Assembly: GCA_035221665.1 (NCBI GenBank)
Contig: CM069160.1
Coordinates: 3,844,001-3,908,000 of the forward strand
Reading direction: 5' to 3'
DNA: 64,000 nucleotides
Source: Okamejei kenojei
Lineage: Eukaryota
A model generated the notes under the pieces. The model did not search any database and was not told the origin of the DNA. It was given only the letters and a program-made list of their open reading frames with translations. Positions 1 to 64,000 of this stretch are shown here, one piece after another; the first letter of the stretch is position 1; the number at the start of each line of letters is the position of its first letter. Both the position numbers and the translations under genes were made by a program.

Positions 1-1134
1 CCAAATGCAGGATGACTTTGGAAGCATGGAATTGGTGCAGAGGCAGTATGCCAGAATGATGCACAGATTAGATATTAGCTAGAAAGAGAGGTTGGATAGA
101 CTTGGGTTGTAATCGCTAGAATGCCAGAGGTTGATAAAAATATATAACATTATGAGAGGCATAGATAGGATAGAGAGTCAGAACATTTTACACAGGGTGG
201 AAATATAAAGCAATGGAGCAAATATAAAGCATAGCTTTCAGGTGAGTGGGACATGGTGTAAAGTGCCATGTATTAATAGAACGCTCAATGAGAGATTTTT
301 GCGTTGATGTTGAGACTATACTATACTTTTACACCAATACACATCTTTAAACTGAGCTCATGTCTCTCCTCCCATCTGAAAAAAAGATGCATGAATAAGG
401 GCTGGGAAATTCTTACACGTCCGTTGACCAATTGTTATTTCTTAAGCAATACCGGTAAAATCGACAAAAACAGGCGCAAAAAGCTGGGTATCTCAACAGG
501 TCAGACAACACTTCCGGGGAAAAGGAAATTGTGACGATTTGTGTCGAGACCCGTCCCGAAATATCACCTATTCCTTTTCCCCAGAGATGCTGCCTGACCC
601 GCTGTGTTGCTCCAGATTTTTGCATCTGCCTACAGCGAAATCGAGCATCTGCAGTTTCTTCCTACGCAGACTATGTGGTTTGTCTCAAACTGCTGTTTGT
701 GGAATTGACTGCATTCTGAATTGTTAAATAGTAATACTTTGGGAAACATCTATTCGGCTGTAAGATGCTAAGTGAAATGTGATTTTGTATTTGTTGACTT
801 AAAAAACACCAATATAATCCCTACCATAAGACGTGATCCTTAAACTGTATTCACTGGTAATAGTGACCAGAACAAGTTTTCTCATTCCCATTGGATCTGG
901 TTATCAGGTTTGTGTACAAATGGACCCAATAATTAGCTTCGGGCACCAGAGTTCTGTTAAAAAACGTTCAAGAGATTAAGTTGGGTACGACAAAAGCTGG
1001 AGAAACTCAGCGGGTGCAGCAGCATCAAAGAGCGAAGGAGATAGGCGAGACGTTTCGGGTCGAGACCTTCTAGATTAAGTACTGTTGCATGCGTTTACTC
1101 TGCTGTTAACGAGTGCTGTGGGCAGCTGTAAAAC

Positions 1135-1190
1135 ATGTTCTTTTTTTTTTACCTTACTGAACACTTACGGTATTGCCACAGTCTCCTCTG
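1135..1190 (+). CDS. MHC class I-like gene, candidate exon 1 (signal peptide), with one extra T in a T10 run
   Basis: ATG at 1135 and strong donor G|GTAAGC at 1190/1191. Removing one T from 1141-1150 gives MFFFFTLLNTYGIATVSS plus a phase-1 G, which joins AT of the alpha1 exon to read VSS|DFHHL, a typical class I leader/mature junction. As assembled the exon is 56 nt and out of phase by 1. Confidence 0.6.
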
Positions 1191-2132
1191 GTAAGCAAAT
1201 GCTGCTTCTACTTGTAAACTTTGAGGAAACAACAAAACTGATTCTATGTTCTGTGCTGCACATTCCCTGTGATTGCCCTGGGTTCATTGTCTTGGTTGTA
1301 TAAATTGAATTATTGAAATTGAATGTATTAATAATTTTTGGGTAAAGGTCATTCCTGAGTTGTGAAGGCTCCAGTGATAAGTTATATATACTATGGTTAC
1401 CTTGGCAATCCATTGAAGAGAAGAAATGAATACAGGTAATAAAGATATAGAACATAGGACAATCAGCAACAGGAGCAGGTCGTTCAGTCCCTTTACTGCG
1501 AGAAAATGGTCTTGACACGAAACGTCACCTATTCTTTTCTCCAGAGATGCTGCCTGACCCCCAAGTTACTCCAGCATTGTGTGTCTACCTTCGGCCCACA
1601 AAGTCTGTACTGAACAAAATAAACTAATCTCCTCTACCTGTATGTGATCCGTATCCGGCCATTCCCTGCCTATCTATGTACCTATCCTAATAAAACGCTT
1701 CTGAAATGAACTGTTATATCTGCCACCACCACCCCCCACTGGCAGCGCATTACAGGTGTCGACCACCTTCCACATAAAACAACTTGCCTCGCTCATCTCC
1801 TTTGAACATTGATTCTCCTGCATTAAAGTGATGTTCTCTGGTCTTCAACATTTCCACCCTGGGAAAACGGTTCTGACTGTCCACTCCGTCTGTGCCTCTC
1901 ACCACTTTATGCACTTTCATCAGGTCTCCCTATCACCTCCAGTATACAAGATAAAACAATCCATGTTTGTCCAATCTGTCCTTGCACTAATTCCTCAGAC
2001 AGAATTCAGGTAAACCGATGATGTGCACTTTCAATAAAGAAGCGACTTCTTCATTAGTAGGTGTCCCACTTCTCCACGATTTCCTCAGCTGGTGTTAGAC
2101 ACACAAATTATGGTAAAAATCAGCCTGCATTA

Positions 2133-2433
2133 AACATAGAAACATACAAACATAGAAAATAGTTTCAGGAGGAGGCCATTCGGCCCTTCGAGCCAGCACC
2201 GCCATTCAATATGATCATGGCTGATCGTCCGCTATCAATAACCCGTGCCTGCCTTCTCCCCATATCCCTTGACTCCACCAGACCCTAGAGCTCTATCCAA
2301 CTCTCTCTTAAATCCATCCAGTGATTTGGCCTCCACTGCCCTCTGTGGCAGGGAATTCCATAAACTCACAACTCTCTGGGTAAAAAAGTTTTTTCTCAGC
2401 TCATTCTTAAATGACCTCCTCTTTATTCTAAGA
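2133..2433 (-). mobile_element. CR1 LINE 3' end
   Basis: FFTQRVVSLWNSLPQRAVEA...GYGEKAGTGY plus tail repeat. Confidence 0.85.
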
Positions 2434-3649
2434 ATGAACAATCAATGTTGTTTTAATGTTGTAGTTATCTTGTTCTGTCTGCTGCATGCTTCCTCTCCTG
2501 CAGACCCTATCCATTACCCCACCACCACTTCCCCAGAAGAGGATAATGGCATTTAAGACGCTTGAGGATAGGCACGTGGATATGCAGGGAATTGAGGGAT
2601 ATGAATCATGTACACGCATGAAGAGTTTAGTTTAACTTGACATCATGATCGGCACAGACATTGTGGCTGAACTCCAGCCCACTGCACCCTTAATGAACAA
2701 AAATCTATCAATCTCAATCTGGAAATTTTCATGTGGGCAACATATTAAACAGATCACAGAATCGAGAACCAGAGGACATAGGTTTAAATTGAAGGGGGGA
2801 AAGATTTAATGGGAATCTGATGGGCAATTTCTTCCCACACAATGGTTCCGTCCTAACTATTCTGACATTCGTCAAGGCTTGGAGATTACAAACCTGTAAT
2901 CGCATGCTCGTCCTGAAGGTTTAATCACATTGTTATCAGATGAAAGTAAATATAATGGTGATTGCCGTGTTGAAATAATACCATATAATACAAAAATCCT
3001 TGGCTGTGGAGTATTTTGGGAAGTCACATGGATTTTATCATTACGGTATTCCACGCGTAGCATTCTTATGTTTCTCCTGGTAACACTGAAACAGACATTT
3101 CTAACTCTCGCTTTGGGGCCCCTTCTCGTCTGACTTAAACACATGGACTTTGACACTGTCTGGTGTGTTGCCTGTAATCTATATCACAGAACAAATATTG
3201 CGTGTTCATGTGGAAACAAGAAACTGCACACGCTGGTTAATACACATAACAGGTCGGGCAGTATGTCTGGAGAACATGGATAGGTGATGTTTCAGTTTAG
3301 ACATCAGTTTAGATGTGCAAGAAGGAACTGCAGATGCTGATTTAAACGAAGATAGACACAAAAAGCTGGAGTAACTCAGCGGGATAGGCTGCATCTCTGG
3401 AGAGAAGAAATGGGTGGCGTTTTGGTTCGAGACGCTTCTTCAGACTGGTGATGCAGATGCTGGTTTACACCGAAGATAGACACAAAAAACTGGAGTAACA
3501 GTAAGTCAGGCAGCAACGCTGGAGAAAAGTAATAGATGGCGTTTCAGGTCAAGGCACTTTTTCGGATCGAGACGGGGGTGCATATCTTTCATTAATATGT
3601 CCTATGTACCTTTTCGTATCACTTGGTTCACTGTCTCCTGATTCTCAGT

Positions 3650-3677
3650 CTGAAGAAGGGTCTCGACCCGAAACGTC
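3650..3677 (+). ncRNA. Minimal type I hammerhead ribozyme-like motif (representative copy)
   Basis: CTGAAGA-A-GGGTC(TC)GACCC-GAAA-CGTC: catalytic core, stem II, palindromic ACGT stem III and GUC site. An identical core lies at 21565-21592. Confidence 0.65.
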
Positions 3678-4125
3678 ACCTTTTGCTTTTCTCCAGAGAT
3701 GCTGCCTGACCCACTGCGTTACTCCTGTAGGCTGTGTTGAGTTTCCGTTTATACCCTGTTTATTATAGCCGTCTCCCAGACCAAGGCATATATTGACCCC
3801 CCACCCCCCCCCCCCCCCCCCCGATAACCGGGACTCACCAGTAAGATCTCCTTTACACTTACTGCTCCAATTTACAGAATCTCAGTGTCCTCATAAGTCA
3901 GAATTGTCCCATTCCATGCAAGCATGTCTTACCAGATGGGCGTTTCAGTGTTGTAGCCCACAGAGATGCTACCTATGAGGACATGGACTCAATCCTGATC
4001 TCGACTACAACTTGTGTGGCATGTTTATTATTTCCCTGAAACCATGCGTGCTTCCTCTGGTTATACCAGTTTCTCCCCACATCCCAAAGAGAGGTAAATT
4101 GGCCAGCGTGAATTGATCGTTCATA

Positions 4126-6379
4126 CAGTGCCCTCCATAATGTTTCGGACAAAGAACAATCATTTATTTATTTGCCCCTGTACTGCAGAATTTGATAGTT
4201 CTCATATAAAAACTCAAATGTGGTTAAAGTGCACATTGTCAGATTTAAAAAAAAGGCCATTATTTTTCATGTTGGTTTCTCCATGTAGAAATTACAGCAG
4301 TGTTTATACATAGTCCCCCCATTTTTGGGGCATCATAATGTTTGGGACACAGCAATGTCATGTAAATGAAAATAGCCATGCTTAGTATTTTGTTGCATAT
4401 CCGTTGCATGCAATGACTGCTTGAAGCCGATGATTCATGGACATCACCAGTTGCTGGGGGTCTTTTCTGGTGATGCTCTGCCAGGCCTGCATTGCAACCA
4501 TCTTTAGCTTATGCTTCATTTGAGGGCTAGTACCCTTCAGTTTATTCTTCAGCATATAAGAGGCATGCTCAGTTTGGTTCAGATCGGGTGATTGACTTGG
4601 CCACTCACAATTTACATTGTTTTAGCTTAGAAAAGCTATTTTGTTGCTTCAGCAATATGTTTGGGATCATTGTCTTGCTGTAGTATGTACCGCCGGCAAA
4701 TATGTGTTTTGACGCATTTGTTTGAACTTGAGCAGATAGGATGTGTCTATACGCTTCAGAATTCATTATGCTTCTACCATCAGTAGCTGAATGTTCAACA
4801 AAGCTAAGTAAGCCAGTACCTTCAGCAGCCATACGTGCCCAGGCCACAACACCCCACTACCGTGTTTCACAGGTGAGGTGGTGTACTTTGGATCTTGGGC
4901 AGTTCCTTATCTCCTCAATATTTTGTTCTTGCCATCACTATGATATGTTAATCTTCGTCTCATCTGTCCATAAGACCTTTTTCCAGAACTGTGGTTGCTC
5001 TTTAAAGTACTTCTTGGCAAACATTAACCGGGTCATCCTATTTTAGCGGCTAAAACGTGGTTTGCATCTTGCAGTGTAGTGTCCGTATTTCTGTTCATGA
5101 AGTCTTCTGCGGACAGTGGTCATTGACGAATCCACACTTGACTCCTGATGAGTGTTTCTGATGTCGGACAGGTGTTTGGGGATGTTTCTTTTTAACAGAG
5201 AGAATTCTTCTGTCATCAGCTGTGAAGGTGTTCCTTGGCCTGCCGGTCCCTTTGCGATTAGTAAGCTCACCATAGAACCATAGAAACATAGAAAATAGGA
5301 GCAGTAGGAGGCCATTCGTCCCTTCGAGCCAGCACCGCCATTCATTGTGATCATGGCCGATCGTCTCCTATCAATAACCCGTGCGTGCCTTCTCCCCACA
5401 TCCCTTGACTCCACTAGCCCCTAGAGCTCTATCTAACTCTCTCTTAAATCCATCCTATGACTTGGCCTCCACTGCCCTCTGTGGCAGGGAATTCCATGAA
5501 TTCACAACTCTCTGGATGAAAACGTTTTTTTTCACCTCAGTCTTAAAAGACCTCCCCTTTATTCTGAGACTGTGGCCCCTGGTTCTGGACTCGCCCAACA
5601 TTGGGAACATGTTTCCTGCATCTAGCTTGTCCAGTCCTTTTATAATTTTATATGTTTCTATAAGATCCCCCTCATCCTTCTAAACTCCAGTCAATACAAT
5701 CCTAGTCTTTTCAATCGTTCCTCATATGACAGTTCCGCCATCCCAGGGATCAATCTCGTGAACATGCGCTGCACTGCCTCAATTACAAGGATGTCCTTCC
5801 TCAAATTAGGAGACCAAAACTGTACACACTACTCCAGATGTGGTCTCACCAGAGCCCTATACAACCAGAGAGCACCAGTGCTCTCTTTCTTCTTAATGAT
5901 GTTCCAATTGGTTGATTTTGGTAAGCCTAACGTTTGGCTGATGTCTTGAACAGTTTTATTCTTGTTTCTCAGACTCATAATAGCTTCTTTGACTTTAATT
6001 GGCACAACTTTGATCCTCATGTTGATAAACAGCAATACAAGTTTCCAAAGGTGTTGGAAAGACTAGGTGCTGAGCTCTCTTATACTCTGCATTAAGGAGG
6101 CATTTAAATACCCAAGAGCAATTATATATACCTGTGAAGCCATGTGTCCCAAACATTATGGTGCCCCGAAATGGGGGGGGGGGGGGAGATTATGTATAAA
6201 CACAGCTGTAATTTCTACATGGTGAAACCAAAATGTGCAAGAAATACCCTTTAATAAAATCTGACAATATGCACTTTGACCACATGCGATTTTTTTTCTA
6301 TTAAATATCTCAAATTGTGGAGTACAGAGGCAAATAAATAAATGATGGGTCTTTGTCACAAACATTATGGCGGGCACTC
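4126..6379 (-). mobile_element. Degenerate Tc1-like DNA transposon interrupted by a CR1 fragment
   Basis: TA-CAGTGCCCTCCATAATGTTT ... AAACATTATGGCGGGCACTC-TA, long IR/DR-type TIRs, and broken transposase remnants (MAWARMAAEGTG, TTVRRRLHE) on the minus strand. Confidence 0.85.
5273..5865 (-). mobile_element. CR1 LINE 3' fragment nested in the Tc1 element
   Basis: LYRALVRPHLE RT C-terminus through the 3' UTR and (TTTCTATG)-type tail. Host sequence CACCA recurs on both sides. Confidence 0.85.
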
Positions 6380-7212
6380 TATGTATTAGAATCTATGGAG
6401 GGGAGGTACTAATGGGAGAATGGAAAGTATTAAATTGGTTAGCGTACCACAAGTATAAATAGGTGTTTGATGGTTACCACGGATTTGGTGGGCTAAAGGG
6501 CCTTTTTATATGCTGTACCCAGAGGCCATAAGTTTAAAATAAGGTGAGAAATATATAATACGAACCTGAGGCGTAGCTTTGTTACACAAAGAGTGGTGGG
6601 TGTACTGAATGAACTGCCGGAGAAGGCAGTTCAGGCAGGTAATATCGCAACATTTAAGAAACATTTAATCAGGTACATGGATAGATAGATTTTGAATGAT
6701 ATGGGCCTTCTCAGAGAGCTGTGGACCCCGCGTCAATTGATGTTTTCAGTTGGAGATTGACAGATTCTTGATCACTACGGGTGTCAAGGGTTATGGTGCG
6801 AAGGCGGGACAATGTGGTTGAGAGGGAGAGATAGAGCAGCCATGATTGAATGGCCGATGGGCTGAATGGCCTATTTATTCTCCTAGGAACTTAAGTACTG
6901 ATGAAATACAGGCAGTGTAGATGGGGCATGTTGGTCGGTGTGGGCAAGTTGAGCCGTAGACCTGATTCCCTGCTGTATGACTCTTTGACTTTACCTCCCT
7001 ATGATTCTATAAAGTCTCTGTGACATTGTCCATGTTCTTAATAAAATAAAATATTCTTCATATTTTGGAATATTGCAACTAGTAGACCATATCGACATGA
7101 TAGACAATAATAGATCTTTGAAGATGGGAATCAATCCAATCGGATCATTCATTGCCTCGACCACAATTGGTGGAATAGGTATCAGAGCCCATCTTGCCTA
7201 CTCTTGAAGATG

Positions 7213-7525
7213 GCTCAGTGGTACAGGGGTAGAATTGCTGCCTTACCGCCCTGACAGCACCAATGCCCAGGTTGGATCCTGACTACGGGTCCTGTCTGTA
7301 CGGTGTTTGTACATTATCCACCTGACTGTGTGGGTTTTTCCCGAGATCTTCAATTCTTCCCACATACCAAAGAAGTACAGGTCTGTAGGTTAATTACCTT
7401 AGTGTAGAATGTAAATTTTTCCTGGTGTGTGTAGGGTAGTGTTAGAGTGTGGGGGTTGCTGGTCAGTGTGGACTCAGTGGGCCGAAGGGCCTGTTTCCAT
7501 GCTGTATCTCTATCTAAAACCTAAA
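7213..7525 (+). mobile_element. tRNA-derived V-SINE/HE1-like SINE (representative copy)
   Basis: tRNA-like head with A/B boxes, V-domain-like core and CR1-like 3' end. Other copies at about 9325-9615(-), 10810-11010(-), 48985-49270(+), 52270-52565(-), 53520-53810(-), 60615-60935(+), 63010-63305(-). Confidence 0.75.
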
Positions 7526-7597
7526 TAAACGGCTCCTGACCCACAATGTCTTCCGATCATCTCCGCCCCCCCCCCCCCCTACAGATGCTGCCTGGCC

Positions 7598-7787
7598 CAC
7601 TGAGTTCCTCCAGCACTTGCATCTGCATGTCCTTATCACCCTCTTATACAAAGTTCTTGTATTGTTAGCAGTTTTAGCAACTTCTTTGAGCACTGAGTTC
7701 CTCCAGCACTTGCATCTGCATGTCCTTGTCACCCTCTTATACAAAGTTCTTGTATTGTTAGCAGTTTTAGCAACTTCTTTGAGCACT
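7598..7787. repeat. 93-bp tandem duplication (2 copies, 1 mismatch)
   Basis: Unit CACTGAGTTCCTCC...CTTCTTTGAG starts at 7598 and 7691, ending about 50 nt before the alpha1 acceptor. Confidence 0.95.
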
Positions 7788-7833
7788 TTACAGTGATGAC
7801 ACAATCAGACTTATTTTTGTTTATGCATTGCAG

Positions 7834-8094
7834 ATTTTCACCATCTTGCATTTTACTACCTGTTGAACCATGGATTGAGTGAGTTGCCTGAGTACAGTAT
7901 GGTGGCAATGTTGGATGACCTTCAGATCGCATATTTTGACAGCACACTAGATCGGGCTGTTCCCAGACAACGATGGATGGCCCAGTCTTTCCCGCAGGAT
8001 CACTGGGCTTCAATGACCATCACAGTGGCAGGTTTTCATGGGATTGTCCGAGGAAATGCGGAGATAGTTTACCAACAGCAACATGGTGTCTCGA
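7834..8094 (+). CDS. MHC class I-like heavy chain, alpha1 exon (261 nt, phase 1-1)
   Basis: Acceptor ttgcAG at 7832-33 and donor GTAAGT at 8095. Encodes (D)FHHLAFYYLLNHGLSELPEYSMVAMLDDLQIAYFDSTLDRAVPRQRWMAQSFPQDHW..., with class I hallmarks H3, D29, Q32, F36-D37-S38, W51, W60. Confidence 0.93.
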
Positions 8095-8966
8095 GTAAGT
8101 GTCCTGACCAGACCTGGGGTAGACACCCAACATGTACTGGAGTATTCTGATAAACTTTGTTATTTATGTAATTATTCCCTCAGTAATAATATTCTGTTAA
8201 TCCAGCATTCCCTCAATATTGGCAACAATCCTCAGAGAGTGTAGCAATCCCAGACAGTGCTACAGCCTTGATGTACTTTCCATCTGCATCGCCTTAACCT
8301 TCAGACTGAGCTGTTGGCTCTGTACCATTGCCCATCTGACAATGCACTTCTTCCTCTGTTCTTTATGTACGACAGTGCAGAAGTCTGAGTTCTACCCTTC
8401 TGACACAGCAGAACTGCTTTAGTGTAACATCCGCAAGATTAAAGCGTCCCCCCCACAAACTTGACGTTAGTCCATGCCCTCAGTATATAGACCATTGATC
8501 ATTGAGTCATTGAGTCACACAGCATGGATATCGGCCATTCTGCTCACTGAATCCACACTGATCATCAATTGTGCTAAGATGGAGTAACAGCAAACTGCAG
8601 ATGCTGCCAACCTGAATTAAAAACAAACTGGAGGAACTCAGTGAGTCAGTCAGCATTCTGTGGAAAAATGGCCAGAAAACATATGAGACCAGGACCATTT
8701 AGTGATGGAGTAGGGTGGAGAAAGTTGGAAAAAAAAGTAGTGTGTGTAGGATAGTGTTAATGTGCGGGGATCACTGGTCGTTGCGGACTCGGTGGGCTGA
8801 AGGGCCTCTTTCCACGCAGTATCTCTAAACTAAAGCTGCTCCTGTGCTGTACAGCTCTATGTTGTGTTCTGTTCTGCCTGTTTGTACCACGCTGAGAACT
8901 GATTTGTTAATTGTCTCTCCTCCCCATCCCCTTCCCCCCAAACCAAATCATCCACCTCAGCCCCAG

Positions 8967-9242
8967 CTGTTTTCTTTGTCCAGGGTTTCTGCGGCTGTGA
9001 AGTGGACAGTGACAATTTCACTGATGGGTTTGTCAGACTGGGTTATGACGGGGAGGATGCCTGTGCTTTCGACAAGGACAGAATGCGCTGGATTGCACTA
9101 AGTCCAGATTTCCAGGTGCTAGTAGATCGGTGGAATGTCAACACCTTCATGAACAAGTATTTCAAAGATCTCCTGGAGAAGGACTGTGTGAAGTGGCTGC
9201 TGATATATCTGGAGTGTGGACAAGAAGCACTACAGAGGAGAG
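8967..9242 (+). CDS. MHC class I-like heavy chain, alpha2 exon (276 nt, phase 1-1)
   Basis: (T)VFFVQGFCGCEVDSDNFTDGFVRLGYDGEDACAFDKDRMRW...KDCVKWLLIYLECGQEALQRR: C101/C164 pair, YDGxD motif, W133, W147, W167, Y171. The acceptor at 8964-66 gives the canonical 276 nt; an in-frame alternative lies at 8958-60. Donor GT at 9243. Confidence 0.93.
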
Positions 9243-10441
9243 GTATACGGCGTATGCACTCTGACTGGTAGATAGATCAGGTGGGAAATATCCTGCACTT
9301 CAGGCTGTCACTTGAGCAATTGTTAGTTTAGAGATACAGTTCGGCAACAGGCCCTTTGGCCCACCGAGACCGCACCGACCAGCGATGCCCGCAAACTAAC
9401 ACTATCCTGCACATAATAGGGACAATTTGCATTTATACCAACCTAATTAACCTGCAAATTTGTACGTCTTTCGAATGTGAGGGGAAACCGAAGATCTTGG
9501 ATAAAACCCACGCAGGTCATAGGGAGAACGTACAAACTCTGTAAAGGCAAGCACCCGTAGTTAGTAACAAGCCCGCGTCTCTGGCGCTGTAAGGCAGTCT
9601 CTCGACCGCTTCGCCACTCTGTTCTTGGACGAGGTTATCAGTAAAGTCTGGCAACGTGCCTCTTAGATGGATCCAGTGGGATGGAAGTGCAAGTGAAAGA
9701 TAAATATTGCACCAGTGTCCTCTATCCACAGTCACGTAGATATTCGGGAAATGGAGGGATATGTACCTTGGCCTTATGTTCAGCACCGACCTTGTGGCCT
9801 GAAGGGTCTGTTGCTGTGCTGATCAGAAACCGAATCAGATTCTCCATTTTCCTCTATTACTCCTTAGGATGGTGACATCCAATTTCCAACAGTTCTCTGG
9901 TTGAAGAACTTCTTCCTCCCATTCCCTCTTGGAATATGTTATTATTATTGCGTTATTATTCAGCAGAGATTCATGAACAAGTAGAAGCAATCTTGTCTAC
10001 AGTATCAATCCCAATGGTGAGTTATACTCCTCCATTGGGCACTGCAATCTCCTTCCGCCTGCGCTGTCAGCTAAAGTCTGGAGCCAAGATAAAGAGCGTG
10101 TCATTGATATTAAAACGAAATGTTTTGTTGTTTTGTTAGAAATGCAAAAAGAAAAGAGAAAAGGCTGGAAACTTTGTGCAAGATAGAACTGCAGATGATG
10201 GTTTACACCGAAGATAGAAGATGTTGGAGTAACTCAGTGGGTCAGGTAGCATCTCTGGGCATTCCTTCTCTCCAGACATGCTGCCTCATCTGCTGAGTTA
10301 CTCCAGCATTTTGTGTCTGGGCTGGAAACTTTGTTCAGCTAGAGAAAATTTCTGATAGGGAAAGAGGTGAGTTGGAGTGATCTTACAATTCAAGGCTTTT
10401 CTTCATGTCTTCACTAATTCTGACGCTTCTTCTACTTGCAG

Positions 10442-10714
10442 AAACCCCTGAGGTGGTTATTGGGATTAAACGTGATGGGTCGCAATCACTGAGACTCTCC
10501 TGCCTTGTCACAGGCTTCTACCCACCGACCATTGATGTAACGTGGCTGAAGGATGGTGAGGGGGTGCCCGGGTCTGAATCCAGTGATCTGTTGCCTAATT
10601 GGGATGGGACTTACCAGCTGAAGAATACAATTCAGCTGAGTGGAGAAGATGTGGCAACATTCTCCTGCTACATCGAACATGCAACTCTGCTGCAGGGAGT
10701 CAATGTTCCACAGG
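10442..10714 (+). CDS. MHC class I-like heavy chain, alpha3 (Ig C1-set) exon (273 nt, phase 1-1)
   Basis: Acceptor gcAG at 10440-41 and donor GTAAGT at 10715. LSCLVTGFYPPTIDVTWLKDG...LLPNWDGTYQ...FSCYIEH is a C1-set domain with the class I LPNxDGTYQ motif. Confidence 0.95.
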
Positions 10715-11144
10715 GTAAGTGGCAAGTCAATGAATCTGATCACTTGAGACCAGACACCTCCGGGACTGACATAACAGCGTCAACTCACACTCTTACCTAA
10801 TCTGTGGATTTAGACTTTCCACTTTAGAGATATGGTGCAGGAACAGGCTCTTCAGCTCACTGAGTCCTTGCCGAACAGAGATCATCCCGTACATTTACAC
10901 TGGGGGCAATTTACAATTTTACCTAAGCCAATTAACCTTTAAGCCCGTATTTCTTTGGAATGTGGGAGGAAACGGGAGCACCCAGACAAAACCCACGCAG
11001 TCACTGGGAGAAACCAATTTTATGATAGTAGCTAGTTACACAAAAGGCTAGTAGTGATGCCATAACCGACCCCATTATCAGTCTGAAGTAGCAGCACCTG
11101 TTCTGTCGCTGACTTATTTGTTCCAGACAAGACCTCTGCAAAGA

Positions 11145-11700
11145 TCTCAAGATCAAGAGTTCAAGAGAATGTTGTCATGTTGTCATGTTGTCAGATAGGA
11201 CAATGAAATTCTTCCTTTGCTTCAGCACAAGAGAATATGGTAGGCATGAATACAGAACATATCAGTGTGTCCATATACCATTATATAAATTATACACACA
11301 TGAATAAATAATAGATAAAGTGCAAATAAAAAGAAAATGGGCTATTAATGTTCAGAGTTTTGTTTGAGTTGAGTTCAATAGCCTGATGGCTGTGGGGAAG
11401 AGGCTGTTTCTGAACCTTGACGTTGCACTCTTCAGGCTCCTGTACCTTCTCCCTGAAGGTAGCAGGGTGATGAGTGTGTGGCCAGGATGATGTGGGTCCT
11501 TGATGATGCTGCCAGCCTTTTTGAGGCAGCGACTGCGATAGATCCCTCGATGGTAGGGAGGTCAGAGCCGATGATGGACTGGGCAGCGTTTACTACGTTT
11601 TGTAGTCTTTTTCGTTCCTGGGCACTCAGGTTGCTGAACCAAGCCACGATGCAACCGATCAGCATGCTCTCTATTGTGTACCAGTAGAAGTTAGAGAGAA
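11145..11700 (-). mobile_element. Rex1/Babar-like LINE 3' fragment
   Basis: LIGCIVAWFSNLSAQERKRLQNVV remnant with a (CTCTTGA)-type tail; same family as 38890-41135. Confidence 0.7.
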
Positions 11701-11812
11701 GTTAGAGTCAGCTTGGCCTTTCACGCCAGGGCGAAGCTGACATGGTTACAATTGCTGGTCAGTACGAATAGGCAGTAATGTTAATGTCTGAGTGTGCGCT
11801 CATGTGGGTGAG

Positions 11813-12068
11813 NNNNNNNNNNNNNNNNNNNNNNNNNNNNNNNNNNNNNNNNNNNNNNNNNNNNNNNNNNNNNNNNNNNNNNNNNNNNNNNNNNNNNNNN
11901 NNNNNNNNNNNNNNNNNNNNNNNNNNNNNNNNNNNNNNNNNNNNNNNNNNNNNNNNNNNNNNNNNNNNNNNNNNNNNNNNNNNNNNNNNNNNNNNNNNNN
12001 NNNNNNNNNNNNNNNNNNNNNNNNNNNNNNNNNNNNNNNNNNNNNNNNNNNNNNNNNNNNNNNNNNNN
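11813..12068. other. Assembly gap (N run)
   Basis: N run inside the alpha3-TM intron. Confidence 1.
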
Positions 12069-12443
12069 CAGCAATTTAAAACCTTTGAAGTGTTATCATC
12101 TATAAATGGGTTAACTTTTATTTGTTATAATAACAATTGTCAACATAAGAAAATAGCCTTGTTGACCTCTACACTGCAAATAATCTATTTATGACGTACT
12201 TGATTCTTTAAATTCTTAATTAAATGCTGCAGATAAAATCACAAAGCCACAATGCTAATATGATTTTTAAAGATTTTCATCGATTTTTTTTAAACACATC
12301 TATCGTCTGGACAATTACATAAATCTAAAACGTTATTACTTTGTAATTAGATATGAACAGTGCTAGTTTAATGTAGATAATAAAATAATTACAAAGTTGC
12401 TATTGATCAATAAATGTTTAAATTGCACTATATATGACTACAG

Positions 12444-12673
12444 AGAGGGCAGCGAAAGAAGATATAAAGATTAGGATCGTGACTGGAGCTGTAATCTTTC
12501 CTCTTATTCTCGTGGGGATCATCATTGGAATTGATTGCTGGATGAAGAGGAAAAGGAGAAAAACTCTCAATGAACAGGGACCAGCTAAGAACCGCAGAGA
12601 CCAGGAGAGGACTGCATTGACCATGAAGCACAATCAGCTTCCTTTGGGATGCAGAGGAGGTCTACCGGAATGA
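12444..12673 (+). CDS. MHC class I-like heavy chain, single TM plus cytoplasmic exon with stop codon
   Basis: Phase-1 acceptor ctacAG at 12442-43, in frame with alpha3. Hydrophobic IVTGAVIFPLILVGIIIGIDCWM is followed by basic KRKRRK; TGA at 12671-73. Candidate AATAAA at 13148-53. An assembly gap lies in the preceding intron. Confidence 0.75.
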
Positions 12674-13105
12674 TGCGTGGATTAGTGGGGTACTGGTGAC
12701 AGGGAGAAGTTGGACAGACTTGGATTGTTTTCTCTGGAATGTCGGGGATTGAGGGGAGACCTGTCAGTACTATATACAACTGTGAGGGATAGGGTAGACC
12801 ATCAGACTTTTTACCCAGGAAGGAAATACCAAATAAGAGCAGGTATAGCTTTACAATGAGAGGCAAAGTTTAAAAAAAGAGTGCAGGGCAAGTGTTTGAC
12901 GCCAAGGGTGATGAGTGACTGGAATGTGCTGCCGGGGGTGGTGGTGGAAGCAGATATGGTTGTGGCATTAAATAGACTTTTACATGGGCGCATGAATGTG
13001 CAGGGAATGGATGGATATGGATTATGTGCAAGGAGGTAAGAATTGGTCTTGGCATCATGTTCAGCACAATCATTGTGGATCAAAGAGCCTGTCTTAGTTG
13101 CAGTT
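12645..13105 (+). mobile_element. Old CR1 3' fragment overlapping the MHC stop codon and 3' UTR
   Basis: TGCAGAGGAGGTCTACCGGAATGATG...TTGGACAGACTTGGATTGTTTTCTCTGGA resembles the VQRRFTRM...LDRLGLFSLE segment of the CR1 copies elsewhere in the window. Confidence 0.75.
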
Positions 13106-13284
13106 TCCCGGTGATTCTGAGCTCATTCATTGGAATCCACATTTTGGAATAAAAGGTCGGCCATTTGATTGATTGATTGATTAATACGTTATTGTCACGT
13201 GCGTCAAGTCACAGTGACATTATTCGTTTTGCAAAACATGCACAAGGTATATAAAGTTACAAAGTAATCATTACAGTCCCCAAT

Positions 13285-13960
13285 GGTCCGTTTTTGTTCT
13301 CCGCAGCCCCTCCATGTTGGCTTCACCTGTGTTGTAAGCGCCACCTCCCAACCCCGGGCCCCTCTTTGTTGTCGGCAGCCCCTCCATCTTGGGTTCACCT
13401 GTGTTATATGCGCCCCCCCTCCCAATCCCGCATCCCTCTTTATTCTCGGCAGCCGCTCCATGTTGGATTCACCTGTGTTATCCATGCCCTCCCAACCCCG
13501 GGACCCTCTTTGTTCTCAGTAGCCCCTCCATGTTGGGTTCACTTGTGTTATCGGCGCCCCTCCCCCAACCCCGGGAACCTCTTTGTACTCCGCAGCCCCT
13601 CCATGTTGGGTTCACCTGTGTTCTCAGCGCCCCCCCTCCCCCAAACACGGGACCCTCTTTGTTATCGGCAGCCCCTCCATGTTGGATTCACCTGTGTTCT
13701 CAGCGCCCCCCTCCCCCAAACACGGGACCCTCTTTGTTATCGGCAGCCCCTCCATGTTGGGTTCACCTGTGTTATCGGCGCCCCCCCCCCAACCCCGGGA
13801 CCCTCTTCATTCTGGGCAGCTCCTCCATGTTGGGTTCACCTGTGTTATCGGCGCCCCCGCCCCAACCCCGGGACCGTCTTTATTCTAGGCAGCTCCTGCA
13901 TGTTGGGTTCACCTGTGTTATCGGCGGCCCCCAACCCTGGGACCCTCTTTGTTCTCTTCG
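13285..13960. repeat. GC-rich minisatellite, about 60-bp unit, about 11 copies
   Basis: Unit GCAGCCCCTCCATGTTGGGTTCACCTGTGTTATCGGCGCCCCCC..CCGGGACCCTCTTTGTT. It explains the overlapping repetitive ORFs here. Confidence 0.95.
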
Positions 13961-16293
13961 TTTTCGGTAGACCTCTCATGTCGGGTCCCTGTTTAAAATA
14001 GATACGAAGAAGATTTATTTTTCAGGAGGTGTATGATTTGCCTGAACTTTCTATTGCAGCTGTGAAGACAAGGTGAATGACTATTTTCCAGGTTGAGATA
14101 TATAGAGTTTTAGATCAGAAATGTATCAAAGATTGCAAGAACTGTGCAGTAAACTGATCAAAATCAGATTGGACATTGAAGTTATTGAATGATGCCGTCT
14201 GTTCAAGGGGGATTACAACTGATCACTAATCTTATTTTACATAAAATATTAAGAAGTACATCTCAGGAAGAGGCCCTTTGGCCTACAATGTCTGTGGTGA
14301 ACATGGTGAGATTCTGAACTTATCCCATCTAACTGCAACATGATCCATATCCCCTTACTTCCTGCAGATCAAATTGTCAATCTAAAAGCCTCTCACATGT
14401 CATATAGTTATCTTGCCGGAGATAGACACGAAAAGCTGGGAAACTCACCGGATCAGACAGCATCTTTGGATACAAGGCATAGGTGACATTTCGGGTCGAG
14501 ACCCTTCTTCAGACTGAGAAATGCAGTTTGACCCGCTTATTGAGCCTATCTTCGGGTTACTCCAGCTTTTTAAGCCTATCTTCGGGTAAAACCAGCATCT
14601 GCAGTTCCTTCCTAGTTATTTTGCCACTTCTCTTTGTCACATACTGTAACCTGCATTCCGTGTTCACATACCTGATGGTGTAGTGGAGAAGTAATTGCCT
14701 TTGCATGTAATGCTTCACTCAGTGCTTCAAGTATTTGATGGGCCAGTCAACAAGGATCTTTGTTTTCAATACGAACCACGCTCTACACCACAGTTTAGAT
14801 AATATTGCTTAGTTTAGTTGAGAAACCTTTGAGATGTGCAAGGAAACTGGAGCACCTGGAGAAATGCCACGTGGAGAACATGCAAATTCCACAGAGACAA
14901 TATCCCAGTACCCTGCCATGTGAGTATTTATGGAACACGGTAAGTATGGGGCCTGTGTTTTATTGACCCTACAGAGCACGGGGAACAATACTCATTATCA
15001 AAACTGTGGTATAATAGCTGTGGAAGTGTTTTATGTGCAACAGACCGAGAATTTCATTGTATATCCACCAGTGTCATTTCTGAATTATGAGCGTTTAAAA
15101 AATACGTTTGAATGAGTTTGCAGGCATCCACCATTCTCTGGGTAACATTGAAATAAGCATGTTCAGCCATTCTGAGAATAGGAGCGAATTGGCTCAGAGT
15201 GATAACAGAGCAAAATTATTAGTTTAGTTTAGTTTAGAGATAAAGGTTGGAACAAGCCCTTCAGCCCACCGAGTCCGCACTGATTTCCGCACACTAACAT
15301 TAGTCCAGATCAAACCCGGCTGTGGCACTTAATGCAGCAACTCCAGTGCTGCACCGCCATGTTGCCCTTATTGTTGTCGGATGTGCAGCGAATGGAGGTA
15401 TATTATGTGCAGGCTAATAAGAGTTGGTCTTGACATCCTGTTCAACACAGACATTGTGGGCCAAAGGGCCTGTTCCAGTGCTGTGGAGGGGACCAGGGGA
15501 CAGCGGAGGGACAATTTCTTGGCGGCCGTGCGCATGCGCAAAATCACACACACACGCCAGGCATCGGTAGCTTCAGCCTTCAAGCAGCTTGAAAGTGTCA
15601 TGAAGAAGGGTTTCGGACCGAAACGTCGCCCGAAACGACGCCTATTTCGTTCGCTCCATAGATGCTGCCGCACTCGCAGAGTTTCTCCAGCATTTTTCTC
15701 TATCTTCGATTTTCTAGCATCTGCAGTTCCTTCTTGAACATGTCCTATATTATGTTGCCCAGCATGACGTCCAGTGTTTTTTTTTTAATCTGTGGTAACT
15801 GTAGTATGGATACCGAGCTATTAAACCAAGCAATATATAAATGAACTGAATTATATGCAACCTAAAACTTTGTATTCTTGGATGTATTAAACATTTTTAC
15901 CCCAATTGCCAGCTGTAAAAATAGAGGGTGTCAATTAGTTAATAAAATTGCTTTCTAATCTGCAGAGAGCATTTGGTCTCTGTAATTGCTTGTTTTGTTG
16001 CCTTTGTAACTGTCATGCACGAAATTTTGTTTAAACTTGTTTGAATAAAAATAAAGGAAATTCGATTCAATTCAATGTACAGGTGTCGGTTCCCTCTCTC
16101 TATTTGCCAAATGTATTTTAGATTCTCATGTGGCTCATGGGATACGGTTTATTGGTGAAACATTTAGCTTGTGCGTTTGCCAACATGTGGATAGCTCATC
16201 ATTGAAGATTACGTCAGTTATTGTCCTCTGGCAGTTTAGACACTACTTTGGCATTGGGCTTGGTGTTCTTGCTTGAGCGCTTATCCTGATGTT

Positions 16294-17631
16294 ATAACCA
16301 TATAACCATATAACAATTACAGCACGGAAACAGGCCCTCTCGGCCCTTCCAGTCCGTGCCGACCATTTGTTTTCCCCTAGTCCCATCTACCTGCACTCAG
16401 ACCATACCCCTCCATTCCCTTCACGTCCATATACCTATCCACTTTACTCTTAAATGTTAAAATCGATCCTGCCTCCACCACTTCTGCTGGAAGCTGATTC
16501 CACACAGCCAGCACCCTCTGAGTAAAGAAGTTCCCCCTCACGTTACCCGAAACCTCTGTCCCTTAATTCTCATGTCATGCCCTCTTCTTTGAATCTTCCC
16601 TACCCTCAATGGGAAAAACGTATCCACGTCAACTCTGTCTATCCCTTTCATCATTTTAAAGACCTCAATCAAGTCCCCCCTTAACCTTCTGCGCTCCAAA
16701 GAATAAAGACCTAACTTGTTCAACCTTTCTCTGTAACATAGTTGCTGGAACCCTGGCAACATTCTAGTAAATCTCCTCTGTACTCTCTCTATTTTGTTGA
16801 CATCCTTCCTATAACTAGGCGACCAAAATTGTACACCATACTCCAGAATTGGTCTTACCGATGCCTTGTACAATTTTAACATTACTTCCCTACTCCTATA
16901 TTCAATGCTCTGATTTATAAAAGGCCCAGCACACCAAAGGCTTTCTTTACCACCCTATCTACATGCGATTCCACCTTCAGGGAACTATGCACAGTTATTC
17001 CTAGATCCCTCTGTTCCACAGCATTCCTCAATTCCCTACCATTTACCATGTACGTCCTATTTTGATTTGTCCTGCCAAGATGTAGCACTTCACACTTATC
17101 AGCATTAAACTCCATCTGCCATCTTTCAGCCCACTTTTCCAAATGGCCCAAATCTCTCTGTAGATTTTGAAAATCTACTTCATTATCCACAACACCACCT
17201 ATCTCAGTATCATCTGCATACTTACTTATACAATTTTTCCACCCCATCATCCAGATCATTGATGTACATGACAAACAACAGTGGACCAAACACAGATCCC
17301 TGAGGCACCCCACTGGTCACCGGCTTCCAACCTGACAAACAGCCATCCACCATTACTCTCTGACATCTCCCATTCAGCCACTGTTGAATCCATCTTGCTA
17401 CTCCGCCATTAACACCCAAAGATTGAACCTTCTTAACCAACCTTCCATGGGGAACCTTGTTTAAGGCCTTACTAAAATCCATATAGACAACATCCACTGC
17501 TTTACCCTCATCAATTTCCCTAGTTACCGCTTCAAAAAATTCAAGAAGGTTTGTCAAACATGACCTTCCAGGCACAAATCCATGTTGACTGTTCCTGATC
17601 AGACCCTGTTTATCCAGATGCTTATATATAT
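16294..17631 (-). mobile_element. 5'-truncated young CR1 LINE (family A)
   Basis: RT motifs GVPQGS and YADD, (TATGGTTA)n tail; nearly identical to 27187-28518. Confidence 0.95.
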
Positions 17632-18528
17632 AGCACAATCTAGCACGTTATAGCACAATCACTATGTGTATTAATGGTAAATCATAATTGATATTAGCTC
17701 AATGTTACTGAGCATGTTATCAAACCAGAGAGACGCCAGGAACTGCAGATTCTGGCACTTTGAGCAAACCATTAACTGCTGGAGGAACTCACCGGGTCAG
17801 GCAGCATTTCTGGAGAATGGAATAGGTTACATTTTGGGTCTGAAGAAGGCTCTCGACCCAAATCGTCGCCTTTTCCCTTTCTTCGGAGATGCTGCCTGAC
17901 CTGTTGAGTTACTCCAGCTTTTTGTGTCTATGAAAGAACGCACTCTTTTCTTTCTACATTGTTCCACTCCAAATTAAAAACTAAAGAAGAAATTGAACTG
18001 CATTGTATGTTTTCCTAATTATCAAACGATTGGGGCGTGGGACATAGGTTCTAACAAACATTGCAACAGCGGGTTAGGCTGTTAATGTTAAACAGCATTA
18101 GGAAAATAGCCGGCCCGGAAAACAAAACCATTGCGGTTTGAGTTGATCAAAATATAACTGTTTACATCATTCAATGCGTGGGATGGAACTGCAGATGCTG
18201 GTTTATACTGGAGACAGACACAAAATGTTGGAGTAACTCAGCGGGCCAGGCAGCATCTCTGGCGAGGAGTGGGCGATGTGTCTCGTCAGGACTTTTCCTT
18301 CACAGATGCTGCCTGACCCGCTGAGTTACTCCAGCATTCTGTGTCTACTATTCGCACCATTGGTGTCAGTGGGACGATTCTTACAGATTCGCTTGTACCA
18401 AGGGAGGTGCATTGAATGTTGTAACTTCTCTGCGCCACGTATCGGTGGAGTTTTTGTTTCAGACCGTGTTTGTTCGTGAAAGTGATCACTAATGCAACCG
18501 AGTATACCCTTCCTGAGTACCATCGCGT

Positions 18529-18580
<52 letters not shown>

Positions 18581-18598
18581 ACCCCCCCCCCCCCCCCC
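18529..18598. repeat. About 70-nt poly-C tract
   Basis: Homopolymer interrupted by a single A. Confidence 0.95.
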
Positions 18599-19244
18599 GG
18601 GGAGCACACTGCGTTGCTCCTACCAAGTAAAAGGAAGAGACTTCGAGACTAGCCCGGGCCTCCAGCGATAACAGACCCACGAGGTACCCCGAGTACAACT
18701 CGTGGTTGTGTACGAGACTTCAAGTTTATGTTCAAGTGTTTAACCGAGTTCCCACGGGTATGTCATTTCTGCGATGTTCCAAGTTCCTCCTCCGAGTTAC
18801 CAAGTTCCTCTCCCGTTACTCTTGAGCCAAACGTGAATTAATAAAGCAACAATGTTAAAATACATCTCCATCCTGTGGCTTTGAGTTATTTCAGCGCGGC
18901 CGCATCTATTAATACGAGCTACAAAGGGAAAATGCGCACCCTCCAGTAACCAATAACGTGGTAAGTGCATTTCTTGGTGCTTTATGTTTTAAATACTGTA
19001 TTTCCCGGGGTGGGGGGAGAGCTCAGTTCATAGTATTTGGGGAGTCTGGCGTTGTGAAGGAGGGGATTGGGGTTAGTAACCCACTTGCCACGGTCCAGTC
19101 TGAGTGCAGGTAGATGGGACTAGGTGACAGTAAACGGCACGGAGTAAAAGGGCAGAGATGGCCTGTTTCTATGCTGTCATTGCTATATGGTTTTATTGTG
19201 GCCGGGGAGTGAATTAGCTTGGTTGGCAGCCGCAGCGCTCCGGG

Positions 19245-19342
19245 CACGGACAGCAGAACTGGCCGCCACTTCCGATGAAGGAAGCAGCTCGGGTGACTGA
19301 CTTTGAGCGGCCGCCGGGACCCGACAGCAGATACACACACAG

Positions 19343-19416
<74 letters not shown>

Positions 19417-19501
19417 GCGCGCGGACAGCAGAACTGGCCGCCACTTCCGAGGAAGGAAGCAGCTCGGGTGACTGATTTTGAGCGGCCGCCGGGATCCGAC
19501 A

Positions 19502-19549
<48 letters not shown>

Positions 19550-19624
19550 ACAGATACACACAGACAGCAGAACTGGCCGCCACTTCCGAGGAAGGAAGCA
19601 GCTCGGGTGACTGACTTTGAGCGG
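19245..19624. repeat. Tandem repeat of a CpG-rich unit separated by (CA)n microsatellites, running into a gap
   Basis: GACAGCAGAACTGGCCGCCACTTCCGA.GAAGGAAGCAGCTCGGGTGACTGA.TTTGAGCGG occurs three times (about 19249, 19424, 19563). Confidence 0.9.
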
Positions 19625-19803
19625 NNNNNNNNNNNNNNNNNNNNNNNNNNNNNNNNNNNNNNNNNNNNNNNNNNNNNNNNNNNNNNNNNNNNNNNNNNNN
19701 NNNNNNNNNNNNNNNNNNNNNNNNNNNNNNNNNNNNNNNNNNNNNNNNNNNNNNNNNNNNNNNNNNNNNNNNNNNNNNNNNNNNNNNNNNNNNNNNNNNN
19801 NNA
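19625..19803. other. Assembly gap (N run)
   Basis: N run. Confidence 1.
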
Positions 19804-20595
19804 CCCTTCTTCAGACAATCCAATGTCCAAAAATATATTCTTTAAATATTAAGGTTTCTGTTGAAAGTGTGGTGCCGTGGTTACGGGTGGGCGGAAGGAA
19901 GATGATGAGGTCTGGTACAAGTTTACTTTGTTTTCAGTAATCAGGCCTCCGTGTTGGCTGATGCCTGGTTGTTCAAACAGTTGCGAGCGAGCGAGGTCCA
20001 TATATAGAAGCAAGGAACGCGAAGCCTCTGAGGGTTCATTGTTCCCCTGGTTTGGATTGCTCCCAGGAGACCGGGCACAAAGACAAATTTAGGCATTTTT
20101 CTGTGGAAGGGGGAGCAGAATAGAATCGAAAGCATTGTAACAGCAACACTCTCCCCAACACGAAACACAGCGCAGCGTAAACAATTAAACAGCTTCACTT
20201 TTAAAAGCAAAGACACACGTTAAATTACATGGCCCCAAGAAATCGCCTCTCAATTGCTTCGAGTTGGAATTGAAATATATATAATATATATAATATGTAT
20301 ATACATATTATACTACAAATACATATATATATTATATATACTGCAATTGTGAGAATGGTGAATCTGTGGAATTCTCTGCCACAGAGGGTAGTTGAGGCCA
20401 GTTCCTTGGCTATATTTAAGAGGGAGTTAGATGTGGCCCTTGTGGCTAAAGGGATCAGGGGGTATGGAGAGAAGGCAGGTACAGGATACTGAGTTGGATG
20501 ATCAGCGATGATCATATTGAATGGCGGTGCAGGCTCGAAGGGCTGAATGGCCTACCCCTGCACCTATTTTATATGTTTCTAAGTTTCTATATATG

Positions 20596-20670
<75 letters not shown>

Positions 20671-20710
20671 TTTATATATAGGCAATATAGTAGGCAATAT
20701 AGTTATATAT

Positions 20711-20834
20711 AGTAGGCAACCCAGGAACCACGCAAAGTATATATACAGCACATGGACATGTGTATGTTTGTATATATATATAGACATGTCCATGTGCTGT
20801 ATATATACTTTGTGTGGTTCCTGGGTTGCCTACT
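20711..20834. repeat. Near-perfect inverted repeat (about 51-bp arms)
   Basis: AGTAGGCAACCCAGGAACCACGCAAAG...CATGGACATGT pairs with ACATGTCCATG...CTTTGTGTGGTTCCTGGGTTGCCTACT, one mismatch. Confidence 0.95.
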
Positions 20835-22872
20835 GCTGAGTAACTCCACGAGCGGGGGAGGGGGGGGGGGGGGGGGGGGTGTTGGCGAGTCGGTGAAAAT
20901 ACAGCTCCAGGTGGGATATAAGAAGAGATAAAACAAAAACACTGAAAGCAACTAGTAACTTAACAGCGGGAAGTAGGACATACACATTTAATTACTTTTA
21001 ATCCCTCCAGAAAAAAAACCTGAAAGTGGAGATGGTTCTCATACATAAAGCCCAAGAGATGGCTTCTTGATTCTAACGAGTGTTTGGGAAAAATAGACAC
21101 ATCTCTGGAGAGAACGGATGGGTGACGTTTCGGGTTGAGACACTTCTTCGGACTGGTGTTTGGGAAACGTGGATTAGGTTTGTTTTCGGGGGACGAGGGG
21201 GGGAATACATTCGCCTTTTTCTCTGATTTCAGGAATGAATGCATGTTGACACACATAACACAGAGAAGGGGGGATCGCTGCGTTTAGGTCTGAGGAGAAG
21301 GGAGCCAAGTAGTTCTCGATTTTCCCGGGCGATAGTTTCACTTTTTTTGCATTTTTCCTTCTCTCCTGCCGCCTGTTCCGCTGAGTTACTCCTGCGTTTT
21401 GTGTCAAAGTCGTCTTGTTCAATCTCATTTCATTGCAACTTTCAGCTCTGGATACCCCGCATTGATCCGCGCGTATTTCAGCATTTATATTTCTCAAGCC
21501 TCTTTACCTCCCGGGGCCACATGTAACTTAACCACATGTAATTACTCCAGCATTTTGTGACTAGCTGAAGAAGGGTCTCGACCCGAAACGTCCCCTATCT
21601 CCTTCGCTCCTTAGACGAAACGTCCCCCATCTCCGAAAACATGAAGGGGGCACGTCCCGCCTGCACCCCCGACCCCCGCCCGGGGATTTCCACAAATGGA
21701 TGAAACTATAATTAAACTGTGCGTTCCATTGTTTGGAACCTTACACTGTCCGGTCATTCAATCTTCGCCTTTAAACCAACAGCACGATGTTTTAGGGTCG
21801 GAATACAACGTGCTGAAGGAACTAGGTGGGTCAGGCAGCATCTGTGGAGGGAATTGACAGACTACGATTTCGGTCGAGCCTCTCGTTCATACTGATTGGA
21901 GTAGGGGAAGAAAGGTGCAAAATGAGACGTGGGGCCGGAATAAAGCCTGGCGGGTAATGTGGATGGACACAAGGTGTTGCAGTAACTTGGCGGGTCAGGC
22001 AGCATCTCCAGCGACTCTGGAGAACAAGAGTTGGTGACCTTTCGGGTCGTTTTTTCTGAGGTACAAAGTACTGGAGTAACTCAGCGGGTCTGGCAGCATC
22101 TCTGAAGAAAAATAACAGGTAACGTTTCTTTCAGTCTGAAGAAAAGTTCGGAACCGAAACGTCACATATGTTTTTTATTCAGAGATGTTGCCTGACCCGC
22201 GGAGTTACTCCAGCACTTTATGTCTATCTTCGTTAGAAACTAGCTTCTGCAGTTCCTCCCGACACCAGTATTGCGTGGATTCGGGTGAGGGGGAGGGTGA
22301 TTGGCAGATGGTTGAACATAATGAAAAGGGCTAAAGGTGAAAAGGAGACAACATTCTGTTGGGTGTGGAAAGAAGAGGAGTGAAATGTGAAGCCAGAGCG
22401 AGGGATGTCGATGGAAGGGGACATGGGGTTGGGGGAAGTGGGAAGAACGGGTGCCGTATCGGGTTAGCGGCACATGAAAGAGAGGGGGTTACTAGTTAAA
22501 ATTGGGATATTCAATATTTATAACGAAAGACACAAATGCCGCAGTAACTCAGTGGGACAGGCAGCATCTCTGGAGAGAAGTAAAGTGTGACGTTTCCCAT
22601 TCCTTCTCTCCAGAGATGCCGCCTGTCCCGCCGAGTTATTCCAGCATGTTGTGTCTATCTTCGGTTTGAACGCGCATCTGCGGTTCCTTGCTACACATCA
22701 ATCTTCATACCGTTGGGTGCTAGGCTAACCCAGCAGAATATGAGGTGCTGTTCCGCCAGTTTGTGTGTGGCCTCTCTCTTATGGCCAAGGACAGATGTCG
22801 GTATGGGAAAGGGAAGGGCAGTTAAATGGCAGGTAATGCAAGAAATCAGGCAACAAGCTTCCATTCAACGGT

Positions 22873-23773
22873 CTAATTTATTTTTAAAAACCGGACAATA
22901 ATAATAAATGGATATGCTATCACTTTCTTCGCTTCCTCCCGGAACCTCCTCTGGACATGAGCATAAATACACGTGTTTGTACAGGAACTCAAATACATTA
23001 GCAGAAGCGCTATTCTAATCGCAAGATAAAGGGACCTCGGGGCGTTGACCGCAAAACTCTGCGTGACTTCGAAACACAAGTCGAGTATCATAACCGGAGT
23101 CCACAGCGCAGTGAAGCTCCCCGAGATGGCAAATAACAGAATGATTGAAGTCCTCCGGTTTCTGATCTCGGGATCACAGATATTACCGTCCACGCGGCGC
23201 TTCAGGGCGCTGCGAATTCGACTGACCTGTACAATGTGTCCGACGGTCAGTGAATTTAACAGCAGTACCAGCGGCAGTGGCAGCAGTGGTACCAAAAGTT
23301 TGGAGAACCATTTGTACGTCTTCCATGCGGTCGATGTAGCATATTCTGCAACTGTATGGCAGCCCCATCGTATATCACCGGCAATATAGCTGGGCTCATA
23401 CCGAAAATAAACTGGAATATGGATCAAAAAGCTGCACAAACACACTGTCGTTAGAATCACTGCGGCGGTTCTCTCGGTGCAGTATTTTGATTTTAATTTC
23501 TGGCAACAAATGGCGAAGAAGCGGTCGACTGTGAATGACACTGTGGACCAGACGGAGAATTGTACGCAGGATATTTGTATAAAGGATGTAAGGCGACACG
23601 TACAGGTGTATGCCAGGAATGAATCCGGAAAATGATACCTGAGGACGTTCCCGACGGTGACATTAAATATACAGACCATTGATCCGCGACTGCCATAGTT
23701 AGCATGTAACGGATGACCACTTTGGAGAGGCCGCACATTCCCCGGGACAGGACCACGAGAGAGAGAACGTTTG
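22873..23773 (-). pseudogene. GPR139-like class A GPCR, exon 2 (rest of TM1 to TM7), 1-nt frameshift near 23680
   Basis: Acceptor ttacAG at 23774-75. ANVLSLVVLSRGMCGLSKVVIRYMLTMAVAD then shifts frame into MVCIFNV...SVWSTVSFTVDRFFAICCQKLKSKYCTERTA...LSSCTNTCIYA. These motifs are typical of the GPR139/142-like receptors expanded in cartilaginous fish. Pseudogene versus sequencing error is unresolved. Confidence 0.85.
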
Positions 23774-24519
23774 CTGTAACAAGATGACAAGGCAGGTCAT
23801 GACCAGAGAGAACCCCCCAGCATCGAGAACGTGTCTCTGGTCACGGGAACGCTGGGAATAACCGAACCGGGAACATTGTAACTGGTGCAGTCAATATTGC
23901 AGGGCCGACATCATTGGCTGTGTGAAGGGGAACGATGTGGGATATTCAACAACAGACCAATTGCCCTCATCGACCGGGTATGGGGCTAAGTGACAGGTTG
24001 CAGCTTCATAGCTACTTTCTACCTCACTGGGGACCCTCGGACTATATTTGATCAGACACACAGCATCTCTGGAGAAAATGAATAGGCATTCCTGCCATTC
24101 ATTTGTCCTAAATGCCGTCTATATCTCTCGTTCCAATCCCCCCCTGAAGAAGGGTCTCGACCCGAAAGCGTCACCTATTCCTCCACAGATGCTGCCTGAC
24201 CCGCCGATTTACTTCAGCTTTTGAACCTGTCTTCGGTTTAAACCAGCATCTGTAGCTACATATTTTTGATCGGACTTTACTGGACTTTATCTTGCACTGT
24301 ACGTTATTCACGGTATTATCTGTGTCATGTATTTGTTCACTGTGGGTGGCTCGGCTGTAATCATGCATTGTCATTCCGCTGACTGGTTAACACGCAAGAA
24401 AGGCTTCACTGTACCTCGCTACACGTGACAAGAAAGTAGACTAAAACTCAAAAGAGGAGATACTCCTGAATACAGATAATCTGAAGTAAAGCGACGGAGG
24501 TGACAACAAAATAACTCAC

Positions 24520-24589
24520 CTGGGATACCGATAATTGCAAGAATCTGGTAACAAATGATGGTCGCATCAGCCGCCTCTGTTCCCTGCAT
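24520..24589 (-). CDS. GPR139-like GPCR, exon 1 (MQGTEAADATIICYQILAIIGIP)
   Basis: ATG at 24589, 70 nt, donor G|GTGAGT at 24519. Phase 1 joins exon 2 as GIP-A-N, giving the conserved TM1 Asn. Confidence 0.85.
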
Positions 24590-24667
24590 TTTATGATGGA
24601 TAGGAGCAAGATCTGGTTATGGCAAAGGTACAGATGCCATATTGAAGCGATTCACGCTGCAGCCTGA

Positions 24668-24673
24668 TTTATA
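24668..24673 (-). promoter_or_regulatory. Candidate TATA box of the GPCR gene
   Basis: TATAAA on the minus strand about 80 nt upstream of the exon 1 ATG. Confidence 0.4.
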
Positions 24674-25907
24674 CATCACCCTTCTCCACTGGGACCACAA
24701 ATTACATCACAGTTCCACACACTCCAACTCACAAACATCTCCAGTTATTTCCATTTGAATGATCAGTCGGGTCCGCGCTCGGTCATTGATCCGAGTAACT
24801 GCAATAAATAGGATTACTCTGGGCAGTTCCGGACTCACTACTGCGCTGCACAGACCCAGAGCCGTGCACCGGAGTCCCGGGTTTATCAAACCCCCTTTTC
24901 ATACTTTACCCGCGTAAACACTCACTCTGTTCCACTGTGCCTGCCTCTGTTCATCACTTCCATTTGTATTATTTTAGTAAGCAGATCTTTTTTTCCGATC
25001 CTCTTGCTCAACATTCAAGGGGTGCTTGATTCAGGGTCAAGCGATGACTTCATAAGGTCATGTCATCAGTGATAGGAGCAGAATTAGACCATCCGGCCCA
25101 TCATGTCTATTCCGCCATTCAATCATGGGTTAGCTATTTCTCCATCCAAACCCCATTCTCCTGCCTTTTCCCCATAACCACTGACAAAAATATCCACTGA
25201 CTTGGCCTCCACAGCCTTCGGTGGCAATGAAATCCACAGATTCACCACCCTCTGACTAAATACATTTGTTTCATCTCCTTTCCACAGGAACATCCTTTAA
25301 TTCTGAGGCGATGACTTCCAGTCCTAGACTCTCCCACTGGTGGAAGTATCCCCACCTCATCCACTCTATCCAAGCCTTTCACCATTCGGTTCATTCCAAT
25401 GAGGTCCCCCCCCCCCCTTATTCTTCCAAACTCTAGCGAGTACAGGCCCAGTGCCATCAAACGCTCATCATAGGTTAACCCATTCATTCCTGTGATCATT
25501 CTTCTAACCCTCCTCTGGATTCTGTCCAGAGCCAGCGCATCATATATGGTGCCCTAAATTGCTCACAATTCTCCAAATGCGGCCTGACCAGTGCCTTATA
25601 AAGCCTCAGCATTACATCCCTGTTTTTTTGCATCCTCGCCCTCTTGAAATAAGTCTTGACTTCTTATTGACTTCCAAGGGCAGCGAGGGAACATAATTTT
25701 ATGCCGGCGACACAGTTGAACCAATGTGATTCCCTCTACCAGTAAAATACCAGCCAACAAAGGTGCAATTCAGTTGTTCAGAAGCCAACTAATGAAGGCG
25801 GTAATATTGTGATTAAAGACAGAGAACTAAATGATGGGGCAGGTTAAATGAAATATGTGTGACTGGTTATAATGGGGAAAAAATAGGAATAGGAGCAACC
25901 AAATAGG

Positions 25908-28518
25908 GTGGAACTGAGAAGTGGGAACGGTGTAGCAACACTTTTAGGGGTGTATTATAGACCGCCAAATGGGGAGCGAGAATTGGAAGAGCAAATATGT
26001 AAGGAGATAGCAGATATTAGTAGTAAACACAAGGTAGTGATTGTGGGAGATTTCAATTTTCCAAAAATAGACTGGGAAACACATTCTGTAAATGGGCTGG
26101 ATGGTTTGGAGTTTGTAAAATGTGTGCAGGATAGTTGTTTGCAGCAGTACATAGAGGTATCGACCAGAGAAGGGGCAGTGCTGGACCTCCTGTTAGGAAA
26201 TGAGGCAGGTCAGGTGACGGAGGTATGCGTTGTTGAGCACTTCGGGACCAGTGATCACAATACCATTAGTTTCAATATAATTATGGAGAGAGTCAGAACT
26301 GGACCCAGGGTGGAGATTTTTGATTGGAGAAAGGCTAACTTTGAGGGAATGCGTAAGGATTTAAAAGGAGTGAATTGGGACACTCTGTTTTATGGGAAGG
26401 ATGTAGAAGAGACATGGAGGACATTTAAAGGGGAAATTGTAAGAGTACAGAATCTTTATGTCCCTGTTAGGGTGAAAGGAAATAGTAAAAATTGGAAAGA
26501 GACATGGTTTTCAAGGGAAATTGGACACTTGTTTCGAAAAAAGAGAGATATCTACAATAATTATAGGAGGTATGGAGTAAATGAGGTGCTAGAGGAGTAT
26601 AAAGATGTAAAAAGAATCTTAAGAAAGTAAATTAGGAAGGCTAAAAGAAGATATGAGGTTGGTTTGGCAAGAAAGGTGAAAGTAAATCCAAAGGGTTTCT
26701 ACAGCTATATTAATAGCAAAAGGATAACGAGGGATAAAATTAGAATATTAGAGAGACAGAATGGACAGCTATCGGCAGAGCCAAAAGAGATGGGGGAGAT
26801 ATTGAACAATTTCTTTTCTTCGGTATTCACCAAGGAGAAGGATATTGAACTATGTGAAGTAAGGAAAAAAAAGTAGAGTAGCTATGGAAACTATGAGATT
26901 CAAAGAGGAGGAAGTACTGACACTTTTGAAAAATATAAAAGTGGATATATCTCCAGGTCCTGATAGGATATTCCCTAGGACATTGAGGAAAGTTAGAGTA
27001 GAAATAGCAGGAGCTATGACAGAAATATTTCAAATGTCATTAGAAACGGGAATAGTGCCGGAGGATTGGCGTACTGCGCATGTTGTTCCATTGTTTAAAA
27101 CGGGTTCAAAGAATAAACCTAGCAATTATAGGCCTGTTAGTTTGACGTCAGTGGTGGGTAAATTAATGGAAAGATACTTAGAGATAATATATATAAGCAT
27201 CTGGATAAACAGGGTCTGATCAGGAACAGCCAACATGGATTTGTGCCTGGAAGGTCATGTTTGACAAACATTCTTGAATTTTTTGAAGCGGTTACTAGGG
27301 AAATTGATGAGGGTAAAGCAGTGGATGTTGTCTATATGGATTTCAGTAAGGCCTTTGACAAGGTTCCCCATGGAAGTGTGGTTAAGAAGGTTCAATCATT
27401 GGGTGTTAATGGTGGAGTAGCAAGATGGATTCAACAGTGGCTGAATGGGAGATGTCAGAGAGTAATGGTGGATGGCTGTTTGTCAGTTTGGAAGCCGGTG
27501 ACCAGTGGGGTGCCTCAGGGATCTGTGTTGGGTCCACTGTTGTTTGTCATGTACATCAATGATCTGGATGATGGGGTGGAAAATTGGATAAGTAAGTATG
27601 CAGATACTAAGATAGGTGGTGTTGTGGATAATGAAGTAGATTTTCAAAGTCTACAGAGAGATTTGGGCCATATGGAAAAGTGGGCTGAAAGATGGCAGAT
27701 GGAGTTTAATGCTGATAAGTGTGAAGTGCTACATCTTGGCAGGACAAATCAAAATAGGACGTACATGGTAAATGGTAGGGAATTGAGGAATGTTGTGGAA
27801 CAGAGAGATCTAGGAATAACTGTGCATAGTTCCCTGAAGGTGGAATCGCATGTAGATGGGATGGTAAAGAAAGCCTTTGGTGTGCTGGCCTTTATAAATC
27901 AGAGCATTGAATATAGGAGCAGGGAAGTAATGTTAAAATTGTACAAGGCATTGGTGAGACCAATTCTGGAGTATGGTGTACAATTTTGGTCGCCTAATTA
28001 TAGGAAGGATGTCAACAAAATAGAGAGAGTACAGAGGAGATTTACTAGAATGTTGCGTGGGATCCAGCAACTATGTTACAGAGAAAGGTTGAACAAGTTA
28101 GGTCTTTATTCTTTGGAGCACTGAAGGTTAAGGGGGGACTTGATTGAGGTCTTTAAAATGATGAAAAGGATAGACAGAGTTGACATGGATAAGCTTTTCC
28201 CATTAAGGGTAGGGAAGATTCAAACAAGAGGGCATGACATGCGAATTAAGGGACGGAAGTTTAGGGGTAACGTGAGGGGGAACTTCTTTACTCAGAGGGT
28301 GGTGGCTGTGTGGAATGAGCTTCCAGCAGAAGTGGTGGAGGCAGGATCGATTTTAACATTCAAAAGTAAAGTGGATAGGTATATGGACGGGAAGGGAATG
28401 GAGGGGTATGGTCTGAGTGCAGGTAGATGGGACCAGGGGAAAACAAATGGTCGGCACGGACTGGAAGGGCCGAGAGGGCCTGTTTCCGTGCTGTAATTGT
28501 TATATGGTTATATGGTTA
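25908..28518 (+). mobile_element. CR1 LINE family A, ORF2 (APE endonuclease plus RT), 5'-truncated and frameshifted
   Basis: VYYRPP, VGDFN and SDH endonuclease motifs; NYRPVSLTS, DFSKAFDKVPH and GVPQGSVLGP RT motifs; (TATGGTTA)n tail. Confidence 0.97.
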
Positions 28519-28631
28519 AATGATATTCTCAAGATTCACCATAAAAACCATCCTCTTGGTGTGCATCAGAATTGGGTTTGAAAACTGTGTTGTCCAAGAC
28601 CAGAAGACATTGTAGAGAATTGAGGATTGAA

Positions 28632-28962
28632 CCCAGTCCATCACACAGACCAGCCCATCACACAGCCCAGCCCAGCCCAACACACAGACCAGCCCATCAC
28701 ACAGCCCAGCCCATCACACAGCCCAGCCCATCACACAGCCCAGCCCATCACACAGCCCAGCCCATCACACAGCCCAGCCCATCACACAGACCAGCCCATC
28801 ACACAGCCCAGCCCATCACACAGCCCAGCCCATCACACAGCCCAGCCCAGCCCAACACACAGACCAGCCCATCACACAGCCCAGCCCATCACACAGCCCG
28901 GTCCATCACACAGACCAGCCCATCACACAGCCCAGCCCATCACACAGACCAGCCCATCACAT
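28632..28962. repeat. 17-bp minisatellite (CAGCCCATCACACAGCC)n
   Basis: Direct repeats; the translation has a 17-aa period, equal to 3 units. Confidence 0.95.
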
Positions 28963-29608
28963 AATTGTGTAAAGTATGTACGGCCTGGTCAATTTGCGAA
29001 ACATTATCTCGATACATGAGATAATGGTAATCCAGTACTAATACCAAGACTGCTGATTATCAATAAAATATAACTGTTTCACCTCTGCACCATTTTTCGA
29101 TCCTTCACTCCACATGTCTTAATTTCTTAGGGTACATAACCTTTCAAATCTATTTTTTGAATAAACAAGGCCCGAACCTCCAGGGCCTTCCAGGGTAGAG
29201 AATTCTGAAGACTTTATTTCTTTATCCGTTGCACCTTACAAGGAGAAAGGATTGTTTTCTTATCTTAGTCGTAAATGCCCTGTCCAATTTTCTACCAATC
29301 TGTCTGACTGGGTCTAGACTACTCTGCCACAGGAAACATATACCCTACAAACAACCAAACGAGCACCTTCAAAAAGTTCCAAAGAGATCATGCCTTATTT
29401 TTTTTAATTGAAGAGAATGTAGTGGTCTACTCAACCACTCATCACTGACCTAACCCAACATTCATAGAATCTTATGAAGATACAATATATTTAATTCAAG
29501 ATGGCTAGACTACAAAACAGGGATGTAATGTTGAGGCTCTACAAGGCCTGGTCAAGCTGCATTTGGAATATTGTGAGCATTTTTGGGCACCATATCTGAG
29601 GAAGGATG

Positions 29609-32487
29609 GAGCATTCGTAATAAGGTGGATGAGTTGAATGTGCAGATAGCTATTAATAATTATGATATAGTTGGGATCACGGAGACATGGCTCCAGGGTG
29701 ACCAAGGCTGGGAGCTGAACATCCAGGGATATTCAATATTCAGGAAGGATAGACAGAGAGGAAAAGGAGGTGGGGTAGCATTGCTGGTTAGAGAGGAGAT
29801 TAACGCAATAGAAAGGAATGACATTAGCTTGGAGGATGTGGAATCGATATGGGTGGAGCTGCGAAACACTAAGGGGCAGAAAACGCTAGTGGGTGTTGTG
29901 TGCAGGCCACCTAACAGTAGTAGTGGAGTTGGGGATGGCATCAACCAGGAAATTAGAAATGCGTGCAACGAAGGTAAAACTGTTATAATGGGTGACTTCA
30001 ATCTACATATAGATTGGATGAATCAAATTGGCAGGGGTGCTGAGGAAGAGGATTTCTTGGAATGTATGCGGGATAATTTTCTAAACCAACATGTGGAGGA
30101 ACCAACGAGAGAGCAGGCGATTCTAGACTGGATATTGAGTAATGAGGAAGGGTTAGTTAGAAGCCTTGTTGTACGTGGGCCCTTGGGCAAGAGTGACCAT
30201 AATATGGTTGAGTTCTTCATTAGGATGGAGAGCGACATTGTTAATTCAGAAACACGGGTCCTGAACTTAAAGAAAGGTAACTTTGAGGGTATGAGACGTG
30301 AATTGGCCAAGATCGACTGGCAATTGATTCTTGAAGGGTTGACGGTGGATATGCCATGGAAGGCATTTAAAGACTGCATGCATGAACTACAACAATTGTT
30401 CATCCCAGTATGGCAAAAGAATAAATCAGGGAAGGTGGCGCATCCGTGGATAACGAGGAAATCAGGGATAGTATCAAAGAAAATGATGAAGCGTACAAAT
30501 TAGCCAGAAAAAGCAGCCTTCCAGAGGACTGGGAGAAATTCAGAGACCAACAGAGGAGGACAAAGGGCTTAATTAGGAAAGGGAAAATGGAGTATGAAAG
30601 AAAACTGGCAGGAAACATAAAAACTGACTGCAAAAGTTTGTATCGATATGTGAAGCGCCAAAGATTAGTTAAAACAAATGTAGGTCCCTTGCAGTCAGAA
30701 ACGGGTGAATTGATCATGGGGAACAAGGACATGGGAGACCAATTGAATAATTACTTTGGTTCTGTCTTCACTAAGGAAGACATAAATAATTTGCCGGAAA
30801 TAGCAGGGGATCGCGGGTCAAATGAGATGGAGGAAATGAGTGAAATCCAGGTTAGCCGGAAAGAGGTGTTGGGTAAATTGAATGGATTAAAGGCCGATAA
30901 ATCCCCAGGGCCAGATAGCTGCATCCCAGGGTACTTAAGGAAGTAGCCCCAGAAGTAGCAGTTGCCTTAGTGATAATTTTTCAAAACTCTTTAGATTCTG
31001 GTGTAGATCCTGAGGATTGGAGGGTAGCTAATGTAACCCCACTTTTTAAAAAAGGAGGGAGAGAGAAAACGGGGATTTACAGACCAGTTAGTCTAATATC
31101 AGTAGTGGGGAAACTGCTAGAGTCAATTATTAAAGTTGGGATAGCAGCGCATTTGGAAAGTGGTGAAATCATTGGACAAAGTCAGCATGGATTTACGAAG
31201 GGTAAATCATGTCTGACGAATCTTATTGAATTTTTTGAGGATGTAACTAGTAGAGTGGATGAGGGAGAAGCAGTGGATGTGTTGTATCTGGACTTTCAGA
31301 AGGCTTTCGACAAGGTCCCACACAAGAGATTGGTATACAAACTTAAAGCACACGGTATTGGTGGTTCAGTATTGATGTGGATAGAGAACTGGCTGGCAGA
31401 CAGGAAGCAAAGAGTAGGAGTGAACGGGTCCTTTTCAGGATGGCAGACAGTGACTAGTGGGGTGCCGCAAGGCTCAGTGCTGGGACCCCAGCTCTTTACA
31501 ATATACATTAATGATTTGGACGAGGGAATTAAATGCAACATCTCGATGTTTGCGGATGACACGAAGCTGGGGGGCTGTGTTAGCTGTGAGGAGGATGCTA
31601 GGAAGCTGCAGGATGACTTGCATAGACTGGGTGAATGGGCAAATGCATGGCAGATGCAGTATAATGTGGATAAATGTGAGGTTATCCACTTTGGTGGCAA
31701 AAACAGGAAGGTAGACTCTTATTTGAATGGTGACCGATTAGGAAAAGGGGAGATGCAGCGAGACCTGGGTGTCATGGTACACCAGTCATTGAAAGTAGGC
31801 ATGCAGGTGCAGCAGGCTGTGAAGAATGCGAATGGTATGTTGGCATTCATAGCAAAAGGATTTGAGTACAAGAGCAGGAAGGTTGTACTGCAGTTGTACA
31901 CGGTCTTGGTGAGGCCACACCTGGAGTATTGCGTACAGTTTTGGTCTACTAATCTGAGGAAAGACATTCTTGCCATAGAGGGAGTACAGAGAAGGTTCAC
32001 CAGACTGATTCCTGGGATGGCACGACTTCCATGTGAAGAAAGACTGGATAGACTTGGCTTGTACTCGCTGGAATTTAGAAGATTGAGGGGTGATCTCATA
32101 GAGACTTACAAAATTCTTAAGGGGTTGGACAGGCTAGATGCAGGAAGATTGTTCCCGATGTTGGGGAAGTCCAGGACAAGGGGTCACAGTTTAAGGATAA
32201 GGGGGAAGTATTTTAGGACCGAGATGAGAAAATCGTTTTTCACACAGAGAGTGGTGAATCTGTGGAATTCTCTGCCACAGAAGGTAGTTGAGGCTAGTTC
32301 GTTGGCCATATTTAAGAGGGAGTTGGATGTGGCCCTTGTGGCTGAAGGGATCAGGGGGTATGGAGAGAAGGCAGGTACAGGATACTGAGTTGGATGATCA
32401 GCCATGATCATATTGAATGTTGGTGCAAGCTCGAACGGCCGAATGGCCTGCTCCTGCACATAATTTCTATGTTTCTATGTTTCTATG
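29609..32487 (+). mobile_element. Young CR1 LINE family B, nearly complete ORF2, inserted in an older CR1
   Basis: GITETWL, MGDFN, SDH, RT with FADD, (TTTCTATG)3 tail. The flanks rejoin as the CR1 sequence CTGAGGAAGGATG|TGCTGGCTCTGG. Confidence 0.97.
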
Positions 32488-33216
32488 TGCTGGCTCTGGA
32501 GAGGGTCCAGAGGAGGTTTACAAGAGTGATCCCAGGAATGAATGGGTTAACATGTGATGAGCGTTTGATAGTAAGATTAAACGAGAACTTACCAAGTTTG
32601 AAGTTTGATCGTTATTCTATGAGGAGCAACGATGAGGAATTACGTGAAGAAGCCCCGCCTGGCGCATGATCGGCATACTTCAAAGCAGCGGCATGAAAAA
32701 CACAGAACCAATAGCCGGAGTAAGATAGTAAGGCTCAACATAGACAAGAACTACCAGATGATCATTTATTTTATGAGGGTTGGGAGTGGAGGGCACGTAA
32801 TCCCTCATTGTTACTCCTCATAAAATCACGATCAAACTTCAAACTTGGTAAGTTCTCGTTTAATCTTTCTATTTTACTTCGGAGTCACGTGAGTGACTAC
32901 GTGAAGATTTTGTAGCTCTGTGTTTTTTATGTCGTAGATTCATTCCATAGGACACTCTGGCTAAGTCAACACAGTAGTGAGTAAATAATATATCTTTTAA
33001 AACATTGCTTCAGTTATGTAATAAGTCTTTTAATTATAAAAGAACAAAAGTGATAACCCCTTTATACCAGGGGAAAGTTTACAATAAATTGATAAAGGTA
33101 TACAGTGATACCATAAATCGATAATATAAATCGATTGTAAACAAATCAATAAACAATAAAGTGTTAAAAGTATAAGTGATAACATAATCGATAATAAAAT
33201 CGATAGTAAAACAAAG

Positions 33217-34186
33217 CTAAGAATCACAGAGAACCCAATACTGCGTGTCCAAAGCCTGGTACCGGAGAACAGGTTTATCGTAGAACTTTGAAAAAGTTTC
33301 TTCTTTACACCACCCTGTGGCCTCTAAAATTTGATCGAGTGGCACGTCCTGTACCTTCGCCGCGGATGTAGCTGCTGCCCTGGTGGAGTGAGATTTAAAC
33401 ACATCAGTGTCTACTCCTGCTAAATCCAAAACCTGTTTTAACCATCTAGAAATGGTTTGTACTGATACTTTTGTATGTGGTTTTATGTGCATATCAATAA
33501 CGCTGTCTCACCATCCCGAAGACTCTTGGTTACTTCAATATATTGAGTCAACTACACATGGTGTTTTGATCAACAGGGTAAGTTTTAAACATTACCTTTG
33601 TTCCAGTTTTCCCTGCTATGCTTTGTTTGATTAGATCATAAACATAAAACACAATGTTATCTGAAGCCATATGCATGCAATCTAAACGCAACATTTGCAA
33701 TGTTTGTACTCTTTGTGCTGACACTAATGCCATTAACATAACGACTTTAAATGTTAACTTCTGTAAAGACATTGACGTGATTGGAGTCCATTGCCTAAGC
33801 AAAGTAAGCACAATGCTGACATCCCAAATTTCTTGATACCTTGGTCTGGGAGGATTTCTATTAAAAAGCCCTTTCATAAACCTGGATATTAATGGATGAG
33901 ACCCGATTGATTCACAGTCAGAAATGTGTCCTAAATAGGAGGATAAAGCACTACGAGCACTATTATTGGCACTATAGCTTAAGTGCTGATCAAAATGCAA
34001 CCCAGCAAGGAACTCCAATACATTTGATATGTTCACACTATGATAAGATATATTTGACTGTCTACAAAAGACTTCCCATTTCTTTATATGCGACATATAT
34101 TGTTTTTTAGTGCTATCTCGCCAAGCCAAAGCTATAACATCCATGGTCCTATCGGACAGTCCAAGCCCTTGCAGTGGTCTGGTCAA
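33217..34186 (-). pseudogene. DIRS tyrosine recombinase, frameshifted
   Basis: ARSALS, PPRPRY..IWDV, SAQRVQTL (catalytic R), HSTR, W..EETFSKFY. Confidence 0.9.
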
Positions 34187-36070
34187 AACCTGCAGATTAA
34201 CAAAATCATATGATCATGTAATGGATGAATTTCTTTTGTTACTGGTTGCACCAACAAATCACTGCAGCTAGGAATCGTCATAAATGGTTCCCTAATCATT
34301 TTAAGCATCAATGCGAACCATGCCTGTGTAGGCCAATTTGGAACCACCAATAAACCTGTGGCAGAATCTTGCTCTATTTTCACAAGACATTGCCTAACCA
34401 GGCAGAATGGGGAAAACGCATAAAAGAACATATTCCCCCAATGTAGTGAGAATGCATTTACTGCTACTGCTCCTGGATCGGGTTCCCAGGACACGTATTT
34501 TGGCAATTGGTGATTTAATCTAGACGCAAACAGATCTATGTCTGGTAATCCATACCGATTGACAATATTATTGAAAACTTGTGGATTTAACATCCATTCC
34601 GTATTGTCTTTAAATTTCCTTGATCTGTTGTCTGCCACAATGTTGTCTTTACCTGGGAGATAAATTGCTCAAAGCCAAATTTTATTATCATTACACCAAT
34701 GCCATATCTGATTAACCAGACAATCACATGATAATGATCCTACACCACCCATGTGATTAATATATGCAACAGTTGTGGTATTGTCTACTTGTAATTGGAC
34801 ATGCAAATCCGTCATAGTAGAACAATAAGCTTTGAATCCATAAAATGCCACCAACAACTACAAATAATTGATACCATATTTTTGGAGAAACAATTCCTCT
34901 TGGACAGTCCATCTGCCCCCACAGCTGGAGGAATTATCTGTCGCCCCCCCCCCCCCCCCCCAATCCGAGAGCACTTGCATCAGTTTGTAAAAACACTAAA
35001 GGCTGCTGTACTAAAATGTTTTTAGCAGCTTGTGGAACATTCTCAATCCACCACTGTAACTCTGATAAAGCCCCCTTTGGTAATTGCATGGGTCTATCAC
35101 AATGGCCTGCTCGCTTCTGTAATGCATGTGTTTTTGCTCTTTGGAGATTTTGGTAATGTCGTGGACTAAATTCCGCTGCAAGAAATGCTGCTACTAACTT
35201 ACCAATAACATTCGCTACTTCACGGATGGAGGGATAGGTTTGTGAATAAGGCAACAACATGCACTTGTAATATCAATAATTTTGTCCATTGGTAAAGTTA
35301 CTAACGTGGTAACTGAATTAATCACAAATCCTAAATATTCAATTGTTTGGGATGGCTGTAGTTTAGATTTTGTTGGATGGATCAGGAACCCTAACCTTGT
35401 AAACAGGCTTGTAGTTGCTTCAACTGATTTTTCAGCTGACTCCTGATTAGTACTGACAATTAAAATGTCATCCAGATAAGCCATAACAACGTGTTTTTGT
35501 GTCCTTAGCTGTGCAAGTGCTGGTTTCAACAACTTTATGAACAGCCTAGGAGCTGAGCTTAATCCATTAGGTAATACTTTATATTGCCACAGCTGTCCCA
35601 TCTAACTAAATTTTAAGTACCTTCGAAAACGACGATGAATTGGTACTGAATAATACGCATCCTTTAAATCTATAGTACCCATGTAACAACCTGGTGATAA
35701 CAACTGTCTTGCAGTGTTGAATGTATCCATCTTAAAATGTTTATACTGGACAAATGTATTAAAGTGTGTAAGGTCCAGAATGATTCTACAACCACCATCG
35801 TTTTTAGGTCTTGAAAATATATTTGATAAAAATTGCTGCGGATGCTTAACAGTTTTCTCAATAACTTTTTAAAACAATTTGTTTGCTTCCTCTTTAATTT
35901 CAGCTTCATCAAGTGCAGAGAACATCAAAACACGATTAGGTTTATTCTGTACCGGTGGATCAGTAACTTCTACAAATTTGATTGTAGCTCCTGATACAGT
36001 ATCTAATATATACCGGTCAGATGTAATACAGTCCTATTCATCATAAAACAATTGTAATCTACCACCAATT
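34183..36070 (-). pseudogene. DIRS RT / RNase H / DNA adenine methyltransferase-like region, disrupted
   Basis: LPNGLSSAPRLF, AYLDD, LQTDAS, VDNTTTVAYINHMGG, IDLFASRLN, YAFSPF, VPNWPTQAWF. Confidence 0.9.
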
Positions 36071-36092
36071 GGAGGTTCATCCAAAGATTCTT

Positions 36093-37267
36093 CTATGATA
36101 TAATAATGTTTTTGTACCTTCCAAACGTACGTGCTGGTCTCCTTCTCCCCACATATGGGGGAACATTAGGCTGTGCTGGATGGTAATTCTTCCTTACCAT
36201 ACTCCTGCCTCTGCTTGTTCCAGCTCCAAAATCAAATCCCCTTCTTATCGCACCGTACCTTCTTTGGCCAAAGATGAAGGATCTCATGAGGCTAATAGAT
36301 TTTGCCTCTTCATCCATCTCTTTGATTTGTTTGGGCAGATTTTCTCCGAACAAAAAACCAGGAGTTTGAACATTACTTGTTCTGCACAGCCCTGCAAATC
36401 TAGGGTGCAAAATGGGCCGAATCACAATTTTCCTCATACAATTGAGCTCAAAAATGAATTTCAGAATAAACCCAACATATCTTTTTGAATTTTGGTCATT
36501 GCAGAACCTTCCACTTGTTTCCCAAAAGCAGTGATCCCAGCTGAAATAAGTTTGAGGATTCTTTGAAAACGTATTTCCTGTGCCCGCATAACTGACGACA
36601 TTGGCGTCCAAATAGTCGGATTCACCGTAGGTACCCTTAGTGAGGCACAATTTATCGGTGTTTTATATAAATTTGCTGTTTCAACCATAACAGACTCTTG
36701 AAGCTGGTGAGATACCAAGTAATTAATGTTGGCAGCCAGGTTTTCTTCCATGGCCTCACCACTTCCTTCAGGTATAGCAAAGCTTCTTGCCACATCAGGC
36801 ACACTTGGTTTCATCTTTTTATATTGTGGTGGGTACTCATGACCAACATCACCACTTTCAGGATCTGTCTCTTGCAGCCCTGGTACTCCTGAGACTTCAT
36901 CAAAGGAGACTTCCTCCAACCCAATTTCTGGGTCTGGATTATCAAACTCCCAATTTGGCATAATGCCATATTCTTGAAATGCAAACCCCTCAGGGCCTGT
37001 AAGGGAATATTCTGGGTTCTTGGACCCTTGGTTGATAATAGTCTGGAGAACTTTCTCCATACGTTCCATTTTTAGCCACATGGCTTTTCTATCCGGAGAA
37101 CTTTCATTATCAGAGTCATCAGAAACCACGGGCCTCACGGATTTCCTTTTACTTTTCTTTGGCACAGGAATTTCCTCCGTGGCTTCTGTTAGTGGAGTAA
37201 TTGTAGGCTCACTAACGGGTATTTCCATGGCCACCAGTATCGGAAAGCGGCTCCGCACTAATCTCAT
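36093..37267 (-). pseudogene. DIRS ORF1 (gag-like), frameshifted
   Basis: ORF segments 36461-37267 and 36093-36650 (P.NC.SL.VP.VN..IW and LFGENL motifs) at the 5' end of the element. Confidence 0.7.
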
Positions 37268-37556
37268 GTCCCGGCTGTTTATCGTCTCCCCGGGACCCTC
37301 GTTTAACCCGCTGTGTTTTTTTGGGGATTTTTTTTCCCATTTTTATTTTAAACTCCTCCTGGCTCTGCACGCCAGCGTAATGGAGTTTGAAACACGCCCT
37401 GTAAGTAAATTAAATGTACTTACCTGCGGGCCTGTTCCTTACCGCTGGTGGAGCTGCGCTCTGCAGCTCTTTGCTTACCGACAGCGTCGACGTAATGCCG
37501 ATCATGCGCCAGGCGGGGCTTCTTCACGTAGTCACTCACGTGACTCTGAAGTAAAA

Positions 37557-37960
37557 TGGCACTGAGGTATAGAATGGGGGACCTCATTGAAACTTACCAA
37601 ATAGTGAAAGGGTTGGATTGTGTGGCTCTGGAGAGGACGTTTCCACTAGTGGGAGAGTCGTGGACTAGACGTCACAGCCTCAGAATTAAAGAACATTCCT
37701 TTAGGAAGGAAATTAGGAGGAATTTATTTATTTAGAGCGTGGTGAATCTGTGGAATTCTTTGCCACAGAATGCTGTGGAGGCCAAGAAAAATAATATTTT
37801 TAAGGCGGAGATAGATAGATTCTATAATAGTACGGGTGTCAGGGGTTATGGGGAGAAGGCAGGAAATGGGTTAGGAGAGAGAGAAACATCAAATATGATT
37901 TAACGGTGGAGTAGACCTGATGGGCTGAATGGTCTAATTCTCCTCATATCACTGATGACC
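37557..37960 (+). mobile_element. 3' remainder of the older CR1 that hosts the nested insertions (other parts at about 29500-29608 and 32488-32568)
   Basis: Continuous CR1 RT C-terminal and 3' UTR sequence once the inserts are removed. Confidence 0.85.
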
Positions 37961-39415
37961 ATATGACCTTATTCCTTTCCATACATACACTGTTAGGTAA
38001 GAGAACAAACACTTATGGTTGTCATGGAGCCCCAAATAAGGGAGGTAGGGTGGACAGATGGGAACAGTATGGAGGAGTGCGTGGTTGATGAAACTGGGTG
38101 GAATGTCTCCATTATCAGGGTTCAGAACGGTCTTTCCATAAACAAGGATGTAAATGACTTCCAGACCCAGTACATGATTCAAACACATCTTTAATCAGTA
38201 CTAAAACTTAACAGCTTGAAGGATGGTTAGTTATCAACACATCCTGACTGCTCAAACTGTCGGTGCTGAGAAATAGTATTAGTATAAGTATTACAGTGGG
38301 GAGAAGTTAGAGATGCTGGCTGGTGTGTGATTGGTTAACATGCAACATCAATCTACAAAGGGTACCGTCCGATTCTCCCCTGCTTCATTGCAGACATTCA
38401 ATGTTTTTTAAACATTGTGATAATGCCGGCCGCAACTACCTCCTCTGGCAGCTCGTTCCACACACCCACCTCCCGTTGTATGAAAATGTTACCCCTCTGG
38501 TTCCCATTCAATCTTTCCCCCCTCACCTTAAACCTATATCCTCTGGTTCTCCATTCTCCTAGTCTGGGGAAGAGACTGTGCATCTACCCAATCTATTCAT
38601 CTCTTGATTTTGTGCTCGTTGAAAGGATTACCCCTCATCCTCCTGCGCTGCAAGGAAGAGAGTCCTAGCCTGCTCAACTATAGCTCAGGTCCTCTCCCTA
38701 TAGCTCAGGTTCTCGAGTCCTGGCAGCAGGCTTGTAAATCATCTCTGCACCCTTCATCTTGCTCCAACGCATGGCAACTTTCTTCCTCTCCACGAAAAAA
38801 GTTTCACCATCACTAGAAATACAATGGAGAAAGTGAAATTGGGGGAATAAAATAGGCTCATTATAGGAAGCAGTTGGGAGGAGGTGTACATAGAACACAG
38901 AACCGAGGTCCGAGAACACAGATGCAATTATTAAGAAAGCTCGTCAGCGCCTCTACTTCCTGAGAAGATTACGGAGAGTCGGTCTGTCAAGGAGGACTCT
39001 CTCTAACTTCTACAGGTGCACAGTAGAGAGCTTGCTGACCGGTTGCATCGTGGCTTGGTTCGGCAACTTGAGCGCCCTGGAGAGGAAAAGACTACAAAAA
39101 GTAGTAAGCACTGCCCAGTCCATCATCGGCTCTGACCTTCCTTCCATCGAGGGGATCTACCACAGTCGCTGCCTCAAAAAGGCTGGCAGCATCATCAAGG
39201 ACCCACACCATCCTGGCCACACACTCATCTCCCTGCTACCTTCGGGTAGAAGGTACAGGAGCCTGAGGACTGCAACAACCCGGTTCAGGAATAGCTACTT
39301 CCCCACAGCCATCAGGATATTAAATTTGGCTTGGACAAAACTCTGAACATTAATACCCCTCCATCTGTTATTTGCTCTTTATCAATTTATTCATTCATGT
39401 GTGTATTTACGTATA

Positions 39416-41044
39416 CAGTGGCTTGCAAAAGTATTCATACCCCTTGAACTTTTCCACATTTTGTCACGTTACAACCACAAACGTAAATGTATTTTATTGG
39501 GATTTTATGTGATAGACCAACACAAAGTGATGCATAATTGTGAAGTGGAAGGAAAATTATACATGGTTTCCAAATTTTATTACAAATAAAAAATTGAAAA
39601 GTGTGGCGTGCAAAAGTATTCAGCCCCCCCTGAGTCAATACTTTGTAGAACCACCTTTCACTGTAATTACAGCTGCAAGTCTTTCGGGGTATGTCTCTAC
39701 CAGCTTTGCACATCTAGAGACTGAAATTTTTGCCCATTCTTCTTTGCAAAATAGCTCAAGCTCAGTCGGATTGGATGGAGAGCGTCTGTGAACAGCAATT
39801 GTCAAGTCTTGCCAGAGATTCTCAATTGGATTTAGGTCTGGACTTTGACTGGGCCATTCTAACACATGAATATGCTTTGATCTAAACCATTCCATCGTAG
39901 CTCTGGCTGTATGTTTAGGGTTGTTGTCCTGCTGGAAGGTGAACCTCCGCCCCAGTCTCAAGTCTTTTGCAGACTCTAACAGGTTTTCTTCCAAGATTGC
40001 CCTGTATTTGGCTCCATCCATCTTCCCATCAACTCTGACCAGCTTCCCTGTCCCTGCTGAAAAAAAGCTTCCCCACAGCATGATGCTGCCACCGCCATGT
40101 TTCACAGTGGGGATGGTGTGTTCAGGGTGATGTGCAGTGTTAGTTTTCCACCACACATAGCGTTTTGCATTTATGCCAAAAACTTCAATTTTGGTCTCAT
40201 CAGACCAGAGCACCTTCCTCCACATGTTTGCTGTGTCCCCCACATGGCTTGTGGCAAACTGCAAACAGGACTTCTTATGGCTCTGTTCAACAATGGCTTT
40301 CTTCTTGCCACTCTTCCATAAAGACCCGATTTGTGGAGTGCACGACTAATAGTTGTCCTGTGGACAGAATCTCCCACCTGAGCTGTGGATCTCTGCAGCT
40401 CCTCCAGAGTTACCATGGGCCTTCTTGGCTGCTTCTGTGGTCAATGCTCTCCTTGCCCGGCCTGTCAGTTTAGGTGGACGGCCATATCTTGGTAGGTTTG
40501 TAGTTGTGCCATACACTTTCCATTTTCGGATGATGGATTGAACAGTGCTCCGTGAGATGTTCAAAGCTTGGGATATTTTTTTATAACCTAACCCTGCTTT
40601 AAACCTCTCCACAACTTTATCCCTGACCTGTCTGGTGTGTTCCTTGGGCTTCATGATGTCCAAGGAACATTGTTTGTTCACTAATGTTCTCCAACAAACC
40701 TCTGAGGCCTTCACAGAACAGCTGTGTTTATACTGAGATTAGATTACACACAAGTGGACTCTATTTACTAATTAGGTGACTTCTGAAGGCATTTGGTTGC
40801 ACTGGATTTTATTTAGGGGTATCAGAGTAAAGGGGGCTGAATACATTTGCATGCCACACTTTTCACTTTTATATTTGTATAAAGATTTGAAAACCATGTA
40901 TCATTTCCCTTCCACTTCACAATTATGCGCCACTTTGTGTTGGTCTATCACATAAAATCCTAATAAAATACTTTTATGTTTGTGTTTGTAACGTAACAAA
41001 ATGTGGAAAAGTTCAAGGGGTATGAATACTTTTGCAAGCCACTG
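39416..41044 (-). mobile_element. Full-length Tc1 (DD34E, IR/DR type) transposon, 1629 bp, TA TSD
   Basis: TA-CAGTGGCTTGCAAAAGTATTCATACCCC ... GGGGTATGAATACTTTTGCAAGCCACTG-TA with about 210-bp TIRs. Confidence 0.97.
39635..40654 (-). pseudogene. Tc1 transposase, two frameshifts (about 40420 and 40285)
   Basis: MKPKEH start, GRPPKL, WSDETK, QQDN, SPDLNPIE; 34 residues between the second D and E. Confidence 0.95.
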
Positions 41045-42579
41045 TATAATTGTAGTCAATGCCTATTATGTTCTGTTGTGCTATGCAAATAAATAATTTC
41101 ATTGTCCTGTCAGGGACACATGACTATTAAACTATTTTGACTCTTTGACTCTTTTTGAAAAGTACAGCACAGGAACAGGCCCTTCGACCCACAATGTCTG
41201 TGCTGGAAATGATGCCAATGTAAACTAAGTTCATCTGCCTGCACATGATCCATAGCCCTCCGTTCTATATATATCCATGTGCCTTGTTAAAAGCTTTTTT
41301 CTTAAATCTCTTTAATGCAGGCAGCTATCATGTAGTTGAGATAGCTGTGTCTGTCATTGTTAGATTATCACATGGTCGGCTGCTCTGGAAAGTTATTGAT
41401 CAAAGGAGAGGTAGCTGAATGAATAGAAAATTGGCTTCTTGGAAGGAAGCAAAGGGTAATGGTGGAAGGTAGCTTCTCGAACTGGTGACCTGTGATTAGC
41501 GGTGTGGCTCAGGGTTCGGTGCTGGGCCTGTTACTGTTTGTCTTGTATATCAATGATTTGGATGAGAATATACATTGCAAGATTACAAGTCGCAGGTCGA
41601 CAATGTGTTCAAAAAGGCTTTTGGTACATTGATCTTCATCAGAGAATTTGAGTATAGAAATTATGTAATGTTGCAGTTGTATAAGACGTTTGTGAGACCT
41701 AATTTAGGGTAGAGTGTTCAGTTCTATGTTGCAGGAAAGATGTTGTCAAGCTGGAAATGGTGCACAGATGACTTATGAGGATATTGCCTGGACAGAGAGG
41801 ATTTACGAGGATGTTGCCACAACTAGAGGGTTTGACCAAGAGGGAGAGGTTGAGTAGGCAGGTTTTAGGTTAGTGACCTAAAATTTGAAAATTCAATATT
41901 GATACCATTGGGTTGCATGCTATCCAAGCATGCTACTCGATCAGGCATGGTCACCATGAATGGTGCTGCTGGCTCTAAGGGCCGAATGGCCTCCTCCTAC
42001 ACCCATATTCTATGTTCCTATGTTTCTAAAATATGTGGTGCTGTTCCTCCAGTTGTCTCACTCTGGCTATGGAGGTGGCCTAAGACAGAAAGGTCGATAG
42101 GGGAATGTGAAGAGATTTTAAAATTGTCAGTAGCTAGGAGACCTAACAGTTCATAGTCAGAGAGTGATACTGCATTGAAACAGGCTCTTCGTCCCATCTT
42201 GCCCACACCAGCCAACATGTTCCAGCCACATTAGTCCTACTGGCCCACGTTTGGCCCATATCCCTTCAAACCTGTGATATCCATGTATCTGTCTAACTGT
42301 TTCTTAAAAGTTGGGATAGTCCCTGCCTCAACTACCTCCGCGGGTAGATCTGGCAGGTGTTCAGTGAAACAGTTGCCTAGTCTACATTTGCTCTCGTTGA
42401 CGCACAGGGTGTCACAGCAGGAAAAACAGGTGAAGTCTTTTGGCTTAGGCCCCTTTGGTCATGGCTGACCATGCATGTATCCAGGCTGCTATACCCAATA
42501 TGGAGGATGCCTGTGCATGACCTTGTTTAACGTGGGGAGACAGGTGCACAGACAGCCACCCCACGGTCCTTGATAGATC

Positions 42580-43330
42580 TATTTAATTTTATTTTTTATT
42601 TGTTTATTTGTTCCGAACAAGTAAAGACATAAATAGGAATAAATAACAATAACAAAATAGAAATAGTCAAACAATTGGACATTCCAGGCAATATTTGCAA
42701 AGCAATGAAAAGTATAAAGCAAAATTTAAATGTCCAACACTTTTTCTTTACAAGCTCGAAAAGGAGTGAGAAGAAGAATAACTTATTTAATCTCACCCCT
42801 TCTCCCTAAACCCTTCTTCCATATATAATAATTAATTAATGAATAATTATTATTATCACCATTATTAATAACATTGCTTATAATAACAATAATGATAATG
42901 TATCAATAGTAATGTAATATGTAACATAATATACAATATATAATCTACAATAGCTAATTATTCATTTGAGATACAATTTAACCATAGACGTACCCCAGAC
43001 AATTTTTAGAGATGCATACAGACATATATATACATACAACTGATAAACACATAAAAGTAATATGTATATAAATAAATAATAAATACAATAAATAAATAAA
43101 CATTAACCCCTGTTTTTCAATCATCCCTTTCATCCCTGTACCTTGTGAAAACAAGTTTTTTGTATGTCATTTTGAACTGGTTCATGTTTGGACATTGCTT
43201 TAACTCCACATTCAAACTGTTCCACAATCCCACTCCACAGACCGAAATACAAATTGTTTTTCTGGTCGTGCGGACTCTGTGTACCTTAAAATTAAATATT
43301 CTTCTTAAATTATAACCTCCCACTCGCACA
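42580..43330 (-). mobile_element. L2/Crack-like LINE 3' end
   Basis: YNLR...RTT...ISVCGVGLWNSL...FK..YK C-terminus, AT-rich 3' UTR and (AAAT)n tail. Confidence 0.6.
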
Positions 43331-43843
43331 TGGTCTGGGTCAGGATCCAGTGGAATGGAGTCAAAGACAACTGGAGACCCTTTTCTGCTACAGCCTTCAT
43401 CCGCCTTCCCAGCCGTTGTGATGCTCCACTAACGTCAGCTAGATCAGTCTGTCGCTTGTGATGGAGAAGAATGGATCAAGAAAGGAGAATGATGCTCAAT
43501 AGTTCAATGGGATCAATACTGTTTTCTTTGTCACATGTGCAACTGCACATTTTTTTGTTGTTGCATATATTTCACACCGCGTGCGCCACCATGTTTTGGC
43601 GCCATTATTGAATGTTCCAAGACCGTTCGGTCCGTCCGCTCGATGTACTGGAGCACCTCCCACGAGCCAACATCCCTCTCCTCTCCTGGACATCTCTGTG
43701 TCCCAGGGACGGTTCCTGCAGCCGACCATTAAGGTGCTCGAGGCAATACCCCGGTTCACCCTCCTACCAGCCCACTCTACTCACATGCAATGTCTCCAGC
43801 TTCCTCGCGGTTACGCCGTCCGATGAGCCTTTGGGCAGGGTAC

Positions 43844-44492
43844 TGTGAGATACCCTTTATGCTCACAATTGATACTCAAAGACTAAATCCTGGAAGCAAG
43901 AGATTTCTTTATTTTACGAGTCTGCAGACCGGGTGCCTCTCCAACTCGAGACACACCGAAGCCAGAGAGATCATCCCCCTTTATACACAAAATCTTACAT
44001 TCAATCCCCCCTCCGGACCCTTCTCCAATCAGGGTCGGAGGTGCAGAATCTGTAGGTACCTCCCACCGTACATCCCCTCGCACCTCCCATATCATACATT
44101 GCATGTTCAAACATGTTCATGGTAATGAGCAATTTCTTGACCAGGGGTGTGTTGTAATATTCATTTATTCTATTAAGCATGCTCAATTGCTCATGACCTG
44201 GCCCAGTTTTACTCACCTCCTAGTGAACCCTCTCAGTTTTCCTATATCAGTACTAAAGCTAAGCTATAGTGACAAGGGTCCCATCTATCACTCCTTTCCA
44301 CTGATAGGGATCTCTCTACATCACTCCCTTCTCTAGCTATATACAATGCATCTCTTCTTACTCAAGGACTCGAGGATGGGTCTGGCAACCTTCAGACACT
44401 GCTGTGTCAGAATCCTCTCTCCAGCCCCTCTCTGTTTGAATTCTCTTTAAAACTCCTTTCTTTAATAGGGTTTAATCACTTTATCCCTCACA
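43844..44492 (-). mobile_element. Solo LTR, 649 bp, ERV-like
   Basis: TGTGAG...CTCACA inverted termini, 4-bp TSD GTAC (43840-43 and 44493-96), minus-strand TATAAA (43980-85) and AATAAA (43908-13). Confidence 0.85.
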
Positions 44493-46699
44493 GTACCTAT
44501 CCTGCCCCAGACGTTTCTCAGGAACTGGATAAATGAGCCCCCTTCCACCACCCTGGTTTCACCAGTTCTACAGTTCACCTCAGATTCTTGAGGTCACACC
44601 TTCCCAGCCAACAATAGACCAACGAAGATTCAACCCTGCTTTAGGTCCTTTGTTGCTGACCCTGATTTGTTCTGGTCTTTTCTCTCCTCTGGCTCTCACC
44701 CCACCCCCTTCTTTCAGTCTGAGTCCCGACACGAAATGTCACGTATCCTTTTTCTCCAGTGATACTGCCTGGCCAGCTGAGTTACTCCAACACTTTGAGT
44801 CTATCTGTGGTATAAACCAGCATCTGCAGTTGCTTGTTTTTACAAGAACCAGCGGACATAGATTTAAGGTGAGAAGAGAAATATTTAATAGGAACCTGAG
44901 GGGCAGGTTTTTCAGAAGATGTTGGGTATTTGAAACCAGCTGCCAGAGGAGGTGGTTGAGGCTGGTACTGTGACATTTAAAAATACATTTGGACAGGGAC
45001 GTGAATAGGAACAGATTAGAGGGATATGGGCTGAACGCGAACAGGTAGATGGGACATCTTGGTCAACATTGACGAGATGTGCCGAAGGGCCTGTTTCAGT
45101 GCTTCAATTTTCAAATTCAATGAAAATAAAATAAAACATATGTAGGAAAGGACTGCAGATGCTGGTTTAAACCGAAGATAGACACACAAATACGAGATGC
45201 TCAGTTTGAAGGTCTCGACCCGAAATGTCGCCTATTCCTTTTCTCCTGACATGCTGTATGGCCCGATGAGTTACTCCAACTTTTTGTGTCTATCTTCGCT
45301 TTAAACCAACATCTGTAATTCCTTCCTACACATTATGTTTGACTCTTTCACTGGCGCTGCAGCGCTGCCCGCCACGGAACTCCCCCAGTAGCGACACTGT
45401 CGGCTGTGGCCGGTGGGGCAATACATTCAACTTCCAGAGAAAACAACAGCGGTCTCCATGCGGGCGGAATCAAAAGCTGCCAGTACCGAGTGAAACCTCG
45501 CCACAGATGAAGGCAACTTGAGGTGCGGTTTTGTAACGACTCGTACTGCAACCCCGAGCCCCACTCAGGTACGGCGCGACCCAACACATGTCGGGATATA
45601 CAGCGGGTTCCGAAGCTGGAACTTGCAAGCTGTAAACATGGCGTGTACACAAGTCTTTAACTGAATACACGCCTTCCCATGAGAAGGAGTCAGTTGCATT
45701 AGAAGTAATCAGCTGCATTACACTAAATCCACACCCGAGCAGTTTGCATCTTCCAGCGAGAAAAGTTATTTTATTTGCAATGTTCGAGTGAGTTCATTCA
45801 ACCCTCGATATTTTTTTACACGCTCGAAGATCGTCTTTTTGCGATCAAACTGCAAAAATTGGGCCCCGGGCTGAAGTGAATCAAAGGCCTCTTGTAACTT
45901 TTTAACGACCTTGTGTAAAATGGCGCTTTAAATAGTAACTCAGGCGCACACTGTAAAGCCGTGTTTGAACATGTAGTCTGGGCTCGGACTGACCCGGGAC
46001 ACTCTAAGACAAAGTTATCTGGGAACTGGTAGAAAGCGGACCACACTCAATAAAACGATCATTATAGCAAGCCTGAATGGATACAGGCGCTGAACTTTTC
46101 AGATGACACTAATTGTGTTATAAGTTTAGAGAGCTATTTTTACAGAGGCCAATTAACCCACAAACGAAGCTTTCGGATATGGGAGAAAACCCACGCAGTC
46201 ACAGCGAGAATGTGTAAACGCTACATATACGGCACCCGAGGGCAGGCTCGAACCCGGGACCGTGGCGCTGTGAGGCAGCAGCTCTATCAGCTGTTCCACT
46301 ATGCTGCCCTCACGGAGCAAACCGTCCAAACGTGTCTTCCCTGTAAACAGGTCACGACACTGTTCTGTTTCAGGCTTTTACATGTTACTCTGACGCATCA
46401 GGGACTGCCGAAAATAGACACAACAAGCTGGAGTAACTCAGCGGGACAGGCAGCATAACTGGAGTGAAGGAATGAATGACGTGTCGGGTTGAGACCCTTC
46501 TTCAAAATGCCGAGTTTAAAATTAACTTTCCTGATCAATGTCGTCCTTCACCCAATCGCATTCTCCACGTTCCTTCCGCATTCCATCTCCGCCATTTGAA
46601 ACATGACTGGTTCATGCTTTTTCAGTTCTGTGCAACACTTCTTAAATGAGCAGGATCCCCCCCCCCCCCCCACCGCTAAACGCACACTCTCTATCTGTG

Positions 46700-46915
46700 C
46701 CTCTCTCTCCCCTTCCCCCCCACCTTCTTCCTCCATTCCTCTCTCCCCCCTTACTCTATCCCCCTCTCCCCCTTCCCTATCCACTCCCCTATCCCCTCCT
46801 CTCCCCCTCCCCTCCTCTCCCCTCCCTCCTCCTCTCCCCTCCCTCAACGCCATCCTCTCCCTCTCCCCTCCTTCCTCTCCCCTCCATCCTCTCCCCCTCC
46901 ACCCCCCACCCTCCT
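46700..46915. repeat. Polypyrimidine/polypurine (CCT/CT-rich) low-complexity tract
   Basis: Almost exclusively C/T on the plus strand. Confidence 0.9.
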
Positions 46916-48066
46916 TCTACAGACTTATTCTGTCTCCTTGGATGAATAATTCCGAAGAAGGTTCCCAACCCCAAAACATCACCTGTGCATGCTCTCCAGG
47001 GATGCTGTCATCCAAGGATCCTGCCTGATGCACTCAGTTACTCCAGCACTCATTATAAACCAACATCTGCAGTTCTTTGTTTCTAAATGCTGGACATCCT
47101 AAGCTGGCCAGGAAACAGCTATGGAGGGAGGAACAGTGCTGTTCCTGTCTTGAGAAGTGTCTCGACCCGAAACGTCACCTATTCCTTTTCTCCAGAGATG
47201 TAGTCTGACCCGCTGAATTACTCCACCTTTTTGTGTCTGTCTTCTGATGTCTCAGACGTTTGTGTCAAACACAGTGCTAGAGGAAAATGTACAGGTGATG
47301 TTTTGGGTCTGGATTTTTATTCATACAGAAAGAGTCAATTTCCTTCCACAAATGCTGCTTGGCCTGCTGAGTTCCTCTTGTACTTTGTGCTGTTGCTCAA
47401 GATTTTGACTTGTGCAGGGTGACCTTTCTGGTTGGCTCCAGCACGAACTGGACAGGCTGTTTATCTGAAATTCCTGAATTTAACATTAACGCCTGAACAC
47501 TGACATTTCCCAAGTTGAATGTTGAGGTGCTGTTCCTCGAGTTTGTATTGTTGTTTGGAAGTGTGTGAAAGGCCAAAGATCAAGAATGAGGCGGAGAATT
47601 TAATTAACGGGCAATGACTTTAATCACAGTTGTAGGATAACTGAATTCTCAATTATTTGCCGAGTCCAGTATTAGCGTTTAAAACATTTATTCAGGTACA
47701 ATGGTTATACGGTATCGGAGCGAAGCATTTAAAGATATGCAGACCTTAACTAAAAACTGAACATATCATAACTAACAAAACAAAAATGACTTTGGAATTA
47801 GAAATACCGTAACCAGAGAACAGTCCTGGACTACTACCTACCTCATTGGAGATGCTCGCACTATCTTTGAACAGACCTTACTGGCTTTACCTTGCACTAA
47901 ACATTATTTATTCCCCTATCGTGTATCTATACACTGCGAATGGTTCGATTGTAATCATGTATTATCATTCTGCTGGTTTGCACACAACAAGAGCTTTTCA
48001 CTGTACCTCAGTACATGTGACAATAAACTACAGTGTAACAATTAAACAACTAAAGACTGAACATAA

Positions 48067-48443
48067 CGGGCCTGTCCCACTTGGCGATTCCTTCGGCCAC
48101 TGCCGGTATCAGTGACTGACTTATCAGGTCATCGAAAAATTTGCGGCGTGATGCTGCGTGATGACGTATGATGTGGCGGTGATGCGGCGTGATGACGTAT
48201 GATGCGGCGGTGATGACGTATGATGCGGTGATGATGTATGATGCGGCGTGATGATGTCGTGATGGCGTGATGACGTATGATGCGGCGTGATGCGTGATGA
48301 CGTGATGACGCACGTGATGCGTGATGCGTGATGACGTTTTTATCGCGTGCTGGATTTTGAAATGATTCATGAAATCTTTTGGCGATACTGATATGACGCC
48401 GGCATGACGTCGCCGAAAAATCGTGACAAGTGGGACAGGCCCT
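48067..48443. mobile_element. PIF/Harbinger-type MITE
   Basis: TIR GGGCCTGTCCCACTTG / CAAGTGGGACAGGCCC, TAA on both sides (48064-66, 48444-46), internal degenerate (GCGTGATGACGTATGAT)n array. Confidence 0.8.
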
Positions 48444-50049
48444 TAACTAACAGATGAAAGACACTTACCATTCGACTGAACACTTTCACACAGATCGCAC
48501 TCTGAACACACAGCTGATAAAGCAGCTTCTTTATCTCTACAGCATAATTAGGATGTATCAAGTACCAACCTACGATGTGGCGCTAATTGCTCACAGTTTT
48601 GTCTGGGTTCTGATCAGTTGTGACCTTGAGTTCACAAGCTAGTCCTTGTCTCTGTGTTCCGCAGACTTGTTTTCGAGCGGTTGATTTTTTTATATAAACT
48701 AACCCCAACAATTCTCTGCAAACCCTTTCAACCGTTCCCTATTGTTCCCTGCCCCCTCTATTTTTCCTGCAATTTAAGATAAGGTTTGATGTCTGCAATG
48801 TTCCATGAAGGAAGGTCTTTGTTCTGTAACATCAATTCTGTATTTAATTCTCAACTTTTACTGCCTGATCTGCATATTTACATCACGTTTTTAGCAGTTT
48901 AGTTTACAGATACAGCGTGGGAACAGGCCCGCCGAGTACACGCCGACCAGTAATTACTCCTACACTACAGTGCAGAGGGTGGCACAGAAGTGCAGCGGTA
49001 GAGTTGCTGCCTTACAGCGCCAGAGACTCCAGTTCGACCTTGACTACAGGTGCTGTCTGCACGCAGTTTGTACAGTATGTTCTCCCTGTGATCGTGTGGG
49101 ATTTTTCCCGGTGCTCCAGTTTCCTCCCGCATTCCAATGACATGCAGATTTGTAGTTTGATTGGCTTCTGTAGATCGACTCTAGAGTGCAGGATAGAGCT
49201 AGTATGGATGATTGCCGGTCGGCATGGACACGGTGGGCCAGAGGGCTTGGTTCACGCTGTGTCACTAAACTAGAATATGGCACAGTTAATGGCAGGATTT
49301 GAAGGCCTGAGCTACAGGGAGAGATTAGGTTGGGTAGGACGTTATTCCTTGCAGTGCAGGGGGCTGAGGGGTATCTTTTATAGAGCTGTTTACAATGATG
49401 AGGGGGATAGAAATTGTGAATGCACAGTTTTTTTGTTTCCCATGATAGGGAAATGAAGAAATAGGGACATCGGTTTAATGTGAGAGGGGATAGACAATAG
49501 CAGCCTGTGGGGAAATATTTTTACACCGAGGGTGGGACGTTCCAGATGAAGTGATTGAGGCGGGTACAACAACAACATTCAGAAGGCATTTTAATAGTTG
49601 CATGGATAGAAAACATTTGGAGGGGTGTGGGTCAAATGCAAACAAATGGATCTAGCTTAGATGAGGCAGTTTATTGGGCTTGGACAAGTTGGGGCAAATG
49701 GCTTGTTTCCTTTGAAGTTAGACACAAAATGCAGGAGTAACTGAGTGGGACAGCCAGCATCACTGGATAGAAGGAATGGGTGACATTTTGGGCCCTGAAG
49801 AAGGGTCTCCACCCTAAACGTCACCCATTCTTTCTATCCAGAAATGGGCCTGTCCCATCAAGTCACGCCAGCATGTTGTGTCTATCTTTGGTGTAAACCA
49901 GCGTCTGCAATTCCTTCCTACACGTGGCATGTTTCCGTGCCATATGATTCTGACTCACTGATGATGAATGTCTAATTGTTAGAAATGCAGTGGAAATTAA
50001 TTTCATTGAAATTTGTGGGAACAGAGTATGTTATGCCACAGGGAAAACT

Positions 50050-51210
50050 TGAAGATTGAATTTTGTGGGAATTGGTTTATTGTTCAAAGTTTTGAACAGG
50101 TTAATGGTCCGGGTAAGTGACTGAAGTGGCCGTGAGCAAAACCTTTAGGAGCAGCAACCACTGTTCTATGAAGATTAAAGTCGTCATGGAAAAGGACAGG
50201 GCAGGCCCACATGCTAAAATTCTGAATTGGAGCAAAGCCAATTTTAATGGTATTAGACAGGAACTTACTAAAGCATGTTTTAGAGCAGATGGATCGAGGA
50301 GTGCAGGTACAATGCTGGGTGGCACTGAGCTGTGAGGAGGATGCTATGAGGCTGCAGGGTGACTTGGATAGTTTGGGTGAGTGGGTAGATGCATGGCAGA
50401 TGCAGTATAATGTGGTTAAATGTGAAGGTTATTCACTTTGGTGACAAGAACAAGAAGGCAGATTATTATCTGAATGGTGTCAGATTAGGAAAAGGGGATG
50501 TGCAACGAGAACTGGTGTCCTTGTACATCAGTAACTGAAAGTAAGCATGTAGGTACAGCAGGCAGTGAAGAAAGCTAATGGCATGTTGGCCTTAATTGCA
50601 AGAGGATTTGAGTTTAGGAGCCAGAAGGTCATACTGCAGTTGTACAGGGCCCTGGTCAGATCGCACCTGGAGTATTGTGTGCAGCTTTGGTCTCCAAATT
50701 TCAGGAAGGGCATTCTTGCCATTCGGGGATTACAGCATAGGTTCATCAGGTTAATTCCTGGGATGGCAGGACTGACATATGCTGAAAGAATAGAATGACT
50801 GGGCTTGTATCACTGGAATTTCGAAGGATGAGTGTGGATCCTATAGAAACATTTAAAATTCTAAAGGGATTCGACAGGCTATTGGAGGAAACATGTTCCC
50901 GATGTTGGGGGAGTCCAGAACCAGGGGTCACAGTTTAAGAATAAGGGGTAGGCCATTTAGGACTGAGATGAAAATCTTTTTCACCCAGAGAGTTGTGAAT
51001 CTGTGGAATTCACTGCCAGGCAGTGGAGGACAATTCACTGGATATTTTCAAGGGAGAGTTAGATTTAGCTCTTAGGCCTAACAAAATCAAGGGAATGGGG
51101 GAAAGAGCAGGAACGGGGTACTGATTTTGGATGATCAGCCATGATCATATTGAATGGCGGTGCTGGCTCGAAGGGCAGAATGGCCTACTCCTGCACCTGT
51201 TTTCTTTGTT
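50050..51210 (+). mobile_element. Degenerate, internally deleted CR1 ORF2 and 3' end
   Basis: Broken WQMQYNV.KC, LYRALVRSHLEYC and FFTQRVVNLWNSLP remnants. Confidence 0.85.
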
Positions 51211-52769
51211 TACATAGTTCCCTGTAGTATGTCTGAAGAACGGTCCCAACCTGAAACATCACCGATCCGTATTCTCCAAAGATGCTGATAACAAAGAATT
51301 ATGGAATTTGATTTTTTCCAAAGATCGGCACAAACTGCTGGAGTAACACAGGGAGCCTGGGCAGCATCCATAGAGAATGTGGATAGGAAATGTTTTTAGT
51401 CAGAACCCTTCTTCGGACTGATTGTAGGGGTTGGGAAAGAAAGCAGGAAAAGAGGAGGGACAGGACACAGCATGTGTTCATCTATTACCGCCCATCGGGT
51501 TCCGACACAAAACGTCACCTATTCATATTCTACTGGGATGCTGCTTAACCCACTGAGTTACTCCAGCACTTTGTGTCTCTGTCCCAGAGAGTTACTCTGA
51601 TTACTCCAACATTTTCTGTGTTGACAATAGGATGTGTGCATACACAAAGATCATACAAAGACCAATGTTATAAACGGCCAGGTTACATGTTACAAGCCAT
51701 TTCTGTGCAGCTGTAACACAATATTCTGCACTATGCTCAATTTTCTCTTCACAGTATCTATTGAACATGTTGGGCTTCATATATCTTTACTGGATACAGT
51801 TTTTCTATGTATATATTAAGATGCAGATCATTATCTTATACACTTCTGTAAGATGACCGCACATCCTCCTGCGCTCCAAGGAATAAAATCCTAGGCTGCC
51901 CATCCTCTCCCTATAGATTAGGTCCTCGAGCCCTTGGATCATCCTATAATGGTAAATAAACCTTTTTTTCAGCTGTGTGTTCAAAGTGAATTCTGTGTGA
52001 ATGTTTTTAGTTGAATTGCCAGTTCAGTCTTTTAGTTAAAATTAGATTTTATTAGTTATGATATGTTCAGTTTTTAGTTAAGGTCTGCAGCTATTTTAAT
52101 GCTTTGCTTTGCTCCAATACCAAATAACCATTTTGCTTGAATGAAAATTTTAAACGCTGATACTGGACTCAGGAAATCATTATGAATTCAGTGATGGGAC
52201 ACTGGGATTTATCATCTTGTGTTGGAAGTGAAAGGCGGTGCCTCTGACAAGGCAGGAGCACTCTTTGGACTTTAGACGTTAGAGATACAGAGTGAAAACT
52301 GGCCATTTGGCCCACCGAGTCCTTGCCGACCAGTGATCACCCCGTACACTGGCACTACCCTACCCACTAGGGACAATTTACAATAAAGCCAATTAACCTA
52401 CAAACCTGCACCTCTTTGGAATGTGCGAGGAAACCGGAGCACCCAGAGAAAACCCACGTGGTCACAGACAGAACGTGCAAACACCGCACAGACTGCACCC
52501 GTAGGATCGAACTGGGGTCTCTTGTGCTGTGAGGCAGCAACTCTACCGCTGCGTCACTGTGCCACCACTCCCTTCATGCTGGAGCTTTGGCATAAGTTGA
52601 ATGCTCTGATCTCCAGAGGAACATTCGTACTGGGAGCAAATAGGACATGTACACCACAGGTTCCACCTAATCAACAATGAAACAACGCAGGAAGACACTA
52701 CATTTAGATGTTTATGTTTTACTCCACAGATTTTGACGGACGTTTGCTGAGAAGGCTGGACCTTGGAGA

Positions 52770-53183
52770 ATGGCCTCCCTACCACCCCTTGGTAGACTCT
52801 TCAGCGAGGTGACCTGCTCCATCTGCCTGGATTTCTTCCAGGAGCCAGTGGCCCTGGAGTGCGACCACAACTTCTGCCGGCTGTGCATCTCACGGAGCTG
52901 GGAGAAGGGCGACGCCTTCTACTCCTGCCCCGAGTGCAGGGAGGTGTTCAAGGAGAAGAGGTTGAAGCCCAACCGCATGCTGGCCAACATTGTGGAGGGC
53001 GTGAGGGAGCTGAAGCTGGAGCCCCGCCAGGGACAGTCGGCCTTCTACTGCCAGCGGCACGAGGAGAGGCACAAGCTCTTCTGTCTGGAGTGCCAGGGTG
53101 TCATCTGCGTGGTTTGCTCTTGCTCCAGTGAGCACCAAGGCCACGTCATCATCCCCATCGAGGAGGCTTACATCCTATACAAA
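52770..53183 (+). CDS. TRIM E3 ubiquitin ligase (TRIM39/TRIM27/A33-like), RING plus B-box2 exon
   Basis: C3HC4 RING CSIC...CDHNFCRLC...CPEC and B-box2 CQRH...C..C....CVVC.....H..H. Upstream acceptor ccacAG at 52728-29; phase-0 donor AAA|GTAAGT at 53184. Confidence 0.95.
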
Positions 53184-54504
53184 GTAAGTGTCTTCAAAGC
53201 GTCAAACAGCATGGAGACAGGCCCTTTGGTCCTACATCTGAAGAAGGGTCTCAATCCGAAACGTCGCCCATTCCTTCTCTCCAGAGATGCTGCCTGTCCC
53301 GCTGAGTTACTCCAGTTGTTTATGTTTCCCCTTTGTCCAATGTATCCATGCCAACCTATATAACCCATCTAAGCTCGTCTCATTTGCCCGTGTTTTGTAT
53401 CTCTCAAAACCTGTCCAACCATCTTTTAAATTGAGTTTTAGGTTTAGGTTTATTATTGTCACATGTACCCAGGTACAGTGAAAAATATTGTTTTACATGC
53501 TGTCCAATCAAAATCAGATCAACGTTAGATATTAGAGATATAGCACGGAAACAGTGCTATATTTCACCCACCAAGTCTGTACCATCCAGCAATCACCCCT
53601 CACACTAACACTATCCTACATACCAAGGATAATTTTATAAGTTACCAAAGCCAATTAACCTACTAACCTGTATGTCTTTGGCGTGTGGGAGGAAACTCAC
53701 GCAGTCACAGGGAGAATGTACAGATTGTGTAGAGACAGCATCTGCAGTCATGATGGAACCTGGATCTCTGGGGCTGTAAGGCAGCAACCCTATCTCTACG
53801 CCACTGTGCTGCCCGCATAATACTCCACATAAATACACTCGTCAAACTCGGGTATAATATGTGGAGTGAAGGGAACGATACAGAGGGCAGAGTATAGTTT
53901 TCCACATTGTAGCGCAACAGTTTCAGAGACAAAGTCCAAGGTCTACAATGAGGTGGAGCAAAATCAAACTGTGCCCTGCCTCATGGAAGGGCCATTGAGA
54001 AGCCTGATACCACATGGGAATAAACTTTGCTGAGTCGGGTAGTGCGTACTTTCAAGCTTCTGTATCTTCAACCCAACGAGGATAATAAGGAAAGAGGGGG
54101 GTGCAACATTCTTTGATTATGTTGACTGCTTTCCCGAGGCAGCATGATGTGTGGATGGAGTCACTAGTGGGGAGCTTAGTCTTCATTTCTTTAGCAAGAG
54201 GGTGATGAATCTGTGGAATTTATTGCCACAGACAGCTGTGGATGCCATCATTGGGTATTTTTAAAGCAGAGATTGATAGATTCATGATTGGTAAGTGTGT
54301 CCAAGGTCACAGGCATGAGAATGAGGTTGAGAGGAAAAAATAGATCAGCCATGATTGAATGGCAGAGTAGACTTGATGGGCTCAATAACCTAATTCTGCT
54401 CCCATGTCTTATGGTCTGTGTGATGGAGCGGGCTACTTTTTACAATTACTTGCAGTCATGGGCAGAGCTCTTCCCAAACCAAGCCGTGATGCATCCCAAC
54501 AGTA

Positions 54505-55425
54505 GGATTTATTTAGGGAACGGGAGTTCCCCTCTTCTATTATAGATGAGGCTCTCACTAGGGTCTCCTCGATATCCCACAGCTCTGCTCTTGCTCCCCC
54601 CCCCCCATTCGTAACAAGGACAGAGTCCCCCTTGTCGTCGCCTTCCACCCCACCAGCCGTCGCACTCAGCATATAATCCTCCGACATTTTCGACACCTCC
54701 AACAGGATCCCACCACTGGCCACATCTTCCCATCTCAACCCCATTATGCTTTCCACAGAGACCGTTCCCTCCGCAACTCTCTACTCAACTTGTCTACTCC
54801 CACCCAAACAACCCCCTTCCCAAGTACTTTTCCCTGCAACCGCAGGAGATGCAACACCTGTCCCTTTACCTCCCCCCTCGACTCCGTCCAAGGACCCTGA
54901 CAGTATTTCCAGGTGAGGCAGAGGTTCACTTGCACCTCCTCCAATCACATACTGTATCCGCTGTTCCAGGTGTCAACTCCTGTATATTGGCGAGACCAAG
55001 CGCAGGCTCGGCGATCGTTTCGCTGAACACCTCTGCTCAGTCTGCCTAAACCTACCTAATCTACTGGTTGCTGAGCACTTTAACTTCCCCTCCCATTCCC
55101 AATCTAACCTTTCTGCCCTGGGCCTCCTCCATTGTCAGAGTGAGGCCCAGCGCAAATTGGAGAAACAGCACCTCGTATTTCGCTTGGGTAGTTTACACCC
55201 CAGTGGTATGAACATTGACTTCACTAACTTCAAGTAGCCCTTGCTTTCCCTCTCTCCCCATCCCCACCACCTTCCCAGTTCTTACTGTCTCTGTTTTATC
55301 TCTGTACCGCCCACTCCGCTAACATCAGTCTGAAGAAGAGTCTCGACCCGAACATCACCAATTCCTTCTCTCCAGAGATGCTGCTTGTCCCGGCGAGTTA
55401 CTCCAGCATTTTGTGTCTACCTTCA
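54505..55425 (+). mobile_element. Penelope-like element 3' fragment (RT thumb, GIY-YIG endonuclease, 3' terminal region)
   Basis: NKDRVPLV, PCNRRRCNTCP and LYIGETKRRLGDRFAEH...HLVFRLGSLHPSGMNIDF, followed by a hammerhead-like motif at about 55330. Confidence 0.85.
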
Positions 55426-56182
55426 GTATGATTTTTATGTCCCTGCCTCAACTCCCTCCTCTGATAGCTTGTCCGCATACACACCACTCCGTGAGTGATT
55501 CGGGTTCCTATTACATTTTTCCCCTCTCACCTTAAACCTATGTCTTCTGGTTCTTGATTCCTCTAATCTGGATAAAATACTCCATGCATCCAACTATCTA
55601 TTCCATGTTGTGTGTGGTCGTGCAGGGAGTAGTGACGGGATGATTGTGGTTCATTGGTGTTGGGGGTGGGGAGGTATTATGGACATTCATGCAGCACAGA
55701 AACAGCCCCTTTGACCAAAATCATCCATTGCTGTCCAAGATGTCCCATCCAAGCTAGTCCAATTTGCCTGTGTTGGGTCCATGTCCAGCTGAACCTTTCC
55801 TGTCCATGTACCTGCCCAGGTGTCCTTTAAATGTTGTTATTGTACCTGCCGTGACTACCTCCTCTGGCAATGTATTCCATGCACCCACCACCCCCTGAGT
55901 GAACAAAATGTTGCCCTTCATGTTCTTATTCATTCTTTTCCCTCTTCATCTTAAACTTGTGATCTCTGGTTCTGGATTCCTCTATCATGGGTAAAAGACT
56001 CTGTGATTTCTTCCTTTCAATTTCTCATGAATTTAACCACCTTTGTAAGATCACTCATAACCTTAGCTTCCTGCGCTCTGCAAAATAAAGTGCCTGCTTG
56101 CCCAATATTTCCCTACAGCTCAGGCCCTCGCATCCTGGCAACCTCATCGTAAATATTCTCTGCCCTCTTTCCAGATTATTAG

Positions 56183-56920
56183 TCATGGCTGATCATCCAC
56201 GATCAGTACCCCGTTCCTGCCTTCTCCCCATAATCCCATGACTCCGCTATCTTTAAGAGCTCTATCTAACTCTCTCTTGAAAGCATCCAGAGAATCGGCC
56301 TCCACTGCATCTGAGGCAGAGAATTCCACCGATTCACAACTCTCTGGATGAAAAGATTTTTCCTCATCTCCATTCTAAATGGCCCATCCCTTATTCTTAA
56401 ACTGTGGCCCCTGGTTCTGCACTCCTCCAACATCAGGAACATGTTTCCAGACTCTAGCATGTCCAAACCCTTAAAAATCTTATACTGTACGTTTCAATAA
56501 GATCCCCTCTCATCTTTCTAAATTCCAGTGTATACAAGCCCAGTAGCTCCATTCTTTCAACATATGACAGTCCAGCCATCCCGGGAATTAACCTCATGAA
56601 CCTACACTCTACTCCCTCAATAGCAAGAATGTCCTTCCTCAAATTTGGAGACCAATACTGCACACAATACTCCAGGTGTGGTCTCACCAGGAGAATTGTG
56701 ATTTTGTGGAATGCTCTGCCACAATAGGCAGTGGAGGTCAATTCACTGATTGTTTTCAAGAGAGAGTTCGATTTAGCTCTTCGGGCTAAAAGAATTGAGG
56801 ATTATGGGGGAAAAAGCAGTAACGGGGTACTGATTTTAGATGATCAGCGATGATCATCTTGAATTGCGGTGCTGGCTCGAAGGGCCGAATGGCCGACTCC
56901 TGCACATATTTGTCTATGTT
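56183..56920. mobile_element. Two CR1 3' fragments joined head-to-head
   Basis: Minus copy 56183-56690 abuts plus copy 56691-56920. Confidence 0.75.
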
Positions 56921-56959
56921 ATTCCAGCATTTTGTATCTATCTTCTAATACCAAGACCA

Positions 56960-58420
56960 AGCTGGTCTTGCCCCAATTCAGATCTTTAACTTGAAGACCA
57001 GCCCTTCTCTTATCCATAACTATAAAGCTCATTTAATTGTGGTCAATGTCCCAAAAGGCTCACCCTCCGACACTTGTCACTTGCCCATCCGAATTTCCTA
57101 AGAGTAGGTCAAGCTTTGCCCTCTGCATTGTAGGAGCCTCTACATATTGGCTGGAGAGACTTTCCTGAACACATTTGACAAGTTCCATCCCGTCTAAGCC
57201 CTTGATGCTGTGGCATTCCTCGTTCATATTGGGAAGGTTAATATCCCCTACTCTGACAACCTTATTATTCTAACAACTGCCTGTAATTGACTGGCATATT
57301 AGCCCTTAATCATGTTGGCTATTTGGCAGCCTGCAGTACACTCTCAACAAGGTGATCATCCCCTTTTTATTTCTCAGCTCCACCCATATAGCCTCACTGG
57401 ACGAATCATCATTAACTTCACCCCAAATAATTGCCATGAAGTTCTCCTTAATCAGTAAAGCAACTGCCCCTTCTCTTTTACCCACACCTCTATCTCGCCT
57501 TCAGCATCTGTACCCTGAAACGTTAATGTGTTGGAAGGAATTGAGACACAAAAGTTGGAGTAACTCAGCGGGTCAGACAGCATCCCTTGAGAAAAGGAAT
57601 AGGTGACGTTTCGTGTTGAGGCCCTTCTTCAGACCTGCTGAGATGCTGGTTTACACCAACGATAGACACAACATGCTGGAATAACTCAGGGTCAGGTAGC
57701 ATCCCTGGAGAAATTGAATCATAATTGAATAAATTAATTCAGGTCTGAAGAAGGGTCTCTGCCAGAAAGGTCATGTATTCAATTTCTCCAGAGATGCTGC
57801 CTGACCGGCTGAGTTACTCCAGCATTGTGTGTTTGTCCCTGAAACATTACGCTGCCAGTCCTATCCCTCCCTTAACCAGGCTTCCATAACGGCTATAATA
57901 TTCCGGTCACACATACCTACCTATCCATGACCTGCTTTCATCCGCCTAACCCATCAGACTTTTGCATTGAAATAGATGCTAATGAATCCAACAGTACTTG
58001 CTCACTCCCAGCTTTGCTCCTGCACACAGACCTTGCTTTCATCAACCTCCAGCCTCTGACCTGCATCACTCCTGCTTTGGATCACATCCCCCTGCCAATC
58101 TAGTTAAAAACCAACCCGAGTAGCAGTAGTAAACAGACTTGCCAGGATATTGGTTCCCCTCCAGTTCAGCTGCAACCCATCCCTCTTCCACAGGTCACCT
58201 CTGCCCTAGAACAGATCCCAATGGTCCAAAAATCTGAATCCCTGCCCCCTGCACTAACTCCTCAGCTGCTCATTCACGTCCTATCTTCCTGTTCTTGCCC
58301 TCACTAGCACGTGGCACTGGGAGCAGACCAGAGATTATTATCCTGGATGTCCTGCACTTCAGCCTTTTGCCTAACTCCCTGTATTCACTCCGCAGGACCT
58401 CATCCCTTTTCCTACCTAGG
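56960..58420 (-). mobile_element. Old CR1 fragment with ORF1 SGNH-esterase remnant and start of ORF2 endonuclease
   Basis: DEVLRSEYRELGKRLKCRTSRIIISGLLPVPRA...FLDHWDLF...DGL.LNWRGTNILA; interrupted by short repeats. Confidence 0.7.
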
Positions 58421-59494
58421 AGGGAGATAAACAGGCGGCAATGGGAGAGGCTGGTGGAAGGAAGAGGTGAGGTTGTGATGATGCAAGGAAACTTCAAAAG
58501 GGATATTGATTGTGTGAGCAAGTACGTTGAAAAAATATAGTACAGGTACTGGCCCTTCAGCCCACAAAGACTGTGCCGAACATTATGGCAAGTTAAACTA
58601 CTCTCCTCTGCCTGAACCTGATCCATATCCCTCCATTCCCTGCATGTGCTTATCTAAATGCCACTTAGCCACTATCATATCAGTCTCCACCGTTACCCCT
58701 GTCAGATATCCACCACCTCTCTGTATAAACAAAAACACTTACTCCACATATTTCCTTTAATATTTCTGCCTCTGACCTTGAAGCTCTGCCCTCTCGTCTT
58801 GGACATTTCCAGCCTTTGGAAAAGGTTTTGAATGTCTGCCCTATTTATGACTCTTATAATTTTATATACTTCTATCAGATCTCCCCCCTCCACCTCCAAC
58901 ATCTGGAAAATGCTGTCTGAGTTTGTAACATGGCTGATGGGATACAATGTGGTGGGAAATAATATTGGCAAATAACTTGATAAAGTGCTGATTAAAGATT
59001 GATCTTCAAAGTTACTGTTTTCCTGGGTCACAGAAAGTTAACCGGCAATAACATTTAGTGATTTGTCTGAAGAATGATGAGATTAAATTATACTTTATTG
59101 TCACAGGCACCTGGGCACAGTGAATTGCTTTGTTGTGCATACAACCCGGTAAAATCATACAGCAGACCTCACCAAGGCAGTACACCACGTTACTGGCACC
59201 GACAACGTTACAAAAGGTCACCGAACAGTCCTATCCTCTGCTTGCCGCTGCACCTGGCACCAGGTGGCCCCTCCCCCCGCCAGGTCCCAAACAGAACGTC
59301 GATGGTCCAATTCCCTCCACAGATGCTGCTCAGTTTCCCAGCGCAGACAGGCCCGCCCTGCCCAGTTTTCCAGCACAGACAGACCCGTCCCCCAGTGTTA
59401 GAGTAATACAAATGGACCTTCCAGTACAGTACTCCTGAGTTTGGGGTTGTGTGTGTACCTGGTTCTGGACTTGGCTGAGAAGATTAGTGTGGTT

Positions 59495-60205
59495 ATAAGG
59501 TCATAAGTGATATGAGCAGGATTTGACCGCTTGGCCCATCAAGTCAATTCTGCCATTCAATCATGGCTGATCTATCTGTCCCTCCTAATCCTATTTTCCT
59601 GTGTTCTCCCCATAACCTCTGACACTTGTACTAATCAAGAATCTATCTAACTCTGCCTTAAAATATCCATTTGGAGACTTGGCCTCCACAGCCTGCTGTG
59701 GCAAAGAATTCCACAAATTCACCACCCTCTGACTAAAGAAATTCCTCCTCAACTTCTTCCCAAACGAACGTCCTTTAATACTGAGGCTGTGACCTCTAGT
59801 CCTGGACTCTCCCACTAGTGGAAACATCCTCTGCACATCCACTCCATCCAAGCCTTTCACTATTCGGTAAGTTCCAATGAGGTCTCCCCCTCATCCTTCT
59901 AAACTCCAGCGGGTACAGGCCCAGTGCCATCAAACGCACATCATATGTTAAGAAGGGTCTCGACTGGAAACGTCGCCTAATCCTTCTCTCCATAGATGCT
60001 GCCTCACCCGCTGAGTTTCTCCAGCATTTTTTGCCTACCTTCGATTTTTCTAGCATCTGTAATTCTTTCTTAAACATCATATGTTAACCCACTCATTCCC
60101 GGGATCATTCTTGTGAACCTCCTCTGGACCCTGTCCTGTGCCAGCACATCCTTCCTCGGATCTGGGGCCCAAAATTGCTCGCAATACTCCAAATGTGGCC
60201 TGACC
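59495..60205 (-). mobile_element. CR1 3' fragment interrupted by a short hammerhead-bearing repeat
   Basis: CR1 RT C-terminus; insert at about 59950-60075 bounded by duplicated ACATCATATGTTAA. Confidence 0.8.
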
Positions 60206-60949
60206 ATTGCCTGGTCCTGATGTATTACCTGGGGCTCACTGTGTGGTTCAGGCTCAGGGGCTGCAGTGGACCAAGAGAGTGTCTAGACGTGGCATCGGTG
60301 GGGTAGAGAGAGTTGATGGGCGGAGGGGGTGGGGAGATGGGGTGTGGGGAGGGGGGGGGGGGCTGTGCAACGTCATTAGTTTTAGTCTTGGTCTTATTCA
60401 TTATTACCACGATTATTTCCCATTGTATCTTTATACTTACTTATTGTTGCAAACACATGGTTGATTTGTGTGAGATAAGTTTAGATAAGCCCTGCAAGGC
60501 TATAGTTACCCCTTCTTGTATATCAAACGTGTTTCCTATATCCAGAGAAATGTCAATTTATGAACCCATCAGAAATATTGAAGGCTGTCTGTAAAATATG
60601 GAGGCCGTTAGAAATGTAGCAGCGGTCGAGTTGCTGCCTTGTAGCGCCAGAGACCCGGGTTCCATCCTGACTATGCGTGTTCTCTGTACGGAGTTTGTAC
60701 GTTTTCCCCGTGACCTGCGTGGGTTTTCTCCGGGATCTCTGGTTTCCTCCCACACTCCAAAGACGCACAGGTTTATAGGCTAATTGGCTTGGTAAAAATA
60801 TATAAATTGTCCCTAGTGTGTGTGGGATAGTGGTAGTGTGTGTGGGATAGTGTTAATGTGCAGGGATCACTGGTTGGTGCAGACTGTGGGCAGGAGGGCC
60901 TGTTTGTTTTCGAGCTGTATTTCTAAACTAAACTAAAGATATCCAATGT

Positions 60950-61565
60950 AGAGAAACTCAGCGGGTGCGGCAGCATCTATGGAGCGAGGAAATAGGCAAC
61001 GTTTCGGGCCAAAACCCTTCTTCAGACTGATGTAGGGTGGGGGCGTGAAGAAGAAAGGAAGAGGAGGATCCAGAGGGCTGAGGGAGAGCTGAGAAGGGGA
61101 GGAGACAATAAGGGCTACCGGAAATTGGAGAAGTCATTGTTCATGCTGCTGGGGTATAAACTGCCCAAGCAAAATATGATGAGCTGCTCCTCCAATTTCC
61201 GGTGGTGCTCACTCAGGCCATGGAGGAGGCCCAGGACAGAAAGGTCGGATTCGGATTGGGAGGGGGAGTTGAAGTGCTGAGCCACCGGGAGATCAGTTAA
61301 GAAATGCTACCCTTGTCGCTTTACCTCCCCCCTCGACTCCATTCAAGGACCCAAGCAGTCGTTCCAGGTGCGACAGAGGTTCACCTGCACCTCCTCCAAC
61401 CTCATCTATTGCATCCGCTGCTCTAGATGTCAGCTGATCTACATCGGTGAGACCAAGCGTACCCTTGGTGATCGTTTTGCCGAACACTTCCGCTCGGGTC
61501 TGCAATAACCAACCTGATCTCCCGGTGGCTCAGCACCTCAACTGCCCCTCCAATACCAAATCCAA
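60950..61565. mobile_element. Penelope-like element with partly inverted structure
   Basis: Minus-strand 3' terminus (60950-61298) joined to a plus-strand GIY-YIG segment (LIYCIRCSRCQLIYIGETKR); both share TGATCTCCCGGTGGCTCAGCAC. Confidence 0.8.
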
Positions 61566-62849
61566 CACACACTAGGGGCAATTTTCACATTTTACCAAGC
61601 CAATTTACCAAGAATTCAATTACCTTACTGCCACTGTGTCATCCTTGTCTCAGAGGGCGGTGAATCTCTGGAATTATGTGCCCCTGAGGATGGTGGCTGC
61701 TGGATCATCAGACATCTTTAAGTTGGAGATGTTAAAAAATATTGGAAATTTCAGGATAAAGATGCTGACTATTTACCCTGTTTGTGTCCCTCAGAATTTC
61801 ATAAACTTTGTTTAAATAAAAATGTCAATCGCCTTCCCAATCTCTCCTTATAACTCAAACCCCTCCCTGTCCAGAAAACATTAATGTGTTTTTTTTTCAG
61901 CTCTGAGAAATATTGGAGGGGTAACGACAATGTTGATAAATAAGAATAGTCGAGGCTGGCAGAGCCACTCATGATCCCATTGAATGGTGGGCAGTGTGAG
62001 GGGCTGAGTGGCCTGCTCCTGCTGCTGCTATTGTCTCCTGTCTTTCCATATCTGGAGCAAAAATGCCTGAGAGTCACATCCAGAAGAAAGACTGAGAAGC
62101 ACTCACTGCACACACGCTATGCTTACAGTTTTCAGCCTGAAGAAGGGTCCAGAGCTGAAACTCGCCTGTCCGTTCCCTCCACTGATGCTGCCTGAGCCAC
62201 TGAGTTACTTCAGCACTTCATGTTTTGCTGAGCTTGCAGTTTGTCTGGTTGACGTTGAATCACCAAATCATTGAAAGATACAGCATGGATACGGACTCTT
62301 TGGCTCTCTAAGTCCACGCCAGCTGTGGACACGTTCGCACCAGATCTCTGTTATCCCACTGCCTCAGCCACTCACCCACACACTAGGAGCAACTTACACA
62401 GGTCCATTAAACGGGTACAAACCCACACGTTTTAGGGGTGTGGGAGGAAACTGCAGCACCTAGAAGAATCCAACATGGTCACAGGGAGGACGTGCAAACT
62501 CCACATGGACAGTGCATTAATCATGTATTATCTTTCAGCCGAATGGTTAGCGCACAACAAAAACTTTTCACTGTACCTCAGTCCATGTGACAATAAACTA
62601 AACTGAAACAGACGGCAGCAGAGGTCACGATCTAACCCAGGTCTCTGGGGCTGTGAGGCAGCAATGTGTTTTAAACTGTCCTATGTGTCTGAAGATTATG
62701 ATATTAAAGACTTTAATCTACCATGGAAATGCTCTGGCCTGACGTGTATTTTGTGGCATTTTCTGTGTTTGTGTTGCCTTTTGCTGACGTGCTTATTCTG
62801 CTCAGTAATCTGTCAGTGCCGCCACTAATACTGTACACCTTTTCACCAG

Positions 62850-62945
62850 GACAGGTTGGAGAAATCCACAGATTTTCTCCAGATCCAAAAGGAGCAAGCA
62901 TGTCACAGTCAGAGCCAACAAGAAGCAAAGATTTATAAAATCAAG
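62850..62945 (+). CDS. TRIM gene, 96-nt coiled-coil exon; the gene continues beyond the window
   Basis: ttttcaccAG acceptor and GTATGA donor, phase 0-0, encoding DRLEKSTDFLQIQKEQACHSQSQQEAKIYKIK. A 96-nt second coding exon is characteristic of TRIM-B30.2 genes. It is not shown in the ORF track. Confidence 0.85.
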
Positions 62946-64000
62946 GTATGATTTCTTGCACCTGGTTTAGTTTTGATGTGACATATGCACTGTTGAACTT
63001 GCAGGTAGTTCAGTTTAGAGATATAGTGGGAAAGCAGGCCCTTCGGCCCATCGAGTCCGCGCCGACCAGCGATCCCTGCTCACTGACACTGTCCTACACA
63101 CACTGGTGGCAATTTACAATTTCACTGGCCAATTAATCTACAAATTTGTACGTCTCTGGAATGTGGCAGGAAACCCGAGCTCCCAGAGAGAACACACGCA
63201 GGTCGTGGGGAGAATGCACAAACTCTGCACGGACAGCACCCATAGTCAGGATTGAACTCGTGGGTCTGTGTCGCTGTGAGGCAGCAGCTCTACCGCTGCT
63301 CCACCATGCCGGTCTTGTTGAAGTGTACCTCATTTTCACAGGGCTTGATGGTAATGATATCGTTTTGCCTGTCCTACCCCCTCCCCCCCCCCCCCCCCCC
63401 CGCCATTTCTCTACCAATCCCATGCCCCCCCCTCAAGGAACCAATTTATTTCCCTCCACTTACATTCCTTCCTCTGGTTTCACAATTTGCAACTCTTCAA
63501 TCCTTTTGTCTCATCCCATCAGTTTTTTTTTCCATCTCTGGCCCCGAAAGTGCTGGATAGAGGGTATGTGAAGAGGATGTTTCCACCTTTAGAAAGAGCA
63601 GGAGGAATTTGTTTAGTCAGACGGAGGTGAATCTATGGAAATCACATCCCATCCTACACACCAGAGACAATTGACAGTGTGTAGGATAAAACTACCACAG
63701 TGGTTCTATCAGAGATCACCCATACACTCGTTCCATCCTACACACCACAGACAATTGACAGTGTGTCGGATAGAATTGTCCCCAGTGTGTAGGACAGGCC
63801 CCACAGCGCCAGGGACCCGGGGCGTGACTCTGAGCACTCGGGCACACCAGCTCCACCACACACACAAGGGACAATTCTGTGTGTAGTATAGAACCAGTGC
63901 CCCGGAGCACCTGGAGGAAACCCACATGGCCTCAAGGAGCACCCCAGGCCTGGACCAGACCCGAGCCTGGAGCAGCGGCTCCACCAGTGATCCACAGAAC

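Follow-up and report, generated by a model that had tools for sequence, protein, structure and literature searches.

Among the nonclassical class I genes of cartilaginous fish, UFA is MHC-linked and has been described as CD1-like (PMC10751288). A 2025 review reports lipid binding for both UFA and UGA and states, per personal communication, that UGA binds CD1d-like lipids (PMC12562908). Two other genes have been described: UDA, a single-copy gene in the MHC-Ib cluster between b2m/brd2 and col11a2/rxrb, and UEA, which is multicopy (PMC10751288). Solved structures exist for UFA (PDB 8GM8, released 2024-11-27) and for UGA (PDB 9CH4, 'shark nonclassical MHC class I, UGA', released 2026-03-18). A YxxΦ tail is a feature of most CD1 isoforms, and MR1 forms a Schiff base with vitamin B metabolites through K43. 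For UDA the source is said to be Almeida et al. 2020 (J Immunol 204:892). A 2021 paper is the source for UEA, and its abstract reportedly gives UEA as absent from rays and found in sharks only.

The window analyzed here, a 64 000-nucleotide stretch of the skate Okamejei kenojei, harbors a single MHC class I-like gene on its forward strand (positions 1135-12673), with five exons for leader, alpha1, alpha2, alpha3 and transmembrane segment with tail (Table 1). The alpha1 and alpha2 exons match the Pfam MHC_I family (E 1.9e-5 and 1.3e-14) and the alpha3 exon the C1-set family (E 9e-16). Together with the C101-C164 cysteine pair, a transmembrane anchor and one domain per phase-1 exon, these matches show that the locus is a real gene, organized like a class I heavy-chain gene and carrying the signature of that fold. 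The alpha1, alpha2, alpha3 and transmembrane/tail exons keep their reading frames open, and their canonical splice sites are intact.

Table 1. Exons and other features of the class I-like gene, in window coordinates
Feature	Position	Strand	Details
Leader (signal peptide) exon	1135..1188	+	Donor tctg/gtaagc, phase 1
Run of 10 T in leader	1141..1150	+	Direct reading and three-frame translation
Alpha1 exon	7834..8094	+	261 nt, phase 1 to 1; Pfam MHC_I
Alpha2 exon	8961..9242	+	282 nt; Pfam MHC_I
Alpha3 (C1-set Ig) exon	10442..10714	+	273 nt; Pfam C1-set
Assembly gap (N)	11813..12068	.	Inside alpha3-transmembrane intron
Connecting piece, transmembrane and cytoplasmic tail exon	12444..12673	+	Stop 12671-12673

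The start of the alpha2 exon was chosen among several acceptors. Only the AGs at 8959-60 and 8965-66 preserve the frame with the donor at 8094/8095; the latter would start the exon at 8967 (276 nt), and the former, with its start at 8961, agrees with the little skate model and with the alignment to 9CH4. Using the AG at 8982-83 (exon 8984-9242, 259 nt) produces a frameshift and an apparent pseudogene, and this option was overruled by the orthologue and 9CH4 alignments. The alpha2 region has zero indels in DNA contigs of a second sample and two sister species. At the acceptor of the last exon (ctacag/), the split codon g+ag encodes E in frame with alpha3. We place the N gap in the intron between these two exons since it is flanked by two phase-1 exon ends and the orthologues join ...V-P-Q/E-R-A-A-K... 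directly, with no residues in between; the gene is probably continuous across the gap.

In the RNA-like run X20, one contig match begins exactly at the alpha1 acceptor (7834), and another covers 10441-10714 and is followed by 38 letters incompatible with the intron sequence, which shows the alpha3 donor at 10714 to be in use. Depth, at about 4, is low, and it is zero over the unique intron segments; none of the RNA-like contigs showed the alpha2 exon. These contigs, whose ends fall at the alpha1 acceptor and the alpha3 donor, show that the gene is transcribed and spliced. A preliminary description made from the letters of this locus had named a lack of transcripts as an argument against its own reading of lipid presentation. 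Between individuals and sister species, nine exon differences were listed, seven of them synonymous and two nonsynonymous, showing purifying selection; the window sequence itself carries two private amino-acid variants. The window also holds a GPR139-like 7TM open reading frame and a TRIM RING/B-box exon. The sawfish counterpart of the gene, located between b2m/brd2 and col11a2/rxrb, has neighbors of the same kinds (GPR139-like, TRIM39-like) in a different gene order, and the skate window ends short of b2m and col11a2.

The closest relative is a little skate protein (XP_055486430.1) with 93/95/87/80% identity per exon, the transmembrane/tail exon matching its C-terminus at 80% up to the last residue. 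Orthologues with 54-72% identity occur in sawfish, manta, stingrays, sawshark, sevengill, catsharks, carpet sharks, smooth-hound, basking and white sharks. The preliminary description had called for a phylogeny of the domains. In per-exon trees, every window exon nests within a 15-row clade of annotated elasmobranch MHC-Ib sequences (SH-aLRT 99/99/96, alpha1 99). The full clade has 100/100 support, an internal branching that follows the ray/shark split, and a UGA-like clade as its sister group (support 97/72). The window contains one gene of this kind, and most species have one per assembly. The best explanation is that the skate gene represents an old and conserved lineage of MHC-Ib genes in sharks and rays, with one or a few copies and probably lying in the MHC-Ib cluster. 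The idea of a new lineage is not supported in the form proposed: the annotations of at least 17 ray and shark species already contain clear orthologues, under the automatic RefSeq label 'MR1-like', and the sawfish member is marked MHC-Ib in a 2023 supplement (PMC10751288).

For whole-chain searches and fold comparison, we used the little skate orthologue (P0001) as a stand-in. Its AlphaFold model has a class I fold (pLDDT 81, Z 26), and the nearest solved chain is UGA in 9CH4 (E 2.9e-60, Z 26, 39% identity). The two lineages share the motifs L-N-H-G..L-P-E-Y-S (strand 1-2), A-G-F-H-G (alpha1 helix) and M-N-x-Y-F-K-x-L-L-E-K-D-C (alpha2 helix), an additional residue separating W147 from C164, and also L159, G97 and A123. 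Both appear to be MHC-linked, with UGA copies 0.8-1 Mb from the gene in the skate genome. UGA differs in retaining Y7, Y59 and K146 and in its less apolar groove set (0.09-0.88 versus 1.38 on the hydropathy measure below). In addition, the skate UGA tail ends in Y-Q-N-I, a YxxΦ motif, whereas no such endosomal motif is present in the tail of the skate gene or across 13 members of its lineage. Given that the two form separate 100/100 clades and both occur in little skate, we consider them paralogues; the sister position, the co-occurrence and the tail rule out identity with UGA. UFA is similar in the N-terminal half of alpha1 (M-L-D-D-L-Q-I..Y-D-S..P-R-Q-x-W-M-A) but gives a much weaker match, 115 bits versus 207 bits for UGA. 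A basking shark UFA-like protein, 52% identical to 8GM8, forms a long separate branch that falls outside the clade, and with the bit scores this rules out identity with UFA.

More distant systems resemble the gene in single features. CD1 has a similarly apolar groove that lacks clamps for peptide ends (CD1b hydropathy 1.18 versus 1.38, on an unreliable alignment), but we found no specific sequence relationship, and the skate gene is probably MHC-linked and lacks the endosomal tyrosine motif. The CD1-type Pfam model MHC_I_3 scores 21.7 bits, under its cut-off of 35, versus 54.6 for MHC_I, which excludes CD1 membership and leaves a functional likeness possible. The best solved matches of the alpha2 exon are MR1 chains (E 2e-15, no gaps, equal helix length). 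Opposite MR1 K43, however, the orthologue has A, as does the window, and the tree groups the gene with shark UGA and not with tetrapod genes, so it is not MR1. Chicken YF1*7.1 is likewise nonclassical with a hydrophobic groove and ties in fold score (Z about 26), but it shows 28% identity and no phylogenetic link, and that fold score is common to all class I. UDA resembles the gene by description only, as a single-copy gene in the same MHC-Ib interval as the sawfish orthologue; no author-named UDA protein was among the protein-search matches. UEA does not fit, being multicopy and reportedly confined to sharks, whereas this lineage has one gene per assembly in most species and occurs in five ray genera.

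To study the groove, we aligned the exon translations with orthologues and with UGA-like, UFA-like and carp classical sequences. Residues are given in an HLA-A2 numbering of our own mapping, with a carp classical sequence (P0020) as alignment anchor. On this alignment, the residues reported in the preliminary description were recovered. Of the anchors for peptide termini, only W147 and Y171 remain, the others being F7, H59, Q84, A123, L143, R146 and L159, and position 86 lacks an N-x-S/T glycan site. Fold and beta2-microglobulin contact residues are in place (H3, D29, W60, Q96, D119-G120-x-D122, C101/C164), as are the apolar groove residues M24, M63, V67, F70, I73, V74, I80, V81, G97, C99, V114 and L116. 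With Y7, Y59, Y/R84, T143, K146 and Y159 all replaced, the gene does not have the residue set of a classical peptide-presenting class I molecule.

Of 36 groove-facing positions, 26 are apolar, with a mean Kyte-Doolittle hydropathy of 1.38. At the same positions, the values are 0.09-0.88 for UGA-like sequences, 0.48 for UFA-like, -0.19 to 0.99 for 32 further class I sequences from sharks and 0.39-0.48 for carp classical ones. The clade of the skate gene thus has the highest groove apolarity among the 61 class I sequences compared, chondrichthyan ones included. Members of the clade are identical at 19 of the 36, a share not significantly above that of the remaining alpha1/alpha2 positions (58 of 143, p 0.19); the whole platform is about 70% identical between skate and sharks. 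The bulky side chains F7, F70, F152, W147 and W167 could fill the groove instead of lining a cavity. The suggestion of a lipid or other hydrophobic non-peptide ligand agrees with the most apolar groove and with UGA as nearest solved relative; its residue-level part stands and its ligand side stays a prediction. The product plausibly binds a hydrophobic, lipid-like ligand rather than ordinary peptides.

We consider it moderately probable that the gene is the skate orthologue of a UGA-sister MHC-Ib lineage whose groove holds one conserved hydrophobic ligand acquired by a route other than endosomal loading. Under this reading, the product would pair with beta2-microglobulin. Its groove would have no polar residues to clamp the ends of a peptide, and nearly all of its lining would consist of invariant apolar side chains above small floor residues (G97, C99, A123). 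Such a clamp-free, invariant apolar groove points to one conserved kind of ligand, which may be a lipid, a lipopeptide or a small apolar metabolite and would be shown to an invariant receptor. As the tail lacks a tyrosine sorting motif, loading would take place within the secretory pathway or on the cell surface and not in endosomes, a route unlike that of UGA or CD1b/d. The lipid claim for the sister lineage, as stated above, rests on a personal communication. A broader proposal, possible although on the doubtful side, is that the lineage is the third member, still without a name or a solved structure, of an ancient trio with UFA and UGA, with the most apolar and conserved chondrichthyan groove, UDA having been compared by description only. 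It would be loaded at the surface or in the ER and present one conserved lipid or lipopeptide to an invariant T/NK-like receptor.

Other readings start from the same groove. A presenter of hydrophobic or acylated (lipo)peptides, like chicken YF1*7.1 and Mamu-B*098, instead of free lipids seems unlikely to us. The orthologue model matches YF1*7.1 with N-myristoylated ligands (Z 25.5-26.0) as well as it matches UGA, and the retained W147, Y171, R146 and N77 could hold a short peptide backbone. Yet Y7, Y59, Y/R84, T143 and Y159 are gone, and with 50 entries scoring Z 24-26, fold-level Z does not discriminate among class I molecules. Equally improbable is that the groove holds nothing, its apolar residues packing the helices of an invariant surface ligand or carrier of the FcRn, HFE, ZAG or MIC type. 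That conservation extends beyond the groove over the whole alpha1/alpha2 platform would fit, as would the large aromatics at many groove positions; the floor residues, however, are small and invariant, which tends to leave open space, and the sister lineage UGA is a reported lipid carrier.

The leader exon raises a different question, whether the skate copy is a recently disabled pseudogene or null allele with its start codon out of frame with the signal peptide. The exon, recognized solely via comparison with shark leaders, reads ...F-F-F-T-L-L-N-T-Y-G-I-A-T-V-S-S/(D) in frame 0, and its residues at 1151-1188 match the shark pattern T-L-L-N-x-Y...V-S-S/D, found in sawshark and sevengill as M-L-L-V-T-L-L-N-V-Y-C-V-P-x-V-S-S/D. 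This match bears out the leader position proposed earlier, but in the assembly the run of 10 T shifts the ATG at 1135 by +1 relative to the rest of the exon; nine T would give an in-frame M-F-F-F-F-T-L-L-N.... Three-frame translation found no other in-frame ATG within the leader exon, and a scan upstream of alpha1 for an ATG-started hydrophobic leader with a phase-1 donor gave nothing convincing. On the 5' side of the alpha1 acceptor, an RNA-like contig carries 21 further letters that remain unplaced. A disabled gene would also be in line with the two private amino-acid variants and with the little skate RefSeq model, which is 'partial' and lacks a leader. Against it, homopolymers of 10 bases are classic places for assemblies to go wrong, and leaders are mispredicted in most shark and ray orthologues. 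The four other exons are open with intact splice sites, spliced RNA-like contigs exist, and differences run 7:2 synonymous to nonsynonymous. We therefore give a disabled gene a low probability.

The lineage itself is already annotated in sharks and rays, with the skate gene as a further member, and the name 'MR1-like', an automatic best-hit label, is misleading for this elasmobranch MHC-Ib lineage. Its single copy and about 70% alpha1/alpha2 identity between skates and sharks would make it a clean target for refolding, lipidomics and tetramers. If the groove holds lipids, cartilaginous fish would have at least three MHC-linked presenters of hydrophobic ligands (UFA, UGA and this lineage), which would differ in trafficking signals. 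This would bear on the timing of lipid presentation and on the origin of innate-like T cells. Should the trio reading be true, a division of labor among lipid presenters, like that of CD1a to CD1d, would predate the shark/ray split.

A single MHC class I-like gene lies on the forward strand at 1135-12673; queried by tblastn with class I proteins of sharks and rays, the 64-kb window yields no other. Pfam recognizes the translated exons as MHC_I in alpha1 (E 1.9e-5) and alpha2 (1.3e-14) and as C1-set in alpha3 (9e-16), and every internal intron is in phase 1, as is the general rule for class I genes. The alpha2 exon measures 282 nt from its 8961 acceptor and 276 nt, the usual length for this exon, from 8967. 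The AG at 8982-83 was rejected as acceptor, as it would leave a 259-nt exon with a frameshift; the upstream AGs restore the frame and supply the V-Q of Q96, one of the residues listed in the preliminary description. Across 8959-8990 no indel is seen in the DNA contigs of X5, another sample of the species, or in those of X6 and X7, two sister species at about 96% identity, so the junction can be taken as assembled. The N run in the intron before the transmembrane exon hides no exon, because its flanking exon ends are both in phase 1 and the end of alpha3 (...V-P-Q) in little skate, sawfish and shark orthologues joins the connecting piece (E-R-A-A-K...) directly, with no extra residues.

The leader had been placed correctly, with one correction to its reading frame. 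Residues 3' of its T run match the leader of sawshark and sevengill (T-L-L-N-x-Y...V-S-S|D), yet the ATG at 1135, followed by TTC and ten T, is one base off the frame of the remaining leader as assembled. Nine T in place of ten would give M-F-F-F-F-T-L-L-N..., and a three-frame reading of the exon found no other ATG in the correct frame. Among RefSeq orthologue models, only those of sawshark and sevengill have a signal-peptide-like leader; other 5'-complete models begin in unrelated upstream exons, and several are 5'-truncated. Short and distant (6.6 kb upstream in the window), the leader exon seems often to be missed by automatic annotation.

Features of the window, in window coordinates
Feature	Position	Strand	Basis or remark
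Leader exon	1135-1188	+	Read from sequence
Conserved LINE 3' tail in class I introns	near 2235-2441 and 5455-5610		Enormous read depth
Alpha1 exon	7834-8094	+	Read from sequence; Pfam MHC_I
Alpha2 exon	8961-9242	+	Read from sequence; Pfam MHC_I; 8967 is an equally in-frame start
Alpha3 exon	10442-10714	+	Read from sequence; Pfam C1-set
N run	11813-12068		Intron between alpha3 and transmembrane exon, as assembled
Connecting piece, transmembrane segment and tail (one exon)	12444-12673	+	Read from sequence
Tandem repeats, probably satellite or minisatellite	13200-14000	+	Just downstream of class I gene; long ORFs with P-P-C-W-V-H-L-C-Y-like unit
LINE copy	16538-17638	-	Endonuclease and reverse-transcriptase ORFs
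Second N gap	about 19180-19850		Between long (GT)n/(CA)n microsatellite and repeated unit
GPR139-like gene	22873-23790	-	About 10 in a block beside the sawfish class I orthologue
LINE copy	25908-28500	+	Endonuclease and reverse-transcriptase ORFs
LINE copy	29583-32388	+	Endonuclease and reverse-transcriptase ORFs; longest copy, RVT_1 8e-33
ORF run, looks like DIRS-type tyrosine-recombinase retroelement	33217-37267	-	Weak phage-integrase SAM-like match (E 8e-4)
Tc1/mariner-like transposase	39635-40714	-	DDE_3 1e-12; helix-turn-helix-like ORF upstream
First exon of TRIM-type gene	52770-53363	+	RING C3HC4 and B-box

Four sequencing runs were placed on window 4901-10900. One of them, X20, carries the species label of the best DNA runs and is guessed to be RNA. 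One of its contigs matches from 7834, exactly the alpha1 acceptor, to 8064 and has 21 unplaced 5' letters; a second matches 10441-10714 and continues for 38 letters beyond the alpha3 donor. Over the unique intron parts (8101-8500 and 9901-10100) depth falls to zero. These bounds and the intron depth are the pattern of spliced RNA, in a run whose kind is guessed; depth is low, about 4, and the alpha2 exon is absent from the recovered contigs. Seven of the nine exon differences listed among the placed runs are synonymous. The other two set the window against every placed run: F versus S at 9018, within an additional alpha2 sequon that reads N-F-T in the window gene and N-S-T in all relatives, and V versus F at 10456, at the start of alpha3. 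The two residues occur in the window assembly only, another sample of the same species differing as well; they are private alleles or else errors of assembly.

The gene is real and is the skate member of a conserved shark and ray MHC-Ib lineage, sister to UGA. Searched alone against 1.84 billion representatives, the alpha1 exon has one close match (93% identical), the little skate orthologue P0001 (XP_055486430.1), automatically named ‘MR1-like, partial’. Exon by exon (alpha1, alpha2, alpha3 and transmembrane/tail), identity to this protein is 93, 95, 87 and 80%. A search with P0001 returns orthologues spread over a gradient of 54-72% identity in rays (sawfish, manta and devil rays, two stingrays) and sharks (sawshark, sevengill, two catsharks, zebra, epaulette, bamboo, smooth-hound, basking and white), usually one per assembly and on a chromosome that also carries other class I genes. 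Another little skate contig carries a further ‘MR1-like’ model of the lineage (P0182, XP_055486496.1), which is scrambled and made up solely of pieces of alpha2 and alpha3; it is either a duplicate that has decayed or a haplotig. A maximum-likelihood tree built from 61 proteins recovers the lineage as a clade with 100/100 support, branching inside along the ray/shark split. The sister clade (97/72) consists of proteins that are about 70% like PDB 9CH4, titled ‘shark nonclassical MHC class I, UGA’. Single-exon trees place every window exon inside the lineage (SH-aLRT 99, 99 and 96). The suggestion of a new lineage is thus not supported as stated: the clade is present in existing annotations and had been flagged in 2023.

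Several named lineages could be weighed as its identity. P0001 scores 207 bits against 9CH4, 164 against MR1, 144 against carp classical, 139 against nurse shark classical 6LUP and 115 against 8GM8 (‘shark nonclassical MHC class I, UFA’); because the fit to 9CH4 is far better than to the others, the gene is a UGA paralogue. UGA itself is excluded, as little skate carries both on one 127-kb contig, and the 115 bits for 8GM8 against 207 exclude UFA. The two sister lineages have alpha1 and alpha2 helix motifs in common but differ in the tail: skate UGA ends in ...D-Y-Q-N-I..., with a YxxΦ endosomal motif that none of 13 lineage members has. In the tails of shark orthologues (P0171, P0268 and P0259) a D-Q-Q-R-L-A-E-T-like unit is repeated in tandem; the skate tail has one related copy, R-D-Q-E-R-T-A-L-T (window about 12590-12620). 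‘MR1’ is an automatic label: the Schiff-base lysine K43 of MR1 aligns with alanine in the orthologue. The sawfish member LOC127585976, labelled ‘MHC-Ib’ in the supplement of PMC10751288, sits between b2m/brd2 and col11a2/rxrb, adjoining TRIM39-like genes as well as a GPR139-like gene block. The same kinds of neighbour occur in the window, in a different gene order and over a span that ends short of b2m and col11a2; TRIM39-like and A33-like genes also flank the sawfish orthologue. That cluster holds single-copy UDA, multicopy UEA and UFA (PMC10751288). Compared by published description, the lineage does not fit UEA, being set apart by the latter's multicopy state, and may be UDA.

The groove was read at 36 positions in an alignment of 61 database proteins to which the window exon translations were added singly, unjoined. 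Against carp classical sequence, the proposed loss of peptide anchors holds (Y7F, Y59H, R84Q, T143L, K146R and Y159L), with W147 and Y171 retained; position 86 lacks a sequon, as described for the lost N86 glycan site, and the named fold and beta2m-contact residues are all present. Mean hydropathy is 1.38 in the window gene (26 of the 36 positions apolar) and 1.1-1.55 across the clade; values are 0.09-0.88 for UGA-like sequences, 0.48 for UFA-like, 0.39-0.48 for carp classical and -0.19 to 0.99 for 32 other shark class I sequences. Of the 36 groove positions, 19 do not vary from skate to white shark, among them the small residues of the floor (G97, C99 and A123) and the few polar ones of the rim (H59, N77, Q84, R146, K155 and D163). 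An almost equal share of the remaining alpha1/alpha2 is invariant (58/143), not a significant difference (p 0.19). Judged from the alignment, conservation over alpha1/alpha2 is typical of a monomorphic molecule and opposite to that of classical molecules.

The predicted structure of the little skate orthologue (pLDDT 81, platform above 90) has a class I fold with Z 26 to 9CH4, but the fold search is no guide to function, because chicken BF2 and YF1*7.1 score the same as 9CH4. No structure or ligand study of the lineage was found in the PDB or in the literature searched. For its relatives UFA and UGA, binding of CD1d-like lipids is suggested by crystal structures and mass spectrometry (personal communication in a 2025 review, PMC12562908). 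On the strength of the helix motifs common to UGA and the lineage, a hydrophobic ligand is the best reading, and by this analogy a groove for a lipid or other hydrophobic ligand is plausible and slightly favoured. Such a ligand, if loaded, would likely be picked up on the surface or along the secretory pathway, given the 13 tails without YxxΦ.
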